Below, piece by piece: positions 1-56,750 of a stretch of 56,750 nt of DNA. Numbering within the stretch: position 1 is the stretch's first letter; every line of letters begins with the position of its first letter. The notes beneath the pieces were generated by a model. The model was not told the origin of the DNA. It searched no databases and saw only the letters and a list, made by a program, of their open reading frames with translations. The stretch is taken from the NCBI GenBank assembly GCA_021794645.1, contig JAJYQK010000101.1, positions 337 through 57,086 on the forward strand. Direction: 5' to 3'. The position numbers and the translations under genes are program-made. The stretch is from Actinomycetes bacterium. GTDB lineage: Bacteria > Actinomycetota > Acidimicrobiia > Acidimicrobiales > Bog-793.

Positions 1-167
1 CCGCAGGCATGCTGCACAAAGCAACCGACGAGCAGGGCGCCCACTATTTCGACCTCCTCGACATTCAGAAGGTGCTGGGCCACTCCGACCCAGCAACCAC
101 AATGCGCAGCTATCTCGAACCAATGCACACGGACGTCTTAGACCGGGCTGCGCAAATACTCCGGTGA
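1..167 (+). CDS. Tyrosine recombinase/integrase, C-terminal fragment (5' end outside window)
   Basis: Frame starting at nt 3 reads ...DIQKVLGHSDPATTMRSYLEPMHTDVLDRAAQILR* with stop at 165-167. LGHxxxxTTxxY is the conserved C-terminal box with the catalytic Tyr of tyrosine recombinases. Confidence 0.6.
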   Translation, partial: AGMLHKATDEQGAHYFDLLDIQKVLGHSDPATTMRSYLEPMHTDVLDRAAQILR

Positions 168-1178
168 CGGCGCATCCACCTCCGCCATCACCAGGCCGAA
201 CAACTGAGCAGCGTTCGGCACAAAGACTGTCAACCCATCCCCCAGGCGCCGCTCATCCAGCCAGCAGTGATCGACGCCCCCGAGCCTCGACCTGGCCACC
301 CGCGCAAGCACTAGCTCCGCCACCGCCGCCCTGTCCTGATCCAGCTCCACCACTCTCAGCGCTTCCGGACGAAATCCCTGCCGCTGCCCTATCACCCCCC
401 AATACCGGCCGACCGCGCCGTAACCCTGGGGCGGAGCCTTCTGAGCTTTCTTCACGGACTCCCTCCAGAAGTACTCCTGGACAACGCCGAGATCGGCCTT
501 GCCGATGGCATCCTCGGTCCAGAAACACGGCTCCACATCTACACCGCGGTTGAAGTGGCTCCCGTCAGTGTTACCAGTAACTATCTCCGCCCACTTCAAC
601 CGCAACCAATCGCCAAAATCACCGCCATATCGACCACCGATGCGACCCACCGCCGCCCGAGCCCTCGCCGTGCCCGCCTCACGGGCTATCCGGCGTCGGA
701 GCTCACTACGAGCCCGCAGTCCCTCGTAGTCGCCCTCCGCCACGCTGTCCGGCAGCCCTACCCAAAAGTGCAAGTGGGGAGCCCCACGCTTCTGGAACTC
801 CTTCACCCACACCCCGACCATCGGACCCCACCGGTACTCAAAACGGTCCACGAACAACCGCCGCTGTCTCTCCGACGCTCGGCCATCAGGCGTATAACGA
901 CGCCAGTCGCTCGGCAGCGTCAGAGTGATCATGACCATCCGCGGCCCCAACATCTCCCAGGGCAGAGCAGCGAAGGTCCGTCGCATCCGGTTTCGCGATC
1001 GCTGGCTCAAACCCGCCTCGCCTAAGCACCGTCCCGACACCGAGCCGCCCCCGCCCCGGCCCTGCAACTCGGCACTACCGGGTCCGTAACGGACGAGCCC
1101 GACGTATCCCCGATACTCAACTAGCTTCCAAGTGCTGCCCCCACGCACCTTCTCCGAGAATCGCGATCCGCCTCGCAT
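138..1178 (-). CDS. RepSA-like replication initiator protein (HUH-type) of actinomycete integrative/conjugative elements
   Basis: 346-aa ORF with LTLPSDW...WVKEFQKRGAPHLHFWVGLP, i.e. an HxH metal-binding motif in the context typical of plasmid/AICE Rep proteins. Convergent with the integrase and overlapping it by 30 nt. Confidence 0.7.
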   Translation of the reverse strand: MRGGSRFSEKVRGGSTWKLVEYRGYVGLVRYGPGSAELQGRGGGGSVSGRCLGEAGLSQRSRNRMRRTFAALPWEMLGPRMVMITLTLPSDWRRYTPDGRASERQRRLFVDRFEYRWGPMVGVWVKEFQKRGAPHLHFWVGLPDSVAEGDYEGLRARSELRRRIAREAGTARARAAVGRIGGRYGGDFGDWLRLKWAEIVTGNTDGSHFNRGVDVEPCFWTEDAIGKADLGVVQEYFWRESVKKAQKAPPQGYGAVGRYWGVIGQRQGFRPEALRVVELDQDRAAVAELVLARVARSRLGGVDHCWLDERRLGDGLTVFVPNAAQLFGLVMAEVDAPSPEYLRSPV

Positions 1179-1384
1179 GTGTCAATCCGCCACTCGGATG
1201 TCGAGGGTATCGATCCGAGGCTCGTCAACTCGCCTCGGGCCGATACCCTCGCACTTCTGCGTGGAGCTATGACCCATGCCCCGCCTGATCACGCTTCGTC
1301 CGCAGCTACCCATCACACGGGAGCATGCCTCAGCGTTGTAACAGTCGCCTCGCTCCAGCCGCTTCAGGCCGCGGTCGCTGCTGA

Positions 1385-1816
1385 CTATGTAGGCGGGATG
1401 CCCAACTTCTTCTGTAGCTCGCCGGTTATCAGCGAGGTGAGGACCGGCATCGCGAGTGCCCATCCCTTCGGGGCCAACTGCTTCAGACGCTCCCCAGCAC
1501 GGATGCGCTTCTTCTCGTCTTCCTCTGGCCGCGACAGCACAGATATCTGCTCCCTGAGTTCCAGTCGGTCAGCGTCATCAAGACCCGGCTCGTACTCGAG
1601 GATATTGCGCAGCTGCAATATGATCGTCGCCCGGTCGGCCCACGGGTAGGCCTTACCGCACTGCACGCAGAAGTTATCCGGCTTACTAGATCCGGTGGAA
1701 ACGACCCCCTCGTACGCTCCCAGCAGCCGGCTTGAGCAGTTCGGGCATGCGATGATTACCGGGGCTCCGCACTTACTGCAGAACTTCTCGGGCTCGCCCT
1801 CACGCAACTCCAACAT
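1385..1816 (-). CDS. Zinc-ribbon protein, DUF2321-like (hypothetical)
   Basis: Starts at internal Met (MLELREGEPEKFCSKCGAPVIIACPNCSSRLLGAY...NFCVQCGKAYPW). It has three CxxC pairs in the arrangement I associate with DUF2321. The upstream 52 codons of the ORF look non-coding. Locally lower GC. Confidence 0.5.
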   Translation of the reverse strand: MLELREGEPEKFCSKCGAPVIIACPNCSSRLLGAYEGVVSTGSSKPDNFCVQCGKAYPWADRATIILQLRNILEYEPGLDDADRLELREQISVLSRPEEDEKKRIRAGERLKQLAPKGWALAMPVLTSLITGELQKKLGIPPT

Positions 1817-2368
1817 GGAGTCTCGAATATGCCCTCGCCTACATATCGCCGCTGAATACCGATCCACTCCGGCTCCAATCCCCCCGGACGACTGCCCGAC
1901 ATCGTGTGGTACCAACAGCGTGACACGTCGACCCGAGCGGCGGCAACGGGTTGCTGCGGAGAACAGGAGCATGCACTACGCCATACCAGTCCCGAGACGT
2001 CGCCCTAGCTTTCGGCCTAGCCACTAGCTCCCCGGCAACATGTAAGGGTGGTCGTCGTGAGCGTCACTACGTCCCAACAAGGGTCGAGATTGGTCAAGGG
2101 CACCCTCCGAGGCGCCGCCACGGCCGGACAACGCCGGGAGCGATTTCCTTCCTACACGACCGCAAGTGTCGCTCCCTGCTGTCCGGCCCGGGCTCCGCTT
2201 CTCGCTCTACGGCCCTTGACCAATCTCGACCCCTGTCGGGCGCGGCCCCTCAGGGGCCGGTGCCCGGCCCACGGCACTATGCATCGACCCCAAAACAGCT
2301 AGGAGCATGAATAATGGCCACCTCAGGCAAAGCTTCCCAAGATGTGACACAGATAGAGAGAGTTAATA

Positions 2369-3457
2369 GTGATCAAGTACCTCGGGTCGAAGAGCCGGCT
2401 CGTACCTGTCATCGGCGAGATCGCGGCAGTGCTCGGCGGGCAGGGCACGGCCCTCGACCTCTTCACCGGCACCACCCGGGTGGCCCAGGAGATGAAGAGG
2501 CGAGGGCTGTTCACGACCGCAGTCGACACGGCCACCTACTCGGAGGTCTTCGCCCGCTGCTACATCGAGACAGACGGGGCGGCGCTCGATGCCGGCCAGC
2601 TCGAAGAGGCGCTCGCCCACCTCTCCCGACTGCCCGGCCGGGCCGGTTACTTCACCGAGACCTTCTGTGTCCGCTCCCGCTTCCTGCAGCCCTTCAACGG
2701 CGAGCGGGTCGACGCCATCAGGGAGGCGATCGAGACCGACTACGCCGGCACTGACCTCTATCCGGTCCTGCTCACCTCCTTGCTCGAGGCGGCCGACAGG
2801 GTCGACTCCACCACCGGGCTGCAGATGGCCTATCTGAAGAGCTGGGCGCCCCGCTCCTACAAGCCACTCGAGCTGCGGCCACCCGCTCTTTTGGCCGGAG
2901 AGGGGCGGGCGCTGCGGGCAGACGCCCGCCAGATCGCCGGCCGGCTCGGCCGCTTCGACCTCGCCTACCTCGACCCGCCCTACAACCAGCACCGCTACTT
3001 CACCAACTACCACCTCTGGGAGACCCTCGTCCGCTGGGACGCCCCGGCCCACTACGGCGTCGCCTGCAAGCGCGTCGACTCGCGGGAGGACGAGACGAAG
3101 AGCGTGTTCAACTCCAAGCGGGAGATGCCCGCTGTCCTCGCCGAGCTGATCGGCCGGCTCGACTGCCGTCTGCTCGTGCTCTCCTACAACTCAGAGGCCT
3201 GGATAGAGCGGGGTGACCTAGAGCAGATGTGCTCGGTCCACGGCTTCGTGCGGACGCTCGCTTTCGACTCGCGCCGCTACGTCGGTGCCCAGATCGGGGT
3301 CCACAACCCAAGGGGCGAGCGAGTCGGGGAGGTCTCCCACCTCCACAACCTCGAGTACCTGATAGTCGCCGGCGCCGAGCGCGATGTGGTGGCGGCGACG
3401 GCAGGCTTCGCCGCCGCCGGGGCACCCGCTGCACCCGGCCCGGTCCCGAGCCGGTGA
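2369..3457 (+). CDS. DNA adenine methyltransferase, D12 class (Dam-like), orphan
   Basis: N-terminal IKYLGSKSRL, SAM-binding LDLFTGTTRVA and catalytic motif IV DPPY (LAYLDPPYNQ). GTG start is preceded by an AT-rich stretch. No restriction endonuclease gene is adjacent. Confidence 0.85.
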   Translation: MIKYLGSKSRLVPVIGEIAAVLGGQGTALDLFTGTTRVAQEMKRRGLFTTAVDTATYSEVFARCYIETDGAALDAGQLEEALAHLSRLPGRAGYFTETFCVRSRFLQPFNGERVDAIREAIETDYAGTDLYPVLLTSLLEAADRVDSTTGLQMAYLKSWAPRSYKPLELRPPALLAGEGRALRADARQIAGRLGRFDLAYLDPPYNQHRYFTNYHLWETLVRWDAPAHYGVACKRVDSREDETKSVFNSKREMPAVLAELIGRLDCRLLVLSYNSEAWIERGDLEQMCSVHGFVRTLAFDSRRYVGAQIGVHNPRGERVGEVSHLHNLEYLIVAGAERDVVAATAGFAAAGAPAAPGPVPSR

Positions 3458-3476
3458 GGGGCGGCAAAGCGGTCGG

Positions 3477-6400
3477 CTACCGGCCGAGACCGCCCACGAG
3501 CGCCCGCACCTCCTCCTTTCTCTGCTGGAGGAGCGCCCCGGTGACCTCGTGCTCGAGCGGCTGGCGGGGAGGCGAGAGGAAGACGAGGACGCAGCGGCGG
3601 ACAGGACGGCCGGTGGCCTCCTCGAGGCAGATGGCATAGCTGGCGGCCTGCAGCTCGTAGCGGGCTGCCTTCGCCGCTGCCTCCGCCGGGCCGGCGACCG
3701 AGTCCGTCTTGTAGTCGACAACGGTCAAGGAGCCGTCCGCCTCCCCGAAGCAGAGGTCGACGTAGCCGTCGAGCACCGTCCCCCCGATCTCGGTGGCGAC
3801 GTAGAGCTCCCGCTTGGCCTTGCCGCTCCCGAGGGCGGCCACGACCGTCTCGGCCCGCAGGCCAGCGGCGGCCAGGCGGGCCACCTCGGCCTCCCGGCCA
3901 TCGAGCCTCTCGGCGCGGGCCTGGGCGCGGGCCACCTCCTCCAGCCGGCCGGCGGCGCCGGGCCGCTTCGGGCCACAGCCGGCGATGGCGGCGGCGTCGG
4001 CGAGGGCGATCGACTGCAAGGTGGCGTGCACGGCTCGCCCGATCCTCGTGCCGGCGCGGCCCCGCCGCCAGGAGGGCGGCAGGCCCGCTGCAGCCTCCTC
4101 ATCCCCGGCCGGCCCCGCCTCCTCGCTGTATGCCGGGAGCTCGTCCAGGCCGGCGAGCGCCGCCACCTCGGTGGCAGGGACGTTGGCCCGCCGGACAGCG
4201 CCCGCCAGCAGCTCGGCCCGGCGGGCGGCCCAGGCCGTCAGCTCCTCGGGCGACTCGATCCTGAGCCTCCCCGAAACCTCTGCCGCCGCCGCCAGGCGGG
4301 GGCTGCCCGAGGGTCGCTCCGCCTCACCGTCGAGGACCGAGGGGAGGCGGCGCCAGAGCCCTCCGAGCGGCTGGGCCGCCTCGTAGAGGAGCTCGCCCAG
4401 GCTCGGCCTGCTCCCGGCCACGTGGTGGGCGCAGATGACGAGGTGGTCTTTTGCCCGGGTCGCCGCCACATAGCAGAGGCGAAGCGCCTCTTCTGCCTCG
4501 AGCTGCTGGTCGAGCAGGTGGAGGGCGCCATAGCCCGAAGTGCGCAGCTCCTTGTTGAAGTGCACCTCCGGGCGGCCGTCGCCGTGGCGGAGCAGGAGAT
4601 CGGGACGGGTGGACTCCTCGCTCGTGCCGAAGCCGCAGAGGAAGGTGAGGGGGAACTCGAGGCCCTTGGCACCGTGGACGGTCAGGATCCGCACGACGTC
4701 CTCGTCCGCCTCGGGCACGACCGACTCGGCCGAGCGCCCCCCGCCCTCCAACTGCTCGTCGATCCAGTCGGCCAGCTCCGAGAGGCTGGAACCGCCCGCC
4801 TCGATGAAGAGCCGGGCCCGTTCGAGGATGTAGCGGATCCGCCGCCAGACCTCACGAGCGCGCGGGCCGAAGGCGGCGAGCGGCAGGAGCTGGAGAGACC
4901 GGACGGCGAACGAGAGGGTGCCGGCAGGCCCGAGCTCTCCCAGGCGGTCCCGGAACGACGCCAGCTGGGCGAGGGCGGCGGCCACCGCCGGGGCGGCCGC
5001 CCTCGCTGATTCCGGCGGCTCCGCCTCGATGCTCCAGCGCCCGCCGGCGCTCGCCCAGGCGACGAGCTCGTCGTCGCCGAGCGAGTAGCAGGGCGATCGC
5101 AGCGTCGCCACGAGAGCGAGCTCGTTGCCCGGCTCCCCGATGGCACGGGCGAGGTGGAGGAGGTCTCGCACCTCCTGGCTCTGCAAGATGAGGGAGGCGC
5201 TCTCCACCCGGTAGGGGATCTCGTGGGCGTCGAGGGCAGCCTCGAGCTCGGGCAGGCCGGTGCGGCGGGGAACGAGGATGGCGACGTCGCCGAGGCGGGC
5301 CGGCCGGCTCGAGCCGTCCTCGCCCACGGGCCAGCGCTCGTGGCGAACGGCGAGCTCGATGCTGCGACAGCAGTCCTCGGCCTCTCGCTCCCGTTGCACC
5401 GCCTTGAGCGGCCTGTCTGCCATCGGGCCGCCGACGAGGCAGACGGGCGGACCGGTGAGGGCTGGGGCCGGCGGCCGGACCGGGTCGAGAGCGTGGAAGC
5501 GCTCACCGAGCAGGTTGGCGAAGGCGGCGTTGACGAACGAGATGACGCCGGGGACCGAGCGAAAGCACGAGCTGAGCAAAAGCGCCCCTCGACCGGCGAT
5601 CTCGCCTCTGGCCGACTCGTAGGCGGCGAGATCGGCCCCTCGGAAGCTGTAGATCGACTGCTTGGGGTCCCCGACGAAAAAGAAGCGGCCCTCCTCCCAC
5701 CTGCCGGCGACCGCCCCGATCAACCGGGCGATCTCGAGCTGCAACAGGTCGGTGTCCTGGAACTCGTCGACGAGGACGAAAGCGAACCTGTCGCGCACGT
5801 CGTCGCGGACCGAGCCGTCCTGCTCGAGCAGTCGGCGGCAGAAGACGACGAGGTCGTGGAAGGTGAGAACCCCGCGGCGCCTGCGCTCCTCGGCGGCCAG
5901 CTGGCCGCGGTGCTGGAAGTGGGCGGCGAGACCGGCTACCACCTCGTCGAGCACCGATTGGCGCAGCTCGGCATGGGCCGCCTGGGCCTTTGCCAGCAGC
6001 CGGCGTACCTCGCCGATGTCGCCCGACCAGTTCTGCTGGTTGCCCCGGTTGGGCGAGGAGAAAGGCTCCGTCGCCACCACCGCCTCGAGGGCGGCTAGCG
6101 GAGAGTCGGCCCCGGCGACGGCGTCGCCGAGAGCGGCCAGCTCCTCGAGGCGGGTCGCCAGCCGGTCCTCCTCGTCGAGGCAGCGCCCCTTGGCGGCCAC
6201 GAGCGCCGTGATGGCCGTGCGGAGCGCCTCGAGGCCCGGGACGGCGAGGAGGCTGGCCTTCTCGAGCGCCCGCTCCAGACCGCCCGGGGGCGGCGACCAG
6301 GCCTGCCACTCGACGTCGAGCTCCCGGGCGAGGGCCTCGATGCGAGGCGCAGTCACGCCGAGGAGCCAGCCGAGGGAGATGACCTCGCTCGCCCCAGGAG

Positions 6401-6857
6401 TCGTGGCGAGGACGTCAAGCTCCTCGGCGAAGCGCCGCCGCCACTCGATCGACTCTGACACCTCGTCGAGCACCTCGAAGCGCGGGGGCAGCCCGGCCTC
6501 GACGGGGTGGGCCGAGAGTATCCGGCGGCAAAAGCCGTGGATGGTCGAGATCGGGGCTTCGTCGATGTGGGCGAGCGCCTCGGCCAGCAGAGCTGCCTTC
6601 TCCCCCCCGGCCGCCCCGACCCTCTTCTCCAGCTCCTCTCTCACCCTGATCCGCAGCTCGGCGGCGGCGGCCTCGGTGAAGGTGATGGCGGCGACACCGG
6701 TGACGGGCGCCCGCCCCGCCTCGAGCAGGGCGACGATCCGGCCGACGAGGGCCTCTGTCTTGCCCGAGCCCGCTCCGGCCTCGACAAAGAGCGTCAAGTC
6801 GAGCTCGCCCGCGATCACCTCTCTCGCCCTGGCGTCGACGAGGCCGGCCGACCTCAC
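3477..6857 (-). CDS. addA: ATP-dependent helicase/nuclease subunit A (AddA/UvrD-family helicase with C-terminal RecB-type nuclease)
   Basis: Walker A GAGSGKTEAL, helicase motifs VLVDEFQDTD and GDPKQSIYSFRGAD, and a C-terminal PD-(D/E)XK motif (VVDYKTD). GTGA start/stop overlap with the upstream gene. Confidence 0.85.
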   Translation of the reverse strand: MRSAGLVDARAREVIAGELDLTLFVEAGAGSGKTEALVGRIVALLEAGRAPVTGVAAITFTEAAAAELRIRVREELEKRVGAAGGEKAALLAEALAHIDEAPISTIHGFCRRILSAHPVEAGLPPRFEVLDEVSESIEWRRRFAEELDVLATTPGASEVISLGWLLGVTAPRIEALARELDVEWQAWSPPPGGLERALEKASLLAVPGLEALRTAITALVAAKGRCLDEEDRLATRLEELAALGDAVAGADSPLAALEAVVATEPFSSPNRGNQQNWSGDIGEVRRLLAKAQAAHAELRQSVLDEVVAGLAAHFQHRGQLAAEERRRRGVLTFHDLVVFCRRLLEQDGSVRDDVRDRFAFVLVDEFQDTDLLQLEIARLIGAVAGRWEEGRFFFVGDPKQSIYSFRGADLAAYESARGEIAGRGALLLSSCFRSVPGVISFVNAAFANLLGERFHALDPVRPPAPALTGPPVCLVGGPMADRPLKAVQREREAEDCCRSIELAVRHERWPVGEDGSSRPARLGDVAILVPRRTGLPELEAALDAHEIPYRVESASLILQSQEVRDLLHLARAIGEPGNELALVATLRSPCYSLGDDELVAWASAGGRWSIEAEPPESARAAAPAVAAALAQLASFRDRLGELGPAGTLSFAVRSLQLLPLAAFGPRAREVWRRIRYILERARLFIEAGGSSLSELADWIDEQLEGGGRSAESVVPEADEDVVRILTVHGAKGLEFPLTFLCGFGTSEESTRPDLLLRHGDGRPEVHFNKELRTSGYGALHLLDQQLEAEEALRLCYVAATRAKDHLVICAHHVAGSRPSLGELLYEAAQPLGGLWRRLPSVLDGEAERPSGSPRLAAAAEVSGRLRIESPEELTAWAARRAELLAGAVRRANVPATEVAALAGLDELPAYSEEAGPAGDEEAAAGLPPSWRRGRAGTRIGRAVHATLQSIALADAAAIAGCGPKRPGAAGRLEEVARAQARAERLDGREAEVARLAAAGLRAETVVAALGSGKAKRELYVATEIGGTVLDGYVDLCFGEADGSLTVVDYKTDSVAGPAEAAAKAARYELQAASYAICLEEATGRPVRRCVLVFLSPPRQPLEHEVTGALLQQRKEEVRALVGGLGR

Positions 6858-9800
6858 CTCTCTTCTCCTTGCACGAGCTCGACATAGGCCGCCAGCTCCG
6901 CGCTCGAGGCGGCCTCCTCCCAGCGGGCGAAGCGATCCCGGCGACAGATCGTCTCGTAGGTGCAGCTGCGGCAGTTGGCGGGCTTCTGACTGGTGCTGTT
7001 GGCGGTGCCATTTCCCGGCCGGGGCGGGAAGCAGCCCTGCCCGACGGTGTCGGCGAGCGTGCCCAGCACCTGCGCCAGCCTCGAGTCGAGGGTGGTGGTG
7101 AGGGCGACCGGCAGGGTGCGGAAGCCCGCTTCGGAGGAACAGAAGCGGTACTCCGCCACGACCTCGACCTCCGCCTCGCCCAGGAGCTTCGCGACCGCCT
7201 TGGCATAGATGGGGAGTTGGAGATGCCGCCCCTTGTCGAGGGGATCGGTCTTCATGCCGACGTAGTCGCTGTCGCGCCCTGACTTGTAGTCGATCACCCG
7301 CAGACGGCCCCCCGGCTCCCGGTCGATCCTGTCCACCTTGCCCTTGAAGTGGAGCTGGCGGCCGGCGGCGAGCGAGATCGTGAGCGGCGGCTCGGGATCC
7401 TCCCCGAAGGCCATCTCGGTCCTCACTGGTACGGCGCCGTTGGCGCGCAACCGCTCGGCCTCGAGGCTCACGAAGCGCTCGAGGTCGGCGAGGATGCGTC
7501 GGCGAGCCATCTGCCAGTAGACGTCCTTGCCCGTGAGTCCGCGGGACTCGGCTCGCTCGAAGCTCTCGGCCGCCAACCGCCGGAGCAGCCCGTGGCCTGG
7601 GTCTCCCCAGTGCTCGGCGCCGCCGGGCTCCATCGTGGCGGCGACGAAGTTCTCGAGGATCTCGTGGATGAGCGTGCCCCGCACCTTCGGCTCGATCACG
7701 GGGAGCCGGTCGGGGGCGTCGACCTGCTCGACCCGGGCCAGGCGCTCGAGCATGAACTGGAGCGGGCAGCGTGCGAGGCTCTCCATCCTCGTGGCCGACA
7801 TCACGGCGGCGAAGACCTCCTCGTCGACCGCCTCCCGCCCGATCCGCCCGGCGAAGCGGCTGAGCCCTCCCGCCCGGCGCTCCTTCTCGCAGGCGAGGCG
7901 CCGGGCGAGCTCTGCCTGGCCGGCGAGAGCACTCGCCGCCAAGCCGCCGGGCTTCGAGCTCGCCAGCAGGGAGAGGGCGAGCTCGAGGTCGGCGGCGTCG
8001 GCCGGCGTCGCCCTGCCCTCGGCGACCGCCTGCACGGAAGCGGCATAGGAGGGGACCTGCTCGGTGTCCCCCTTGAAGAGATCGCCGGCCAGCCAGCGCG
8101 AGGGGTAGCAGGGCCGGGCAGCGCCCCGGCCCACGCGGGGATAGCTGGCGATCGACTTCTTCGCCGCCGAGAGGAGCCAGAGCAGGTGGCGACGGTCGGC
8201 CTCCTCCCGCCGCTCCTCGTCACGCAGCGGCGGCAGAGAGGCCCGCTCTCGCTCCGACAAGAGCGGGTCGACAGGGCTGCGGCCAGGGAGCGAGCCCTCG
8301 ACGGCTCCGAGCACGAAGAGCAAGCCGGGCCGCATGCCCGCCAGCTCGCGGGGGGTCCCGACAACCGGTCCCCGCCCGAAGCGGCCCCGACTGGGCGCCG
8401 GTCCGCCGAGCGCCTGCTCGAGGGCCGAGGCGAGCTGAGCCGACCGTTCCCCACCCCGCCCCGGTGGCGCCAACGCCTCGACCAGGTCGAGGTGCACGAG
8501 CTCGCCGACGGCATCGGTCAGCTTCTCGCGCTCCTCTGTCGCCGGCCCGAGAGCGCCAACCGACGCCGCCGCCACCTGGGCGACCTCGGCCCAAGAGGTC
8601 GCTCTGTCGAGCCTTTTCGCCCTCTCGGCCAGCCACTCGACGATCCGCCCAAGGTCCCTCGCCACCGCGGCGGCCTCGGCCCGTCCCCTCTCGAGCTGGC
8701 GGGCGGCGTGGTAACCGAGGCGCCGGCGCCACTCGGCCTCCCCAGCCACGACACCGGCCAGCCGGGACGCCCTGTCGAGGGCGCCCGCCCGCAGCCTGCC
8801 TGCCCGCAGCGACGAAGCGTCGAGCCCGGCGAGCAGCTCCCCGCCTTGCTCGAGGAAGGGCGAGGAGACAAGGGCGATCACCTCGGCCCGGTCAAAGGCG
8901 CGCTCGCCGTCCGCCAGCAGGTGGAGGAGCGCCAGGGCGATGGCGCCGACGCCTTCGGAGCCGAGGGTGCCGGCGGCGGCGGCGGTCCAGGGGACCTCGG
9001 CAGGGGCGAAGATCTCCTCGACGAGCCTCAGGTAGCTCGCCTTGTCCCCGCTCGGCACCACGATGGCCACATCGCCGAGCTGCCCACCCGCCTCGAGATG
9101 AGCCATCAGCTGCCGCAGGCAGATGCGCACCTCCTCCTCGGCATCGGGAGCGCCGATGACACGGTCGAAAGAGGGCGGCGGTGACGAAGGCGGCTCAACT
9201 CCGGCCTCTTCGAAGCCGAGAGCGGTGAGGCGGCCGGCGAGGAGCCGGGGTGCCCTGTCGGCGGCCGCGTCACCGGTGAGACCGAGCTGGACCACGACCT
9301 CGCCGGCGGCGGCGAGGGCGGCCAGCAGCTCTCTTTGGGGACGGGCGAGGGCGTCGGGCAGGTGCACGATGATCGGTCCGAGAGCACTCAGCTCCGCCTT
9401 CTCCTGCGCAACGGCGTCCGCCGCGCCTGCCAGCAGGTCACCGGAGTCGTAGAAGCCAGGGCGCAACCGCGCCTCTGCCGCCCCGACGATCGCCACGAGG
9501 TCGGCGGCCCGAGGGCTGAGGGAGGCGAGCCGACGGCGTTCAGTGGCGTCGAGCAGCCGGATCTCTCGGTAGGCGGCGATGAGCGAAGCCTCTGTGGAGG
9601 GGTGGGCCGCCACATTGGCGAAGACCCCCGGACGCTCACCGAGCGAGGCCCGGATGGCGGCACCGAGCACCGGCTCGGAGAGGGGGCGGCGGCCGCCCTC
9701 CTCGGCCGCCGCCAAGAGCTCGGCGATCCGGGCAAGGGGCATGAAGGCCACTCCGGCGATCGCCGCACGCGAGGCAACCCGCCGGCGCAGGTCGCGACCG

Positions 9801-9928
9801 GCGACAGCAGCGCGGACGACGACGGTGACGGGCGACAGCGGGTCCTCGCCTTTCAGCCGGCCGATGGCCTCACAAAGGGCGTCCTCGGAGTGCCGCCCGG
9901 GCCTCAGGTACTCGATGCTGCCTGCCAC
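6854..9928 (-). CDS. addB: Helicase/nuclease subunit B (AddB-type, inactive helicase-like domain, PD-(D/E)XK nuclease with Fe-S cysteine staple)
   Basis: 1024 aa with no Walker A at the N-terminus. It has the nuclease motif RVIDYKSGR. One upstream Cys (ARCPLQF) plus C-terminal CRSCTYETIC (C-x2-C-x5-C) match the AddB iron-sulfur cluster pattern. Operon with addA. Confidence 0.8.
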   Translation of the reverse strand: MAGSIEYLRPGRHSEDALCEAIGRLKGEDPLSPVTVVVRAAVAGRDLRRRVASRAAIAGVAFMPLARIAELLAAAEEGGRRPLSEPVLGAAIRASLGERPGVFANVAAHPSTEASLIAAYREIRLLDATERRRLASLSPRAADLVAIVGAAEARLRPGFYDSGDLLAGAADAVAQEKAELSALGPIIVHLPDALARPQRELLAALAAAGEVVVQLGLTGDAAADRAPRLLAGRLTALGFEEAGVEPPSSPPPSFDRVIGAPDAEEEVRICLRQLMAHLEAGGQLGDVAIVVPSGDKASYLRLVEEIFAPAEVPWTAAAAGTLGSEGVGAIALALLHLLADGERAFDRAEVIALVSSPFLEQGGELLAGLDASSLRAGRLRAGALDRASRLAGVVAGEAEWRRRLGYHAARQLERGRAEAAAVARDLGRIVEWLAERAKRLDRATSWAEVAQVAAASVGALGPATEEREKLTDAVGELVHLDLVEALAPPGRGGERSAQLASALEQALGGPAPSRGRFGRGPVVGTPRELAGMRPGLLFVLGAVEGSLPGRSPVDPLLSERERASLPPLRDEERREEADRRHLLWLLSAAKKSIASYPRVGRGAARPCYPSRWLAGDLFKGDTEQVPSYAASVQAVAEGRATPADAADLELALSLLASSKPGGLAASALAGQAELARRLACEKERRAGGLSRFAGRIGREAVDEEVFAAVMSATRMESLARCPLQFMLERLARVEQVDAPDRLPVIEPKVRGTLIHEILENFVAATMEPGGAEHWGDPGHGLLRRLAAESFERAESRGLTGKDVYWQMARRRILADLERFVSLEAERLRANGAVPVRTEMAFGEDPEPPLTISLAAGRQLHFKGKVDRIDREPGGRLRVIDYKSGRDSDYVGMKTDPLDKGRHLQLPIYAKAVAKLLGEAEVEVVAEYRFCSSEAGFRTLPVALTTTLDSRLAQVLGTLADTVGQGCFPPRPGNGTANSTSQKPANCRSCTYETICRRDRFARWEEAASSAELAAYVELVQGEER

Positions 9929-9963
9929 TCAGGCGATGGTACGAGACGGCTGTGTCGGGCTTG

Positions 9964-10004
9964 GGGGTTCCTTGGTTCCTGGGTTCTGGGTTCCTTTGTT
10001 CTTC
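9964..10004 (-). repeat. Five tandem ~8-nt units (plus strand GGTTCCTN; minus strand NAGGAACC) in the addB 5' leader
   Basis: Plus strand reads gggGGTTCCTtGGTTCCTgGGTTCTgGGTTCCTtTGTTCTt, with unit starts at 9966, 9974, 9982, 9989 and 9997. It lies 36-76 nt upstream of the addB GTG at 9928. Confidence 0.7.
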
Positions 10005-10033
10005 GGCTCCACGCGATTTGGATCTCGGCGGCC

Positions 10034-10066
10034 GACGAAAAGAAGACGGGGACCCATCGGTCCCCG
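10034..10066 (-). terminator. Rho-independent terminator candidate (minus strand)
   Basis: Perfect 8-bp stem CGGGGACC / GGTCCCCG (10047-10054 / 10059-10066) with a 4-nt loop. On the minus strand it is followed by TCTTCTTTTCG. Confidence 0.5.
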
Positions 10067-10081
10067 CTTTCTCTCGCCTCT

Positions 10082-10213
10082 TCAGTTGTCGTCGCCCTTC
10101 AGATGCCGCCGCAGCCTGATGTGGTTGGGGAAACGCAGCGGGGACCGGGCCCACCCGACCAGGGCCATCCTGGCCATCTCCACATCGGGCCCGAACCCGG
10201 CTCCTGCCGCCAT
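10082..10213 (-). CDS. Possible 43-aa small protein (MAAGAGFGPDVEMARMALVGWARSPLRFPNHIRLRRHLKGDDN)
   Basis: Below the ORF-track size cutoff. High third-position GC. Stop lies 15 nt upstream of the terminator hairpin. No good SD spacing (caggaATG). Weak call. Confidence 0.2.
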   Translation of the reverse strand: MAAGAGFGPDVEMARMALVGWARSPLRFPNHIRLRRHLKGDDN

Positions 10214-10476
10214 TCCTGAGTGAAGGCGCAAAGATGGCGGAGTCGAAGGGCTGCTTCAGCCGGAAGCCCGGCGCCGACGAGGCGGTGAGCGCTCGATCGC
10301 AACTCGGATCATGGCGGAAACCTCCTGCAAAAGGTTGCTTCCTCCGGTCGATCCACGACCGTCTGGTGCTAATTCATATTCGCCCGGGCCCCGACACGCA
10401 AGGCCTTTCACCAGGGAAAATGGCTGAAGTTCGAGGAGGCAGCGGGCTTCTTGTTTGCTGGGCAGCGCCATAGCCA

Positions 10477-10989
10477 TCATGACGTCGCGGCCCCCGGCCC
10501 GGCGCTCCGGAGCTCGTGCCTGAAGGCGTCGTAATAGGCCTCGTATATGAGGTCGGACTCCCGCGCTCGCTGGTGCCGCAGGGCAGCGAGCGCCCAGCCG
10601 AGGCGCTGGCGGGCGTCGGCGACATCGACATCATCTCCGTTTCCCTCGAGGTCCTGACGGATAGCCGCGATCGTCTCGCGGATCTTCACGTACTGGAGGC
10701 GCAGGGACCGCGCCCGGTTGCGCATCCGCGGCTGACTGCGAGAGAGGTCGGAGAGCAGGCTGTCGGCCCGCTCGGCGTTCGCCAGCTCCTCAGCGGTGAC
10801 CGCCTCCAGATCGGCGAGGGCACCCAGGACGGCGTCGAGCCAGGGTCCTTCTCTTCTCGGGGCAGCTTCGGCGAGGGCCGCCTCGAGGCGGTGCATGGCC
10901 GAAAGGGTCCGGTCCTGGTCGACTTGGCGGGCGTGCAGGCCGCTTCGCTGTTCCTCGGTGAAGGCGGCAGCGCGCTCGTCTGCGTCCAT
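10477..10989 (-). CDS. Hypothetical helical protein, last gene of the J-domain/hspR operon
   Basis: 170-aa ORF with good GC3, beginning 6 nt downstream of the hspR stop. No motif recognised. Confidence 0.6.
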   Translation of the reverse strand: MDADERAAAFTEEQRSGLHARQVDQDRTLSAMHRLEAALAEAAPRREGPWLDAVLGALADLEAVTAEELANAERADSLLSDLSRSQPRMRNRARSLRLQYVKIRETIAAIRQDLEGNGDDVDVADARQRLGWALAALRHQRARESDLIYEAYYDAFRHELRSAGPGAATS

Positions 10990-10995
10990 CTCGCC

Positions 10996-11313
10996 CTAGC
11001 GACTACGCGCCCCTCGGCTTCGTGCGAGCTCCCCCTCGAGCTGCTCGATGGTGGCCTGCAGCTTGGCGACTTGCTGTTGGAGGGCCAGCACCTTCTTCAC
11101 ACCGGCGATGTTGAGCCCGTCTCCCGTGAGCGCCGCGATCAGGCGCAGGCGCTCGACGTCGTCACCGCTGTAGCGGCGGGTTCCGCCATCGCTTCGAGCC
11201 GGCTGGACCAATCCTTGGCGCTCGTAGATGCGCAGCGTCTGGGGGTGCACGCCCGCCAGCTCGGCAGCAACCGAAATGGCAAAGACGCCTTGGCTGGCCT
11301 CGGGCCACTGCAT
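10996..11313 (-). CDS. hspR: MerR-family heat-shock transcriptional repressor HspR
   Basis: Sequence FAISVAAELAGVHPQTLRIYERQGLVQPARSDGGTRRYSGDDVERLRLI is the HspR/MerR HTH signature. ATG at 11313 overlaps the upstream stop by 1 nt (TGATG). An alternative GTG start is at 11328. Confidence 0.8.
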   Translation of the reverse strand: MQWPEASQGVFAISVAAELAGVHPQTLRIYERQGLVQPARSDGGTRRYSGDDVERLRLIAALTGDGLNIAGVKKVLALQQQVAKLQATIEQLEGELARSRGARSR

Positions 11314-11801
11314 CAGATGTCCCACCACAACTCGACGAGCCGCCGGAAGAGGTCTGAGACCTCCGAGCCCCGGCGGTCAGCTGACAGAGCCTGGGCGCTC
11401 CATCCTTCCATGCGCTCTGGCCAAAGGGTTGAGACGCTAGGCGGGGCGTCGCCAGGCCGAACTGGCGAGGCGCTCAAGAAGACCGGGGCCGCCTCGTGAT
11501 GAGGCCACGCCCCCTGCCCCGCCCCCCTGACGCCGCCGCCCGAGGTGCTGCGCACTCGCACCTCGATCCGGGCACCTCCGAGCTGACGGTCGTAGGCGGC
11601 GCGACGCTTCGGGTCGCCCAAGACCTCGTAGGCCTCGGTGATCTCCCGGAAGCGCCCAGCGGCCTCGGGATCGTCCGGGTGGGCGTCGGGGTGAGCGCCC
11701 ATCGCCAGTCGGCGGTAGGCGCCGACGATGTCGTCATGCGAGGCGCCGCTGGCCACTTCGAGGCGGGCGTAGTAGTCCCTCCTCTCGCCGTCTGAGCCCA
11801 T
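11313..11801 (-). CDS. J-domain protein (DnaJ N-terminal domain only)
   Basis: From the internal Met: [16 protein letters not shown]...[17 protein letters not shown]...[19 protein letters not shown] (HPD motif). It has no Gly/Phe region, zinc finger or DnaJ C-terminal domain. The upstream 208 codons of the ORF are antisense to hsp20. Confidence 0.75.
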
Positions 11802-11829
11802 GTCGCGCCGTCCTAAATCTAAGTCGTGT

Positions 11830-11859
11830 TTGACAGCTTTTCTTCTGTATTCATATACT
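11830..11859 (+). promoter_or_regulatory. Sigma-70/SigA-like promoter candidate for hsp20
   Basis: TTGACA (11830-11835), an 18-nt spacer, then TATACT (11854-11859), in an AT-rich divergent intergenic region. A strong RBS (GGAAGGAGG) precedes the hsp20 ATG. Confidence 0.45.
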
Positions 11860-11867
11860 AACCACAC

Positions 11868-11890
11868 CACAGAGCCCGCGAGGCGCTGTG
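11868..11890. promoter_or_regulatory. Inverted repeat CACAGAGC-N7-GCGCTGTG, candidate operator at the predicted hsp20 transcription start
   Basis: The arms are complementary at 7 of 8 positions with a 7-nt spacer, the same geometry as HspR HAIR sites but a different sequence. It lies immediately downstream of the -10 box. Confidence 0.3.
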
Positions 11891-11948
11891 AGGAAACCGA
11901 CGTTGGACAGCGATGCAGCAGCTCTTTTGATCGGAAGGAGGAACTGAG

Positions 11949-12374
11949 ATGCTGACACGCTCCGATCCCTTTCGTGAGCTCGACCGACTGACCCAGCAGG
12001 TCTTTGGCAGCGCCGGCCGGCCGAGCACGATGCCGATGGACGCCTACCGCAAGGACGACAAGTTCTTCGTGCACTTCGACCTGCCGGGGGTGGATCCGGC
12101 CTCCATCGACATCACGGTGGAGAAGAACGTCCTGACGGTGAGAGCCGAGCGGCCCGCGACAAGGACTGAGGGCGCCGAGACCCTCGTAGCCGAGCGCCCG
12201 TCGGGAACCTTCACCCGTCAACTGTTCCTCGGCGACACGCTCGACGCCGGCCACATCGAGGCCAACTACTGCGACGGCGTCCTCGCCCTCACCATCCCGG
12301 TCCATGAGGCGGCGAAGCCCCGCAAGATCGAGATCACCTCGGGTGACAGCCAGAAGGAGCTGGCCGGGGTCTGA
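11949..12374 (+). CDS. Hsp20/alpha-crystallin family small heat-shock protein
   Basis: 141 aa with an alpha-crystallin domain ([39 protein letters not shown]...GVLALTIP). Confidence 0.9.
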
Positions 12375-12500
12375 GGGCCCCGACGAGGAGCCGCGGATGG
12401 GCGGCCGATTGAGAAGCCCGCCCATCCGACGCGCCAGCCCCCGACACCCCAGTGCCTGCAGTCCCCACGCAACAGCTCACTGCACGCCTTCCGGGCCTTG

Positions 12501-13334
12501 ATGGCGCAGCAATATATTTACGAAATGGACGTGCTGCGACGCCTCAACGTTCGCGTCAGCGGGGCGCCGAAAGCCCAGCCCATTGTCTTCGCCCACGGTT
12601 TCGGCTGCGATCAGAACATGTGGCGTTTCGTGGCTCCGCACTTCGAGCAGAGCTACAAGGTGGTGCTTTTCGATCTGGCCGGGGCAGGAGCAGCGGACCC
12701 AGCCGCCTACGAGCCCGACAAGTACTCCCGCCTCGACGGCTATGCCGACGACATCCTCGAGATCTGCGCAAGGCTCGAGCTCTCCGACGTGATCTTCGTG
12801 GGCCACTCAGTGTCGGCGATGACCGGGGTCCTCGCCTCGTTGCGAGTTCCGGGCTTGTTCGCTCACCTGGTGCTGATCGGACCGTCGCCCTGCTACATCA
12901 ACGGGGAGGGATACTTCGGCGGGTTCGACGAGTCCGACATCGCGGAGCTGCTCGACTCGCTCGACAGCAACTATCTCGGCTGGTCCGCCGCGATGGCGCC
13001 CGCCATCATGGGCAATCCCGATCGCCCACAACTGGGTCAGGAGCTCACCGAGAGCTTCTGTCGAACCGACCCCGAGATCGCCCGACGCTTCGCAAGAGTC
13101 ACCTTCCTCTCTGACAATCGCGGCGATCTCTCCAAGGTAAGCACGCCTACCCTCATCCTGCAGTGCCGCAACGACGCAATAGCCCCCGTCCAGGTGGGCC
13201 AATACGTGCAGCAGGCCATTCCCAACAGCTCTCTCACCCTCTTGGACGCCACCGGGCACTGCCCTCATCTGAGCAGTCCGGAAGAGACCATCGAGGCCAT
13301 CGACGCCTACCTCACGGCGCACACCCAGAGTTGA
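12501..13334 (+). CDS. rsbQ: RsbQ/D14/KAI2-family alpha/beta hydrolase
   Basis: Collinear with B. subtilis RsbQ as I recall it (FAHGFGCDQNMW, FVGHSVSAM nucleophile elbow, PSPCY, ILQC, GHCPHLS). An alternative ATG at 12525 aligns better with the RsbQ N-terminus. Confidence 0.85.
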   Translation: MAQQYIYEMDVLRRLNVRVSGAPKAQPIVFAHGFGCDQNMWRFVAPHFEQSYKVVLFDLAGAGAADPAAYEPDKYSRLDGYADDILEICARLELSDVIFVGHSVSAMTGVLASLRVPGLFAHLVLIGPSPCYINGEGYFGGFDESDIAELLDSLDSNYLGWSAAMAPAIMGNPDRPQLGQELTESFCRTDPEIARRFARVTFLSDNRGDLSKVSTPTLILQCRNDAIAPVQVGQYVQQAIPNSSLTLLDATGHCPHLSSPEETIEAIDAYLTAHTQS

Positions 13335-14536
13335 ACCTCCCACTGAGCGGTGACGAACCGGCTCGACTGGGCTTTGAGGAGGCACTCCTCCAGCACGATC
13401 CGGCCGAGCTGTTCGACCGCGCCCCCTGCGGGTACATCTCCGCCGCGCCGGACGGTCTCATCGTCGCCGTCAACCAGACGTTCCTCAGCTGGACCGGCTA
13501 CACCCGGAGCGAGCTGGTCGGCAATCGATCCTTCCAGGAGCTGCTCAGCCCCGGTGGCCGCATCTACTACGACACCCACTTCGGACCGCTGCTCGCCATG
13601 CAAGGAGCCGTCCGCGAGATCGCCCTCGAGGTGGTGAGGGCGGACAACGGACGGATACCAGTCCTCGTCAACGCCGTCATGGACTCCGGCGCCGACGGCG
13701 GTCCGAAAGTGATCCGCATCGCCATCTTCGATGCCACCGAGCGGCGCGCCTACGAGCACGAGCTGTTGCGAGCCAAGGATGCGGCCGAATCAGCCGAGCA
13801 ACGAGCAGTCGGCCTCGCCCGAACCTTGCAAGAGACTTTGATCCCGCCCCGACCGCCCGACATCCCAGGTCTAGACATAGGCGCCGGCTACCGGCCCTCG
13901 GGCAACGGGGACGAAGTCGGCGGCGACTTCTACGACGTGTTCGAGATCGCCGACGGTGACTGGGCCGCCGTCATCGGCGACGTAGCCGGAAAAGGCGTCG
14001 AGGCCGCCGTCGTGACCGCCCTCGCCCGCTACACCCTCCGAGCCGCCGCCGTCAGGACCACGCTGCCATCCAACGCACTCATCACCTTGAACGAGGTCCT
14101 GCGGGCCGAGCACTCCGAGCGCCTCTGCACGGCCGCCTTCCTCCGGCTCCGCTGGCACGGGCCGGACTGGGTCGTCGACATGGCCAGCGCTGGCCACCTC
14201 CTTCCCCTGCTGACACGGCCCACTGAGGCCCCACGACCGGTCGGCCGTACCGGCTCGCTGCTCGGTGTCTTGCGCCACCCCTCTCTCACCGACAGCTCAG
14301 TGCGACTAGAGCCAGGCGACAGCCTGCTCCTCTACACCGACGGCGTCACCGAAGCGAGGAATGGCGGCGAGTTCTACGGCGAGGACCGCCTCTTGTCTGC
14401 CCTCGAACGCCACCGGAGCCTGGCGGCCGGTGACTTGGCCACCGAGCTGGTAACCGAGGTCGTCGACTTCCAGGCCGGGCTTCCCCGTGACGACATCGCC
14501 GTCGTAGTCATACAGGTCCCCGCCTCCGGACCGTAA
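13331..14536 (+). CDS. rsbP: PAS-domain PP2C (SpoIIE-type) serine phosphatase, RsbP-like
   Basis: PAS region (APCGYISAAPDGLIVAVNQTFLSWTGYTRSELVG), a coiled linker, and PP2C motifs (GGDFYDVF, GDVAGKGVEAA, LLLYTDGVTEA). TTG start at 13331 overlaps the rsbQ stop (TTGA); there is no in-frame ATG before the PAS domain. Confidence 0.8.
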   Translation: MNLPLSGDEPARLGFEEALLQHDPAELFDRAPCGYISAAPDGLIVAVNQTFLSWTGYTRSELVGNRSFQELLSPGGRIYYDTHFGPLLAMQGAVREIALEVVRADNGRIPVLVNAVMDSGADGGPKVIRIAIFDATERRAYEHELLRAKDAAESAEQRAVGLARTLQETLIPPRPPDIPGLDIGAGYRPSGNGDEVGGDFYDVFEIADGDWAAVIGDVAGKGVEAAVVTALARYTLRAAAVRTTLPSNALITLNEVLRAEHSERLCTAAFLRLRWHGPDWVVDMASAGHLLPLLTRPTEAPRPVGRTGSLLGVLRHPSLTDSSVRLEPGDSLLLYTDGVTEARNGGEFYGEDRLLSALERHRSLAAGDLATELVTEVVDFQAGLPRDDIAVVVIQVPASGP

Positions 14537-14851
14537 CCAGACACGAAGCAGCCGAACGGGCTCGGGCGGGGGCCGCCAAGATGCGATCGAGCGGATCTCG
14601 ACGCCACCGAGTCCACTCTCATGGCGCTTTCGCCAGTGTCGGATGCTCTCGCCGCTCCCGCTCTCGAGAGAGGACAAGCAGAAAGGCGAAAAGGCCATCG
14701 AACGAGCCGAGAGCTCGCCCTGCCGTGCCACCGGTTGCAATGCGCGCTGGCAGCCGGTCCCTCAACAGTCCCCGACACGAGACGAGAAGATCCTTTCGCC
14801 TGCGAGCAAAGGCTGCCGGGAGCAGCAACGCCGGCGACATCCTCTTTCCGC

Positions 14852-14890
14852 CGACCCGGCTTGACAACACCCGGGTCGAAGCTGTCTTTT
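14852..14890 (+). terminator. Hairpin plus T-tract (weak terminator candidate or structured RNA element)
   Basis: Perfect 8-bp stem CGACCCGG / CCGGGTCG (14852-14859 / 14871-14878) with an 11-nt loop, then aagctgTCTTTTg. Confidence 0.25.
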
Positions 14891-15243
14891 GCCGCAGCTG
14901 GCAGCTGAGCAGCCGCAGCGCCCGCCTAATGTCTCTTTATGCGAAAGACGGTCCTGCGGGCGGGGTTTTGCCCACCGGTCCTTTCGGAAGGAGGAGCCGA
15001 CTTGTCCTCGGTCCGTGACCAACGGCTCGCTTCCGGCGGCTCGAGCGGCTCGTATTGCTGCCTCTCCTGGATGCTGACTGGTCAGCGGTGGCGCGCATCT
15101 CCGCCTCCGGCGTCGCCAGCAGCCAGCCGAGCTGCGAGACCGAGTGCCCGCCTCCGACCGGCGGTGTGCCTGCCACCACGGGCCCGGGGCCGCGCCGGCC
15201 GTCAGCCCGGTCTCAGCCTGCTTCTCACGCCAGGACGGCCGAG

Positions 15244-15471
15244 GTGAGCGTCTACCTCGATTCCCCACCGTCTCACGAGCTCGGGCGCTACCGGCTCGAT
15301 GAGCTGGTGAGGGCGGCCCAGGGCGACCAGCGCCGGATGGTGCAGGCACGCCGCTTCGCCGGCAACGCCGCACCTCTCGTCCTCCAGGCCGCCTGCGGCT
15401 CACGGACCGCCCAGGTGGGCAGTGAAGGAAGCGATGTCACCTGCGGCGAGGGCCCGAGCGAGCTCTCCTGA
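15244..15471 (+). CDS. Hypothetical 75-aa protein
   Basis: GTG start, high GC3, and its stop overlaps the ATG of the next gene (TGATG). No motif recognised. Confidence 0.3.
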   Translation: MSVYLDSPPSHELGRYRLDELVRAAQGDQRRMVQARRFAGNAAPLVLQAACGSRTAQVGSEGSDVTCGEGPSELS

Positions 15472-15701
15472 TGGCCGTCACGGTCTACGGCGTCTGTGCC
15501 CTCACCTTCATGATGGCCATGTACGCCCTCGAGCGCCGGCACCGGCGCTTCATCGCCGCCTTCGCCCTCGGCTGTGTCGCCTCCTCTGTCTACGGCTTCC
15601 TCTCGGGCACCTGGCCCTTCGGAGTCGTCGAGGCAGTCTGGGCGCTCGTGGCGCTGCGCCGATTCGCCCTCAGCCCCGCCGGCAACCCGACCGAGCCCTG
15701 A
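15471..15701 (+). CDS. Small 3-TM membrane protein (76 aa)
   Basis: Three hydrophobic helices (VTVYGVCALTFMMAMYAL, FIAAFALGCVASSVYGFL, WPFGVVEAVWALVALRRF) and coding-like GC3. Confidence 0.55.
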   Translation: MAVTVYGVCALTFMMAMYALERRHRRFIAAFALGCVASSVYGFLSGTWPFGVVEAVWALVALRRFALSPAGNPTEP

Positions 15702-15767
15702 CCCAGCCCGGCCAGCGGCCCGGGCGCCAAGTCGAAGCGCTCGGGCCCGCCTGGCAGAATCACCCTC

Positions 15768-17341
15768 GTGTCGCATGCTGCCATCAAGGGCGATGGCCGG
15801 ACGACGGGAGCCGCCGGCTCCGTGGCGCTCGGCGGTTCGCTTCGGATCGATGACGTGATCGCCGTCGCCAGCGGTGCTCCGGCCCGCTTCGGCCCGGGCT
15901 GTGCGGAGCGGATCGAGTCCTCCCGGGCTGTCGTCGAGACAGCGCTCTCGTCCGGGGCGGTGGTCTACGGGGTAACCACCGGCTTTGGCAGCTTGGCCGA
16001 TGTCCGGCTCACCGCCGAGCACGCCTCGGCTCTCCAGCACGGTCTCGTGCGCTCCCACGCTGTCGCCGTCGGCCCAGAGCTCTCCGCAGCCGAGGTGCGC
16101 GCCATGCTCGCCCTGCGGGCTCACGTGCTCGCCCTCGGCTGCTCGGGCGTGCGCCTGGAGGTGGCCGGCCGCTTTCTCGAGCTCCTCGAGAAAGACATCC
16201 TCCCTGTGGTGCCCGAGCAGGGCTCGCTCGGCGCCTCGGGCGACCTCGCCCCCCTCGCCCACCTGGCGCTCGGTGCCATGGGTGAGGGCAAGGTGAGGGT
16301 GCGGGGGGGCGAACCGGTGCCCGCCGCCGAGGCCCTGGCGGCAGCTGGCCTCCCGCCGCTCTCCCTCGAGGCGAAAGAGGGCCTGGCGCTCATCAACGGC
16401 ACCCAGGGCATGACCGCCATCGGGGTGCTCGTGGCGGGTCGGGCCCGCCGCCTCGCCAAGACGGCCGACCTCGCCGCGGCGGTCACCATCGAGGCGATCC
16501 TCGGCACCGACCGAGCCTTCGACCCGCGGGTCGTGGGGCTTCGGCCCCACCCGGGCCAGCAGGCCTCTGCCCGCAACCTCGTGCGCCTCCTCGCCGAGAG
16601 CGAGGTGCTCGCCTCCCACCGCGAGAGCCAGCACATCGTGCAGGACGCCTACTCGATCCGCTGTGCCCCCCAGGTGCACGGCGCCATGCGCGACGTCTTG
16701 CACAACACCATCGCCACCCTGGAGATCGAGCTGGCCTCGATCTCCGACAACCCGATCGTGCTGACGGCCGACGGCGAGATCCTCTCGTGCGGCAACTTCC
16801 ACGGCCAGCCGGTCGCGCATGCCTGCGACTCGCTGGCCGCCGCTCTCGTCGGGCTGGCCTCCATCTCCGAACGGCGCCTCTACCGGCTGCTCGACTCGAA
16901 GACCTCGAACGGCCTCCCGCCCTTCCTCGTCGGCGAGGCCGGCGTCAACTCCGGCTTCATGGTCTGCCAGTACACGGCCGCCTCGCTCGTCTCGGAGTCG
17001 AAGTCCCTCGCCCACCCGGCAACCGTCGACTCCATCACGTCGTCTGCCGGGCAGGAGGACCACGTCTCGATGGGGATGATCGCGGCCCGTCACGCCCGGG
17101 AGTGCGCCACCAACGCCGAGGCGGTGGTGGCCCTCGAGCTGCTGGCGGCCTGCCAGGCCCTCGAGCTGCGGGCGCCGCTCAAGCCCGCCCCGGCCACGGC
17201 GGCGGCGCTCCGGGCCCTGCGGCGCCACATCGCCCATCTCGACCACGACCGCGAGCTCAAGCCGGACGTCGACGCCGCCATCGAGCTCGTGCGGACGGGC
17301 GAGGTGCTGGCAGCCGTCGAAGAAGCGATCGGGGAGCTCGA

Positions 17342-17345
<4 letters not shown>
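15768..17345 (+). CDS. hutH: Histidine ammonia-lyase
   Basis: MIO-forming Ala-Ser-Gly motif in [16 protein letters not shown], and full-length similarity to HutH. Confidence 0.9.
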
Positions 17346-19035
<1,690 letters not shown>

Positions 19036-19039
<4 letters not shown>

Positions 19040-20274
19040 GCGAGGTGCTGGTCGAAGGGGACCGGGCGCGCCTCTCGGGCCTCGTGAACGCCCACTCGCA
19101 CGCCTTTCACCGGGTGCTCCGCGGTCTCAGCGAGACGGCCTCGGGCGACTTCTTCACCTGGCGACAGCTCATGTACGAGGTGGCAGAGCGCCTCGATCCC
19201 GACAGCTACCGGGAGCTCGCCACCTGCGTGTTCGCCGAGATGGTGCTGGCCGGCTACACCTCGGTCGGGGAGTTCCACTACCTCCACCACGGCCCAGGCG
19301 GCAAGCCCTACGCCGAGCCGAACGAGATGTCGTATGCCCTCTTGGAGGCAGCCGAGGCGGCCGGGGTGCGCCTCTGCCTCCTCGATGCCTGCTACCTGCA
19401 GGGCTCGGTCGAGGGCGCCCCCCTCGCCGGCGCCCAGCTCCGCTTCTCCGACGGCGACGGCGATGCCTGGAGCCGGCGGGTGCAAGACGCCATCGACTCG
19501 GGCCGCTTCGGCGGCCGCCACCACCTCGGCGTCGCCATCCACTCGGTGCGGGCCGTCCCGCCGGCGGCCATGGTCTCGGTCGGGGCCCTGGCGGCGAGCT
19601 ACGACCTCCCCCTCCACGTGCACGTCTCGGAGCAGAAGAGCGAGAACGAGGCCTGCCTGGCGGCCTTCCAGAAGAGCCCGACCGAGCTGCTGCACGAGAC
19701 CGGAGCCCTGACGGCGCGAACGACGGCGGTGCACGCCACCCACCTCCGCCCGGCCGATGTGGCCCGCTACGGTCTCGCCCAAGCCGGCATCTGCGCCTGC
19801 CCGACGACAGAGCGGGACCTCGGGGACGGCACCGGCCCCTTCCGGGAGCTGGCGGACTCGGGCGCCGTGCTCTGCCTCGGGAGCGACTCGCACGCCGTCA
19901 TCGACCCCTTCGAGGAGGCCCGCTCCCTCGAGTGGCACCAGCGGCTCTCAGAAGAGCGCCGCGGGATCATGTCTCCCGCCGAGCTGCTGGCCGCCGCCAC
20001 GACAGGCGGCTCTCGCTCGCTCGGCCGGCCCGGCGAGGGGGCGGCCGACGCGGTCTATCTCCGCCTCGAGCAGTCGCTCGACCTCGCCGGCTGGAGCCCG
20101 GCCGACGGTGACGACCTCGTAGCCCGGGTGCTCTTCGGGGCCTCGCCCGCCGATGTCGACGAGGTCGTCATCGCCGGCGAGCGGGTCGTCGAGGGCGGAG
20201 AGCACATCAGGCTCGGGCCCCGCCGCGCCATCGCCGCCCGACTGACGGCGGCGGCCCGCCGCCTCCTGTCGTGA
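19036..20274 (+). CDS. hutF: Formimidoylglutamate deiminase (amidohydrolase family)
   Basis: [14 protein letters not shown] metal-binding HxH motif. Its size and its position between hutU and hutI fit hutF. 4-nt overlaps on both sides. Confidence 0.75.
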
Positions 20275-21452
20275 TGCGGACTGTCCTTGGCAACATCGGC
20301 CGCCTCTTCGTCGGCGACGGCACCGTGGTCGAGCAGGCGGCCGTGGCCGTGGAGGACGGTGCCATCGCCTGGGTCGGCCGGGAGGTCGAGCTCACCGCCA
20401 GGGCCGAGGGAGCAGAGATCGACCTCGAGGGCCGCCTCCTCACGCCGGGTCTCGTCGACGCCCACTCCCACCCCCTCTACGCCGGCGAGCGCTTCGCCGA
20501 GATAGCCCTTCGCAGCGCCGGCGGCTCCTACTCCGAGATCGCCGCGGCCGGCGGTGGCATCGGCTCCACCGTCGCCGCCACCAGGCAAGCCAGCCCCGAG
20601 GCGCTCGCGGGGGCGCTCACCGGGCGCCTCGGCCACTGGCTCGAGGGTGGCACGACGACCCTCGAGGCAAAGACCGGCTACCACCTCGACAAAGAGGGGG
20701 AGCTGGGCGAGGTGGCGCTGCTGGCAGAAGCGGCCCGAGCAGACGACGTCCCCTCCCTCGAGATCACATTCCTCGCCGCCCACGCCCCCGGGCCGGAGTG
20801 GGAGGGCGACCTCGACGGCTACGCCGAGGAGGTCGCCCGCTGGTGCCCGGCGGCCAAGGCGAGAGGCGCCCGGCACATCGATGTCTTCTGCGACGCCGGC
20901 TACTTCAGCCCAGAGCAGGCCCGGCTCGTCCTCGAGGCCGGCAGGAAAGCGGGCCTACGGCCCCGCATCCACGCCGACGAGCTCGCTCGCACGGGTGGCG
21001 CCGAGCTCGCAGCCGAGCTCGGCTGCCTCTCGGCCGACCACCTGCTGGCTCTCGACGGGGCGGGGGTGGCTGCGCTAGCCGGCGGCGGCGTGGTGGCCAC
21101 CTTGGCTCCCGTGACGGCGCTCGCCATGGGGAGGACGCCTCCGGCCCGCCAGCTGCTGGAGGCCGGGGTCGTCGTCGCTTTAGGGACCGACCACAATCCG
21201 GGCACCTCCGGCACCACCTCGATGAGCCTCGTCGTGGCGCTCGCCGTCTCTGTCCTCGGGCTGTCTGTGACAGAGGCGCTCGTGGCGGCAACTGCGGGCG
21301 GGGCCGCCTCCCTCGGGCTCTCGGACCGGGGACTGGTCCGCCCGGGAATGCGCGCCGACCTGGTCGCCTGGGAGGCAGACCACGAGGGCGCCTTCGCCTG
21401 GAGCTACGGCCTCGGCGCCGCCGCCGTGTGGAAAGGAGGCGTCACCTGCTGA
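20271..21452 (+). CDS. hutI: Imidazolonepropionase
   Basis: GLVDAHSHPLYAG, KTGYHLD and HADELA motifs typical of HutI. Confidence 0.9.
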   Translation: MMRTVLGNIGRLFVGDGTVVEQAAVAVEDGAIAWVGREVELTARAEGAEIDLEGRLLTPGLVDAHSHPLYAGERFAEIALRSAGGSYSEIAAAGGGIGSTVAATRQASPEALAGALTGRLGHWLEGGTTTLEAKTGYHLDKEGELGEVALLAEAARADDVPSLEITFLAAHAPGPEWEGDLDGYAEEVARWCPAAKARGARHIDVFCDAGYFSPEQARLVLEAGRKAGLRPRIHADELARTGGAELAAELGCLSADHLLALDGAGVAALAGGGVVATLAPVTALAMGRTPPARQLLEAGVVVALGTDHNPGTSGTTSMSLVVALAVSVLGLSVTEALVAATAGGAASLGLSDRGLVRPGMRADLVAWEADHEGAFAWSYGLGAAAVWKGGVTC

Positions 21453-21468
21453 CGGCCGGCCGGCCGGC

Positions 21469-22149
21469 TCAGACGTGGAGCCCGCACTCGGTCTTCTCGC
21501 TCCCGGGCCAGCGACCCTCCCGCGGGTCGTGGCCCTCGGGCACCGGGCGGGTGGTCGGAGCACAGCCGATCGAGACGTAGCCGACGTACTGGAGGGGGTG
21601 GAGTGGGAGGGACCGCTCGCCCAGGTAGTCGAAGACGTCCTTGTCGCTCCAGGTGGCGAGAGGGTTGACCTTCAACATCTCTCGGGCCGGGTCCCAGCCG
21701 AGGATCGGGGCGCCGGTCCGCTCGGGCGTGTCGACTCGCTTCAAACCGGTGATCCAGGCCCGCCTTCCAGCGATCGCCCGGGCGAGCGGCTCGACCTTGC
21801 GCTTCTTGCAGCAGTCGGGAGACCCGCAGGGGTACTCGTCCATCGCCACCGCCGGCTTGGTGACAGTCAGGTTGAGCGCTCTCGTCTTGGCGATGTGGTC
21901 CACGAAAGCGAGCGTCTCTTTGAAGTGGTAACCGGTGTCCAAAAAGACGATCTCGAGGCCGGGACGGGCCTTCTCGACCAGGTCGACGAGGACGACGTCT
22001 TGGAACGAGCTCGCCACGACGACGTCGTCGCCGCACCGCTCGAGCGTCCAGGCGATCGCCCCCTCGGCGGCCTCGAGAGGCGCCAGGGCCTCGAGCTGTG
22101 ACGAACGGGCGGCGAGCTCTGCCAGGTCGATCTCTTGTGGTTCCGCCAC
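21469..22149 (-). CDS. cysH: Adenylyl-/phosphoadenylyl-sulfate reductase (thioredoxin-dependent)
   Basis: C-terminal ECGLH catalytic motif, CCKKRKVEPL, and SIGCAPTT in place of the usual SIGCxxCT. Confidence 0.85.
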   Translation of the reverse strand: MAEPQEIDLAELAARSSQLEALAPLEAAEGAIAWTLERCGDDVVVASSFQDVVLVDLVEKARPGLEIVFLDTGYHFKETLAFVDHIAKTRALNLTVTKPAVAMDEYPCGSPDCCKKRKVEPLARAIAGRRAWITGLKRVDTPERTGAPILGWDPAREMLKVNPLATWSDKDVFDYLGERSLPLHPLQYVGYVSIGCAPTTRPVPEGHDPREGRWPGSEKTECGLHV

Positions 22150-22240
22150 CCTCGAAGTCCTTTCCGACAGCCGGTCCGAGCAGGCGCCCGGGCGGGCAGC
22201 TCTCGCAATCGTAGCTACTGCCGTCGGGTCGGCCGCTTCC

Positions 22241-22972
22241 TCAGCGGTGACGCATCCAGAGGTTCTCCTCGACGTAGGTGCCCCGGTCCTGTTCGCGGTC
22301 GATCTCGACGAGCCCGAGGGAGTCGGGCACGACGTAGCGGTCCGTCTCGGGAAAGACCATGCCCGTCCACCCCTCCCAGTCGGCGACCGCCCCGGTTATC
22401 ACCATCGAGCGGGCGGCCGGCCCGAGGATGGTGGCGCCGAGCCGCTCGTGGGTGCGTATCCACGGATCGACCGAGCTGGTGTCGGGACGGCGCCAGCTGG
22501 CGAACCGCGCCATCGGCACGAGCGGGTAGGCGGACTTGAGCGTCGGGCGCACCGGGCAGATCACCCTGCCCAGCCCCGCCGCGAGGGCCCGGTCCCTGAG
22601 AGCGGCCAGCACCTCGCCGGCGAGGCCCCTTCCCGCCGCCTCGACCGCCACCGCCGCCGCCATGATGCAGAAGGTGTCGCATCGCTCGGCGGCCTCGAAG
22701 GCGGAGACGGAGGCGAGGAGGGCGCCGTCGTAGCCGCCCGGGAGCGAGGCGGGCTGACCGTCCCAGCTGAGCGGGACGCCCCAGCCACCGGCGACGACGC
22801 TCTCCTCCTCGAGGAGCCAGAGGTCGAAGTTGGGGAAGTACCGCTCGACTTTCGGGATGCAGGCCCGCGAGACCTCGTCGTGGAAGATGAACTCAGGCCA
22901 GCGGACCCGGAAGGACTCACTCGCCTGCTCGGCGAGAGCGGGTCGCTCGCGCGACTCGACGACCTGCACCAC
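22241..22972 (-). CDS. GNAT-family N-acetyltransferase (probable)
   Basis: 243-aa ORF with an acetyl-CoA-binding-like segment AVAVEAAGRGLAGEVLAAL. Confidence 0.55.
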   Translation of the reverse strand: MVQVVESRERPALAEQASESFRVRWPEFIFHDEVSRACIPKVERYFPNFDLWLLEEESVVAGGWGVPLSWDGQPASLPGGYDGALLASVSAFEAAERCDTFCIMAAAVAVEAAGRGLAGEVLAALRDRALAAGLGRVICPVRPTLKSAYPLVPMARFASWRRPDTSSVDPWIRTHERLGATILGPAARSMVITGAVADWEGWTGMVFPETDRYVVPDSLGLVEIDREQDRGTYVEENLWMRHR

Positions 22973-22975
22973 CTG

Positions 22976-23965
22976 TCAGCCCACCAGCTCGGAGAGGAGG
23001 CGGGCCTCCTTCTCCCGGTCGAGCGAGGAGAGCTGGCGGTGAGCTGGCTGCTCGAGGGCGCCCCGCACCGTCTCGCCGAGCGGGCGGAAAGAGAGCCCGG
23101 CCGCCCGGGCCCGCGAGATGTCGACCCGGCTCGCCACGAGCAGCTCGGGGTCGCCGAGCCAGAGCGGCAGCTCGGTCCACGGCTCGACGCCGGCGTCAAG
23201 GAGGCGGCCGCTCGGCACCCAGACGACCTCGGCGCCGGCGCCGAGCGCGGCCTCGCAGCCCTCGAGGAAAGAGCCGAACTCGATCGGCTCGCCGGTTGCG
23301 TTGAAGGTGCCGGGCCGCTCCTCCACGACGAGGCGGAGCATGAACTGGGCCAGGTCACGAACGTCTATGAACTGAACGGGATCACTCGGCTCGCCGGGTG
23401 CGAGCACCCTTCCCCCCTCGGCCATGCGGCGGGGCCAGTAGCCGAAGCGATCGGTCGGGTCGTGCGGGCCGACGATGAGTCCGGGGCGCACGATCGTCGC
23501 CCGTTGCCCGAGGCCGGACCGGACGATCTCCTCACAGGCTGCCTTGCGCGCCCCGTAGCTCTCGAGTCCCGTGTCGGCCGGGTCGGTGAGCTCTGCCACG
23601 GCCGAGTCCTCGTCGTTCACGATCCGCTCGTCGGCGTAGACAGAGACGGTCGAGACGAACAGGTAGCGGGCGGTGGCGCCCGCCAGGGCGGCGACCGCCC
23701 GGGCGGCGTCGGCCGGGAAGTAGCAGGCGACGTCGACGACGCCATCGAAGCTCCGCCCCGCGAGAGGCCTGAGGTCCCGCGTCCTGTCCCCGAGCACCGT
23801 CTCTACCCTGCCGGCGAAGAGGCCGGGGTTGGTCTTCCCCCGGTTGAAAAGCGTCGGCTGGTGGCCCTCTTCGAGGGCGGCCTCGACGAAGGCTCGCCCG
23901 AGGAAGCTCGTGCCGCCGAGGACGAGGAGGCGGAGAGGGCGGTTGCTTTCCGGCTGGGCGACCAT
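22976..23965 (-). CDS. NAD-dependent epimerase/dehydratase family protein
   Basis: From the internal Met: MVAQPESNRPLRLLVLGGTSFLGRAF (Rossmann GxxGxxG). YxxxK-like YGARK. The upstream 144 codons of the ORF are antisense to uppS. Confidence 0.8.
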   Translation of the reverse strand: MVAQPESNRPLRLLVLGGTSFLGRAFVEAALEEGHQPTLFNRGKTNPGLFAGRVETVLGDRTRDLRPLAGRSFDGVVDVACYFPADAARAVAALAGATARYLFVSTVSVYADERIVNDEDSAVAELTDPADTGLESYGARKAACEEIVRSGLGQRATIVRPGLIVGPHDPTDRFGYWPRRMAEGGRVLAPGEPSDPVQFIDVRDLAQFMLRLVVEERPGTFNATGEPIEFGSFLEGCEAALGAGAEVVWVPSGRLLDAGVEPWTELPLWLGDPELLVASRVDISRARAAGLSFRPLGETVRGALEQPAHRQLSSLDREKEARLLSELVG

Positions 23966-24043
23966 CGCAGCAGTCTGGCAGCTCCCGGCCCAGGCGGTCG
24001 TTCCGACCATGGAGGGGACGGGACGACCACTATCTTGCCTCTG

Positions 24044-24763
24044 GTGAGCTCGGACGGCATCGACCTCGGCCACGTCCCCGGCCATATCGCCTGCGTGATG
24101 GATGGAAACGGCCGCTGGGCCCGCGCCCGCGGGCTGGCGAGGACGGAGGGCCACGCCGCCGGCGAGGAGGCCATGTTCGACACGGTCGAGGGCGCCCTCG
24201 AGATCGGGGTCAAGTGGCTCACGATGTTCGCCTTCTCGACCGAGAACTGGCGGCGACCAGCCGAGGAAGTCCGCTACCTCATGAACTTCAACGAGCGGGT
24301 CCTCGCCGCCCACCGCGACGATCTCGACGCCCAGGGCGTGCGAATCCGCTTCGCCGGCCGCAACGACTGGCGGGTGCCGAAGAGGATCGTCCGCCACATG
24401 GAAGAGACGACGGCCGGCACGGCCGGAAACAAGAACATGACGCTCACGATCTGCTTCAACTACGGCGGGCGGGCCGAGATAGTCGATGCCGTGCGCGCCC
24501 TCGTGCGAGACGGCGTCGACGCCGCCAAGATCGACGAGAGGGCCATCGCCTCCCGCCTCTACTGGCCGGACCTGCCCGACCCCGACCTCGTCATCCGGAC
24601 CTCGGGCGAGTTCCGCATCTCAAACTTTCTGCTCTGGCAGCTCGCCTACTCAGAGCTGCTCTTCAGCGACCTCCTCTGGCCCGACTTCCGCCGCGAGAAC
24701 CTCTTCGACGCCGTCCGCGAGTACCAGCGGCGGGAGCGCCGGTACGGTGGCGTGAAGAAGTGA
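24044..24763 (+). CDS. uppS: Isoprenyl transferase / undecaprenyl-diphosphate synthase
   Basis: IACVMDGNGRWA, FAFSTENWRRP and IRTSGEFRISNFLLWQLAYSEL. GTG at 24044 (or TTG at 24035). The rest of the 942-aa ORF is antisense shadow. Confidence 0.9.
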   Translation: MSSDGIDLGHVPGHIACVMDGNGRWARARGLARTEGHAAGEEAMFDTVEGALEIGVKWLTMFAFSTENWRRPAEEVRYLMNFNERVLAAHRDDLDAQGVRIRFAGRNDWRVPKRIVRHMEETTAGTAGNKNMTLTICFNYGGRAEIVDAVRALVRDGVDAAKIDERAIASRLYWPDLPDPDLVIRTSGEFRISNFLLWQLAYSELLFSDLLWPDFRRENLFDAVREYQRRERRYGGVKK

Positions 24764-24987
24764 GCGAGCAAGGCGCGCCTCCCGCCGAGGAGGAACAGGA
24801 GCCCTGGCGGCTCTGGGACCACATCGGGGTCATCTCCGGGGTGACCCTCGGGTTCCTCGCCTTCGCCGTCCTCGTGCTCTTGGCGGTCGCCGGCTACCCG
24901 GGCGCCGTCACCTTGATCGTCGTCATCGTGATCGGGATCGCCCTCATCTACATGGGCGGCTACCTGCACGGTCCGCGGCGGCGCTGA
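24760..24987 (+). CDS. Small membrane protein (75 aa)
   Basis: GTG overlapping the uppS stop. Two hydrophobic helices (ISGVTLGFLAFAVLVLLAVAGY, VTLIVVIVIGIALIYMGGY). Confidence 0.5.
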   Translation: MSEQGAPPAEEEQEPWRLWDHIGVISGVTLGFLAFAVLVLLAVAGYPGAVTLIVVIVIGIALIYMGGYLHGPRRR

Positions 24988-25005
24988 GCGCCGTAGCCTC
25001 TCGTC

Positions 25006-25731
25006 GTGGCGACCTTCCGGGACGAGGGAGTCGTCCTCCGCACGATCAAGCTGGGCGAGGCCGACAGGATCATCACCTTCGTCACGCCCGAGCACGGCAA
25101 GGTGCGGGCGGTGGCCAAGGGGATCCGCAAGCCGAAGAGCAAGCTGGCCGGCCGCCTCGAGCCTCTCACCTACGTCTCGATGCTCTGCTGGCGAGGCCGT
25201 GAGCTCGACATCGTCTCCCAGGTAGAGGTGCTCGATCACTACCGGGCGATAAGAGAGGACATTGACCGCATGCCGGCCGCCTTCACGATGCTCGAGGCGG
25301 TCGACCTCGTGGCCGTCGAACGTCAGCCGATGCCGCGGCTCTTCAAGAGCCTCACCGGGGCCCTCCGGACCCTGGCCGAGGGCCCGGCGCCCGTCCTCCT
25401 CGGCGCCTTCCTCTTCCGCCTGCTCGCCCTCGAGGGCTTCGGCCCGATCACAGAGGCCTGCGCCGCCTGCGACGAGGCGGTCCCGCTCGTGGCCTACGAC
25501 GAGCACGCCGGCGGCTTCCTCTGCCGCAGTTGCCGGAGCGGCCAGGCGGTGCTGCCCGAGACGGTAGAGCTGGTGCGCCAGATCCTCGGCGGCCAGCTCC
25601 GTCAGGCGCTCGCCACCCCCGCCGGGCGGCCGACAGCCGAGGTCGAGCGGATAGCCACCGCCGCCATGGAGTACCACCTCGACCGGCGGCTCCGCTCGGC
25701 CCACATGCCCGGCGTCCCCGCCCGCAGGTAG
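25006..25731 (+). CDS. recO: DNA repair protein RecO
   Basis: N-terminal OB fold FRDEGVVLRTIKLGEADRIITFVTPEHGKVRAVAKG and a Cys4 zinc motif CAACDE...CRSC. Confidence 0.9.
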   Translation: MATFRDEGVVLRTIKLGEADRIITFVTPEHGKVRAVAKGIRKPKSKLAGRLEPLTYVSMLCWRGRELDIVSQVEVLDHYRAIREDIDRMPAAFTMLEAVDLVAVERQPMPRLFKSLTGALRTLAEGPAPVLLGAFLFRLLALEGFGPITEACAACDEAVPLVAYDEHAGGFLCRSCRSGQAVLPETVELVRQILGGQLRQALATPAGRPTAEVERIATAAMEYHLDRRLRSAHMPGVPARR

Positions 25732-26119
25732 CGCCTTGTAGGCCGCCTTTCCCTCGGGCGGCACAGAGAGCCTCATGGCAGCCGGCTCTGCCCCTCGAGC
25801 AAGTCGACTGCTCACCTCGACCACTGATCTCTAACCCGCGTCAGGGCGCGACGGCGGCCCTCTCGACAGGGGCGTTGTGGCTGCACGGTGCCGGAGAGCG
25901 CGGGTAGTCCACTCGTCCCGGCGTCGACCTCCATCAAAGTGGAGGCGGCGCGGTGGTGACCGGCGGCATGCAAGAGCTCGCCCGCCAGGTCGTACCCCTT
26001 CGAGGCCGGGGCGCCTCGACCACAAGGAGGCCCGGGCTCGTCGGGGCCGGAGCGGCCGGCGGCCAACCACGATGACGCCGTCTGGCGCGCAGGCTCGTTC
26101 CGGGCTGGATAATGGGGCC

Positions 26120-26704
26120 ATGGCCCAGCTCTTCGGCCGCTACGAGGCGGCCGCCCTCCTCGCAGTCGAGCAGGCGAACGGCGGCGAGCTGGCAGCGCTC
26201 GAGCAGGTGGTGCTCGCCTTTGAAGGCCTCTTCGGCTCGAGCGTCACGCCGGCGACCTTCTCGGAGGCAGTCGGGCTCCTCGTCGACGCCTACCTGGTCG
26301 AGTGGCGGGATTTCTCGCTCGGGCTCACGGTGAAGGGGAGGCGCCTCATCCGCCGCTCCGGAGCGCACTGGAGCGAGGACTTCCCCGACAAGGTCGCCGA
26401 CCAGTTGGGCGAGATCGAGGAGGGGGAGCTCGCCGGAGAAGGCGAGCTCGCCGCCCCGAGCGAGTCAGACATCCTCTCGGCCATGCAGGCGCTCGGACGC
26501 GGGCAGCTCGGTGGCACCGGCCTGCGCTCGGGGGGAGCCCTCTCGCCGAGCGGCCTCGCCCAGAAGCACACCCTCGGCGCCCGGTTGCTCGAGGGGCTGC
26601 CCGCGGGCCTCGGGATAAACGTCGGACTCCCCTTCGTGCCCCCGCGACCAGAGGAGGCCGCCGAGCGGGGTGAGGAGGACGAGCCGGCCGGGCCGGGCGG
26701 CTGA
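26120..26704 (+). CDS. Hypothetical protein
   Basis: ATG at 26120 in the 275-aa ORF. The N-terminal ~90 aa look globular and the C-terminus is low-complexity Gly/Glu/Pro-rich. No motif recognised. Confidence 0.4.
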   Translation: MAQLFGRYEAAALLAVEQANGGELAALEQVVLAFEGLFGSSVTPATFSEAVGLLVDAYLVEWRDFSLGLTVKGRRLIRRSGAHWSEDFPDKVADQLGEIEEGELAGEGELAAPSESDILSAMQALGRGQLGGTGLRSGGALSPSGLAQKHTLGARLLEGLPAGLGINVGLPFVPPRPEEAAERGEEDEPAGPGG

Positions 26705-26822
26705 TCCGGCTGGCATCGTGGGTGGAGAGAGTGGCTCCGCCGGCCGCTCCCCACGCCCGCGCCCGTCCGGAGTGGGCCGGAAGCGGATCCAGTTGGTGAG
26801 GATCCGATGGCAAGCTGGCCCC

Positions 26823-28031
26823 ATGTCGGGAGAGGGCATGGACGAGACTGAGCTGGAGAGCCGACCGGCGGGCGCCGCCCCGGCCAACCCTCAGCTCATG
26901 CGGGCCATGAACGAGCGGCTCCTCCTCGAGCACGTCCGCCAGAGCGGGCCGATCTCCCGAGCCGACCTCGCCCGCCTCTCGGGGCTCTCCAAGCCGACTG
27001 TCGGAGTCGCCCTCGCGAACCTCGAGCGAGACGGGCTGCTGCGCCCCGCCGGCCTGCGCCGCGGGGTGCGGGGCCCAGCGGCCCTCCTCTACGAGGTCAG
27101 GCCAGAAGCCGGCTTCATCCTCGGGCTTGACCTCGGCCGGGGACACCTCCGCGGTGCCGTCTCGGACCTATCGGGCACCGTCTTGGCCCGTAGCTCACGC
27201 CCGTTCCGCCCCGAGGACGGCCACCTCGATGTGGCGATCTCCTTGGCAGACGAACTGGCAGTGGCGGCGGGCATAGAGCGCTCACAGCTCAACCAGGTGG
27301 TCGTAGCGACGCCAGGGGTCTATGACCCGACGAGCCGGCTGATCCAGCTGGCCCCCGACTTCCCCGGCTCGGACTCTCCCGGGCTCATCGAGGGGCTGCG
27401 CCACTCGCTCGGTCCCTCGACGTCCATCGAGAATGACTTGGACCTCGCCGCCCTGGCCGAGAGGGACTTCGGGCACGGCCAGCAGTTCAAGACCTTCTGC
27501 TACGTCTGGGTCGACGACTCGGTCGGCATGGGCCTTGTCATAAACGGCGAGCTCCACCGGGGGGCGCACGGAGCGGCCGGCGAGATCGCCTACCTGCCGA
27601 TCGTCTCGCCCCGCCCTCAGGACGGAGAACAGGCCGAGGCACGCGGCCACCTGGAGGCGGCCGCCTCGGCCGCTGCCGTGCTGCGGAGCGCCCGCCAGAG
27701 CGGCCTCGGCGGACCGCTCTCGGTCCGGCGCATCTTCGCCTCGGCCGCCGCCGGGGACGACACAGCCAAGGCGGTTGTGGCAGAAGAGGCGATGCTCGTG
27801 GCGCGGGCCATCGGCTCGATCGTGACGGTGGTCGACCCCGAGCTCGTCGTGCTCGGCGGGGACATCGGCCGGGCCGACGGCTTCCCCGAGGCGGTCACCG
27901 CTGCCCTCGCCTCCCTCGTGCCCGTGGTTCCAGAGCTGCGGGTGAGCGCTCTCGACGAGGGAGCGGTCGTGGCGGGCTGCCTGGCGGCCGGCAAGGAGAT
28001 GGCCTGGCGCCGGCTCCTCGGTGACATCTAA
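26823..28031 (+). CDS. ROK-family transcriptional regulator
   Basis: N-terminal wHTH (NERLLLEHVRQSGPISRADLARLSGLSKPTVGVALANLERDGLL) followed by a sugar-kinase-like ROK domain (GLDLGRGHLRGAV..., GAAGEIAY). Confidence 0.8.
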   Translation: MSGEGMDETELESRPAGAAPANPQLMRAMNERLLLEHVRQSGPISRADLARLSGLSKPTVGVALANLERDGLLRPAGLRRGVRGPAALLYEVRPEAGFILGLDLGRGHLRGAVSDLSGTVLARSSRPFRPEDGHLDVAISLADELAVAAGIERSQLNQVVVATPGVYDPTSRLIQLAPDFPGSDSPGLIEGLRHSLGPSTSIENDLDLAALAERDFGHGQQFKTFCYVWVDDSVGMGLVINGELHRGAHGAAGEIAYLPIVSPRPQDGEQAEARGHLEAAASAAAVLRSARQSGLGGPLSVRRIFASAAAGDDTAKAVVAEEAMLVARAIGSIVTVVDPELVVLGGDIGRADGFPEAVTAALASLVPVVPELRVSALDEGAVVAGCLAAGKEMAWRRLLGDI

Positions 28032-28071
28032 CTCAGCTGGGCCCCGAGCCGGCCCGGGTAGCCTCTCCGGG

Positions 28072-29466
28072 GTGACGACCGAGACACCAAGCGAAGAGAG
28101 CCGAAGCCGCCTTCTTCGCCAGAAAGGGCCGTCGGAGGGAAGGCCGGCACCGGAGGCATCCCTTTTCGAAGAGGTCGTCAACCTCTGCAAGAGGAGGGGA
28201 TTCGTCTTCCCCTCCTCGGAGATCTACGGCGGCATGCGCTCGACCTACGACTGGGGTCCGCTCGGCGCCCTCCTCCTCCAGAATGTCCGGAAGGCGTGGT
28301 GGCGGGCGATGGTGCAAGAGCGCGACGACGTCGTGCCGATCGAGGCAGCCGTGCTCACCAACCCCAAGGTGTGGGCTGCTTCGGGCCATCTCGCCACCTT
28401 CACCGACCCACTGGTCGACTGCCGCAAGTGCAAGGAGCGGTGGCGAGCCGACCAGATAGGCGACACCTGCCCCAACTGCGGCTCAAAGGACCTCACCGAG
28501 GCGCGGCCTTTCAACCTCATGTTCAAGACCTTCGTCGGCCCGGTCGAGGAGGAGGCTTCCGTCGCCTACCTGCGACCCGAGACGGCCCAGGGGATGTTCG
28601 TCAACTTCTTGAACGTGCTCCAGTCGACGCGAAAGCGCCCGCCCTTCGGCATCGCCCAGATCGGCCGCTCCTTCCGCAACGAGATAACCCCCGGAAACTT
28701 CGTCTTCCGCACGCGAGAGTTCGAGCAGATGGAGATGGAGTTCTTCGTGCCGCCTGCCGAGGCTGACAGCTGGTTCGAGTACTGGTGCCAGCAACGGCAC
28801 GCCTGGTACGAGCGGTACGGCATCCCCTCGTCCTGGTTGCGCCTGCGCCCCCACGAGCAGGAGGAGCTCTCGCACTACTCGGTCAGGACCTCAGACATCG
28901 AGTTCCTCTTCCCCTGGGGCTGGGGCGAGCTCGAGGGCATCGCCAACAGGACCGACTACGACTTGCGCGTCCACTCGGAGGCCTCCGGGGTGCGTCTTGA
29001 GTACTTCGACCAGGCGAGCGGGGAGCACTATCTCCCCTACGCCATCGAGCCGGCCGGAGGCGTCACCCGGGCGGCCATGGCCTTCCTGCTCTCTGCCATC
29101 GACGAGGACGAGGTGGCAGGCGAGAAGCGGAGCGTGCTGCGCCTCCACCCGCTCATCGCCCCCTACCAGGTGGCGGTGCTGCCCCTCTCGAAAAAGGAGA
29201 CCCTCACCCCCCTTGCCCGCAAGGTGCTCGGTGAGCTGCAGCGGACCTTCACCTGTGACTACGACGAGACCCAGGCGATCGGCCGGCGCTACCGGCGCCA
29301 GGACGAGATCGGCACCCCCTACTGCGTCACCATCGACTTCGACTCTCTCGAGGACGACCAGGTGACGGTGCGCGAGCGCGACACGACAGCCCAGGTCCGC
29401 CTCCCCATCTCCGGGCTGGTCGACCACCTCTCCGCGGAGCTGCAGGCCTCAGGCGGCGCTTTTTGA
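28072..29466 (+). CDS. glyQS: Glycine--tRNA ligase (class II, homodimeric type)
   Basis: VVNLCKRRGFVFPSSEIYGGMRSTYDWGPLG, FRNEITPGNFVFRTREFEQMEMEFF, and a C-terminal anticodon-binding domain. Start is uncertain: GTG at 28072 or GTG at 28021. Confidence 0.9.
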   Translation: MTTETPSEESRSRLLRQKGPSEGRPAPEASLFEEVVNLCKRRGFVFPSSEIYGGMRSTYDWGPLGALLLQNVRKAWWRAMVQERDDVVPIEAAVLTNPKVWAASGHLATFTDPLVDCRKCKERWRADQIGDTCPNCGSKDLTEARPFNLMFKTFVGPVEEEASVAYLRPETAQGMFVNFLNVLQSTRKRPPFGIAQIGRSFRNEITPGNFVFRTREFEQMEMEFFVPPAEADSWFEYWCQQRHAWYERYGIPSSWLRLRPHEQEELSHYSVRTSDIEFLFPWGWGELEGIANRTDYDLRVHSEASGVRLEYFDQASGEHYLPYAIEPAGGVTRAAMAFLLSAIDEDEVAGEKRSVLRLHPLIAPYQVAVLPLSKKETLTPLARKVLGELQRTFTCDYDETQAIGRRYRRQDEIGTPYCVTIDFDSLEDDQVTVRERDTTAQVRLPISGLVDHLSAELQASGGAF

Positions 29467-30141
29467 CGGGGGCGGCTCAGGCAGCTCCAGCAAGAGGTAG
29501 CTGCGGGTGCTCGGGTGCTCCCCGCCGGCCGGCAGCCGGTCGAGCCGGGCTGTCAGGCGGAGGCCGGCGCTCTCGGCGGCGGCGATCTCACGGGCGGGGT
29601 CGAGGAAGTAGAAGCTGAGCTCGACGGGCTCTCCCATCCAGCTCTCGAGGCGGCGACAGTCCCCCGGGCGGGCCTCGGCGTCGCCGGTGTGGAAGGCGAC
29701 AAGGGCTGAGCCGCCCGGAGCGAGCACCCGGGCCATCTCGTCGTAGGCGACTGCCCGCTCCTCTTCTGTCAGGTGAATCAGGGCGTACCAGCAGACGAGG
29801 CCGGCGAGGCTGCTGTCGGCCAGCGGAAGATCGACGAGGTCGCCAGCAGCAGAAGGGACGCCCCGCCCGAGCGCCCGGCGACACATCCCCGGGGAGAGGT
29901 CGACGCCTAGCGCAACGACACCGCCGCGCGCCAGCTCGGCTGCGACGTGACCCGGACCGCAGCCGAGGTCGGCCACGACTCCCCCGCTGCAGCGCTCGAC
30001 AAGGGCTGCGAGGAGAGCTCGATCGAGGGGCTTGGAGTTGAGCTCGTCCCCGATCGCCTCGTCATAGCTGGCGGCGATGGCGTCATAGCTCTGCCGGCTG
30101 GGGCGGTGGGAGGCCGCCCCCACCCGCTCAGGTCGCGCCAT
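29449..30141 (-). CDS. Class I SAM-dependent methyltransferase
   Basis: Motif I VADLGCGPGHVAAELA and motif post-I ALGVDLSPGM. Confidence 0.75.
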   Translation of the reverse strand: MARPERVGAASHRPSRQSYDAIAASYDEAIGDELNSKPLDRALLAALVERCSGGVVADLGCGPGHVAAELARGGVVALGVDLSPGMCRRALGRGVPSAAGDLVDLPLADSSLAGLVCWYALIHLTEEERAVAYDEMARVLAPGGSALVAFHTGDAEARPGDCRRLESWMGEPVELSFYFLDPAREIAAAESAGLRLTARLDRLPAGGEHPSTRSYLLLELPEPPPSKSAA

Positions 30142-30832
30142 CTGCGCCGAAGGGGACGAAGCTGTCGAAGGCGGGCTCCGGCCTCGGGTCGGGCAGTCGG
30201 TAGGGACGAAGCCTCGTCGGGCGACCGGCCGGCTCCCGATGCCACGAGAGGTTCAGCTCGAAGTAGCGGGCAGCCGTGGCGACCGAAGGCCAGTCACAGT
30301 CGTCGAGGACCACCAGTCCCCCCGGGCGCACGAGCTCGTGGAGGTAGCAGAGGTCCCGGAAGACGTTGTGGAACAGGTGGCTGGCGTCGACGAAGGCGGC
30401 GTCGACGACAACACCCTCTGCCAGCAGGCGGGGCAGGACCAGCTCAGACCGCTCGCGCAGCAGGGTGCAGATCGTGCCAAGGCCTGCCTTTGCGAGCACC
30501 TTCCATCCCTCGTCCGCGAAGTCGCCCTGGTAGGCGTCGACGATGAGGTGGCGCCCCCGGCCCGCCCCCGTGGCTACAAGCGCCTCGGCGATGGCGAGCG
30601 CCGAGGCGCCGTAGGCGAGGCCCACCTCGATGACCGCTCTTGCTCCCTCGGAGACGAGGAGATCACGCAGAACGTCCCCGTCGGCGGAGGGAAGCGATAC
30701 CCGCTCGAAGTCGCCCGGCCGGCGGGAGCGGTCCGGCCCGGCACCGGCCAACCTCTCGCGGGCGGCCCGCACCCCGGCCAGCAGCTCCGCCTGGCTCACC
30801 ACGAGAGAAGTATCGCTCTTGCGCCCGCACAC
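30128..30832 (-). CDS. Class I SAM-dependent (O-)methyltransferase-like protein
   Basis: VIEVGLAYGASALAIAEAL...DAAFVDASH...PGGLVVLDD resembles the Methyltransf_24/O-MT fold. It overlaps the downstream methyltransferase gene by 14 nt. Confidence 0.6.
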   Translation of the reverse strand: MCGRKSDTSLVVSQAELLAGVRAARERLAGAGPDRSRRPGDFERVSLPSADGDVLRDLLVSEGARAVIEVGLAYGASALAIAEALVATGAGRGRHLIVDAYQGDFADEGWKVLAKAGLGTICTLLRERSELVLPRLLAEGVVVDAAFVDASHLFHNVFRDLCYLHELVRPGGLVVLDDCDWPSVATAARYFELNLSWHREPAGRPTRLRPYRLPDPRPEPAFDSFVPFGADGAT

Positions 30833-30983
30833 CGCCCGCCCGGCCGAGGCCGTGCTGGCGGCCGTCGACTGCCGCCGAGCTCGCCGCTGCCGCTCGCGAG
30901 CCGCCCTGGCTGCATTTTTTCCTCCTCGAACTGGTCGTTAGGCTCCCCTCAGAACCGTGAGGAAAGAAGGGCGACAAACAACG

Positions 30984-33629
30984 ATGGGCTACGTCTTCGA
31001 CTTCGACCACGAGCACCCCCGGCCCCCGATGGAGCTGAAGAGCCTTCTCGGCGGGAAGGGCGCCAACCTGGCGGAGATGACCTCTGTGCTCGGGCTGCCG
31101 GTTCCCCACGGCTTCACCATCTCGACAGACGCCTGCCGCGCCTACATGGCAGAGGGCTGGCCGGACGGCCTGAGCGACGAGGTGGAGAGCCATCTCGAGG
31201 CGCTGCAGGAGAAGATGGGGCGCCGGCTGGGGGACCCGACAGACCCCCTGCTCGTCTCGGTCCGTTCCGGTGCCCAGTTCTCGATGCCCGGCATGATGGA
31301 CACGGTCTTGAACCTGGGCATGAACGACGCCTCCGTGGCAGGCGTGGCCAAGCAGACAGGCGACGAGCGCTTCGCCTTCGACTCCTACCGCCGTTTCATC
31401 CAGATGTACGGGCGCATCGTCCTCGGCATCTCCGGTGAGACCCTCGACGAGCCGCTCGACCGGGCGAAGGAGGCGGCCGGCGTGACGAACGACGCCGCCC
31501 TCGGCGCCGGCACGCTGCGGGAGCTCGTCGAGGAGCTGAAGGAGCTCGTCGAGACCAAGACGGGCAGCCCTTTCCCCCAGGACCCGGCCGACCAGCTGCG
31601 GGGTGCCATCGAAGCCGTCTTCTCCTCGTGGAACAGCCCGCGCGCGGTCGCCTACCGGGCCCGTGAGCGCATAGCCGACGACCTCGGCACTGCCGTCAAC
31701 GTGCAGGCGATGGTCTTCGGCAACAGAGACGACCGCTCGGGAACCGGGGTCGGCTTCACCCGGGACCCGGCCACCGGGGCGCAGGGCGCCTACGGCGACT
31801 TCCTCGTGAACGCCCAGGGCGAGGACGTGGTCGCCGGTATCCGCAACACCGAGCCCCTCTCGGCCCTGTCGGACCGCTTCCCGGAGATCTACGAGGAGCT
31901 GATGGACATCTTCGCCCGGCTCGAGGCGCACTACCGCGATATGTGCGACACCGAGTTCACGATCGAGCAGGGAAAGCTCTGGATGCTCCAGACGCGGGTG
32001 GGAAAGCGCACCGGGAGGGCCGCTTTGAGGATGGCGGTCGACATGGTCTCAGACGCTGTCATCAAGCTCTCGACGACCGAGGCGGTGCAGAGGATCACCG
32101 CCGACCACATCGACCAGGTGCTCCACCCGCAGTTCAAGGAGGGAAGCTCCCTCGAGGTGCTGACAAAGGGCCTCGGCGCCTCGCCGGGAGCCGCCGTCGG
32201 AGAGATCGTCTTCAGCGCCGATGAGGCGGCCGCCCGGGCGGCCGAAGGCCACGACGTCATCCTCGTGCGGAGCGAGACGAGCCCCGAGGACGTCCACGGG
32301 ATGCTGGCGGCCAAGGGTGTGCTGACCGCCCGGGGCGGCCTCGTCTCGCATGCCGCCGTCGTCGCCCGCGGCTGGGGCAAGCCGGCCGTCGTCGGGGCCG
32401 AGCAGCTTCGCATCGACGCCAAGTCGGGCCGCCTCACTGTCGGGAGCCGGACGCTCGAGGCCGGCGAGGTGATATCGATCGACGGCACGAGCGGCGAGGT
32501 GGTGGCCGGAGCGGTCGAGCTGACCCTGGCCGAGCCGCCTGCCGAGCTGGAGCAGATCCTCTCGTGGGCCGACGAGATAAGGGGAGACAAGCTGGGGGTG
32601 CGGGCCAACGCCGACAACGGCCCCGACGCCGAGAACGCCCGCCGCCTCGGGGCCGAGGGCATCGGGCTGTGCCGGACCGAGCACATGTTCCTCGGTGAGG
32701 AGCGCCTCCCGATCGTCCGCCGCATGATCCTCGCCAAGGGCGAGGAGGAAGAGTCGGCTGCCCTCGAGGAGCTGCGGGTCGCCCAGAAGGCCGACTTCAT
32801 CGAGATCCTGGCGGCGATGGACTCCCTCCCCGTCGTCGTCCGCCTCCTCGACCCGCCCCTCCACGAGTTCCTGCCCGACGTCGAGACTCTGGCGGTGAAG
32901 CAGGCGGCCGAGGGGCTGAGCGAGGAGGAGGAGCGCCTCCTCGAGGCCGCCCGCTCGTGGCGGGAGGTGAACCCGATGCTCGGGACCCGCGGCGTGCGCC
33001 TCGGCGTCATGAAGCCGGGGCTCTACGCCATGCAGGTCCGCGCCCTCATGGAGGCCGCCCTCGAGCGGGCGAGGGCGGGAGGCCACCCGGTGGTGGAGGT
33101 GATGATCCCCCTCACCATCTCCCGCAACGAGCTGGCGCTCGCCCGCAGCTGGGTGGAGGAGGCGATCGAGGCGACCGGGGCCGCCGGCGATGGGGGCGGC
33201 CGCATAGAGGTGGCCATCGGCACCATGATCGAGACGCCGCGAGCCGCCCTCGTCGCCAACGAGATCGCCCAGGTGGCCGACTTCTTCTCCTTCGGCACCA
33301 ACGACCTCACCCAGATGACCTTCGGCTTCAGCCGCGACGACGTCGAGGGGCGCATGATGAGCACCTATCTCGACAAGGGGCTGCTGCCGGCCAACCCCTT
33401 CGAGAACGTCGACCCGGACGGCGTGGGCCTCCTCGTGCGCATGGCGGTCGAGAAGGGGCGAAGCATGAAGCCGGAGCTGACGTGCGGGGTCTGCGGGGAG
33501 CACGGCGGAGACCCGCAGTCGATCGAGGTCTTCTACCGCGCCGGACTCGACTACGTGAGCTGCTCTCCCTTCCGGGTGCCGATCGCCCGGCTGGCCGCCG
33601 CCCATTCGGTGCTCGCCGGCAACAGCTGA
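30984..33629 (+). CDS. ppdK: Pyruvate, phosphate dikinase
   Basis: LLGGKGANLAEM, phospho-His loop GGLVSHAAVVARGWG, PEP-utilising C-terminal domain with CGEHGGDP. ATG at 30984, downstream of GGAAAGAAGGG. Confidence 0.9.
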   Translation: MGYVFDFDHEHPRPPMELKSLLGGKGANLAEMTSVLGLPVPHGFTISTDACRAYMAEGWPDGLSDEVESHLEALQEKMGRRLGDPTDPLLVSVRSGAQFSMPGMMDTVLNLGMNDASVAGVAKQTGDERFAFDSYRRFIQMYGRIVLGISGETLDEPLDRAKEAAGVTNDAALGAGTLRELVEELKELVETKTGSPFPQDPADQLRGAIEAVFSSWNSPRAVAYRARERIADDLGTAVNVQAMVFGNRDDRSGTGVGFTRDPATGAQGAYGDFLVNAQGEDVVAGIRNTEPLSALSDRFPEIYEELMDIFARLEAHYRDMCDTEFTIEQGKLWMLQTRVGKRTGRAALRMAVDMVSDAVIKLSTTEAVQRITADHIDQVLHPQFKEGSSLEVLTKGLGASPGAAVGEIVFSADEAAARAAEGHDVILVRSETSPEDVHGMLAAKGVLTARGGLVSHAAVVARGWGKPAVVGAEQLRIDAKSGRLTVGSRTLEAGEVISIDGTSGEVVAGAVELTLAEPPAELEQILSWADEIRGDKLGVRANADNGPDAENARRLGAEGIGLCRTEHMFLGEERLPIVRRMILAKGEEEESAALEELRVAQKADFIEILAAMDSLPVVVRLLDPPLHEFLPDVETLAVKQAAEGLSEEEERLLEAARSWREVNPMLGTRGVRLGVMKPGLYAMQVRALMEAALERARAGGHPVVEVMIPLTISRNELALARSWVEEAIEATGAAGDGGGRIEVAIGTMIETPRAALVANEIAQVADFFSFGTNDLTQMTFGFSRDDVEGRMMSTYLDKGLLPANPFENVDPDGVGLLVRMAVEKGRSMKPELTCGVCGEHGGDPQSIEVFYRAGLDYVSCSPFRVPIARLAAAHSVLAGNS

Positions 33630-33783
33630 GCTTCCCCCGGCGGCGGCTCTGCCAGCGCCCTCGCCATAAGAAGAGGTCGGGCCGTCGGCGCCGACCGGCC
33701 TCGTGACCCCGCCGGAGGTTGTCTCGCGCCTGGCCGGCGGGGGCGGGGCAGCTGACACCGCCCTGTTGTACGGTCGGCTCGCC

Positions 33784-35688
33784 ATGGCTATCCCCGACGA
33801 GGACGTCGCCGCCGTCAGGCAGGCAACCGATGCGGTCGCCCTCATCGGCGAGTACACCCAGCTGAAGCGGGTCGGCCGGCGCTTTGTCGGCCTCTGCCCC
33901 TTCCACTCGGAGAAATCCCCCTCTTTCAGCGTCAACGCCGAGGAGGGCCTCTACTACTGCTTCGGCTGCCAGGCCTCCGGTGACCCCATCACCTTCCTCA
34001 GGGCTATCGAGGGGCTGAGCTTCGTGGAGGCCATCGAGCGCCTGGCGGCGCGAAGCGGCGTTCGCATCCGCACCGACGCCGAAGGCGCCGACAAGGAGGC
34101 TCGTGACAAGCGCCAGGCCCTCTTTGACGCCATGGAGAAGGCCGTGGCCTTCTACCACGAGCGCCTCATCTCCCATCCCGATGCCGCCCGGGCTCGCCAG
34201 TACCTCCGCTCTCGCGGTCTCGAGGGCGACATGGTGCGGCGCTTCAAGCTGGGCTGGGCGCCGGAGGGAGGCAACCAGCTGGCGAGGGCCCTGCGGCTCC
34301 CGACGGCGGCTCTCGCCGGTGCCGGCCTTGTCGTGCAGGGGAACTACGGGCCGCGAGACACCTTCCGGGGTCGGGTGATCTTCCCGATCTTCCAGGCCGA
34401 CGGCAAGGCCGTCGCCCTCGGTGGGCGCCTGGTGCCCGGCATCGGGGACGGCACTGGACCGAAGTACCGCAACTCGCCCGAGACGGCGATCTACCAGAAG
34501 CGCTCCACGCTCTATGGCCTCAACCTCGCCCGCCAGGCGATCGTCCAATCTGGCGAAGTGATCGTCTGCGAGGGCTACACAGACGTCATCGGCTTTCACC
34601 GGGTCGGCCTCGGCCGGGCTGTCGCCACCTGTGGCACCGCTCTCACCGACGATCACTTCAGGCTCCTCTCCCGCTTCGCCCGCCGCATCGTCCTCGCCTT
34701 CGATGCCGACGGGGCCGGTCAATCGGCCGCTGCCCGCTTTTATGAATGGGAGCGGCGTCATGAGGTCGAGGTGGCCGTGGCCGACCTGCCGGCCGGGAAC
34801 GACCCGGGCGATCTCGCCTCCGCTGACCCCGAGCGCCTGCGCGCGGCCGTCGAGAAGGCCCGCACCTACCTCGAGTTCCGTCTGCACCGGACCCTCGCGG
34901 GTGGAGACCTGCGCACCCCAGAAGGAAGGGCGAAGGTGGCCGAGGCCGCTCTGGCCGTCGTGGCGGAGCACCCGAACGACCTCGTTCGGGACCAGTACCT
35001 CGCCGAGGTGGCCGACCGCACCCGGATCGACCTCGAGCGGTTGCGGGGACGCCTCGGCGCCGCTGTCGAGCGCCACCGCTCCCCCCGCCGGACGCCCGCC
35101 GCTCCCGGACCGGCGGGAGGCGAGCGAGAGAGCCAGGCCGGCAACCCGCCGGTCGGTGAGCCGGCAGCTCCTGTCCGGACCCGCCGTCAGGCCCGCACAC
35201 CGGGGGAGAGGGCCGGGCGAGACGCCCTCGCCCTCGCCATCCACGAGCCTGCCGCCATGGCCGGCCGACTCGACGTCGCCCTGTTCGGCGAGCCGGTGCA
35301 AAGGGAGGCCTTTGCCGCCCTCTCCGCGGCAGAGTCCCTCCACGCCGCCATCGAGGCGGCCGCGGACGAGGCGAGCGAGCTGCTCGTCGAGCTCGCAAAC
35401 TCCGACCCGGACATCAGCGTCGACCAGGCGGTCGTCGCCCTCGTGCGGGCGGCCTCCACCGAGGTGGTGGCCGAGCTCGAGGCCGAGGTGCGAGCGGCCC
35501 AGCAGGCCGAGGAGGGCGAGCGGATCGCCCAGGCGGCCTCAGAGGTCGCCTGGCTCAAGTCCGAGCTCGAGCTCTTCAGCGAGGTCGGCACGGGCGAGTC
35601 GGCCCCGCGGGAGGTGACGGAAGCGGCGGAGCGGTTGGTAGCGTGGCTTGCACAAAGGCGGTGCGAATGCCGATCGGAGCGAGCATGA
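33784..35688 (+). CDS. dnaG: DNA primase
   Basis: Zinc finger [28 protein letters not shown]-polymerase core, and [17 protein letters not shown]...AFDADGAGQ. Confidence 0.9.
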
Positions 35689-36737
35689 GCAGAGCGGAGT
35701 CGCCAGACCCCCCCCTTGAGGAGGAGACCGCCGGCGAGAGGCGAAAGCCGCGCCTCGCCAGCATCCTCGCCGTCGCCGCCGAGCACCACCCGACGGGCAG
35801 CAGCTCGGCAACTGACCCCGTCCGGGCGTACCTGCGGGAGATCGGCAGGGTCTCCCTCCTCACCCAGGAGCTCGAGGTCCTCTGCGCCAAGCAGATCGAG
35901 GCGGGCATCGAGGCGCAGGCCGTCTATGACTCCTGGAAGGCCGAGGGGAAGCTCGACGAGGTGCCCCGGGCCGAGCGGCGCCAGGTGGAGCGGGCGATCG
36001 AGGAGGGCCAGGAGGCAAAGGAGCTCCTCATCGAGGCGAACCTCCGTCTCGTCGTCTCGATCGCCAAGCGGTACCGGGAGAAGGGCATGGCCTTCTTGGA
36101 CCTGATCCAGGAGGGGAACCTCGGGCTGATGCGGGCCGTCGAGAAGTTCGACTACAGACGGGGCTTCAAGTTCTCGACCTACGCCACCTGGTGGATCCGC
36201 CAGGCCATCACCCGAGCCGTTGCCGACCAGGCCCGCACCATCCGCATCCCAGTCCACATGGTCGAGACGATCAACAAGGTGATGCGGACCCAGCGCCTCC
36301 TCTCCCAGGAGCTCGGGCGGGAGCCGACGGTTGAGGAGATCGCCGACCGTCTCCAGCTGCCGGTCGAGCGGGTGCGCGAGCTGCAGCGGATCGGCCAGGA
36401 CACCGTCTCGCTCTCCCAGCCCATCGGAGAGGAAGAGGACTTCAGCCTCTCGGATCTGATCGAGGACCAGAGCGCCGAGGTGCCGGCGGACGCCGCCACC
36501 CGCGTGCTCTTGAACGAGGCGGTGAAGCGCGCCCTCGACGAGCTGACCGAGAGGGAGCAAGAGGTAGTGCGCCTCCGCTTCGGGCTCGACGACGGCCGGA
36601 TCCGCACGCTCGAGGAGGTCGGCCAGATCTTCGGCGTCACCCGGGAGCGCATCCGCCAGATCGAGACGAAGACGCTCGCGAAGCTGCGTCACCCGATGGT
36701 CTCGCGGCCCCTCCGCGAGTACGTGGACGGGGAGTAG
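35685..36737 (+). CDS. rpoD: RNA polymerase sigma factor, RpoD/SigA family
   Basis: Region 1.2 [17 protein letters not shown], region 2 [16 protein letters not shown]...[16 protein letters not shown], region 4.2 [23 protein letters not shown] overlap with the dnaG stop. Confidence 0.9.
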
Positions 36738-36746
36738 GCGGCTGGC

Positions 36747-37049
36747 CTAGCGGCCTGAGACGTCTATGGGCCGGCTCTCAGCCGAGCGCGAGCCGCCCCG
36801 CTCCGTCGTGGCAGAAGAGAGCGAGGCACCGAGCAGGTCGGTCATGCGTTCCCGGGCCATCGTGCCGATCGGCCCCTCGACGAGATCGGAGAGGCGCTCT
36901 CTCGCCAGCCCGCTCAGGGCCCGCAGCTTCTCGCTCGCCTCCTCTGGGGCAAAGGGCCGCTGCTTGCCGCCCGTGGCCAAGCCCGCCGCCTTGCGAGCCG
37001 CCCAGGCGCCGACGGCTGCTCCGATCACGAATCCGGTCTTGAACCTCAC
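36747..37049 (-). CDS. Hypothetical small protein with N-terminal membrane anchor (YtxH-like)
   Basis: 100-aa ORF. MRFKTGFVIGAAVGAWAARKAAG is a hydrophobic N-terminus, and the rest is helical and charged. Confidence 0.45.
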   Translation of the reverse strand: MRFKTGFVIGAAVGAWAARKAAGLATGGKQRPFAPEEASEKLRALSGLARERLSDLVEGPIGTMARERMTDLLGASLSSATTERGGSRSAESRPIDVSGR

Positions 37050-37146
37050 CCCTCCTGCTTACCCCGCTTCGCTCACCACCGCCACCGGCCCTGCTCAGCA
37101 GAGCGTTCGAGTGGGCCTCTTCCGAGTCGATAGGCTGACCCGGCGA

Positions 37147-37219
37147 TCCGGGGTAGCTCAATCGGCAGAGCAAGCGGCTGTTAACCGCTAGGTTGAGAGT
37201 TCGAGTCTCTCCCCCGGAG
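37147..37219 (+). tRNA. tRNA-Asn (anticodon GUU)
   Basis: Hand-folded cloverleaf. Acceptor stem TCCGGGG/CCCCGGA, D arm GCTC..GAGC, anticodon stem AGCGG/CCGCT with loop CTGTTAA, T arm GAGAG-TTCGAGT-CTCTC, discriminator G. No encoded CCA. Confidence 0.9.
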
Positions 37220-37233
37220 CTCTTCGGGGCGGC

Positions 37234-37644
37234 TCATCCCGAGCGGTCGGGTCCGGCCTTCTCGAGCGCTACCCGCAGCAGCACGCGCTTCTCGTCGATC
37301 ATCGCCTGGCGGTACTCGTCCCAGTCCGGATGCTCCCCGGCGAGCGAGCGGTAGTAGGAGACCAGCCCCTCCATCGCCTCGGGGAGCGCAATGATCTCGG
37401 CTCTCCCCTCCACCTGGAGCCAAGGACCATAGAAGCCGTCCGAGAAGACACAGAGGACCACGCGGGGGTCTCTACGCAGGTTGCGCACCTTCATGGCAGT
37501 CTCTCGGGTCGAGATGAGAAGCCGCCCCTCTTCGGCGAGAACACAGACCACCGGCGAGAGCTGGGGCGAGCCGTCCCGCTTGTACGTGCCGAGGACGGCT
37601 CTGTGCATGGTCTCGAGCTGCTCCAAGGCTCTGCTCATCTCCAT
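37234..37644 (-). CDS. PPOX-class (pyridoxamine 5'-phosphate oxidase-like) probable F420-dependent protein
   Basis: 136 aa. GTYKRDGSPQLSPVVCVL...LLISTRETAMKVRNLRRDPRVVLCV matches the typical split-barrel PPOX family pattern. Confidence 0.7.
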   Translation of the reverse strand: MEMSRALEQLETMHRAVLGTYKRDGSPQLSPVVCVLAEEGRLLISTRETAMKVRNLRRDPRVVLCVFSDGFYGPWLQVEGRAEIIALPEAMEGLVSYYRSLAGEHPDWDEYRQAMIDEKRVLLRVALEKAGPDRSG

Positions 37645-37704
37645 GTTGGGTCACCCTAGGTCCGCGCTGGCACCCCCACCAGCCACTGTGCGCCAGGCGG
37701 CGCA

Positions 37705-38931
37705 GTGAGGAGGAGGTCACCGGCGCGGCGGCGGAAGCTCTTTCTTGGCGCGGCTTTCACGATCGCCGCCTTGAACCTCCGGCCGACGATTGCGGCTGTC
37801 TCGCCGGTGCTGCAGGACATCCGGCGGACGACCGGCCTCACTGACGTCGGGCTGGCGCTGCTCACGACGCTGCCACTCGTCTGCTTCGGTCTGCTTGCTC
37901 CTGCCGCGCCTGGTCTGGTGCGCCGATTCGGGACAGGGGCGGTCCTTCTCTCCTGTGTCGGGCTCTTGGTGGCAGGCACGATCCTCCGCTCGGTCGGCCT
38001 GGTCGGCCTCTTTGCCGGCACAGTCGTGCTCGGCGTCGGCATCGCGGTCGCCAACGTTCTCATCCCCGGCATCGTGAAAGAGGACTTCCCCGAGAGGGCA
38101 GGCCTCATGACCGGGATGTACACGATGGCGCTCAGCGCCGGGCCGGCGGCAGCGGCCGGTCTGAGTGCCCCGCTCACCCATGCCCTCGGGGGCGACTGGC
38201 GCCTCTCGACTGCGCTCTGGGCCCTCCCGGGTGCTGCCGCCTTTTTCGTGCTCCTGCCCTTGCGTTCCCACCGGCGGCCCTCGAGCCTCGTACCCGCGCC
38301 CCGCCACACCGGGCTGTGGCGCGACCCTGTCGCCTGGGCTGTGACGCTGTTCATGGGCCTGCAGTCGCTCGAGTTCTACTCGGCCCTTGCCTGGCTCCCC
38401 ACGATCTTCTCGAGCCACGGACTCTCGGCCGATGCGGCAGGCGGCCTCCTTGCCGCCACAAACCTGGTCGGAATAGTCGCAGCGCTCTTCACCCCTGCGA
38501 TCACCGAGCGTCTGCCCGACACCCGGATCGCCATCTTCGGGTGCGTCGGCTTCCTGGCTGCTGGCACGGCAGGGCTCATCTTCGCGCCGGGCAGCCTCCA
38601 GCTCTTGTGGGCCGCGCTCCTCGGACTCGGTCAGGGCTCGGCCATCAGCCTTGCCATCTTGCTGATGGTCCTCCGCTCTCACGACCCTCAGCAGGCGATG
38701 CGGCTCTCTGGCATGTCACAAGGGGTCGGCTACCTGATCGCTGCGCTCGGGCCGGCCATGACCGGGGCCCTCCACCAAATCTTTGGTGGCTGGACCATTC
38801 CGCTGTCGGTGCTCCTCGGGATACTTGGCCTTATGGCCGCTTCGGGCTACATAGCCGGTAGAAACGGCAAGATCGGACCTGCAGAGGTCCAGATGGCCCT
38901 CGAGGAGAGCGGTAGCCTCGAGGTCCGTTGA
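37705..38931 (+). CDS. MFS transporter (CynX/YeaN-like)
   Basis: About 12 predicted TM helices. The N-terminal LNLRPTIAAVSPVLQDIRRTTGLTDVGLALLTTLPLVCFG resembles the CynX subfamily. Confidence 0.8.
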   Translation: MRRRSPARRRKLFLGAAFTIAALNLRPTIAAVSPVLQDIRRTTGLTDVGLALLTTLPLVCFGLLAPAAPGLVRRFGTGAVLLSCVGLLVAGTILRSVGLVGLFAGTVVLGVGIAVANVLIPGIVKEDFPERAGLMTGMYTMALSAGPAAAAGLSAPLTHALGGDWRLSTALWALPGAAAFFVLLPLRSHRRPSSLVPAPRHTGLWRDPVAWAVTLFMGLQSLEFYSALAWLPTIFSSHGLSADAAGGLLAATNLVGIVAALFTPAITERLPDTRIAIFGCVGFLAAGTAGLIFAPGSLQLLWAALLGLGQGSAISLAILLMVLRSHDPQQAMRLSGMSQGVGYLIAALGPAMTGALHQIFGGWTIPLSVLLGILGLMAASGYIAGRNGKIGPAEVQMALEESGSLEVR

Positions 38932-38953
38932 AAGCTGTCTGAGGCGGCTGCCA

Positions 38954-39026
38954 GGGCCCGTAGCTCAGTGGTCAGAGCAGGGGACTCATAATCCCTTGGT
39001 CGCAGGTTCGATCCCTGCCGGGCCCA
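38954..39026 (+). tRNA. tRNA with CAU anticodon (elongator Met, or Ile2 if lysidine-modified)
   Basis: Acceptor stem GGGCCCG/CGGGCCC, D arm GCTC/GAGC, anticodon loop CTCATAA, T arm GCAGG-TTCGATC-CCTGC, discriminator A. The paired 1-72 position argues against an initiator tRNA. Confidence 0.9.
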
Positions 39027-39099
39027 CAAGAAGGTTCATCGGATCTCAGCGGGGTCCGCTGTCGGTCGAGATCCGTCAGAACGCGACGAAGGTGCTCCA

Positions 39100-39580
39100 G
39101 GCTTGAGGTGTGAGCCAACAAAGCCGAAGCACCTACGTCATCACCGACCCTAGTCAGATCCTCGCCTCGCCGGGTGCCCTGAGAGACGTCCGCGTGCTGG
39201 AGCTCGCCCGGAGGGGCCGGTCGAGCCACGGTGTTGTTCGACGACCTTCGGTTGCGTGCGAGCCGGAAGGCGCACTCGAGGAGGTGACCATCCCAAGGGC
39301 TGGGCGGTGAGAGGGAGGGAGACGGTGTGATGGACGAGGCCAGTTCTCGCGAGTGACCAAGGTTCCCGTCAACTACAAGAGAACGAGGGCGTCGGTCGAC
39401 CCCTTCACGAGCTGGAAGGTGGCCAGGCAGACCGTGGCGGAACCGGCGCGCCCGGCGAGCACGGTGCGGATCCGCTCCGCCCGGTCGCAGGTGACGAACT
39501 CGAGCTTGCCCGCCCGCTCGGCGCCGAGGACGTCCAAGAAGGCCGACACGGTCGCCTTGCTGCGGCCCTCAGCCCCCCTG
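39100..39580 (-). pseudogene. ISL3-family transposase relic
   Basis: The minus-strand frame reads AEGRSKATVSAFLDVLGAERAGKLEFVTCDRAERIRTVLAGRAGSATVCLATFQLVKGSTDAL then a stop at 39373-39375. This matches the ISL3 transposase core as I recall it (GR..T...FF..LG.ER......V..D...W.........A..CLD.FHV). Downstream sequence keeps only frameshifted traces. The 5' part is missing. Confidence 0.5.
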
Positions 39581-41446
39581 GACCAGGTTCTGCTCGATCA
39601 CGCCACCGGAGGCGACGACCGTGCGCTGGTAGAGCACCTGCGAGGCCGCGCTGCCGTCCGAGCTGGCGTACGTCACCGTGCCGGTGGTGTCGCCGTTCTC
39701 GATGTTCGGCCCTCCCCCGGCCTGCAGGGCGCCGTAGCCGATGATGCTCTCCGAAAGGCTTGTCCGCCGAGTCGGGAGAAGCCCCCCCACCTGGGTGGCG
39801 ACATCGGTGAGCTGCTGGTTCACCGCGGCAGGCAGGAAGAAGCCGCCCGAGTCGGGGACGTAGCCGTTGGGCGCGTCGATGGTCCAGCTCGAGTCATCGG
39901 TTCGGTTGATGTCCGTGCCGGGGCCAGTGATGGTCTCCGAGGTGGCTTGGGTCTCCTCGCCGTGGACCCACTGGTAGCAGGGCCCGCTGCAGCTGTAGTC
40001 GATGTTCGACTGGTCGTTCTCGAACTGGAGGCGCTGGTCGAGCGTGTCGACGTAGGTCTGCCGCCCGACCGTGACAGTGCCTGCGATCTCGTAGGCCCTG
40101 CTCGCCGACTCCGTGAACACCGGGTTCCCGGAGCCGCCGTTGGCATCCTGCGTTACGACCTGCGAGCTGCCGGGGAACGAGAGCGTGTCGGTGAGGAGTC
40201 GGCCGCCCGTCGCGCCCTTCGCCGTGGTGAGCAGCAGGCTCCCCCCGCCGAGCCAATAGTTGGCGTTGTTCACGACCGTGAGGCTGATCGTGTGCGTGCC
40301 GCCAGCGAGCATCCCTGCGAAGGGGGTCAGGTCGAGGCGGTAGGAGGGGATGTCGAGGGTGTGGATCCCCGTGACCGGCTGCCAGATGAGCGGGTTGACG
40401 CCACCCGTGTAGACGTAAGGGAACGGCCACACCACGCCCGCAGGCGTGCCGTCGATCGAGACCTCGATCTCGCGGAACGCCGGTGACTCGGCCCACCAGA
40501 ACTCGTCGCCGATCTGACCGACCGCGTAGAGGTCGAGGGTGAGCGTGCTCGTGTCGCTCGGGAGGCTCACCGTTGCGGAGACGGTCGTGTTCTGAGAGTT
40601 GGTTCCGATCAGGCTGAGAGTTTTCGTCGCCCCCGTCGGAAGCAGCGGTACGACCTGGCTCGGCACGCCCGGCGCGACAGCCGGCGAGGCTGGTCCGGTC
40701 TCGTTGATCGCCGCCCCGCCAAGCGCCGGGTTGGTGATCGAGGCGGTGTGAACGGGCTGGAAGCCGCCGCCTGCGGGGTAGAAGAGCAGTTTGGCGGTGA
40801 TAACCGGAACCCCGGTATCGGTGCTGTTGGTGTAGTTGTCCACGTAGGTGGAAAAGGTCTGGCGCCCCTCGAGGAGCGGGAGGTACCCGGTCACGTCCTT
40901 CTCGATATGCCAGGTAATGCCAGCAGCGGTCGGCTCCGGCGTCACGCCGAGGAAGATCTCCGACGGCCCGGCGAAGATCTCGCACAGCCTGTCGTACTGC
41001 ACGCCCTGCTCCGTCCCGGTCACATCGAGCACCACCTCCGCCCAGCGGCCACTTGGGAGCGTGGTCGTGGTGACGGCGGGAGGCGGGCCGTTGCCGAAGG
41101 CAGCGTGGTCAGCGATCGTCACGACCACCGGGGTCGTGGGGGGGACCCGCACGGGCGGGTCAAGCGAGGTCGGGTTGTCGACCGTCGAGAACTCCGGCTG
41201 GTTCGACTGCGTCGCAGCGCCTCCGCCTGACACACCGCCCCCGCCAGAACCTCTGCTCCCTGTGGGAGCGCGCCCATCCCCCGGCACGTGAACCCGGTGC
41301 ACACCGGCCGGAGAGGCCAGCTCTCGCAACCGCGCCTGCCCTCCGGCGGCGGCCCCGGCGGCGAGGCTCGTCCCTCCCCCGACGAGCGCTACCACCGCCA
41401 ACCCCGCAACGACCCGTCCTCGTGCTCGTGACGCCCACGCGCTCAT
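39569..41446 (-). CDS. Secreted PNGase A-family protein (peptide-N4-(N-acetyl-beta-glucosaminyl)asparagine amidase A-like)
   Basis: DEFWWAESPAFREIEVSIDGTPAGVVWPFPYVYTGGVNPLIWQPVTGIHTLDIPSYRLDLTPFAGML closely parallels the plant/fungal PNGase A core (FREV.V.IDG..AG.VWPFPVI.TGGI.PL.W.P..G...FDLP.Y..ELTPF). Upstream GVQYDRLCEIFAGPSEIFLGVTPEPTAAGITWHIEKDVTGY also fits. Signal peptide MSAWASRARGRVVAGLAVVALVGG. Start at 41446 is preceded by GAGAGGGG; an alternative ATG is at 41515. Confidence 0.75.
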   Translation of the reverse strand: MSAWASRARGRVVAGLAVVALVGGGTSLAAGAAAGGQARLRELASPAGVHRVHVPGDGRAPTGSRGSGGGGVSGGGAATQSNQPEFSTVDNPTSLDPPVRVPPTTPVVVTIADHAAFGNGPPPAVTTTTLPSGRWAEVVLDVTGTEQGVQYDRLCEIFAGPSEIFLGVTPEPTAAGITWHIEKDVTGYLPLLEGRQTFSTYVDNYTNSTDTGVPVITAKLLFYPAGGGFQPVHTASITNPALGGAAINETGPASPAVAPGVPSQVVPLLPTGATKTLSLIGTNSQNTTVSATVSLPSDTSTLTLDLYAVGQIGDEFWWAESPAFREIEVSIDGTPAGVVWPFPYVYTGGVNPLIWQPVTGIHTLDIPSYRLDLTPFAGMLAGGTHTISLTVVNNANYWLGGGSLLLTTAKGATGGRLLTDTLSFPGSSQVVTQDANGGSGNPVFTESASRAYEIAGTVTVGRQTYVDTLDQRLQFENDQSNIDYSCSGPCYQWVHGEETQATSETITGPGTDINRTDDSSWTIDAPNGYVPDSGGFFLPAAVNQQLTDVATQVGGLLPTRRTSLSESIIGYGALQAGGGPNIENGDTTGTVTYASSDGSAASQVLYQRTVVASGGVIEQNLVQGG

Positions 41447-41639
41447 CGACGCCCCTCTCGCGCCCACCTGCCGAGATCCGACAGGGAACCTCTTTGCCAC
41501 TTTTACCACCGACATTGAGAGCCGGCAAGGGCCGGAGAACAGGCTAAAGCCCGGCAAGCTCAGGCCGGGGAACCGGGGTCGCAATCCGGTGCGCCGCCTG
41601 CCCGCGGGAGCGAGTTCTCCAAGATCTGCGCGATGTGGG

Positions 41640-41858
41640 GAACGGCTTCGCGTCGTCGGCCTCCCCCGAGGCCTGGCGGGACTTGAGGGCGTCATCGAGC
41701 ATGGTCATGCAGTAGAGGCAGGCCGTCGAGCCCACGTCCCTGCCGGTCTCGAGGGCCTGGCTGGTGCGCTCCGCGTTCGGCGTCCGGGTAGGTACAGCGA
41801 AGCTCGTCCCGCTATCGCAACCAGCGCACATCACCGAAGTGGCGGCGCAGGATTCCAA
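41640..41858 (-). pseudogene. Possible relic of a CCG-domain (Fe-S) oxidoreductase C-terminus
   Basis: The 104-aa ORF begins ...VMCAGCDSGTSFAV...ALETGRDVGSTACLYCMTMLDDALK. This is reminiscent of the C-terminal cysteine-rich domain of GlcF/LutA/HdrD-type proteins (CCG.GG ... GA..IVT.CP.C...L.D). It has no N-terminal part. Confidence 0.3.
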
Positions 41859-42091
41859 GGCCGTTCTGCGGGCCCAATCGTGCCCGACAAAGCAACGTGA
41901 GCCGTGAGCTCAAAGGTCGAGCCCCCTCCCTCGCCCTGGCTCTGATCACGCTCGACTCGCGCTGGTTGTCCCATCCACCACCGAGCGCCAACCCCCTGCC
42001 GCCGGGGGGGGTCCTGCGGGCGGCTGAGAGCACGCGAACTTCCTCGGCGTCTCGCGCTCGACAGGATGAAGGCAGAGAATTTTCTCCTCTG

Positions 42092-42119
42092 TTGCGCAGG
42101 GGGGGCAGCGATATACAGT
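42092..42119 (+). promoter_or_regulatory. Promoter candidate with G7 tract in the spacer
   Basis: TTGCGC (42092-42097), a 16-nt spacer containing GGGGGGG (42099-42105), then TACAGT (42114-42119, TAnnnT). It sits 37 nt upstream of the ATG at 42156, which has a GGGAGG RBS. Confidence 0.3.
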
Positions 42120-42155
42120 CGGCAGCAAGGTGTCACGACCGAGTGGGAGGCGGAG

Positions 42156-43400
42156 ATGATCCAGCCGAGCCAGACAGGAACCCGCTTTCTCTCGAGGTTG
42201 CCCGGGCGACGGGGCCGACGGCTCGCTACGGCGCTCTTGGCGGTGACCACGACACTCGGTGGCCTCGCCCTCCTCTCCCCGGGTGCTCCCCGGGCCGGTG
42301 CCTCCACCAGCCAATCCGGTTCGGGCGACTGCATCGCCCACCACTTCGCGTCGACGAGCAGCTACCCGATCTGGTACACGGCCGGTTGCAGCGGGCACGA
42401 CGAGCCTGAGCTCGACCCGGTCTCGAGCCTGCCCGGCTCGGCCCAGAACCTGACCTGGACCGCAGTGCTTCCGAGCGACGGCACCGTGCCGGTCTCGTCG
42501 GTCGGACCCACCTTCTGGTGGGGCGGCACGGTGACCGACCCGAACCCGCACGCCCTTTTCCACCAGGCCTTCGTCGAGGTGCAGTTCTACCCTGACGCCC
42601 TCGTCAACAACTGCAGCTCCGACGGCGGTTTCAACGTCAGCTACGTCCCGAACGACTTCACGGTCTGCTCACCGGTCTGGCAGGTGAGCACGCAGTCCAA
42701 TGCCGAGACGGCTGCCTTCAACGCCGAGCTCTACCAGGGTTCGAGCAAGCAGCCTCTCGTCATGCACGGCGGTGACACGATCCAGATCTACTTCCACGTC
42801 GTCTCGCCCTCGGAGGGGTGGAACGTCACGATCACCGACCTCACGACCGGCCAGTCGGGGACGATCGTTCTCAACAGCAAGTACGGGCCCCTCCTCCCGG
42901 CCTTCTCCACCCAACAGATCGGGAACTCCCTCGGTTGGGGCATCGTCCACGACACGCCCAACGCCTTCGTCTGGGAGATAGGTCACACCTCGCCGTTCAG
43001 TACCCCGGCCGCGCAGTACTGCGTGCCCGGCCAGGTGGGTTGCGACTCCTATGACGCCTCGCACTGGGCCGGCTTCTCCCCGCTCCAGATCAAGTCGGTC
43101 ACCTTCGCCGGCGGAGCCACGCCGAAGAGCTGGGCGGTCGTGAGCGACTTCGGTGGTACCGCCGAGGTGAACCAGTACTGCCCGAGCTACGGGGGCCCCT
43201 ACTGCATCTACCCGTGGTATTCCTGGAATTCCGCTGACAGCGCTTTCACCTATGGCATCGACTACCCCGGGACGAAGTTCGACTACGGGCAGGCCTCGCA
43301 ATTCGCCACCGCCCCCGACTGTGGCGGCCCCTTCGGTCCCGACACGACCTACTGCGATACCGTCTTGAAGCCGAGCCCCCCGGAAACTCCCGCTAGCTAA
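42156..43400 (+). CDS. Secreted Cys-rich protein of unknown function
   Basis: ATG at 42156 with a GGGAGG RBS. Arg-rich signal peptide RFLSRLPGRRGRRLATALLAVTTTLGGLALLSPGAPRAGA. The mature part has 10 Cys and a GCSGHDEPE motif. No family recognised. Confidence 0.7.
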   Translation: MIQPSQTGTRFLSRLPGRRGRRLATALLAVTTTLGGLALLSPGAPRAGASTSQSGSGDCIAHHFASTSSYPIWYTAGCSGHDEPELDPVSSLPGSAQNLTWTAVLPSDGTVPVSSVGPTFWWGGTVTDPNPHALFHQAFVEVQFYPDALVNNCSSDGGFNVSYVPNDFTVCSPVWQVSTQSNAETAAFNAELYQGSSKQPLVMHGGDTIQIYFHVVSPSEGWNVTITDLTTGQSGTIVLNSKYGPLLPAFSTQQIGNSLGWGIVHDTPNAFVWEIGHTSPFSTPAAQYCVPGQVGCDSYDASHWAGFSPLQIKSVTFAGGATPKSWAVVSDFGGTAEVNQYCPSYGGPYCIYPWYSWNSADSAFTYGIDYPGTKFDYGQASQFATAPDCGGPFGPDTTYCDTVLKPSPPETPAS

Positions 43401-43772
43401 CCCCTCCTCGGAGTCGGATCGGGCGCCGCCCGAGGCGGCGATGTGCGATCCTCCCGCCTTGTCTCGCGGTCCACCTGGGCGCTGCCGGCATCGAGAGAAG
43501 CGGCCTCGTCGGCGGTGGCCGGCGGTTGGTCTGCCAACAAGAGCTTGCCGGTCGACTACCGGACGTTGGCTGCGGCTCCCGCTCACCGTCGTGCCGCTAG
43601 CGCTGCTCGGCGCGACAGCGACCTCGCGGTTTGAGGCAAAGCCCGGCCGGGCAGGCATGCGCGAGCTGCAGCTGGCTCGGCGACATGCTGGTGAGTGCTG
43701 CACGACGGCTTTTTGCTGTCGCGGTCGGTGCTTGACCTATGTCACCGGGAGGTAGTCAACTGAGCGCTCGAC

Positions 43773-44594
43773 ATGGAAGGTGACGGCAACGCTGCCAAGG
43801 TGGCGGCGCAGCGACAGTCCGTCTGGGCAAGACGAACAACGAGTCTGGAGGTGTTCGCCGAGCGGATGCCCGCCTTTGCTGATGTCGAGCCGCAGACCGC
43901 CGACGCCCTCGGGGAGTACCTCGGCCTCAGGCGGGCGACGCTCTATCGGCGGTTCGGGCAGTCACCAGTTCGCGGAGCCTACGTGCTGGCGTGCTGCCAG
44001 CACCTCTACGCACCCTGGCGGGCCCTCCGGGTGTTTCAGGAGCACTCTGAGCAGTTCCCGGGCCTTTGGAGCAGCCGGCGCCGGGCCTTTCGGGCGCTCG
44101 CCTACGTCTTCATCGCCGCCATCGCCGCCCAGCGCCGTCTGTTCGAGCGCGGCCATCTCGCGGCTAGCTCCGGGGCGCTTTTGCGAGACGTCGATCTCAT
44201 CGCCATCATCGGTCGTGAGCGAGCCAAGCCAGCCCACACGACGCTCCAGCTCGACGAGGACGGCGTCGTCCCTCGCAGCTTTGAGTACATCCCGCTCCTG
44301 TGCGACGCGGCGGCTGGCTTCCTGTCGTTCATCGGCCTGCCCCGCAATCGGGCGCCCGAGATCGCTCGCCACATCGTCGAGGTCGGCGTCGAGGACCACG
44401 GGCCGAACATCATGGGGGCGGCGAACAGGGTGCTCTCCTGGGCGACGATGCTGATCGGGATCGCGGATGCGCCCAGCGCGGAAATCGAGGAGATGTGGCT
44501 CACGACCCAGCTGGCCGAGCGCCAGGCGCTTCGTGGCCCGGCCGAAGAGCTCTCCCACATGATCAGGCTCCTCCAGAGCGGGGGTGGCTGCTAG
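43773..44594 (+). CDS. Hypothetical protein with N-terminal HTH-like segment
   Basis: 273-aa ORF. ADALGEYLGLRRATLYRRFG resembles resolvase/Hin-type HTH motifs (LGVSRATLYRY). The remainder is unrecognised. No clear RBS. Confidence 0.5.
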   Translation: MEGDGNAAKVAAQRQSVWARRTTSLEVFAERMPAFADVEPQTADALGEYLGLRRATLYRRFGQSPVRGAYVLACCQHLYAPWRALRVFQEHSEQFPGLWSSRRRAFRALAYVFIAAIAAQRRLFERGHLAASSGALLRDVDLIAIIGRERAKPAHTTLQLDEDGVVPRSFEYIPLLCDAAAGFLSFIGLPRNRAPEIARHIVEVGVEDHGPNIMGAANRVLSWATMLIGIADAPSAEIEEMWLTTQLAERQALRGPAEELSHMIRLLQSGGGC

Positions 44595-45509
44595 GTGCTC
44601 GAGCCGGCCGTCGAGAGGGCCTTGGCCGAGCTGCTGCGGGGACTCGGAAGGAGAGCTCCTGATGCTGACCGCTTCGTCGCCTGGCGCTGGGGAGACCCGC
44701 CGTTTGCTGAGGACGTCTTCACCGACCCGGCCATCGCCCGGCGAGCTACGCGCCTGTATGTCTCTCGGATGGCATTGCACCGTCCGAGAGAGACCCTTTC
44801 CTTCGTCAAGTCCTGGCATGCCTCCCTGCTCGCTGCCGCCGAGCAACCGGGGCTCTCGCGAGATCTCCTGGTCTGTGGGGCTGCCTACAAGTGGGCCGGC
44901 GAGTTCGAAGAGTCCGTCTCGTGCCTGAGACAGGCCGTCGCAGTCGCCGAGACGGAGGCGGGGCGCCGCTCTGCCGCCATCTCACTTGCCAGCAGCCTCA
45001 GCTGGGCAGGCGAGCACGATGAGGCCGTCCAGGTGGCAGAAGATGCAGCCAAGGAGGTCATCGCCGCCTACGACGACGACCGCTCCCCGGCGCTGCTCGA
45101 GGCCGAACAGGTGCTGGCGAGCTGTCGCCTGGAGGCCGGCCAGGTCGACCTCGACCTCTGGGTCGACTTGAGAGAGCGGCGCTGGCGGGCCACCGGGCTT
45201 GCTGCGCCAGACACAGCCGTCGCCTTCTACGGAGTCGGTCGGTGCTGGCTCGAGACCGGGCATCTGCAAGCGGCATTGGCCTGTGCTGCGACTGCTGTCG
45301 CTATCCGAGATCAGTGCGTGCTGAGCGCATTCGACAGTGCCCGCATCGACTGGTTGCTCGCTGGTGCGGCGGAGCACGCTGAAGAGCTCCCCGACAAAGA
45401 CGAGCGGGCTTACTGGCAGGCCCGCGGCCGGGAGGCGGCGCGCCATGCCTCTTTCCTCCTGCTTGACGCCTGTGGTCCGGACCATCGGCTCGTGCGAGGC
45501 CGCCACTGA
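44595..45509 (+). CDS. Hypothetical helical-repeat (TPR-like) protein
   Basis: GTG immediately follows the upstream TAG. Repeated Ala/Leu-rich helix pairs (AAYKWAGEFEESVSCLRQAVAVAE, SLSWAGEHDEAVQVAEDAAK, GRCWLETGHLQAALACAATAVAI). Confidence 0.5.
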   Translation: MLEPAVERALAELLRGLGRRAPDADRFVAWRWGDPPFAEDVFTDPAIARRATRLYVSRMALHRPRETLSFVKSWHASLLAAAEQPGLSRDLLVCGAAYKWAGEFEESVSCLRQAVAVAETEAGRRSAAISLASSLSWAGEHDEAVQVAEDAAKEVIAAYDDDRSPALLEAEQVLASCRLEAGQVDLDLWVDLRERRWRATGLAAPDTAVAFYGVGRCWLETGHLQAALACAATAVAIRDQCVLSAFDSARIDWLLAGAAEHAEELPDKDERAYWQARGREAARHASFLLLDACGPDHRLVRGRH

Positions 45510-45687
45510 GGACGAGGGACGGCTCGTCAAGTCTGCAAATGAGACGTCTGCGCTCTTGTTGTTGCGTCGGCTGCCAACCACAATCAAGTCGTCGCCGCTG
45601 GCGGAGTAGGGGACATCTATGGGGCGACTGGGGAGAGCCGGGGGCAATGGACCCCTGCCCGCCAGTGGCGATTGCGCCCCGTAGCCT

Positions 45688-45719
45688 CTTGGTCACAGGC
45701 TCGATCCCGGCCGGGAGCA
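45688..45719 (+). repeat. Degenerate copy of the tRNA-Met 3' end (putative attR / tRNA remnant)
   Basis: cttggtcacaggctcgatcccggccgggagca compared with the tRNA sequence cttggtcgcaggttcgatccctgccgggccca (38995-39026) is 27 of 32 identical in the same orientation. gcgccccgtagc at 45674-45685 resembles the tRNA 5' end (gggcccgtagc). Confidence 0.55.
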
Positions 45720-45910
45720 CTGCCGGGGCCAAGACAGCACTGCCGGCCGGAGCCGGTCCTTTCCGGCCCATGGCAGCTCCGAGGTAGGCCGGCTCGACGA
45801 CCCGCTCGAGCGACGGCCAAGTGTCTGAACCGGTCCCGCAGGTACCCGGGAGGGCCCCCGGCCGCGGCGAACGCCGCCGCGAGGCGCTTTGCGCTGGCAC
45901 ACTGGCGGCC

Positions 45911-46648
45911 GTGAACAGGCACGTCGGTCCGGCGGCTCTCCCGGGAGAGGGCGAGGCCAGCCAGCACCGCCCAGGCATCCTCGTCGTCGACGACGAGCCC
46001 TCGATCGTCGACACGGTGGCGACGGTGCTCAGGTACGAAGGCTTCTCCGTCGACGAGGCGAGCGACGGCCGCCAAGCGCTCTCCCGTCTGCAAGAGAGCC
46101 ACTTCGATCTCGTCATCCTCGACGTCATGATGCCCGGACTGGACGGGCTGGAGGTGACCCGTCGCCTGCGGGCAGACGGCATCGAGGTGCCCGTCCTCTT
46201 CCTGACGGCCCGGGGAGAGACGGCCGATCTGGTCGCCGGCCTTGCCGCAGGCGGGGACGACTACATCGCCAAGCCGTTCTCCCTCGCCGAGCTGGTCGCT
46301 CGGGCCAAGGCCCTGCTGCGGCGGGCCGGGAGCACGAGCGGGGAGCGAAAGCTGCGCTTCGCAGATCTCACGATGGACGAGGAGAGCCACGAGGTGTGGC
46401 GGGGCGAGACACAGATCCAGCTGACAGCGACTGAGTTCAACCTCTTGCGTGTCTTCATGCTCAACCCGCGCCGGGTTCTCTCCAAGGCTCAGCTCATCGA
46501 CTACGTCTGGCACTACGACTTCGGCGGCAACCAGAACATCGTCGAGACCTACGTGCGCTACCTGCGCCGCAAGCTCGATCCACTCGGCCCTCCCCTGATC
46601 CACACCATCCGGCTCGTGGGATACGTCCTGCGGGAGCCGGACGCCTAG
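45911..46648 (+). CDS. OmpR-family response regulator
   Basis: Receiver domain (ILVVDDEPS...LVILDVMMPGLDG...LFLTAR...DDYIAKPF) and a winged-helix output domain (...LTATEFNLLRVFM...VETYVRYLRRKL...IRLVGYVL). Start is GTG at 45911, or at 45821. Confidence 0.85.
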   Translation: MNRHVGPAALPGEGEASQHRPGILVVDDEPSIVDTVATVLRYEGFSVDEASDGRQALSRLQESHFDLVILDVMMPGLDGLEVTRRLRADGIEVPVLFLTARGETADLVAGLAAGGDDYIAKPFSLAELVARAKALLRRAGSTSGERKLRFADLTMDEESHEVWRGETQIQLTATEFNLLRVFMLNPRRVLSKAQLIDYVWHYDFGGNQNIVETYVRYLRRKLDPLGPPLIHTIRLVGYVLREPDA

Positions 46649-46649
46649 C

Positions 46650-48227
46650 GTGTCGCTCCGCCTCCGACTCCTCATAGCAGTCGGGGTCGTCGTGGCGCTG
46701 GCACTGGTAGCCGTGGACATCGCCACCTACTCGGCCTACCGCTCCTACCTGGCGGGCCGGACGGACTCGAGCCTCGAGGCAGCAGCCGGACCCCTGGCGA
46801 GCTGCCTGGAAGAGGGCGGCCACCTGAAGCTGAGCCTCGTGGAGGAGTCGGCCCCGGGCGTGCTGGCCGAGCTGTGGTCGCCCGGCGGAAAGCAGCGCGC
46901 CTTCGTGGCCGCCGCCTCCGCCGGGCGGGGCGGTACCAGCCATCTCGCCCGTCCCCGCCTGCCCGGCTTCCCGGCTCAGGTTTTCACCGCCCCCCGCCAG
47001 AAGCAGGCGAGCGGGCCGATGAGCGACAACTGCCTCGACACCCTCTCGCCCGGTGAGCGGCTTAACCACCTGCCCGGCAGCCTCTCGTCCGGCAAGGACC
47101 TCGGGAGGGCTCTCACCCCCTCGTTCTCGGTGAGGGGCGTCTTCGCCACCTCTCCGGAGGTGAGCGAGAGCCAGCCCGCCTACCGCCTGCTCGGGGTCCA
47201 CCTGTCGACTGGCGAGGGCCTCGTCGTCGGCCTCCCCCTCACAGCGAACGCCGAGTCGCTCGGCCAGCTCCTCCTCATCGAGCTCGCCGTCTCGGCAGCC
47301 GCCCTCATCGGCGCCATCCTCATAGGGCTCTGGCTCGTGCGGATCGGGGTGAAGCCCCTCGTCGAGATCGAAGAGACGGCGGCCGCCATCATGGAGGGCG
47401 ACCTCGAGGCTCGCGTCCCGGACCGGTTCTCCCCCCGCACAGAGCTCGGCCAGCTGACCTTCGTCCTCAACTCGATGATCGAGCGCCTCTCCCAGGACAT
47501 CGAGGAGCGGATGGCGAACGAAAGCGCCCTCATGGCCTCCGAGCAGCGGATGCGGCGCTTTCTTGCCGACGCCTCCCACGAGCTGCGCACACCGGTGGCG
47601 GCCGTCTCGGCCTACGCCGAGCTCTTCGGTGCCGGAGCTGACCGGCGCCCAGAGGACCTCGTCAGGGTGCTGCGGGGGATAGCGAACGAGACCGACCGGA
47701 TGCGCCGCCTCGTCGAGGACCTCATGCTGCTCGCCAATCTCGACGAGGGCCGGCCGCTCGAGCGGCGGCCGGTGGAGCTCGTCGCGCTGGCGGCCGATGC
47801 GGTCCACGCGGCAGAGACCATCGGCGACTGGCCCGTCTCGCTCGTGGCCTCCGAGCCGGTCGAGGTGACCGGCGATGAGGCCCGCCTCCGCCAGGTCGTC
47901 GACAACCTCCTCTCGAACGTGCGGAGCCACACCCCGCCCGGGACGCCGGCCGAGGTGACCGTCTCCCGGCGGGGGGAGGAAGCCGTCATCGAGGTCGCCG
48001 ACCGCGGTCCGGGGTTGAGCGCCGCCGCCCGGGAGCTGGTCTTCGAGCGCTTCTTCAGAGACGACACCTCGAGAGCCAGGTCCTCGGGCGGCGCCGGGCT
48101 CGGCCTCGCCATCGTGCGGGCGATCGTCGAGGCGCACGGCGGGAGGGTGGAGGCGGGCGAGACGCCGGGCGGAGGTGCTCGCTTCACCATCGTCCTGCCG
48201 GCGAATCGAGACGGGGTGGCCGGGTAA
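46650..48227 (+). CDS. Sensor histidine kinase (two TM helices, HAMP, HisKA, HATPase_c)
   Basis: H-box FLADASHELRTPVAAV, N box VVDNLLSNV, G boxes VADRGPGL and GGAGLGLAIV. N-terminal TM helix, then a ~180-aa extracytoplasmic loop. Confidence 0.85.
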   Translation: MSLRLRLLIAVGVVVALALVAVDIATYSAYRSYLAGRTDSSLEAAAGPLASCLEEGGHLKLSLVEESAPGVLAELWSPGGKQRAFVAAASAGRGGTSHLARPRLPGFPAQVFTAPRQKQASGPMSDNCLDTLSPGERLNHLPGSLSSGKDLGRALTPSFSVRGVFATSPEVSESQPAYRLLGVHLSTGEGLVVGLPLTANAESLGQLLLIELAVSAAALIGAILIGLWLVRIGVKPLVEIEETAAAIMEGDLEARVPDRFSPRTELGQLTFVLNSMIERLSQDIEERMANESALMASEQRMRRFLADASHELRTPVAAVSAYAELFGAGADRRPEDLVRVLRGIANETDRMRRLVEDLMLLANLDEGRPLERRPVELVALAADAVHAAETIGDWPVSLVASEPVEVTGDEARLRQVVDNLLSNVRSHTPPGTPAEVTVSRRGEEAVIEVADRGPGLSAAARELVFERFFRDDTSRARSSGGAGLGLAIVRAIVEAHGGRVEAGETPGGGARFTIVLPANRDGVAG

Positions 48228-48314
48228 GTATCAGCGGCGACCACGGGCGTTCCCAGCCAGCTCCAAGCTCGGCCCGGCAAGCTCTCCCAGCCATGGCACA
48301 ACGTGAGGTGAGAA

Positions 48315-49709
48315 GTGGCCTCGGTCACCTTCGAGAGAGCTAACGACACCTCCCGCCGCCGCGGCCAGCCGCGGCAGGCGACCGCCAAGCGGCTCTCCCG
48401 GCCGCCTCGGCCAGGCGTGGTGGACCTGGCCGTCGTCCTTTTCGGCCTCGGGCTCGGGGCCTCGGTGGCGCTCGCCCTCACGGCCGAGACGGCGGCGGGG
48501 ATGAAGGCCCCCGGCGGCGTCGCCATGTTCATCGGCAACCTCACCGGCCTGGCCGGCACCTACCTCGCCCTCGTGATGATCCTCCTCGTGAGCCGGATAC
48601 CGGTCGTCGAGCGGACCCTCGGTCAAGACGGCCTGCTCGCCTGGCACCGCCGGCTCGCCCCCTGGCCGATCTCGCTCATCGTCGCCCACGCCGTCTTCCT
48701 CACGATCGGCTACGCCCAGGCGGCCCACACCGGCGTGATGCACGAGCTGAGCACCTTCATCTCGAGCTTCCCGGGCATGGCCATCGCCATCGCCGGCTTC
48801 GGCATCCTCGTCGTGGTGGCGGTCCTGTCCATCTACTCGGTGAGGCGCCGCCTCAGGCGGGAGACGTGGTGGGCGATCCACCTCGGCATGTACCTCGCCT
48901 TCGCGCTCGCCTTCGCCCACGAGGTCGTTCTCGGGCCCTCTTTCGTGAACCATCCGCTCACCCAGGCCGTCTGGTCGGCCGCCTGGGCTGCCACGGCCGG
49001 GGTGGTGCTCGTCTACCGCTTCGGGCTGCCGATCTACCGCAGCCTCCACCACCGCCTCCGCGTGGTCGAGCTGCGCCCCGAAGGTGAGGGCGTCACCTCT
49101 GTCATCCTCGAGGGGCGCCACCTCGACCGCCTCCCCATCTCGGGCGGGCAGTTCTTCGAGTGGCGCTTTTTGAAGCGCGGGCTCTGGTGGCAGGCCCACC
49201 CCTACACCGTGTCGGCCCGCCCCCGCCCCCCCTATCTCCGCCTCACCGTGAAGGCCGTCGGCGACCACTCCGCCGCCCTGGCCCGCCTCGAGCCGGGCAC
49301 GCGGGTGGCCGTGGAGGGCCCCTACGGCGCCTTCACGGCCCATGCCCGCCGCCACCAGCGGGCGGCTCTCCTGGCCGGGGGCATCGGCATCACCGCCGCC
49401 CGCTCCCTCCTCGAGGACCTCCCCAAGCGCAGCCAGCCCGTGGTGGTCTGGCGGGTGGCGAGCGAGGCCGAGGCAGCCCTCGCCGAGGAGGTCCGCCAGC
49501 TCGTCTCCCACCTCGGCGGCAAGCTCCACCTGCTGGCGGGCAGCCGGGAGGAGTTCCCGCTCGAGAAGGTCGTCGGCCTCGTGCCCGATCTTGCCACCCG
49601 CGACCTCTACGTCTCTGGCCCGGAGGGCTTCGTCAGCGGGGTCGTCGGCCTGCTCCGCCACTCCGGGGTGGCCGAGGAGGCCATCCACAGCGAGGTCTAC
49701 GCCCTGTGA
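48315..49709 (+). CDS. Ferric reductase-like (NOX/FRE-type) transmembrane protein with FAD- and NAD(P)-binding domains
   Basis: N-terminal six-TM region with conserved His pairs (WHRRLA...AHAVFL; IHLGMY...FAHEVV), FAD motif HPYTVSA, NAD motif LLAGGIGITAARS. Confidence 0.8.
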   Translation: MASVTFERANDTSRRRGQPRQATAKRLSRPPRPGVVDLAVVLFGLGLGASVALALTAETAAGMKAPGGVAMFIGNLTGLAGTYLALVMILLVSRIPVVERTLGQDGLLAWHRRLAPWPISLIVAHAVFLTIGYAQAAHTGVMHELSTFISSFPGMAIAIAGFGILVVVAVLSIYSVRRRLRRETWWAIHLGMYLAFALAFAHEVVLGPSFVNHPLTQAVWSAAWAATAGVVLVYRFGLPIYRSLHHRLRVVELRPEGEGVTSVILEGRHLDRLPISGGQFFEWRFLKRGLWWQAHPYTVSARPRPPYLRLTVKAVGDHSAALARLEPGTRVAVEGPYGAFTAHARRHQRAALLAGGIGITAARSLLEDLPKRSQPVVVWRVASEAEAALAEEVRQLVSHLGGKLHLLAGSREEFPLEKVVGLVPDLATRDLYVSGPEGFVSGVVGLLRHSGVAEEAIHSEVYAL

Positions 49710-50182
49710 CCCGGCTGAAGGGCGCTTTTGCCACCCTCGCCGCCGTCGTGGGCTTCGCGGCCGTGCTCGTCGCCCACACCCTCATCGGCTCGTCCGTCCC
49801 GGCCTCGCTCCGCAGCGCCGCCGGCAACAGGCCGGGGGGCTCCCCCTCCAACTCATCGAAGACCCCGACCACCACGGTGCCCGGGCCGGCCGGCGTGACC
49901 GGCAACCACATCGTCACAGGCAAGGTGACCGGCTACGGCTATGGCGAGGTCGCCGTGCGGCTGCAGGTGGACAACGGCCGCATCGTCTCTGTGAAGGTGG
50001 CGAAGCTGCTGACGGCCGACAGCTACTCCCAGCAGATCGCCCAGCAGGTCATCCCGATGCTCGCCCGGGAGGTGATGGCCGCCCAGAGCGCCCGCATCTC
50101 GGCCATCTCGGGGGCCACCTACACGAGCGAGGGCTATGCCTACTCGGTCCAGTCGGCTCTCGACGCCCTGAAGAAGGGATGA
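49706..50182 (+). CDS. Membrane-anchored FMN-binding domain protein
   Basis: GTG overlapping the upstream stop. N-terminal TM anchor LKGAFATLAAVVGFAAVLVAHTLIG. The FMN_bind domain carries the flavinylation motif ISGATYTS. Confidence 0.8.
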   Translation: MTRLKGAFATLAAVVGFAAVLVAHTLIGSSVPASLRSAAGNRPGGSPSNSSKTPTTTVPGPAGVTGNHIVTGKVTGYGYGEVAVRLQVDNGRIVSVKVAKLLTADSYSQQIAQQVIPMLAREVMAAQSARISAISGATYTSEGYAYSVQSALDALKKG

Positions 50183-50994
50183 GCGAAGAGGGCTACTTCC
50201 GCCACGCCGAAGCCGTCATGGGGACAGTGGTCTCCTTCCTCCTCGCAGAGGACGGCCTCGCCTTCACCGAGGTGCTCGCCGCCACGGAGAAAGCCGCCGC
50301 CGAGCTCCACCGGCTCGATCAGATCTTCAGCCTCTGGCGGGAGGACAGCCCGATGTGGCGGCTGCGGGCGGGCAGCCTCGCCGCCGAAGAGCTCCCGCCC
50401 GAGATCCCCGCCGTCCTCGCCCTCTGCGCCGAGGTGAGAGAAGAGACGGGGGGCAACTTCGACCCCTGGGCGCTGCCGGGCGGCCTCGACCCGACGGGCC
50501 TGGTGAAGGGGTGGGCGATCGAGCGGGTTGGCGCTCTGCTGCAAGGGGCCGGTATACCGGCTGGGATCGTGAACGGTGGAGGCGACATGACCGCGTTCGG
50601 CCGGCCCCCGGCCGGGCCGGCCTGGCAGGTGGGCATTCAGCATCCCTGGCGGCGTGAGCGGCTCGCCTGCGTGGTCGGGCTGGCCCCGGGCCAGAGCCTC
50701 GCCACCTCGGGCCGCTACGAGCGGGGCGAGCACCTGTTCACCCCGCTCCCGGCCGCCGGGTCGGTACGGACCGCCTCGGTGAGCGTGGTCGGCCCCTCGC
50801 TCGCCCGGTCCGACGCCTATGCCACCGCCCTCTCGGTGGCGGCGGCGCCGGCCTCGCTCGCAAAGATGCTGCCCGCCGGGTATGAGAGTTACATAGTCTT
50901 CGAAGATGGCGCCGAAGAGGCGACCACCGGCTTTCCCTTCGCCGATCCTCCCCCCGACGGCGACGACAACCGAGGAACCCCACTACACCCATGA
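50179..50994 (+). CDS. apbE: FAD:protein FMN transferase (ApbE family)
   Basis: ATGA overlap with the upstream gene. AEAVMGTVVSF, FDPWALP...GLVKGWAIE, GGGDM, ATSGRYERGEH. No signal peptide or lipobox is evident. Confidence 0.85.
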   Translation: MSEEGYFRHAEAVMGTVVSFLLAEDGLAFTEVLAATEKAAAELHRLDQIFSLWREDSPMWRLRAGSLAAEELPPEIPAVLALCAEVREETGGNFDPWALPGGLDPTGLVKGWAIERVGALLQGAGIPAGIVNGGGDMTAFGRPPAGPAWQVGIQHPWRRERLACVVGLAPGQSLATSGRYERGEHLFTPLPAAGSVRTASVSVVGPSLARSDAYATALSVAAAPASLAKMLPAGYESYIVFEDGAEEATTGFPFADPPPDGDDNRGTPLHP

Positions 50995-53078
50995 ACCACA
51001 GAGCCGCCCCCCACTCCCGCGCCCGGCGAGAGGCCGAGCTCCGCCGGGCTGCCGCCCGCCGCCGCGGCCGCCTCCGTCTCGTCGGAGTCCTCGCCGCCCT
51101 GGCGATCGTGATCGGCCTCGCCGTCTCCTTCGGCGGCGGCGGCAAGGCCACCGGCGACCCGGGCAACGGGGCGACGAGGACAGCAGACGTCAGCTCCCGC
51201 AGCGGGCCGCCCGCCATCGAGGCCGGGCTCATGCCCTGGAAGCTGAACGGCCCCCTCAGCCGGGAGGTCGTGCTGCCCGCCTCGAACGGCAAGTCGCTCA
51301 TCGTCGTGGGCGGCCTCACCACCTCCGGCTCGGAGTCGGGCATCTACCGGGTCAACCCGCTCACGGGGGCCGCCGCCCAGATCGGGCAGCTGACCGCCCC
51401 CAGCCACGACTCGGCCGGCGTCGTCCTGAACGGCAAGGGGTACGTCTTCGGCGGCGGCTCAACCGCCCCGGTCAACTCGGCCGAGCGGCTCGCCAGCCTC
51501 GGCTCGGGCTCGGGCACAGCTACCCCCCTCGCTTCCCTCCCCCAGGCCCGCTCGGACGATTCGGCGGCCGTCATCGGCCAGACGGCCTACATCGTCGGCG
51601 GCTACTCGGGGCCGAGCGCCGACAGCGCCGTGCTCGCCACCCGCAACGGGCAGAGCTACAAGACCGTCGCCCACCTGGCGGTGCCGGTCCGCTACGCCGC
51701 TGTGGCTGCCCTCGGCCGCAAGCTCTTCGTCTTCGGCGGCGACGCCACCTCGGGCCCCCGCTCGGGCGCCCCCATCACGGCCATCCAGGAGGTCGACCCG
51801 ACCACCGGCAGCGTCCGGGTGGTCGGAAAGCTGCCGCTGCCACTCGCCGGCTCGGCCGCCGTCGACCTCGGCGGCACCATCTACCTGGCGGGTGGCGAGA
51901 CGGTCCCTACGACCGCCAGCGCCGCTGCCACCCCCTCTGAGGTCTCGACCATCTGGGCCTTCGCCCCCGCCAGTGGGAAGCTCCTCGTCGCCGGCCACCT
52001 CTACGTGGCGCTCTCGCACGCCGGTGTCGCCGTCATCGGCAAGCGGGCCTGGCTCGTCGGCGGCGAGACGCGGGGCGGGGCCATCTCGAGCGACGTCCAG
52101 ATGTTCGAGCCGAACCGTCGGTTCGGGACCGCCGGGGCCAAGGGGGCGGGCTCGCCCTACTTCGGCGACACCCTCCTCATCGCCGACCGGGGCAGCAACC
52201 GGCTGCTGGCCGTCACCGACACCGGCAAGGTCATCTGGACCTACCCGTCGGCCGGCAAACCGGCGCCGCCGGGGGGCTTCTACTTCCCAGACGACGCCTT
52301 TTTCATCGACCACGGCCACGCCATCATCTCCAACCAGGAGGAGAACGAGACCCTCGTCGAGATCGGCTACCCGTCGGGCAAGGTCCTCTGGCAGTACGGC
52401 CACCCCCACCAGCCGGGCTCGTTGCCGGGCTACCTGCACAACCCCGATGACGCCTACCTGCTGAAGAACGGCCTCGTGACGGTGGCCGACCCGGTGAACT
52501 GCCGAGTGCTGGTCATCGACCCGAAGACGAAGAAGATCCTGACCCAGATCGGCACCCCGGGCGTGTGCGTCCACAACCCGCCCCACTACCTGGGCTCGCC
52601 GAACGGGGACACCCCCCTTGCCAACGGCAACCTCCTCGTCTCTGAGATCAACGGCTCGTGGATCGACGAGTACACGCTCTCGGGCAAGCTCGTGTGGACC
52701 ACCCACTTGCCGATCTCCTACCCCTCCGACCCCCAGCCGCTCAAGGACGGCAACTTCCTCGTCGCCAACTACGCCAACCCGGGCGCGTTCATCATCTTCA
52801 ACCGCTCCGGGAAGATCCTCTGGTCCTACGGGCCGACGAGCGGGCCGGGCAAGCTCAACCAGCCCTCCCTCGTCGAGCAGCTGCCCTCCGGCGTGCTGAT
52901 GGCGAACGACGACTACAACGACCGCATCGTCGCCGTCGACCCGGCCACCAAGGCGGTCGTCTGGCAGTACGGCCACACCGGTGTGAAGGGGACGGCTCCG
53001 GGCTACCTCAACACCCCGGACGGCTTTGACATCCTCGGGCCGAACGGCACCTTCCCGACCCACCCGGCGACGGGCTGA
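50991..53078 (+). CDS. Membrane-anchored protein with Kelch-like and second beta-propeller (ASST/PQQ-like) domains
   Basis: ATGA overlap with apbE. Arg-rich N-terminus plus TM helix LVGVLAALAIVIGLAV. Repeated ...GGxxxxG...V/IY motifs (Kelch-like). The C-terminal half has repeated G(K)(V/I)LWxYG blades (VIWTYPS, VLWQYGH, LVWTTHL, ILWSYGP, VVWQYGH). Confidence 0.7.
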   Translation: MNHRAAPHSRARREAELRRAAARRRGRLRLVGVLAALAIVIGLAVSFGGGGKATGDPGNGATRTADVSSRSGPPAIEAGLMPWKLNGPLSREVVLPASNGKSLIVVGGLTTSGSESGIYRVNPLTGAAAQIGQLTAPSHDSAGVVLNGKGYVFGGGSTAPVNSAERLASLGSGSGTATPLASLPQARSDDSAAVIGQTAYIVGGYSGPSADSAVLATRNGQSYKTVAHLAVPVRYAAVAALGRKLFVFGGDATSGPRSGAPITAIQEVDPTTGSVRVVGKLPLPLAGSAAVDLGGTIYLAGGETVPTTASAAATPSEVSTIWAFAPASGKLLVAGHLYVALSHAGVAVIGKRAWLVGGETRGGAISSDVQMFEPNRRFGTAGAKGAGSPYFGDTLLIADRGSNRLLAVTDTGKVIWTYPSAGKPAPPGGFYFPDDAFFIDHGHAIISNQEENETLVEIGYPSGKVLWQYGHPHQPGSLPGYLHNPDDAYLLKNGLVTVADPVNCRVLVIDPKTKKILTQIGTPGVCVHNPPHYLGSPNGDTPLANGNLLVSEINGSWIDEYTLSGKLVWTTHLPISYPSDPQPLKDGNFLVANYANPGAFIIFNRSGKILWSYGPTSGPGKLNQPSLVEQLPSGVLMANDDYNDRIVAVDPATKAVVWQYGHTGVKGTAPGYLNTPDGFDILGPNGTFPTHPATG

Positions 53079-53162
53079 AAGGTCCCTCACCAGGAACTGG
53101 GACCCACCTGAGACTTCCCCGGGCGACGGTGGCTCGCCCCGGTGAGTGGGTAGGTTCCCTAC

Positions 53163-53729
53163 GTGCAATACCGCGCCCGCAAAGAGACGCCCTTCGGTCC
53201 GGCGCCAGAGCCGGTCGGCCTTCTCCTCGACTACGCCAGGGTCGACTTCCCAGAGACGCTGCCGCGGCCCTCCTGGCCACGCTTCTTCATCGCCACGGCT
53301 CTGGCCATCGTCGGCTCACTGCTGGTCGACGGCCTCCTCGTCGCTCTCGGCACCAAGCTCTTCCCTTCGACCCAGGGGTATATCCACTTCCGCTTCAGCG
53401 ACTACTCCAGGCTGACGGTGATCGGCGTCATCTTCGCCTGTGTCGGCTGGCCGATCGTGACGGCCATCTCCTCGCACGCCCGCTGGCTCTTCTTGCGGCT
53501 GGCGGTCCTCGTCACCCTCGTGCTCTTCCTGCCCGACCTCTACCTCCTCGTGGTCGGCTCGACCATCGAGGCGGTCGCCGTGCTGATGACGATGCACCTC
53601 GCCATCGCCGTGGTCACCTACAACGCCCTCGTCCGCCTGGCGCCGGCCGACAGGCCCGGGCGGCCCGCCCCGGGCGGCCTGCGGGCCGGCGGACCGACCC
53701 GTCGGGTCGAGATCGACTTCGAGCCCTAG
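53163..53729 (+). CDS. Hypothetical 4-TM membrane protein
   Basis: 188-aa ORF with hydrophobic helices (FFIATALAIVGSLLVDGLLVAL, VIGVIFACVGWPIV, LAVLVTLVLFLPDLYLLVV, AVAVLMTMHLAIAVV). Confidence 0.6.
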   Translation: MQYRARKETPFGPAPEPVGLLLDYARVDFPETLPRPSWPRFFIATALAIVGSLLVDGLLVALGTKLFPSTQGYIHFRFSDYSRLTVIGVIFACVGWPIVTAISSHARWLFLRLAVLVTLVLFLPDLYLLVVGSTIEAVAVLMTMHLAIAVVTYNALVRLAPADRPGRPAPGGLRAGGPTRRVEIDFEP

Positions 53730-53730
53730 C

Positions 53731-53994
53731 TCAGGCGGCGGCGTCGCCGGCGGCCTCGAGGGCCGCCTCGATGATGCGCACGAGCTGGCGGGCCGACTCG
53801 GCCGTCAGCTCGACAGCGCAGCGGGCCGACGGCCCCGCCTCCTCGTTCACGAAGTCGATGTTGAGCGTGTGACCGTAGGGAGCGTGGTAGGGGTGGTCGA
53901 AGTAGCAGAGCGCTCGGTCCACCTTGAACCAGCCCCGCTGGCCCTTGGCGCTGCCGGTCATGTCGGCCTTGACGGTGACATAGGAGCACATCAC
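53731..53994 (-). CDS. Hypothetical 87-aa protein
   Basis: ATG overlaps the stop of the upstream dienelactone hydrolase gene (ATGA). The composition is coding-like. No motif recognised. Confidence 0.5.
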   Translation of the reverse strand: MMCSYVTVKADMTGSAKGQRGWFKVDRALCYFDHPYHAPYGHTLNIDFVNEEAGPSARCAVELTAESARQLVRIIEAALEAAGDAAA

Positions 53995-54746
53995 TTGCCC
54001 TCTTTCAGGTAGCGACCGAAGAAGTCCCAGATCCGCCCCCAGCCCTCGTTGGCCGCCTCCGGCCGGTACTGGGTCGACTCCCAGCCGAAAAAGCCGTGGC
54101 CGGCGTTGTCGTAGCGGTGGAACTCGTAGCTGGCGCCCACCTCTTTCAGCTTTGCCTCGAGCTCGTCCACCTGGGCGGGCGAGGGGAACATGTCCTCGTT
54201 CCCGAACAGCCCGAGAAGGGGGCAGGAGAGCTTCTCGGCGAGGTGGACGAGCGGCTTCACCTCGCTCAGGCCGGCTTGGGCCGGCGGCTCGCCCACGACG
54301 AAAGCGCCGTAGCAGTCGACGGCGGCGTCCACCTTGAGCGAGCAGGCCACGAGGAAGGCCTGCCGGCCGCCCGAGCAGTAGCCGATGACGCCGACCTTGC
54401 CATTGAAGCCGTCGAGGGTGGAGAGGTAGTCGATGGCGCCCTGGGCATCGCCGAGGAAGCGGGCGTCCGGGACGCCGCCGGCCGCCCTGGCGGCGGCAGC
54501 GGCGTCATCGGGGGCGATGTCGTAGCCGCCCTCGCGGAAGTGGAGGTTCGGGCAGATGCCGATGTAGCCGTGGGCGGCGAAGCGGTTGGTGATCTCGATC
54601 GTCGCCTCGTCCCAGCCCGGCATGTGGTGGATGACGAGGACCCCGGGGAAGGGGCCGTCGCCGCGGGGGCGGGCAACATAGGCGTTGATCTCGTCGCCGT
54701 TGGCGCCCTTCATCCGGATCTCTTCTGAGCTGAGCCCCGTGTACAT
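53991..54746 (-). CDS. Dienelactone hydrolase family protein
   Basis: GVLVIHHMPGWDE, nucleophile elbow GYCSGGRQAF, and C-terminal YDNAGHGFF (catalytic His). Confidence 0.85.
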   Translation of the reverse strand: MYTGLSSEEIRMKGANGDEINAYVARPRGDGPFPGVLVIHHMPGWDEATIEITNRFAAHGYIGICPNLHFREGGYDIAPDDAAAAARAAGGVPDARFLGDAQGAIDYLSTLDGFNGKVGVIGYCSGGRQAFLVACSLKVDAAVDCYGAFVVGEPPAQAGLSEVKPLVHLAEKLSCPLLGLFGNEDMFPSPAQVDELEAKLKEVGASYEFHRYDNAGHGFFGWESTQYRPEAANEGWGRIWDFFGRYLKEGK

Positions 54747-55132
54747 GCATCTCCTTCCGACGAAAAGCCCTCGCTACTTCTACCTGCCGGGGGGCCCGCC
54801 AAGCCAGCCGACCGAGGGGGCCGCGCTAGCGTGATCCGGTGGCTGGTGCGGCCGAACGAGGAGGACTCCTTCTCCTCGCCCGCAGCTCCCCTGCCGCCCG
54901 GACGGACCACCCCCCAAGGGACGGGAGCCTCGTCGAGGTAGAGAGAGCCGCTCGCCTTTCGGCCGGCCCGGCCGGCGCTGTCCGCCACCTTCGAGAAGAG
55001 GCTCCGAGCGGCTCGCACCGGCCGGATGGGTGTCAAGCAGGATCGGCGCGCTGCCCGAGGGCCTCGGGGCGGACTGGTTCGAAGCGCCCCCAGGGTGCCC
55101 GGCCCGGGGGCGGGGGCGAGGAGGAGGCCTGA

Positions 55133-56137
55133 GTGGGGAAGAACCGCAAGCTCGTGCTCGCAAAGCGACCTGTCGGGCCGGTCGGTCCGGAGACGGTCAG
55201 CCTCACTGAAGAGGAGCGGCCGACCCCGGGCGAGGGCGAGGCGCTCGCCCGGGTCCGCTACCTCTCCATCGACCCCACCATCCGCACCTGGATGAACGAC
55301 CTGCCCGGCTACCTGCCGCCCATCGGGATCGGGGAGGTGGTGCGCTCGGCCGGCATCGCCGAGATCGTCGAGTCGCGCAGCGACCGCTATCCCGTCGGCT
55401 CGCTCGGCTTCGGCCTGGTCGGCTGGCAGGAGTACCTCCTTTGCGGCGAGGGGGCAGCAGAGCTGCAGCTGCTCGCATCAGGCCTCGATCCCCTCCTCGC
55501 GGTCAACCTCTTCGGGGTGACCGGCATGACCGCCTACTTCGGCCTCCTCGAGGTGGGCGCCCTGGCGCCGGGCGACCTCGTCGTCGTCTCGGGGGCGGCC
55601 GGGGCGACCGGCTCGACGGTGGGCCAGCTGGCGAGGGCGAAGGGGGCAGGCAGGGTCATCGGCATCGCCGGCGGGCCCGAGAAGTGCGCCTTTGTCACCG
55701 GGGAGCTGGGACTCGACGCCTGCATCGACTACAAGTCCGAGCCGGTCGAAAAGCGCCTCGCCGAGGAGGCGCCGGGAGGGATCGACCTCTACTTCGACAA
55801 CGTCGGTGGCCCCCTCCTCGATGCCGCCCTCGCCCACCTCGCCCTGCGGGGTCGGGTGGTGCTCTGTGGCGCCATCGCCAGCTACAACGCCACCTCCCGC
55901 CCAGCAGGGCCGGCCAACTACTCGAACCTCATCTCGCGGCGGGGGCGGATGGAGGGCTTCATCGTCCTCGACTACGCCGCCCGCTACGAGGAGGCGGCCC
56001 TCGCCCTCGCCGGCCTCCTCGGAGAGGGGCGCCTCAAGCACTTCGAGCATGTCGTCCACGGCCTCGAGTCGGCTCCTTCCGCCCTCAATCTCCTCTTCGA
56101 GGGCGGCAACACCGGCAAGGTGGTCGTCGCTCTCTAG
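55133..56137 (+). CDS. NADP-dependent oxidoreductase, MDR superfamily (YncB / alkenal reductase-like)
   Basis: VVVSGAAGATGSTVGQLAR cofactor motif. The N-terminus LAKRPVGPVGPETVSLTEEERPTPGEGEALARVRYLSIDP is typical of the zinc-free MDR subgroup. Confidence 0.85.
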   Translation: MGKNRKLVLAKRPVGPVGPETVSLTEEERPTPGEGEALARVRYLSIDPTIRTWMNDLPGYLPPIGIGEVVRSAGIAEIVESRSDRYPVGSLGFGLVGWQEYLLCGEGAAELQLLASGLDPLLAVNLFGVTGMTAYFGLLEVGALAPGDLVVVSGAAGATGSTVGQLARAKGAGRVIGIAGGPEKCAFVTGELGLDACIDYKSEPVEKRLAEEAPGGIDLYFDNVGGPLLDAALAHLALRGRVVLCGAIASYNATSRPAGPANYSNLISRRGRMEGFIVLDYAARYEEAALALAGLLGEGRLKHFEHVVHGLESAPSALNLLFEGGNTGKVVVAL

Positions 56138-56577
56138 AGGCCCTTTCGCATCTGGAGCGAGGTCGTCTCGTAGCCGGCCGACTCATAGAGGCTCCTGGCG
56201 GCGGTGTTGGGGCCGAAGACGTTCAGCCCGAGCGTGGCGAGGCCGCGGGCCGCGCACGTTGCCTCGGCGGCCGAGAGGACGGCGCGGCCATAGCCCCTTC
56301 CCCGCTCGGCCGGCTCCACCTCGATGTAGTAGATCCAGCCCTCGTCCGGGCGGGGTCGCCCGAAGGCCAACCAGAGCCGGCCGACCGGGCGGCCCTCCGC
56401 CTCGGCGGTGAAAAGGGCCATGTCCTTTGTGGCCACCCCGTCGGGCAGCAGCTGGTCCAGCTCGGCCACCGCCTTCTGACGGGCCTCGTCGGCCGCCCAC
56501 TGCCCCGCCTCGACATGGCTGGCGGCATAACCGGTCACGAGGCGGTCCACCAGCTCGGCGTACTCGGCCTGTGTCAT
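56134..56577 (-). CDS. GNAT-family N-acetyltransferase
   Basis: From the internal Met: MTQAEYAELV... Motif A IEVEPAERGRGYGRAVLSAAE and C-terminal ARSLYESAGY. The Arg-rich upstream 44 codons are unlikely to be coding. Confidence 0.8.
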   Translation of the reverse strand: MTQAEYAELVDRLVTGYAASHVEAGQWAADEARQKAVAELDQLLPDGVATKDMALFTAEAEGRPVGRLWLAFGRPRPDEGWIYYIEVEPAERGRGYGRAVLSAAEATCAARGLATLGLNVFGPNTAARSLYESAGYETTSLQMRKGL

Positions 56578-56750
56578 CGGCCGCAGCGCCACGGACGGGT
56601 TCACCCCGGGCCCCCCGCGACGGCGGCGGGACCGACGAGGCTGTCGTCTCTCTCTTCTGCCTCTTCTGCGGAGGGGACCCGCCTGTCGGCCTGCCGGCGG
56701 TGGCCGCAAGAGGAGATGAGAAGGACGCCCTGGCCAGAGGGCTCCGAGAG

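Follow-up and report, generated by a model that had tools for sequence, protein, structure and literature searches.

Transfer RNA genes are a class of site used by tyrosine integrases. Cis-mobilizable elements (CIMEs) and integrase-less islets arise by the decay of integrative elements, and tandem accretion at one att site is known from the ICESt/CIME elements of Streptococcus. In the Islander work, a tDNA island is defined by a complete tRNA or tmRNA gene on one border and, on the other, a displaced fragment of the same gene in direct orientation; an integrase gene is required inside the island, and lengths range from 2 to 200 kb (Hudson, Lau & Williams 2015; PMC4383910). In the stretch of DNA analysed here (56,750 nucleotides in all from an uncultured Acidimicrobiales genome, hereafter the window), an initial annotation had proposed a decayed island that arose by site-specific integration into the 3' end of a tRNA-Met gene. 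The features of this region and of its borders are the following.

38954..39027 (+): intact tRNA gene with anticodon CAT (ARAGORN; Rfam tRNA, 74.9 bits)
38982-39027 (+): putative attL core, the 3' 46 nt of the tRNA(CAT) gene, identical to the attP of phage contigs L058/L059
38995..39026 (+): repeat copy 1, comprising variable loop, T arm, 3' acceptor strand and discriminator base; 27/32 against 45688-45719
39065..39211 (-): candidate remnant of the C-terminal end of an integrase (box II region), lacking statistical support (tblastn with the L058 integrase)
39385..39573 (-): relic of an ISL3-family transposase, about 63 aa of the DDE domain (PF01610)
39569..41233 (-): PNGase A-like secreted protein of 554 aa in public MAG annotations (PF12222; GC3 frame plot; gene call in L010/L011)
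41544..41858 (-): relic of coding character with weak similarity to (Fe-S)-binding proteins (GC3, tblastn)
41864..41940 (+): 77-nt segment homologous to DNA just to the right of the attR-like fragment in relative L040 (blastn, gapped alignment)
42156..43400 (+): Cys-rich secreted protein whose family is uncharacterised (motifs C-x-GHDEP, ELQFYPD and WEIGH)
43773..44594 (+): all-alpha protein of 273 aa, encoded by the first gene in a rare cassette of two genes (cluster search, model)
44595..45509 (+): 304-aa TPR-like protein, second cassette gene, its start codon directly after the stop of the 273-aa gene
45658..45687 (+): DNA just inside the putative attR that resembles the L058 P arm in register (15/30 identities)
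45674..45720 (+): putative decayed attR, a tRNA 3' fragment (copy 2; best-preserved part 45688-45719, 27/32 identities; upstream 14 nt 7/14 in register)
45911-46648 (+): OmpR-type response regulator (RR; longest ORF start 45821; Pfam)
46650-48227 (+): histidine kinase (HK; Pfam), forming with the RR gene the right-flank backbone 45911..48227

Like the Islander tDNA islands, the locus has an intact tRNA gene and a 3' fragment in direct orientation, the fragment is intergenic and lies outside conserved protein domains, and the 6.7 kb of the region is within the 2–200 kb range; the target is likewise a tRNA gene, the class of site of tyrosine integrases. It differs in that no integrase gene is present inside it, and in that the fragment is degraded and shorter than the 43–46-nt block found in two relatives (L034 and L040) and in the phage attP. 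By Islander terms the locus would count as a damaged or inactive element. The likeness to a CIME is that putative attL and attR sites flank the cargo and that recombination and transfer genes are lacking in the island; in addition, the same tRNA gene is the site of arrays and mini-islets in relatives, such as a 1.3-kb AbiE islet in L034. In contrast to a CIME, the att sites of the window carry several substitutions, which makes mobilisation in trans doubtful, and no helper element is present in the window.

The tRNA was named tRNA-Met in the initial annotation, but its identity is probably another one. The lysidine-dependent tRNA-Ile2 has the same CAT anticodon as tRNA-Met. The best E. coli match was the annotated tRNA-Ile (CAT) gene ileX, with 84–85% identity over the full length; the number of matching positions was 60 for ileX, 50 for the E. 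coli elongator tRNA-Met and 40.5 for the initiator. Because this best match is the tRNA-Ile gene that follows dnaG-rpoD, the tRNA(CAT) of the window is probably a tRNA-Ile2 (CAU). Both genes lie downstream of dnaG-rpoD, the E. coli order being dnaG-rpoD-mug-tRNA-Ile(CAT), whereas in the window a tRNA-Asn gene and PNPOx and MFS genes are placed between rpoD and tRNA(CAT).

The direct repeat was confirmed by alignment. In an ungapped comparison, the last 32 nt of the tRNA gene (38995-39026) matched 45688-45719 at 27 positions in the same orientation. This was the sole site with at least 22/32 on either strand of the window, and when the window was simulated 200 times with a first-order Markov model, scores peaked at 23/32. 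Copy 2 is located between the TPR gene (end at 45509) and the RR gene (start at 45821 or 45911), and it was not called as a tRNA by ARAGORN or Rfam. Among the only eight distinct tRNAs with which it was compared, the window's own tRNA(CAT) allele gave the best match (27/32): alleles of relatives reached 24/32, E. coli ileX 22/32, and the other tRNA types in the loci used, the window's tRNA-Asn (14/32) among them, did not exceed 14/32. Two E. coli tRNA-Met sequences gave 20/32 (elongator) and 16/32 (initiator). The repeat length of 32 nt given initially holds for the best-preserved part only, as the att block of L034, L040 and the phage measures 43–46 nt and starts in the anticodon stem/loop. 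Read in register, the 14 nt upstream of 45688 would correspond to a decayed anticodon-loop segment (7/14, reached by a fraction of 0.03 of the window positions). Copy 2 thus carries five substitutions in the 32-nt part and about seven in the upstream 14 nt, a load that, judged from the sequence, argues against att sites still able to recombine with an integrase supplied in trans.

Relatives were examined for the structure of the same locus. In the nearest one found (L033, RpoD 95% identical), the alignment with the window covered 33758-39033, i.e., to 6 nt past the tRNA 3' end. Beyond 39033 L033 shared nothing with the window, including none of the cargo, and its contig ends before any RR operon. 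Three other relatives had their own direct copies of the tRNA 3' part, each beside different genes. In L034, a 42-nt copy from the anticodon loop to the tRNA 3' end lies 1.3 kb downstream of the tRNA, and the two copies enclose no more than an AbiEii gene and the 122-aa ORF next to it. In L036, a copy from the T arm to the 3' end lies 6.7 kb downstream and runs about 20 nt past the tRNA; Fic, Usp and MFS genes are found in the interval, and the best reading of this structure is that elements accreted in tandem at one tRNA. In L040, a 45-nt fragment from the anticodon loop to the 3' end (95.6% identical) lies 2.3 kb upstream of the orthologous RR-HK operon, an arrangement that points to an ancestral link of this operon with the tRNA site. 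L039, L040 and L041 all keep the block RR-HK-ferric reductase-FMN_bind-ApbE-Kelch, and in L041, a more distant relative, the operon is not near any tRNA. The empty site expected from the initial annotation, with the tRNA gene directly followed by the RR operon, was not found in any relative or strain examined, and the same island was present in all long contigs of this species.

A counterpart of the left border was found in phages. Two phage contigs of IMG/VR (L058 and L059) contain a block identical to window positions 38982-39027 (46/46 nt), without a complete tRNA, 23 nt from a tyrosine integrase gene (PF00589, E 2.6e-15) and between tail genes and a DUF3631 gene; this block is a phage attP. 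The integrase gene is on the P' side, so that it would end up beside the tRNA after integration. At the other end, the DNA just inside copy 2 (45658-45687) resembled the L058 P arm in register, as would be expected from the geometry of an attR: the 15/30 identities compare with a window-wide mean of 7.7 ± 2.3, and a fraction of 0.0027 of the positions reached this value. Gapped comparison of the window arms with the L058 phage was not significant (P, p=0.4; P', p=0.2). The island differs from such temperate-phage modules, which target the block from the anticodon loop to the 3' end of a tRNA, in that it contains no phage gene and that no P' arm can be recognised in the window. It also gave no nucleotide match in the phage collection. 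A tie between the island and the L058-type phage family is only suggested.

Because of the synteny break at the tRNA end, the tRNA copies of the relatives and the phage attP, the tRNA 3' end is interpreted as a recurrent integration site and copy 2 as a decayed attR. It is likely that 39028-45720 represents the remains of at least one element integrated into the 3' part of tRNA(CAT) by tyrosine-recombinase site-specific recombination. With integration, the tRNA would have been restored on the left as attL (core 38982-39027), and its original 3' part would have been carried to the right border, where it forms the attR (45674-45720) immediately before the resident RR/kinase operon. The integrase and any transfer or phage genes would later have been lost by deletion, an ISL3 element would have been inserted and then have decayed, and the attR would have gathered substitutions until 27/32 identities remained in its best-preserved part. 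The remainder would be a fixed, integrase-less, mosaic islet with the PNGase A-like protein, the Cys-rich beta-sandwich protein and the 273-aa/TPR cassette. We infer the entry of the 6.7 kb by tRNA integration, the order of these decay events and the contribution of more than one event. The core of the initial proposal stood, on the break in L033, the fragments in relatives and the phage attP, but neither the empty site nor a single unit was borne out.

That no integrase remains had been stated before, and our searches agree with it. No integrase domain (PF00589) and no phage or conjugation gene were detected in the island genes or in six-frame translations of the non-coding parts. The only trace was at 39065-39211, where tblastn with the L058 integrase gave E=5 and 31% identity in a 49-aa match that does not keep the catalytic residues; Pfam found nothing in this frame, and the sole favourable point of the trace is the expected place and strand beside the attL.

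Among the cargo, the PNGase A-like secreted protein was confirmed by a match to PF12222 (E 1.4e-54). The ISL3 relic, which abuts the stop codon of the PNGase-like gene and corresponds to a 58-aa ORF in public MAGs, matched PF01610 with E 2e-4 at profile positions 32–94 of 240, but the assignment is marginal, with 21.7 bits against a cut-off of 23. The proposed Fe-S oxidoreductase relic at 41544-41858 has a frame GC3 of 0.86–0.88 and marginal tblastn matches (E 4e-4 to 8e-4) to plasmid genes annotated as '(Fe-S)-binding protein', but no match in Pfam or NCBIfam. The Cys-rich secreted protein, previously described as of no known function, indeed had no sequence match in Pfam, NCBIfam or PDB; its family comprises 462 cluster representatives at E≤1e-3, and the domain also occurs as the N-terminus of 800–1660-aa proteins with PKD or InlB-type repeats. 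Its model is a beta-sandwich of moderate confidence (pLDDT 61.7), for which Foldseek returned weak matches to neprosin, HC7 and lectins. As for the pair called HTH-like/TPR-like, the two genes are adjacent and the second one matched TPR_12 (E 1.1e-6) and related TPR families, but all below the Pfam cut-offs, and the HTH label comes down to a weak TetR-like fold match of a low-confidence model of the 273-aa protein. Only four clusters of the latter were obtained by a word-indexed search of a collection of 5.8 billion clusters, and in every case its gene had the TPR gene behind it, even in L050 and L051, whose surroundings are unrelated. The cassette is found in three unrelated contexts, once beside an rve_2 fragment.

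A rival reading, in line with the initial annotation, is that the region was acquired as one element that simply lost its integrase, with no mosaic structure. The single pair of boundary repeats would be in accordance with this, as would the GC content, which is fairly even along the island (66–70%), and the lack of a significant third tRNA fragment inside (the candidate at 41846-41881 scored 28, with noise up to 39). Codon usage, however, is heterogeneous. The PNGase-like and Cys-rich genes have a typical codon-bias index of 0.20, against 0.29 for the 273-aa gene and 0.378 for the TPR gene, the latter being the most atypical in the window (GC3 0.76). Moreover, an internal segment is homologous to attR-proximal DNA of L040: positions 41904-41940 (37 nt) matched at 84% in blastn (E 7e-4 for the island against L040, 4e-6 for 300-nt junction segments), and 41864-41940 reached a gapped local score of 60, above a shuffle maximum of 45; it is a possible internal module boundary. 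Because of this shared segment, the IS relic and the occurrence of the cassette alone in unrelated loci, the island has the look of a mosaic to which several events contributed, not of one unit, and the tandem accretion read in L036 also speaks against a single acquisition, which we regard as rather unlikely. The compositional deviation from the flanks was modest: GC is 67.7% in the island and 70.5% and 71.1% in the flanks, only the cassette genes have atypical codon usage, and tetranucleotide distance is highest in windows over about 37–47 kb (0.17–0.18), but it reaches 0.17 elsewhere.

Less probable still, indeed quite improbable, is a pseudogene origin of copy 2: a full-length tRNA would have been duplicated and its D and anticodon arms lost by an internal deletion between two TGGTC-containing stretches, and the intervening DNA would then not have to be an integrated element. 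The initially reported short match to the 5' end of the tRNA bears on this point. The sequence CCCGTAGC (45678-45685), directly upstream of copy 2, is present as stated and is identical to the acceptor/D-stem junction of the tRNA 5' half, 8-mers of which are found in only 0.75% of all 25-nt windows. It is nevertheless weak evidence, as the same 8-mer has chance matches elsewhere in the window (23552 and 27187), and those inside genes (23552, 27185) include even a 13-mer of the tRNA 5' end. The same bases match equally well, without any deletion, the decayed anticodon-loop segment, and they align in register with the phage P arm. Furthermore, the fragments of L034, L040 and the phage start in the anticodon loop and that of L036 in the T arm, all of them without the tRNA 5' half, and a pseudogene leaves the synteny break at the tRNA end unexplained. 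A chance likeness in ordinary fast-evolving chromosome, for which the T-arm sequence GGTTCGATCC common to many tRNAs and the spurious matches of GC-rich DNA could be invoked, is effectively refuted by the simulated maximum, the lack of any other comparable site in the window and the low score of the tRNA-Asn. An att site also fits the orientation, the location between genes and the similar fragments seen in three relatives and in the phage attP.

A worn-down remnant of mobile DNA inserted at a tRNA gene is a common and well-understood kind of feature, and the island of the window would be an ordinary new case of it, with the exception of its poorly characterised cargo genes. A tentative and rather doubtful reading is that the cargo that outlasted the decay is more than junk, that the PNGase-like and Cys-rich proteins form a glycoprotein-scavenging module and that, separately, the 273-aa/TPR pair is a new mobile regulatory or defence cassette. 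In that case the Cys-rich protein, in which the motifs C-x-GHDEP, ELQFYPD and WEIGH are invariant and whose model has weak fold matches to the glutamic peptidases neprosin and HC7, could belong to an undescribed family (462 clusters) of glutamic-peptidase-like or lectin-like hydrolases, a family that would also supply the heads of large surface proteins bearing PKD or InlB-type repeats.

The region between tRNA(CAT) and the response regulator-histidine kinase (RR-HK) operon (39028-45720) is an integrase-less and probably composite genomic islet, and tRNA(CAT) is a recurrent integration hot spot in the Acidimicrobiales. Two tRNA genes were found in the window by ARAGORN, and the gene layout was obtained from a GC3 frame plot together with public gene calls:

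Upstream backbone, in order: PPDK, DnaG, RpoD (35685-36737), a small ORF, tRNA-Asn, PNPOx (minus strand), MFS (37705-38931), tRNA(CAT)
37147-37220: tRNA-Asn (ARAGORN)
38954-39027, plus strand: tRNA with anticodon CAT (ARAGORN; Rfam, 74.9 bits)
~39385-39573, minus strand: ISL3 relic (PF01610, E 2e-4, 21.7 bits)
39569-41233, minus strand: PNGase A-like protein (PF12222, E 1.4e-54)
41544-41858, minus strand: coding-like relic
42156-43400: secreted Cys-rich protein
43773-44594: 273-aa protein
44595-45509: TPR-like protein (Pfam matches all under cut-offs)
Downstream, in order: second copy of the tRNA 3' end, OmpR-type response regulator, histidine kinase, ferric reductase, FMN_bind, ApbE, Kelch protein

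The last 32 nt of the tRNA (38995-39026) were compared with the window by an ungapped scan of both strands. The sole other place with at least 22 of 32 identities was 45688-45719 (27/32, direct orientation), and the best score in 200 first-order Markov simulations of the window was 23/32. The repeat coordinates and identity count of the initial annotation were exact, and the match is well above chance. Its longest exact run is 8 nt; a repeat search with a 9-nt seed missed it and reported only chance-level repeats. The second copy is intergenic, between the TPR gene (end 45509) and the RR gene, its T stem has lost pairing, and neither ARAGORN nor Rfam called it as a tRNA. Eight distinct tRNAs formed the comparison set for this copy, and no match to it was obtained by BLAST against E. 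coli genomes. A promoter and terminator scan gave nothing exceeding shuffles. The second copy is most plausibly a decayed attR, the right end of an integrated element.

A tRNA pseudogene with an internal deletion is a possible but less parsimonious reading of the same copy. It draws on the short match to the tRNA 5' end noted in the initial annotation just upstream of this copy, and CCCGTAGC is indeed present at 45678-45685. However, 8-mers from the tRNA 5' half occur in 0.75% of all 25-nt windows, the CCCGTAGC 8-mer was found again at 23552 inside an unrelated gene, and 13 nt at 27185-27197, inside a ROK-family gene, match the tRNA 5' end exactly (GGCCCGTAGCTCA), a match that does not extend and looks like chance, illustrating how easily short tRNA-like matches arise in GC-rich DNA. 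Moreover, the bases at 45678-45685 also fit the anticodon-loop segment of the tRNA in register, with no deletion (7/14, fraction 0.03). The deletion is therefore the less parsimonious explanation, and the 5'-end match is weak evidence.

The label tRNA-Met is probably not right as to identity. Any tRNA with a CAT anticodon receives the Met label from ARAGORN and gene callers, and this gene is a reminder of it. Its closest E. coli counterparts, 84-85% identical over the full length, carry the annotation tRNA-Ile, and 60 positions are shared with E. coli tRNA-Ile(CAT), as against 50 and 40.5 with the E. coli elongator and initiator tRNA-Met sequences; hence, the gene is probably a lysidine-dependent tRNA-Ile2. 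In E. coli O157 a tRNA-Ile with a CAT anticodon directly follows dnaG-rpoD-mug (L060, the E. coli locus, 3001-3076), and the dnaG-rpoD-tRNA(CAT) linkage seems to be kept between Acidimicrobiales and E. coli.

In order to test the left boundary, relatives were chosen from the genomic contexts of the closest RpoD homologues. The closest is L033, with 95% identity in RpoD. It aligns collinearly with the window (78-86% nucleotide identity) through ROK, tRNA-synthetase, PPDK, DnaG, RpoD, tRNA-Asn, PNPOx and MFS, and its alignment stops at window position 39033, 6 nt past the tRNA 3' end; the other 7.3 kb of its contig have no match anywhere in the window. The backbone and tRNA(CAT) are retained in L034/L035 (86%) and L036/L043-L045 (88-89%), and the genes after the tRNA in L034 (AbiEii) and L036 (Fic, Usp, MFS) are wholly unlike those of the window. 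Therefore, synteny breaks off sharply at the tRNA(CAT) 3' end throughout the lineage. Comparison of the relatives' islands with that of the window by tblastx and tblastn returned noise only (bit scores <40), and the cargo is unrelated between genomes. A scan of genome contigs with the MFS protein gave relatives of ≤48% identity only, with no synteny, and one of metagenome contigs with the histidine kinase gave relatives of ≤55% only (≤46% over matches longer than ~100 residues).

Copies of the tRNA end were also present in these relatives. In L034 a second copy, 42 nt long, starts in the anticodon loop and runs to the tRNA 3' end; it spans 43 tRNA positions, of which one is deleted, and is found 1.3 kb downstream. 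The pair (12549-13952) encloses only the AbiEii gene and an adjacent 122-aa ORF, forming a 1.3-kb mini-islet. The 19 nt after the tRNA recur there 89 nt beyond the second copy, a pattern suggestive of att remnants that are nested or in tandem. In L036 the T arm and 3' end are copied 6.7 kb downstream, and the repeat runs ~20 nt past the tRNA (TTTGCCCAGTTCAGA); this 6.7-kb Fic/Usp/MFS island at the same tRNA (12223-19040) has the same arrangement in L043-L045.

The right-hand side was addressed through loci with orthologues of the RR-HK operon. One of them, L040 (HK 65% identical, same gene order through DLH), carries a clean 45-nt tRNA fragment (anticodon loop to 3' end, 95.6% identical to the window tRNA). 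This fragment lies 2.3 kb upstream of the RR gene, an arrangement that links the tRNA site with the operon in a second lineage and supports the RR operon as the original right-hand neighbour. The stretch to the left of the fragment (1-3725) contains RHS-type and beta-propeller genes, among them one for a beta-propeller protein of 909 aa and a partial gene with many RHS/YD repeats; it resembles an island of the polymorphic-toxin type that occupies this hot spot. In L041, a more distant relative, the operon is located elsewhere with no tRNA nearby.

IMG/VR was scanned for a 43-nt block of the tRNA. Two related phage contigs, L058 and L059 (GC 67-68%), contain 46 nt identical to window 38982-39027 and no complete tRNA:

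L058 9126-9171 and L059 1118-1163: 46-nt attP block
L058 9194-10282, opposite strand to the block: tyrosine integrase, 362 aa (PF00589, E 2.6e-15, N-terminal SAM-like domain)

In L058 tail genes (tape-measure-like, ConA-like fibre) lie on one side of the block, and the integrase, 23 nt away, and then a DUF3631 gene on the other. This layout is that of a temperate-phage attP, and it shows this very tRNA allele to be a target of tyrosine integrases. The phage P' arm motif CAGGTCAGAGGCTATA was found again in L036 at the same offset after the tRNA (15/16, p=0.003). The motif GCAGGTCAGAGGC is repeated on both arms and may be an arm-type binding site. The arm evidence is weaker in the window: gapped comparisons of both arms with those of the phage fell short of significance (p=0.2 and 0.4), and the 30 nt upstream of copy 2, where the P arm is expected in an attR, match it in register at 15/30 (window-wide mean 7.7 ± 2.3; fraction reaching 15, 0.0027). 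No nucleotide match to the island was obtained in plasmid and phage collections.

The genomic island proposed at this tRNA is upheld as to the repeat and its attR reading, but probably not as a single unit. The IS relic adjoins the PNGase-like gene. The 273-aa/TPR pair, for which only four protein clusters were found in a 5.8-billion-cluster collection, recurs as a unit in L050 (3671-5437), between sirohaem/PAPS-reductase genes and uppS-recO with no tRNA nearby, and in L051 (36-1778), followed by an rve_2 transposase fragment, in the sample that contains the MAG of the window. Homology of both loci to the window is limited to the two cassette genes. In all three unrelated contexts the pair is head-to-tail, the second gene starting right after the stop of the first. 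Furthermore, a mid-island segment (window 41864-41940) shows homology to the sequence that directly adjoins the L040 tRNA fragment on its right (E 7e-4 and 4e-6; score of the gapped alignment 60, shuffle maximum 45). Because of the IS relic, the cassette recurring elsewhere and this mid-island homology to attR-proximal DNA, several events are a likelier origin of the 6.7 kb than a single element. A third tRNA remnant considered at 41846-41881, just upstream of the L040-like segment, was rejected (score 28; background reaches 39).

No empty site, in which the RR operon would directly follow the tRNA, was found in contigs of the species or in the relatives examined. Exact-protein matching traced the window to an uncultured MAG (GCA_027417535.1, contig DAHZWI010000016.1), and the RpoD homologues put it in the Acidimicrobiales. 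Contigs 99.8-99.9% identical to the window are present in several metagenome assemblies, all long contigs of the species carry the island unchanged, and exact-protein look-ups with the MFS and kinase proteins revealed no strain without it. In short-read contigs the breaks fall within the tRNA and the RR gene: six Logan contigs (five runs) start within 30 nt of each other in the RR gene 3' end (46503-46534) and three others end inside the tRNA (38982-38989), breaks that are probably assembly-graph branch points from paralogues or co-occurring relatives. The sole variation seen among the species contigs is in the first 21 nt of L012 (sample SRR33230343), just upstream of the TPR gene, which differ from window 44566-44594 and hint at a strain variant of the 273-aa gene end or a different junction.

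The compositional signal is modest and uneven, as expected for old or same-clade acquisitions. The GC content of the island (67.7%) is lower than that of its left (70.5%) and right (71.1%) flanks, and the tetranucleotide distance from the window average peaks at ~37-47 kb (0.17-0.18), although 0.17 is also attained elsewhere. The 273-aa gene (index 0.29) and, above all, the TPR gene (0.38, GC3 0.76) have atypical codon usage, but that of the PNGase-like and Cys-rich genes (0.20) is ordinary. Lower GC was also observed elsewhere: window 1-3457 (62-64%), where unannotated ORFs (e.g. 138-1178, minus strand) adjoin the gene for a D12-class adenine methyltransferase (2369-3457), is a possible restriction-modification module, and an AddAB/AdnAB-like helicase-nuclease pair follows at 3477-9928. 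A second such region (10001-15000, 65-67%) contains Hsp20 and alpha/beta-hydrolase genes and ORFs without a Pfam match, and the hut operon (HutH, HutU, HutI, 15768-20274) lies downstream of it.

Among the labels given to the cargo in the initial annotation, PNGase A-like is firm. The ISL3 match is marginal, below the 23-bit cut-off, and the Fe-S relic has tblastn matches (E 4e-4 to 8e-4) to plasmid genes annotated as '(Fe-S)-binding protein' but no Pfam or NCBIfam match. TPR matches do exist, albeit all sub-threshold, and phmmer of this protein against the PDB gave E>0.5 only. HTH-like rests on faint TetR-like matches of a low-confidence, all-alpha model of the 273-aa protein. The Cys-rich secreted protein of unknown family was confirmed: it has a twin-arginine-like signal peptide, and its family, so far uncharacterised, comprises 462 cluster representatives. 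In this family the motifs C-x-GHDEP, ELQFYPD and WEIGH are invariant and cysteines are conserved, and the domain is also N-terminal in 800-1660-aa proteins with PKD or InlB-type repeats. Its model, of moderate quality (pLDDT 61.7, pTM 0.69), is a beta-sandwich; weak Foldseek matches (TM 0.2-0.4) to neprosin (a glutamic peptidase), an HC7 glycopeptide-binding enzyme, alginate lyase and lectins are a lead, not an assignment, and the family profile found nothing among PDB sequences. No cargo protein matched PADLOC or NCBIfam. No integrase was found in the genes or in six-frame translations of the non-coding parts, in agreement with the absence noted earlier; a possible C-terminal trace at 39065-39211 (minus strand, E=5) is suggested by position and strand only.

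A tDNA with a displaced fragment is the signature described for genomic islands (PMC4383910). The region has both but lacks the integrase of such islands; judged from its sequence, it appears built like a tDNA-integrated island but an inactive relic. It is a textbook case of a tRNA used as a repeated landing site whose mobile machinery has since eroded. The secreted beta-sandwich family and the rare two-gene cassette, both poorly characterised, are flagged and may repay structural or biochemical study. An integration hot spot is mapped in little-studied, uncultured Acidimicrobiales, downstream of the conserved dnaG-rpoD-tRNA(CAT), and is paired with a phage attP/integrase module that could serve as a site-specific integration tool for the clade.

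Follow-up and report, generated by a model that had tools for sequence, protein, structure and literature searches.

The window analysed here (the whole stretch of 56,750 nucleotides) belongs to an uncultured Acidimicrobiales bacterium and carries, at positions 45911-53078 on the plus strand, a tight cluster of six co-directional genes. In order, these encode an OmpR/PhoB-type response regulator of 245 amino acids (RR, 45911..46648; Pfam Response_reg at 116 bits and Trans_reg_C at 85 bits); a membrane histidine kinase (HK, 46650..48227; Pfam HAMP, HisKA and HATPase_c, together with hydropathy and an alignment of 7 orthologues); a NOX-like (‘MsrQ-like’) reductase (48315..49709; Pfam Ferric_reduct and FAD_binding_8, and motifs); a single-pass membrane-anchored FMN_bind protein with an SGAT flavinylation motif (49706..50182); a short-form ApbE-family flavin transferase of 271 amino acids (50179..50994); and a type-II membrane-anchored double beta-propeller protein, with one Kelch and one NHL-type domain (50991..53078; Pfam, AlphaFold2 and Foldseek).

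The open reading frames bear out an initial, sequence-only reading of six genes on one strand, whose junctions are gaps of 1 nt and 87 nt and three overlaps of 4 nt. The stop codon of the RR gene (TAG) is followed by one base and then by the GTG start of the HK gene; the RR start used is the GTG at 45911, with an alternative GTG at 45821. The 87-nt gap between the HK and NOX genes (48228..48314, plus strand) holds a GAGGTG ribosome-binding-like site ahead of a GTG start. The NOX, FMN_bind and ApbE genes are translationally coupled through overlaps of GTGA (NOX/FMN_bind) and ATGA (FMN_bind/ApbE), and a further ATGA joins ApbE to the propeller. A consensus scan of 45400-53500 returned 0 terminators and 0 promoters, and the HK/NOX gap contains no terminator-like or sigma-70-like site. 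A gene for a small DUF6069 membrane protein (53163..53729, plus strand; Pfam DUF6069, 30 bits) begins 84 nt past the propeller stop codon. Members of its family lie 3' of the propeller gene in one other locus (L031) and near it in two more (L120 and L188), and this possible seventh co-directional gene is a candidate member of the unit. Pfam, motifs and hydropathy confirmed all of the domain identities first proposed, with the exception of the second propeller (described below).

The reductase, the flavoprotein and the flavin transferase

The NOX-like protein scores above threshold for Ferric_reduct (PF01794, 50.1 bits against a cut-off of 28) and FAD_binding_8 (26.3 bits, cut-off 22), and below it for NAD_binding_1 (17 bits, cut-off 22), although its GGIGIT and HPYT motifs align with the dehydrogenase domain of the Streptococcus pneumoniae enzyme SpNOX. 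A phmmer search matched residues 149-444 to the SpNOX structures 8qq7 and 8qt6 (E=3.6e-11). Hydropathy indicates six TM helices; the protein also has a basic N-terminus and a cytoplasmic FAD/NAD(P)H dehydrogenase domain. The bis-haem ligands, H111-x13-H125 in TM3 and H189-x12-H202 in TM5, are invariant in 24 homologues, and both the HPYT FAD motif and the GGIGIT NAD motif are conserved. Judged by these four spaced histidines and the six-TM domain that holds them, the protein belongs to the NOX / ferric-reductase-domain superfamily. It is present in 24/24 genomes of the family.

The FMN_bind protein (34.1 bits, cut-off 22) has an N-terminal TM helix (residues 9-27) after a basic n-region, followed by a Pro/Ser/Thr-rich linker. 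Its sequence A-I-S-G-A-T-Y-T-S conforms to the [S/T]GA[S/T] flavinylation motif, so that the protein is a predicted target of flavinylation; the SGAT begins 24 residues from the C-terminus, and occupies the same place in most of 63 homologues. The ApbE protein (120.4 bits, cut-off 25.6) starts 13 residues ahead of the conserved MGT motif. Its Pfam family membership is clear, but it does not conform to the canonical exported form of the enzyme, which carries an N-terminal Sec or lipoprotein signal; no signal peptide, TM helix or lipobox was detected in the window protein. The FMN_bind domain and the ApbE protein are each the only copy in the assembly, which marks them as a dedicated pair.

The propeller protein, the two-component system and their distribution

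The propeller protein comprises an Arg-rich tail, a TM helix (residues 30-48), a disordered linker, a 6-bladed Kelch domain (~76-375) and a 6-bladed NHL-type domain (~390-690). C504 and C526 are invariant, and a C-terminal PTHPATG conserved, in an alignment of 46 homologues. Structure prediction, proposed at the outset as a check, was carried out with AlphaFold2 and Foldseek and gave Kelch and NHL-type folds (pLDDT 90.6 for the whole chain, 92.0 for the C-terminal domain). Kelch families exceed their Pfam cut-offs, PQQ_2 is matched as well, and the Kelch domain matches known structures with TM scores, normalised to the target, of 0.75-0.84. The second propeller had been described as ‘ASST-like’, an assignment that did not survive: Arylsulfotran_2 (PF14269) reaches 18.4 bits against a cut-off of 27, and the top 50 Foldseek matches are NHL, YVTN, BamB and WD40 structures, led by NHL and with 0 ASST. 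It is, as modelled, of NHL type, with Foldseek matches to Thin, TRIM2 and TRIM71 (TM 0.71-0.74, E about 1e-13) and a phmmer match to TRIM71 (E=7.5e-8), the Pfam NHL repeat model being sub-threshold. Folds of the Kelch and NHL types serve mostly as binding scaffolds, and no recognisable redox cofactor motif was found in the propeller protein.

The HK has two TM helices (7-25 and 207-225) that enclose an external loop of ~180 aa, in line with the large external loop noted in the first reading of the sequence; the loop contains a Cys pair (C52 and C128) conserved in the alignment of 7 orthologues. The RR falls below every NCBIfam equivalog cut-off, and in a tree of regulators it groups, at a support of 100/95, with regulators encoded beside NOX in sister genera. 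Full-length HK orthologues are sited away from NOX in many genomes of the family.

In 80 NOX-centred loci from Actinomycetota, FMN_bind follows NOX in 77 and ApbE in 67. The idea of a conserved six-gene synteny, when checked in the same loci, gave way to a looser picture with no conserved unit: a two-component system adjoins or lies near the triad in 22/80, and a propeller gene is found within 9 kb of NOX in 11/80. The neighbouring two-component systems occur in three layouts and derive from at least 4 regulator lineages, which indicates repeated recruitment. Viewed from the propeller, 12 of 80 loci centred on it have NOX, FMN_bind or ApbE within 10 kb; so do 7 of the 19 loci with at least 12 kb of flank and, after dereplication at 80%, 8 of 36 propeller clusters. 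Roughly two thirds of the propeller genes, if not more, have no redox module nearby, most being located elsewhere, and a full-length propeller is encoded in only about half of the 24 family genomes, though all 24 have NOX. ApbE and propeller are parted in four sister genera by an uppS gene in convergent orientation, so that the propeller must there have its own promoter.

The association nevertheless takes several forms. ApbE is followed tightly by the propeller on the same strand in the window, G001, G007, L085 and L120 (the L085 propeller being 34%-identical); the propeller precedes NOX, again tightly and on the same strand, in L068, L198 and G314 (NHL-only in the last); and in L108, L131 and L151 a DoxX-Rieske protein and an FMN_bind protein with an SGAS motif, a second electron-input module, are encoded directly upstream of it. 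Among 300 class-level genomes, 30 have the propeller, 27 have NOX and 11 have both, against 2.7 expected (odds ratio 9, kinship ignored). From these gene orders, the DoxX-Rieske arrangement and the genome co-occurrence (kinship ignored), the link between propeller and redox module appears to exceed chance. The propeller, the triad, a NAGPA-like gene, decaprenyl-phosphate-arabinose genes and uppS also shuffle within one neighbourhood, however, a pattern that regional synteny might explain without any coupling.

A proposed electron path and its alternatives

With somewhat more confidence than doubt, the locus may be read as the actinobacterial NOX-like (‘MsrQ-like’) module for flavin-based transmembrane electron transfer, elaborated in a lineage-specific way. 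Cytoplasmic NAD(P)H would reduce the FAD of the NOX-like reductase, two b-haems would carry the electrons across the membrane, and these would pass to FMN attached covalently by ApbE to Thr137 of the anchored FMN_bind protein, and from there to an extracytoplasmic acceptor. The propeller, at the outer face, would be functionally tied to the flavinylated shuttle, either as an electron acceptor or as a scaffold presenting substrate; its earlier designation as a possible extracytoplasmic partner is plausible, since more than one independent gene order links it to FMN_bind modules. The upstream RR and HK would drive the operon, and the kinase loop, with its conserved cysteine pair, may act as a sensor of envelope redox state. 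The transmembrane electron conduit first suggested is backed by the haem ligands, the FAD/NAD motifs, the SGAT motif and a sole ApbE; its alignment with Listeria-type extracellular electron transfer (EET), NQR or RNF does not hold as membership of any of them.

An outward conduit must account for a predicted cytoplasmic ApbE, lacking a signal peptide, alongside an FMN_bind domain whose predicted orientation is outward. No hydrophobic segment precedes the MGT motif in 56/57 ApbE homologues, which makes the topology puzzle family-wide and could mean that the FMN_bind domain lies on the cytoplasmic side, or receives its flavin there and is exported afterwards. With a cytoplasmic domain the module would be a redox device working inward or within the membrane. 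Cytoplasmic ApbEs have been described elsewhere, Klebsiella being one case (PMC12052999), and the charge balance of the window FMN_bind helix is ambiguous, with two positive residues on either side. Against this, the homologues display a conserved n-region (M-[KR]-R-x-P), a hydrophobic helix and long linkers rich in Pro, Thr and Ser, as is typical of exported actinobacterial proteins; by the NOX topology the distal haem sits at the outer face; the flavoprotein lies outside in published AlphaFold models (bioRxiv 10.1101/2024.03.13.584918); and an RR residue pair in 23/63 FMN_bind homologues would permit Tat export after cytoplasmic flavinylation. This reading, in either form, is regarded as very improbable. 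It is less so, though still unlikely, that the triad is self-sufficient, acting as an NAD(P)H-driven assimilatory ferric reductase or a SpNOX-like superoxide-forming oxidase, in which Fe(III), O2 or small soluble acceptors would finally be reduced at the flavinylated FMN_bind protein, outside the cell. Homology to SpNOX that extends to the haem and FAD/NAD motifs, the 69/80 triads without a propeller nearby, the retention of NOX in every family genome whether or not a propeller is present, and the VIT1 iron transporters in 153 MsrQ-like clusters, for a subset of which iron reduction has been proposed (PMC8238504), all fit such a role. It leaves the recurrent propeller and two-component adjacency unexplained, however, and neither an iron transporter nor a Fur-type element was found in the cluster; SpNOX, moreover, works without an FMN_bind partner, yet the FMN_bind/ApbE pair is conserved here, which implies a different acceptor chemistry.

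Two further explanations concern the propeller. It may belong to the two-component system, as a co-sensor or a regulated envelope protein, with the NOX triad merely another member of the regulon placed in between, a proposal that we consider doubtful but worth keeping in view. LpqB with MtrAB in Actinobacteria provides a comparable arrangement of extracytoplasmic protein and two-component system, and Kelch/NHL folds typically serve as binding modules. Of 80 propeller-centred loci, 24 have a two-component system no more than 3 kb from the propeller (11/36 dereplicated clusters), which puts this link level with the redox link in frequency, or above it; in L171, L172 and L185, propeller, RR and HK are separated by gaps of 35-58 nt with NOX not in view, and the regulators of these three loci find their best match in G000 in the window RR (44-47% identity). 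The adjacent regulators, however, come from at least 4 lineages and the kinase sensor loops differ, which speaks against any single conserved propeller-kinase pair. In the three DoxX-Rieske loci FMN_bind directly precedes the propeller and no two-component system intervenes, the NHL-only homologue in G314 is located between a NAGPA-like gene and NOX with no such system, and the genome co-occurrence with NOX is left unexplained. The other explanation dispenses with direct functional coupling: the genes would descend from a reshuffled ancestral cell-envelope neighbourhood of Acidimicrobiia (propeller, triad, NAGPA-like, uppS and decaprenyl-phosphate-arabinose genes), and the ApbE/propeller overlap would be secondary, formed after uppS was lost or moved. 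The order in sister genera (ApbE, convergent uppS, propeller) is consistent with this, as are the location of the closest G000 uppS homologue (78% identity to the intervening-gene family) on another contig, C90, the recurrence of NAGPA-like, DprE1, DprE2, UbiA-PRT and c16memb genes in varying orders around propeller and NOX, and the many propeller genes in unrelated contexts. Adjacency is nevertheless also found in distant lineages, in the opposite order and with a different FMN_bind module (DoxX-Rieske), a combination that inherited order alone hardly explains, and presence and absence are correlated across the 300 genomes (kinship ignored); the chances of this account are judged to be low.

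Relation to known systems

The core triad of the preferred reading, in which the module passes electrons outward to a flavinylated shuttle, matches by its sequence features the ‘MsrQ-like’ flavinylation system, of which 1797 clusters, mostly from Actinobacteria, have been catalogued (Meheust et al. 2021, eLife, PMC8238504), and which has been modelled by AlphaFold (Huang et al. 2024, bioRxiv 10.1101/2024.03.13.584918). That system comprises a PF01794 protein encoded in a cluster with apbE and/or FMN_bind, and the three lie here in consecutive overlapping genes; the C-terminal NAD-binding domain carried by the haem protein in 1437/1797 clusters (PMC8238504) is likewise present, as indicated by FAD_binding_8 above its cut-off and the GGIGIT/HPYT motifs. 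Adjacent FMN_bind and apbE genes, broad conservation in Actinobacteria and a proposed path from NAD(P)H through haems to covalent FMN outside are shared. The core is therefore not new, its function being predicted. The main text of PMC8238504 names no two-component system and no Kelch/NHL propeller, and suggests VIT1-linked iron reduction only for a subset, whereas the window adds the upstream RR/HK and a translationally coupled double propeller, and has an ApbE without a signal peptide. Here an RR/HK pair and a membrane-anchored double propeller are joined to a catalogued module, and each of the two recurs beside such modules in other lineages.

With SpNOX (8qq7, 8qt6) and the eukaryotic NADPH oxidases, the reductase shares a ferric-reductase TM domain with the H-x13-H and H-x12-H spacings, the GGIGIT NAD(P)H motif and an FAD motif of HPF(S/T) type. 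SpNOX reduces O2 by itself, whereas the window enzyme has obligately adjacent FMN_bind and ApbE, which suggests an electron hand-off to protein-bound flavin rather than to O2. In E. coli MsrQ-MsrP, too, a bis-haem membrane protein with a ferric-reductase domain feeds an extracytoplasmic partner protein; E. coli MsrQ, however, has no fused dehydrogenase domain, takes its electrons from quinol or Fre and serves the molybdoenzyme MsrP, and the window cluster contains no PF00174-type gene.

The EET system of Listeria monocytogenes is likewise found in a monoderm and relies on an ApbE-type enzyme that flavinylates a membrane-tethered FMN_bind protein passing electrons outward. It differs in that PplA is a lipoprotein with two FMN_bind domains, FmnB is exported and the input is quinone-based rather than a NOX-type haem wire; Ndh2, EetA/B, DmkA/B and a PplA-type lipoprotein were not found among the cluster genes or their flanks. 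Membership of NQR/RNF was rejected as well, since NqrB/RnfD, NqrD/E and RnfA/E are not in the cluster and the RnfG model reaches 17 bits where the cut-off is 205. For the pairing of propeller and regulators, the comparison is with MtrAB-LpqB and with Rv1057 of M. tuberculosis, a beta-propeller regulated by MprAB and TrcRS. These are likened to the window by description, as cases of an extracytoplasmic propeller-type protein encoded beside, or controlled by, an OmpR-family two-component system; the window propeller differs from them in being a tandem of Kelch and NHL domains that also recurs beside FMN_bind modules.

The six-gene cluster and its propeller protein

The source genome is an Acidimicrobiales metagenome-assembled genome (~90% complete, 2.35 Mb, 197 contigs), in which six open reading frames, all in one direction, occupy positions 45911-53078 of the window. 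Direct reading of the junctions bore out the layout proposed by the sequence-only reading (one strand, with junctions of 1 nt, 87 nt and three overlaps). The TAG stop of the OmpR-type regulator gene (45911-46648) is separated by 1 base from the GTG start of the kinase gene (46650-48227); an 87-nt gap, with a ribosome-binding-like GAGGTG, precedes the NOX-like reductase gene (48315-49709), which overlaps the FMN_bind gene (49706-50182) by GTGA; and an ATGA overlap joins FMN_bind to the ApbE gene (50179-50994), as another joins ApbE to the propeller gene (50991-53078). Pfam also upheld the domain identities first proposed, with a single exception in the last protein: a HAMP/HisKA/HATPase_c kinase follows the regulator, the reductase combines Ferric_reduct and FAD_binding_8, the next two products match FMN_bind and ApbE, and the last carries Kelch followed by a second propeller (PQQ_2). 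By hydropathy, the kinase has two transmembrane helices flanking a loop of ~180 residues, the reductase has six transmembrane segments and ApbE has none, and a single N-terminal transmembrane helix is found in both the FMN_bind and propeller proteins. A consensus scan of 45400-53500 returned no promoter-like or terminator-like sites, a result that is uninformative at 70% G+C in an actinobacterium. A gene for a small DUF6069 membrane protein (53163-53729) lies on the same strand 84 nt 3' of the propeller gene; among the numbered genomic loci compared with the window (L numbers), a gene of this family comes after the propeller in L031 and is close to it in L120 and L188.

The exception concerns the second propeller, originally described as ‘ASST-like’, an identity that was rejected when neither domain scoring nor Foldseek supported it. 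In an AlphaFold2 model of the full-length protein (46 homologues; pLDDT 90.6, pTM 0.85), an N-terminal helix that includes the transmembrane segment leads through a disordered linker into two six-bladed propellers, the first of them of Kelch type. The first domain matches the KEAP1/KLHL Kelch domains in Foldseek; the second, modelled alone (pLDDT 92.0), matches the NHL domains of Thin, TRIM2 and TRIM71 (TM 0.71-0.74, normalised to target), and phmmer gives a match to TRIM71 (E=7.5e-8), so that this half is of NHL type. In the 46-homologue alignment, conservation is much stronger in the NHL half than in the Kelch half: the former has invariant C504/C526, several invariant His/Asp/Glu residues and a conserved C-terminal PTHPATG; many of its invariant residues belong to the structural NHL repeat motif, and no recognisable cofactor motif was found in the protein. 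This is a large family: over 2700 homologues were scored, mostly from Acidimicrobiales, and they are annotated only as BamB/PQQ-like or Kelch. A literature search for Kelch or NHL domains combined with ApbE or flavinylation found nothing relevant. Related genomes commonly encode a Kelch half or an NHL half by itself. The source genome, too, has a free-standing NHL-type half, a paralogue of that in the window protein (448 aa, 45% identity; contig C10 26283-27221, corresponding to L200 8945-10291), upstream of genes for a B12-binding radical-SAM protein and CtaA (haem A synthase).

The redox core and the topology of its flavoprotein

In the reductase, the histidine pairs H111/H125 and H189/H202 are invariant and spaced as in NOX; the protein also has an FAD motif (HPYT) and a nucleotide motif (GGIGIT), both of which align with those of the solved S. 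pneumoniae NOX structure (E=3.6e-11). The FMN_bind protein carries the motif A-I-S-G-A-T-Y-T-S, with SGAT starting 24 residues before the C-terminus, a position that is kept in most of 63 homologues. ApbE and the FMN_bind domain each occur just once in the whole assembly, in this cluster.

Common to the FMN_bind homologues are an n-region of the form M-[KR]-R-x-P, a hydrophobic helix with a conserved His at its end, and linkers rich in Pro/Thr/Ser, and 23 of the 63 have an RR pair; the N-termini and linkers argue for export. ApbE, in contrast, begins 13 residues ahead of its conserved MGT motif. Because 56 of 57 ApbE homologues from such triads across Actinomycetota (including L028-L107) have nothing hydrophobic before MGT, that is, neither signal peptide nor transmembrane helix, the mismatch between the two proteins is family-wide and not a local annotation problem. 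An alternative upstream start that would supply a signal peptide was rejected, as the long frame 5' of ApbE overlaps the FMN_bind gene and in relatives reads as Arg/Pro-rich antisense-type sequence. It is possible that the FMN_bind protein is flavinylated prior to export, perhaps via Tat, or that ApbE gets outside through an unrecognised route; the FMN_bind domain may also face inward, a possibility to be set against the export-type N-termini. The family-wide lack of a signal peptide raises the question of where, and when, an exported flavoprotein is flavinylated in these monoderm bacteria.

Two-component systems around the core

An alignment of 24 NOX sequences was used to scan species-representative genomes, yielding 80 loci from Acidimicrobiales and from metagenome-assembled genomes labelled Actinomycetes, Streptosporangiaceae and Solirubrobacteraceae. 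FMN_bind lies immediately 3' of NOX in 77 of these and ApbE within 3 kb downstream in 67. A two-component system of any kind is near NOX in 22, being upstream and co-directional as in the window in five (with regulators ~80% identical), upstream and divergent in 14, and downstream in four (one of which also counts as divergent upstream); a propeller homologue lies within 9 kb of NOX in 11. NOX is present in all 24 genomes of the window's own family, many of which carry full-length kinase orthologues on contigs other than that of NOX.

The six-gene synteny, which the sequence-only reading had proposed to look for across Actinomycetota, is not conserved: since gene order and two-component systems differ in sister genomes, the operon is a genus-level configuration. 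The propeller lies 3' of ApbE in the window, in G001 (a genome of the same genus), in G007, and in L120 and L085 (the propeller of the last being just 34% identical to that of the window). The upstream two-component system of G007 is only 32-36% identical to the window's, and four further related genomes (G005, G009, G010 and G015) have ApbE and the propeller separated by a convergent undecaprenyl-diphosphate-synthase-like gene. In a maximum-likelihood tree set against all OmpR-type regulators of the source genome, at least four distinct regulator lineages adjoin NOX triads or propeller genes, and two-component systems have therefore been recruited repeatedly, not inherited once. Neither they nor the Kelch + NHL propeller are a constant part of the core; both are facultative add-ons, but they recur beyond chance.

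The external loop of the kinase contains two cysteines, C52 and C128 (in motifs C-L-x-x-G-G and S-D-x-C), that are kept in six of seven orthologues, the second being displaced in the L120 kinase; they could form a structural disulfide or a thiol redox sensor or switch. The repeated recruitment of two-component systems, among them one whose kinase keeps this pair of external cysteines, provides a concrete candidate lead.

The only sequence shared by the region upstream of the regulator and the kinase/NOX gap, when these were compared for a common operator, was one 10-mer on opposite strands. A perfect 11-nt direct repeat, AGCACTGCCGG, occurs at 45716 and 45736 (20-nt period; span 45716-45746), ~165-195 nt 5' of the regulator start and at the margin of a decayed island; it was dropped as a candidate regulator-binding site because none of eight related loci has it 5' of the regulator. 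In L015, L016, L017, L028 and L053, a co-directional gene for a ~228-aa membrane protein ends at the regulator start, and sister-genus regulators start only a few residues ahead of the ILVVDD motif. In the window (45821-45976), island sequence takes the place of that gene, and the regulator reading frame has a 22-aa N-terminal extension.

The propeller as a candidate partner, and relation to known systems

Given its recurrent, independently assembled link to the triad, this exported protein family offers a concrete candidate for the partner of the flavinylated FMN_bind shuttle, a reasonable proposal to which we give roughly even chances. The propeller also precedes NOX in L068 and L198, and G314, from another family, has the order NAGPA-like gene, NHL-only propeller, NOX, FMN_bind and ApbE. 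Three loci (L108 at 7108-11076, L131 and L151) display a second type of module, in which a DoxX/DoxD-Rieske fusion membrane protein, an FMN_bind protein (SGAS motif) and a Kelch + NHL propeller are followed by the membrane protein c16memb, a regulator-kinase pair and then the NOX/FMN_bind/ApbE triad. Among 300 class-level genomes, 30 had a propeller-like match, 27 a NOX match and 11 both, against 2.7 expected (odds ratio 9.2; Fisher p 7e-6, which ignores kinship and so overstates significance for related genomes); NOX was also present in six of the eight genomes with NHL-domain matches. The direction of this co-occurrence agrees with the adjacency data.

Alternatively, the propeller could serve the two-component system as an accessory or be its target. 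In 80 propeller-centred metagenome loci, a two-component gene is found within 3 kb in 24 and a gene for NOX, FMN_bind or ApbE within 10 kb in 12; the latter holds for seven of the 19 loci with at least 12 kb of flank. Dereplication at 80% identity left 36 propeller clusters, 11 with a two-component system and eight with a redox module. By these counts most propeller genes are situated elsewhere. The propeller could also simply be a neighbour of the triad. Propeller/NOX neighbourhoods also carry, in shuffled order, NAGPA-type genes, decaprenyl-phosphate-arabinose genes (here UbiA-type PRTase, DprE1-like and DprE2-like), uppS, c16memb and DUF6069, so that part of the proximity could reflect regional synteny within a cell-envelope gene region.

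Arabinose and NAGPA-type phosphodiester glycosidase genes repeatedly flank the triad and propeller (L032-L040, L121, L091, L092, L080 and L116), nine of them being co-directional across 10 kb in L121. In the source genome the arabinose genes lie on another contig (C26 6189-11453), beside a different two-component system, whose regulator lineage supplies the divergent NOX neighbours in 11 other loci. The protein named here c16memb (~220 aa, His-rich, apparently with about four hydrophobic segments) has no Pfam family (best match Frag1, E=0.03) and may be an additional haem protein of this system. It is encoded in L028 (12734-13375), L053 (12815-13453), L032 (14358-15026), L092 (9158-9862) and L108 (~11201-11809); in two loci there is a 4-nt overlap between its gene and the ApbE stop, in another the gene is immediately 5' of NOX, and in several it lies beside the propeller. 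It is not part of the window cluster, its nearest match in the source genome being on contig C133.

Taken jointly, the partner proposal and these gene associations lead to a broader and rather unlikely reading. In Acidimicrobiia and related Actinomycetota, the membrane-anchored Kelch + NHL propeller would be the dedicated extracytoplasmic end-point (enzyme or substrate-presenting scaffold) of FMN_bind shuttles that bear covalent flavin. Such a shuttle would draw electrons from either a NOX-like haem wire driven by NAD(P)H or a quinol-linked DoxX-Rieske protein, and switching of the module would fall to dedicated two-component systems, which would read the redox state of the envelope through a cysteine pair. 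Together these would constitute an undescribed envelope redox system, genomically tied to decaprenyl-phosphate-sugar and NAGPA-type cell-wall genes.

The core had at first been likened to Listeria extracellular electron transfer and to NQR/RNF; domain searches found the defining subunits of each absent from the cluster, which therefore belongs to none of them. No experimental study of the actinobacterial system was found in the literature search, and the triad is an already catalogued system, known from sequence and models. Its combination of genes was named the ‘MsrQ-like system’ by Meheust et al. (eLife 2021, PMC8238504), with NAD(P)H proposed as the cytosolic donor, and Huang et al. 2024 (bioRxiv 10.1101/2024.03.13.584918) modelled the cytochrome with an anchored extracytosolic flavoprotein. 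Among the most widespread predicted extracytoplasmic electron-transfer systems is this NOX-like/FMN_bind/ApbE module of actinobacteria, whose classification is left unchanged by its links to the propeller and to two-component systems.
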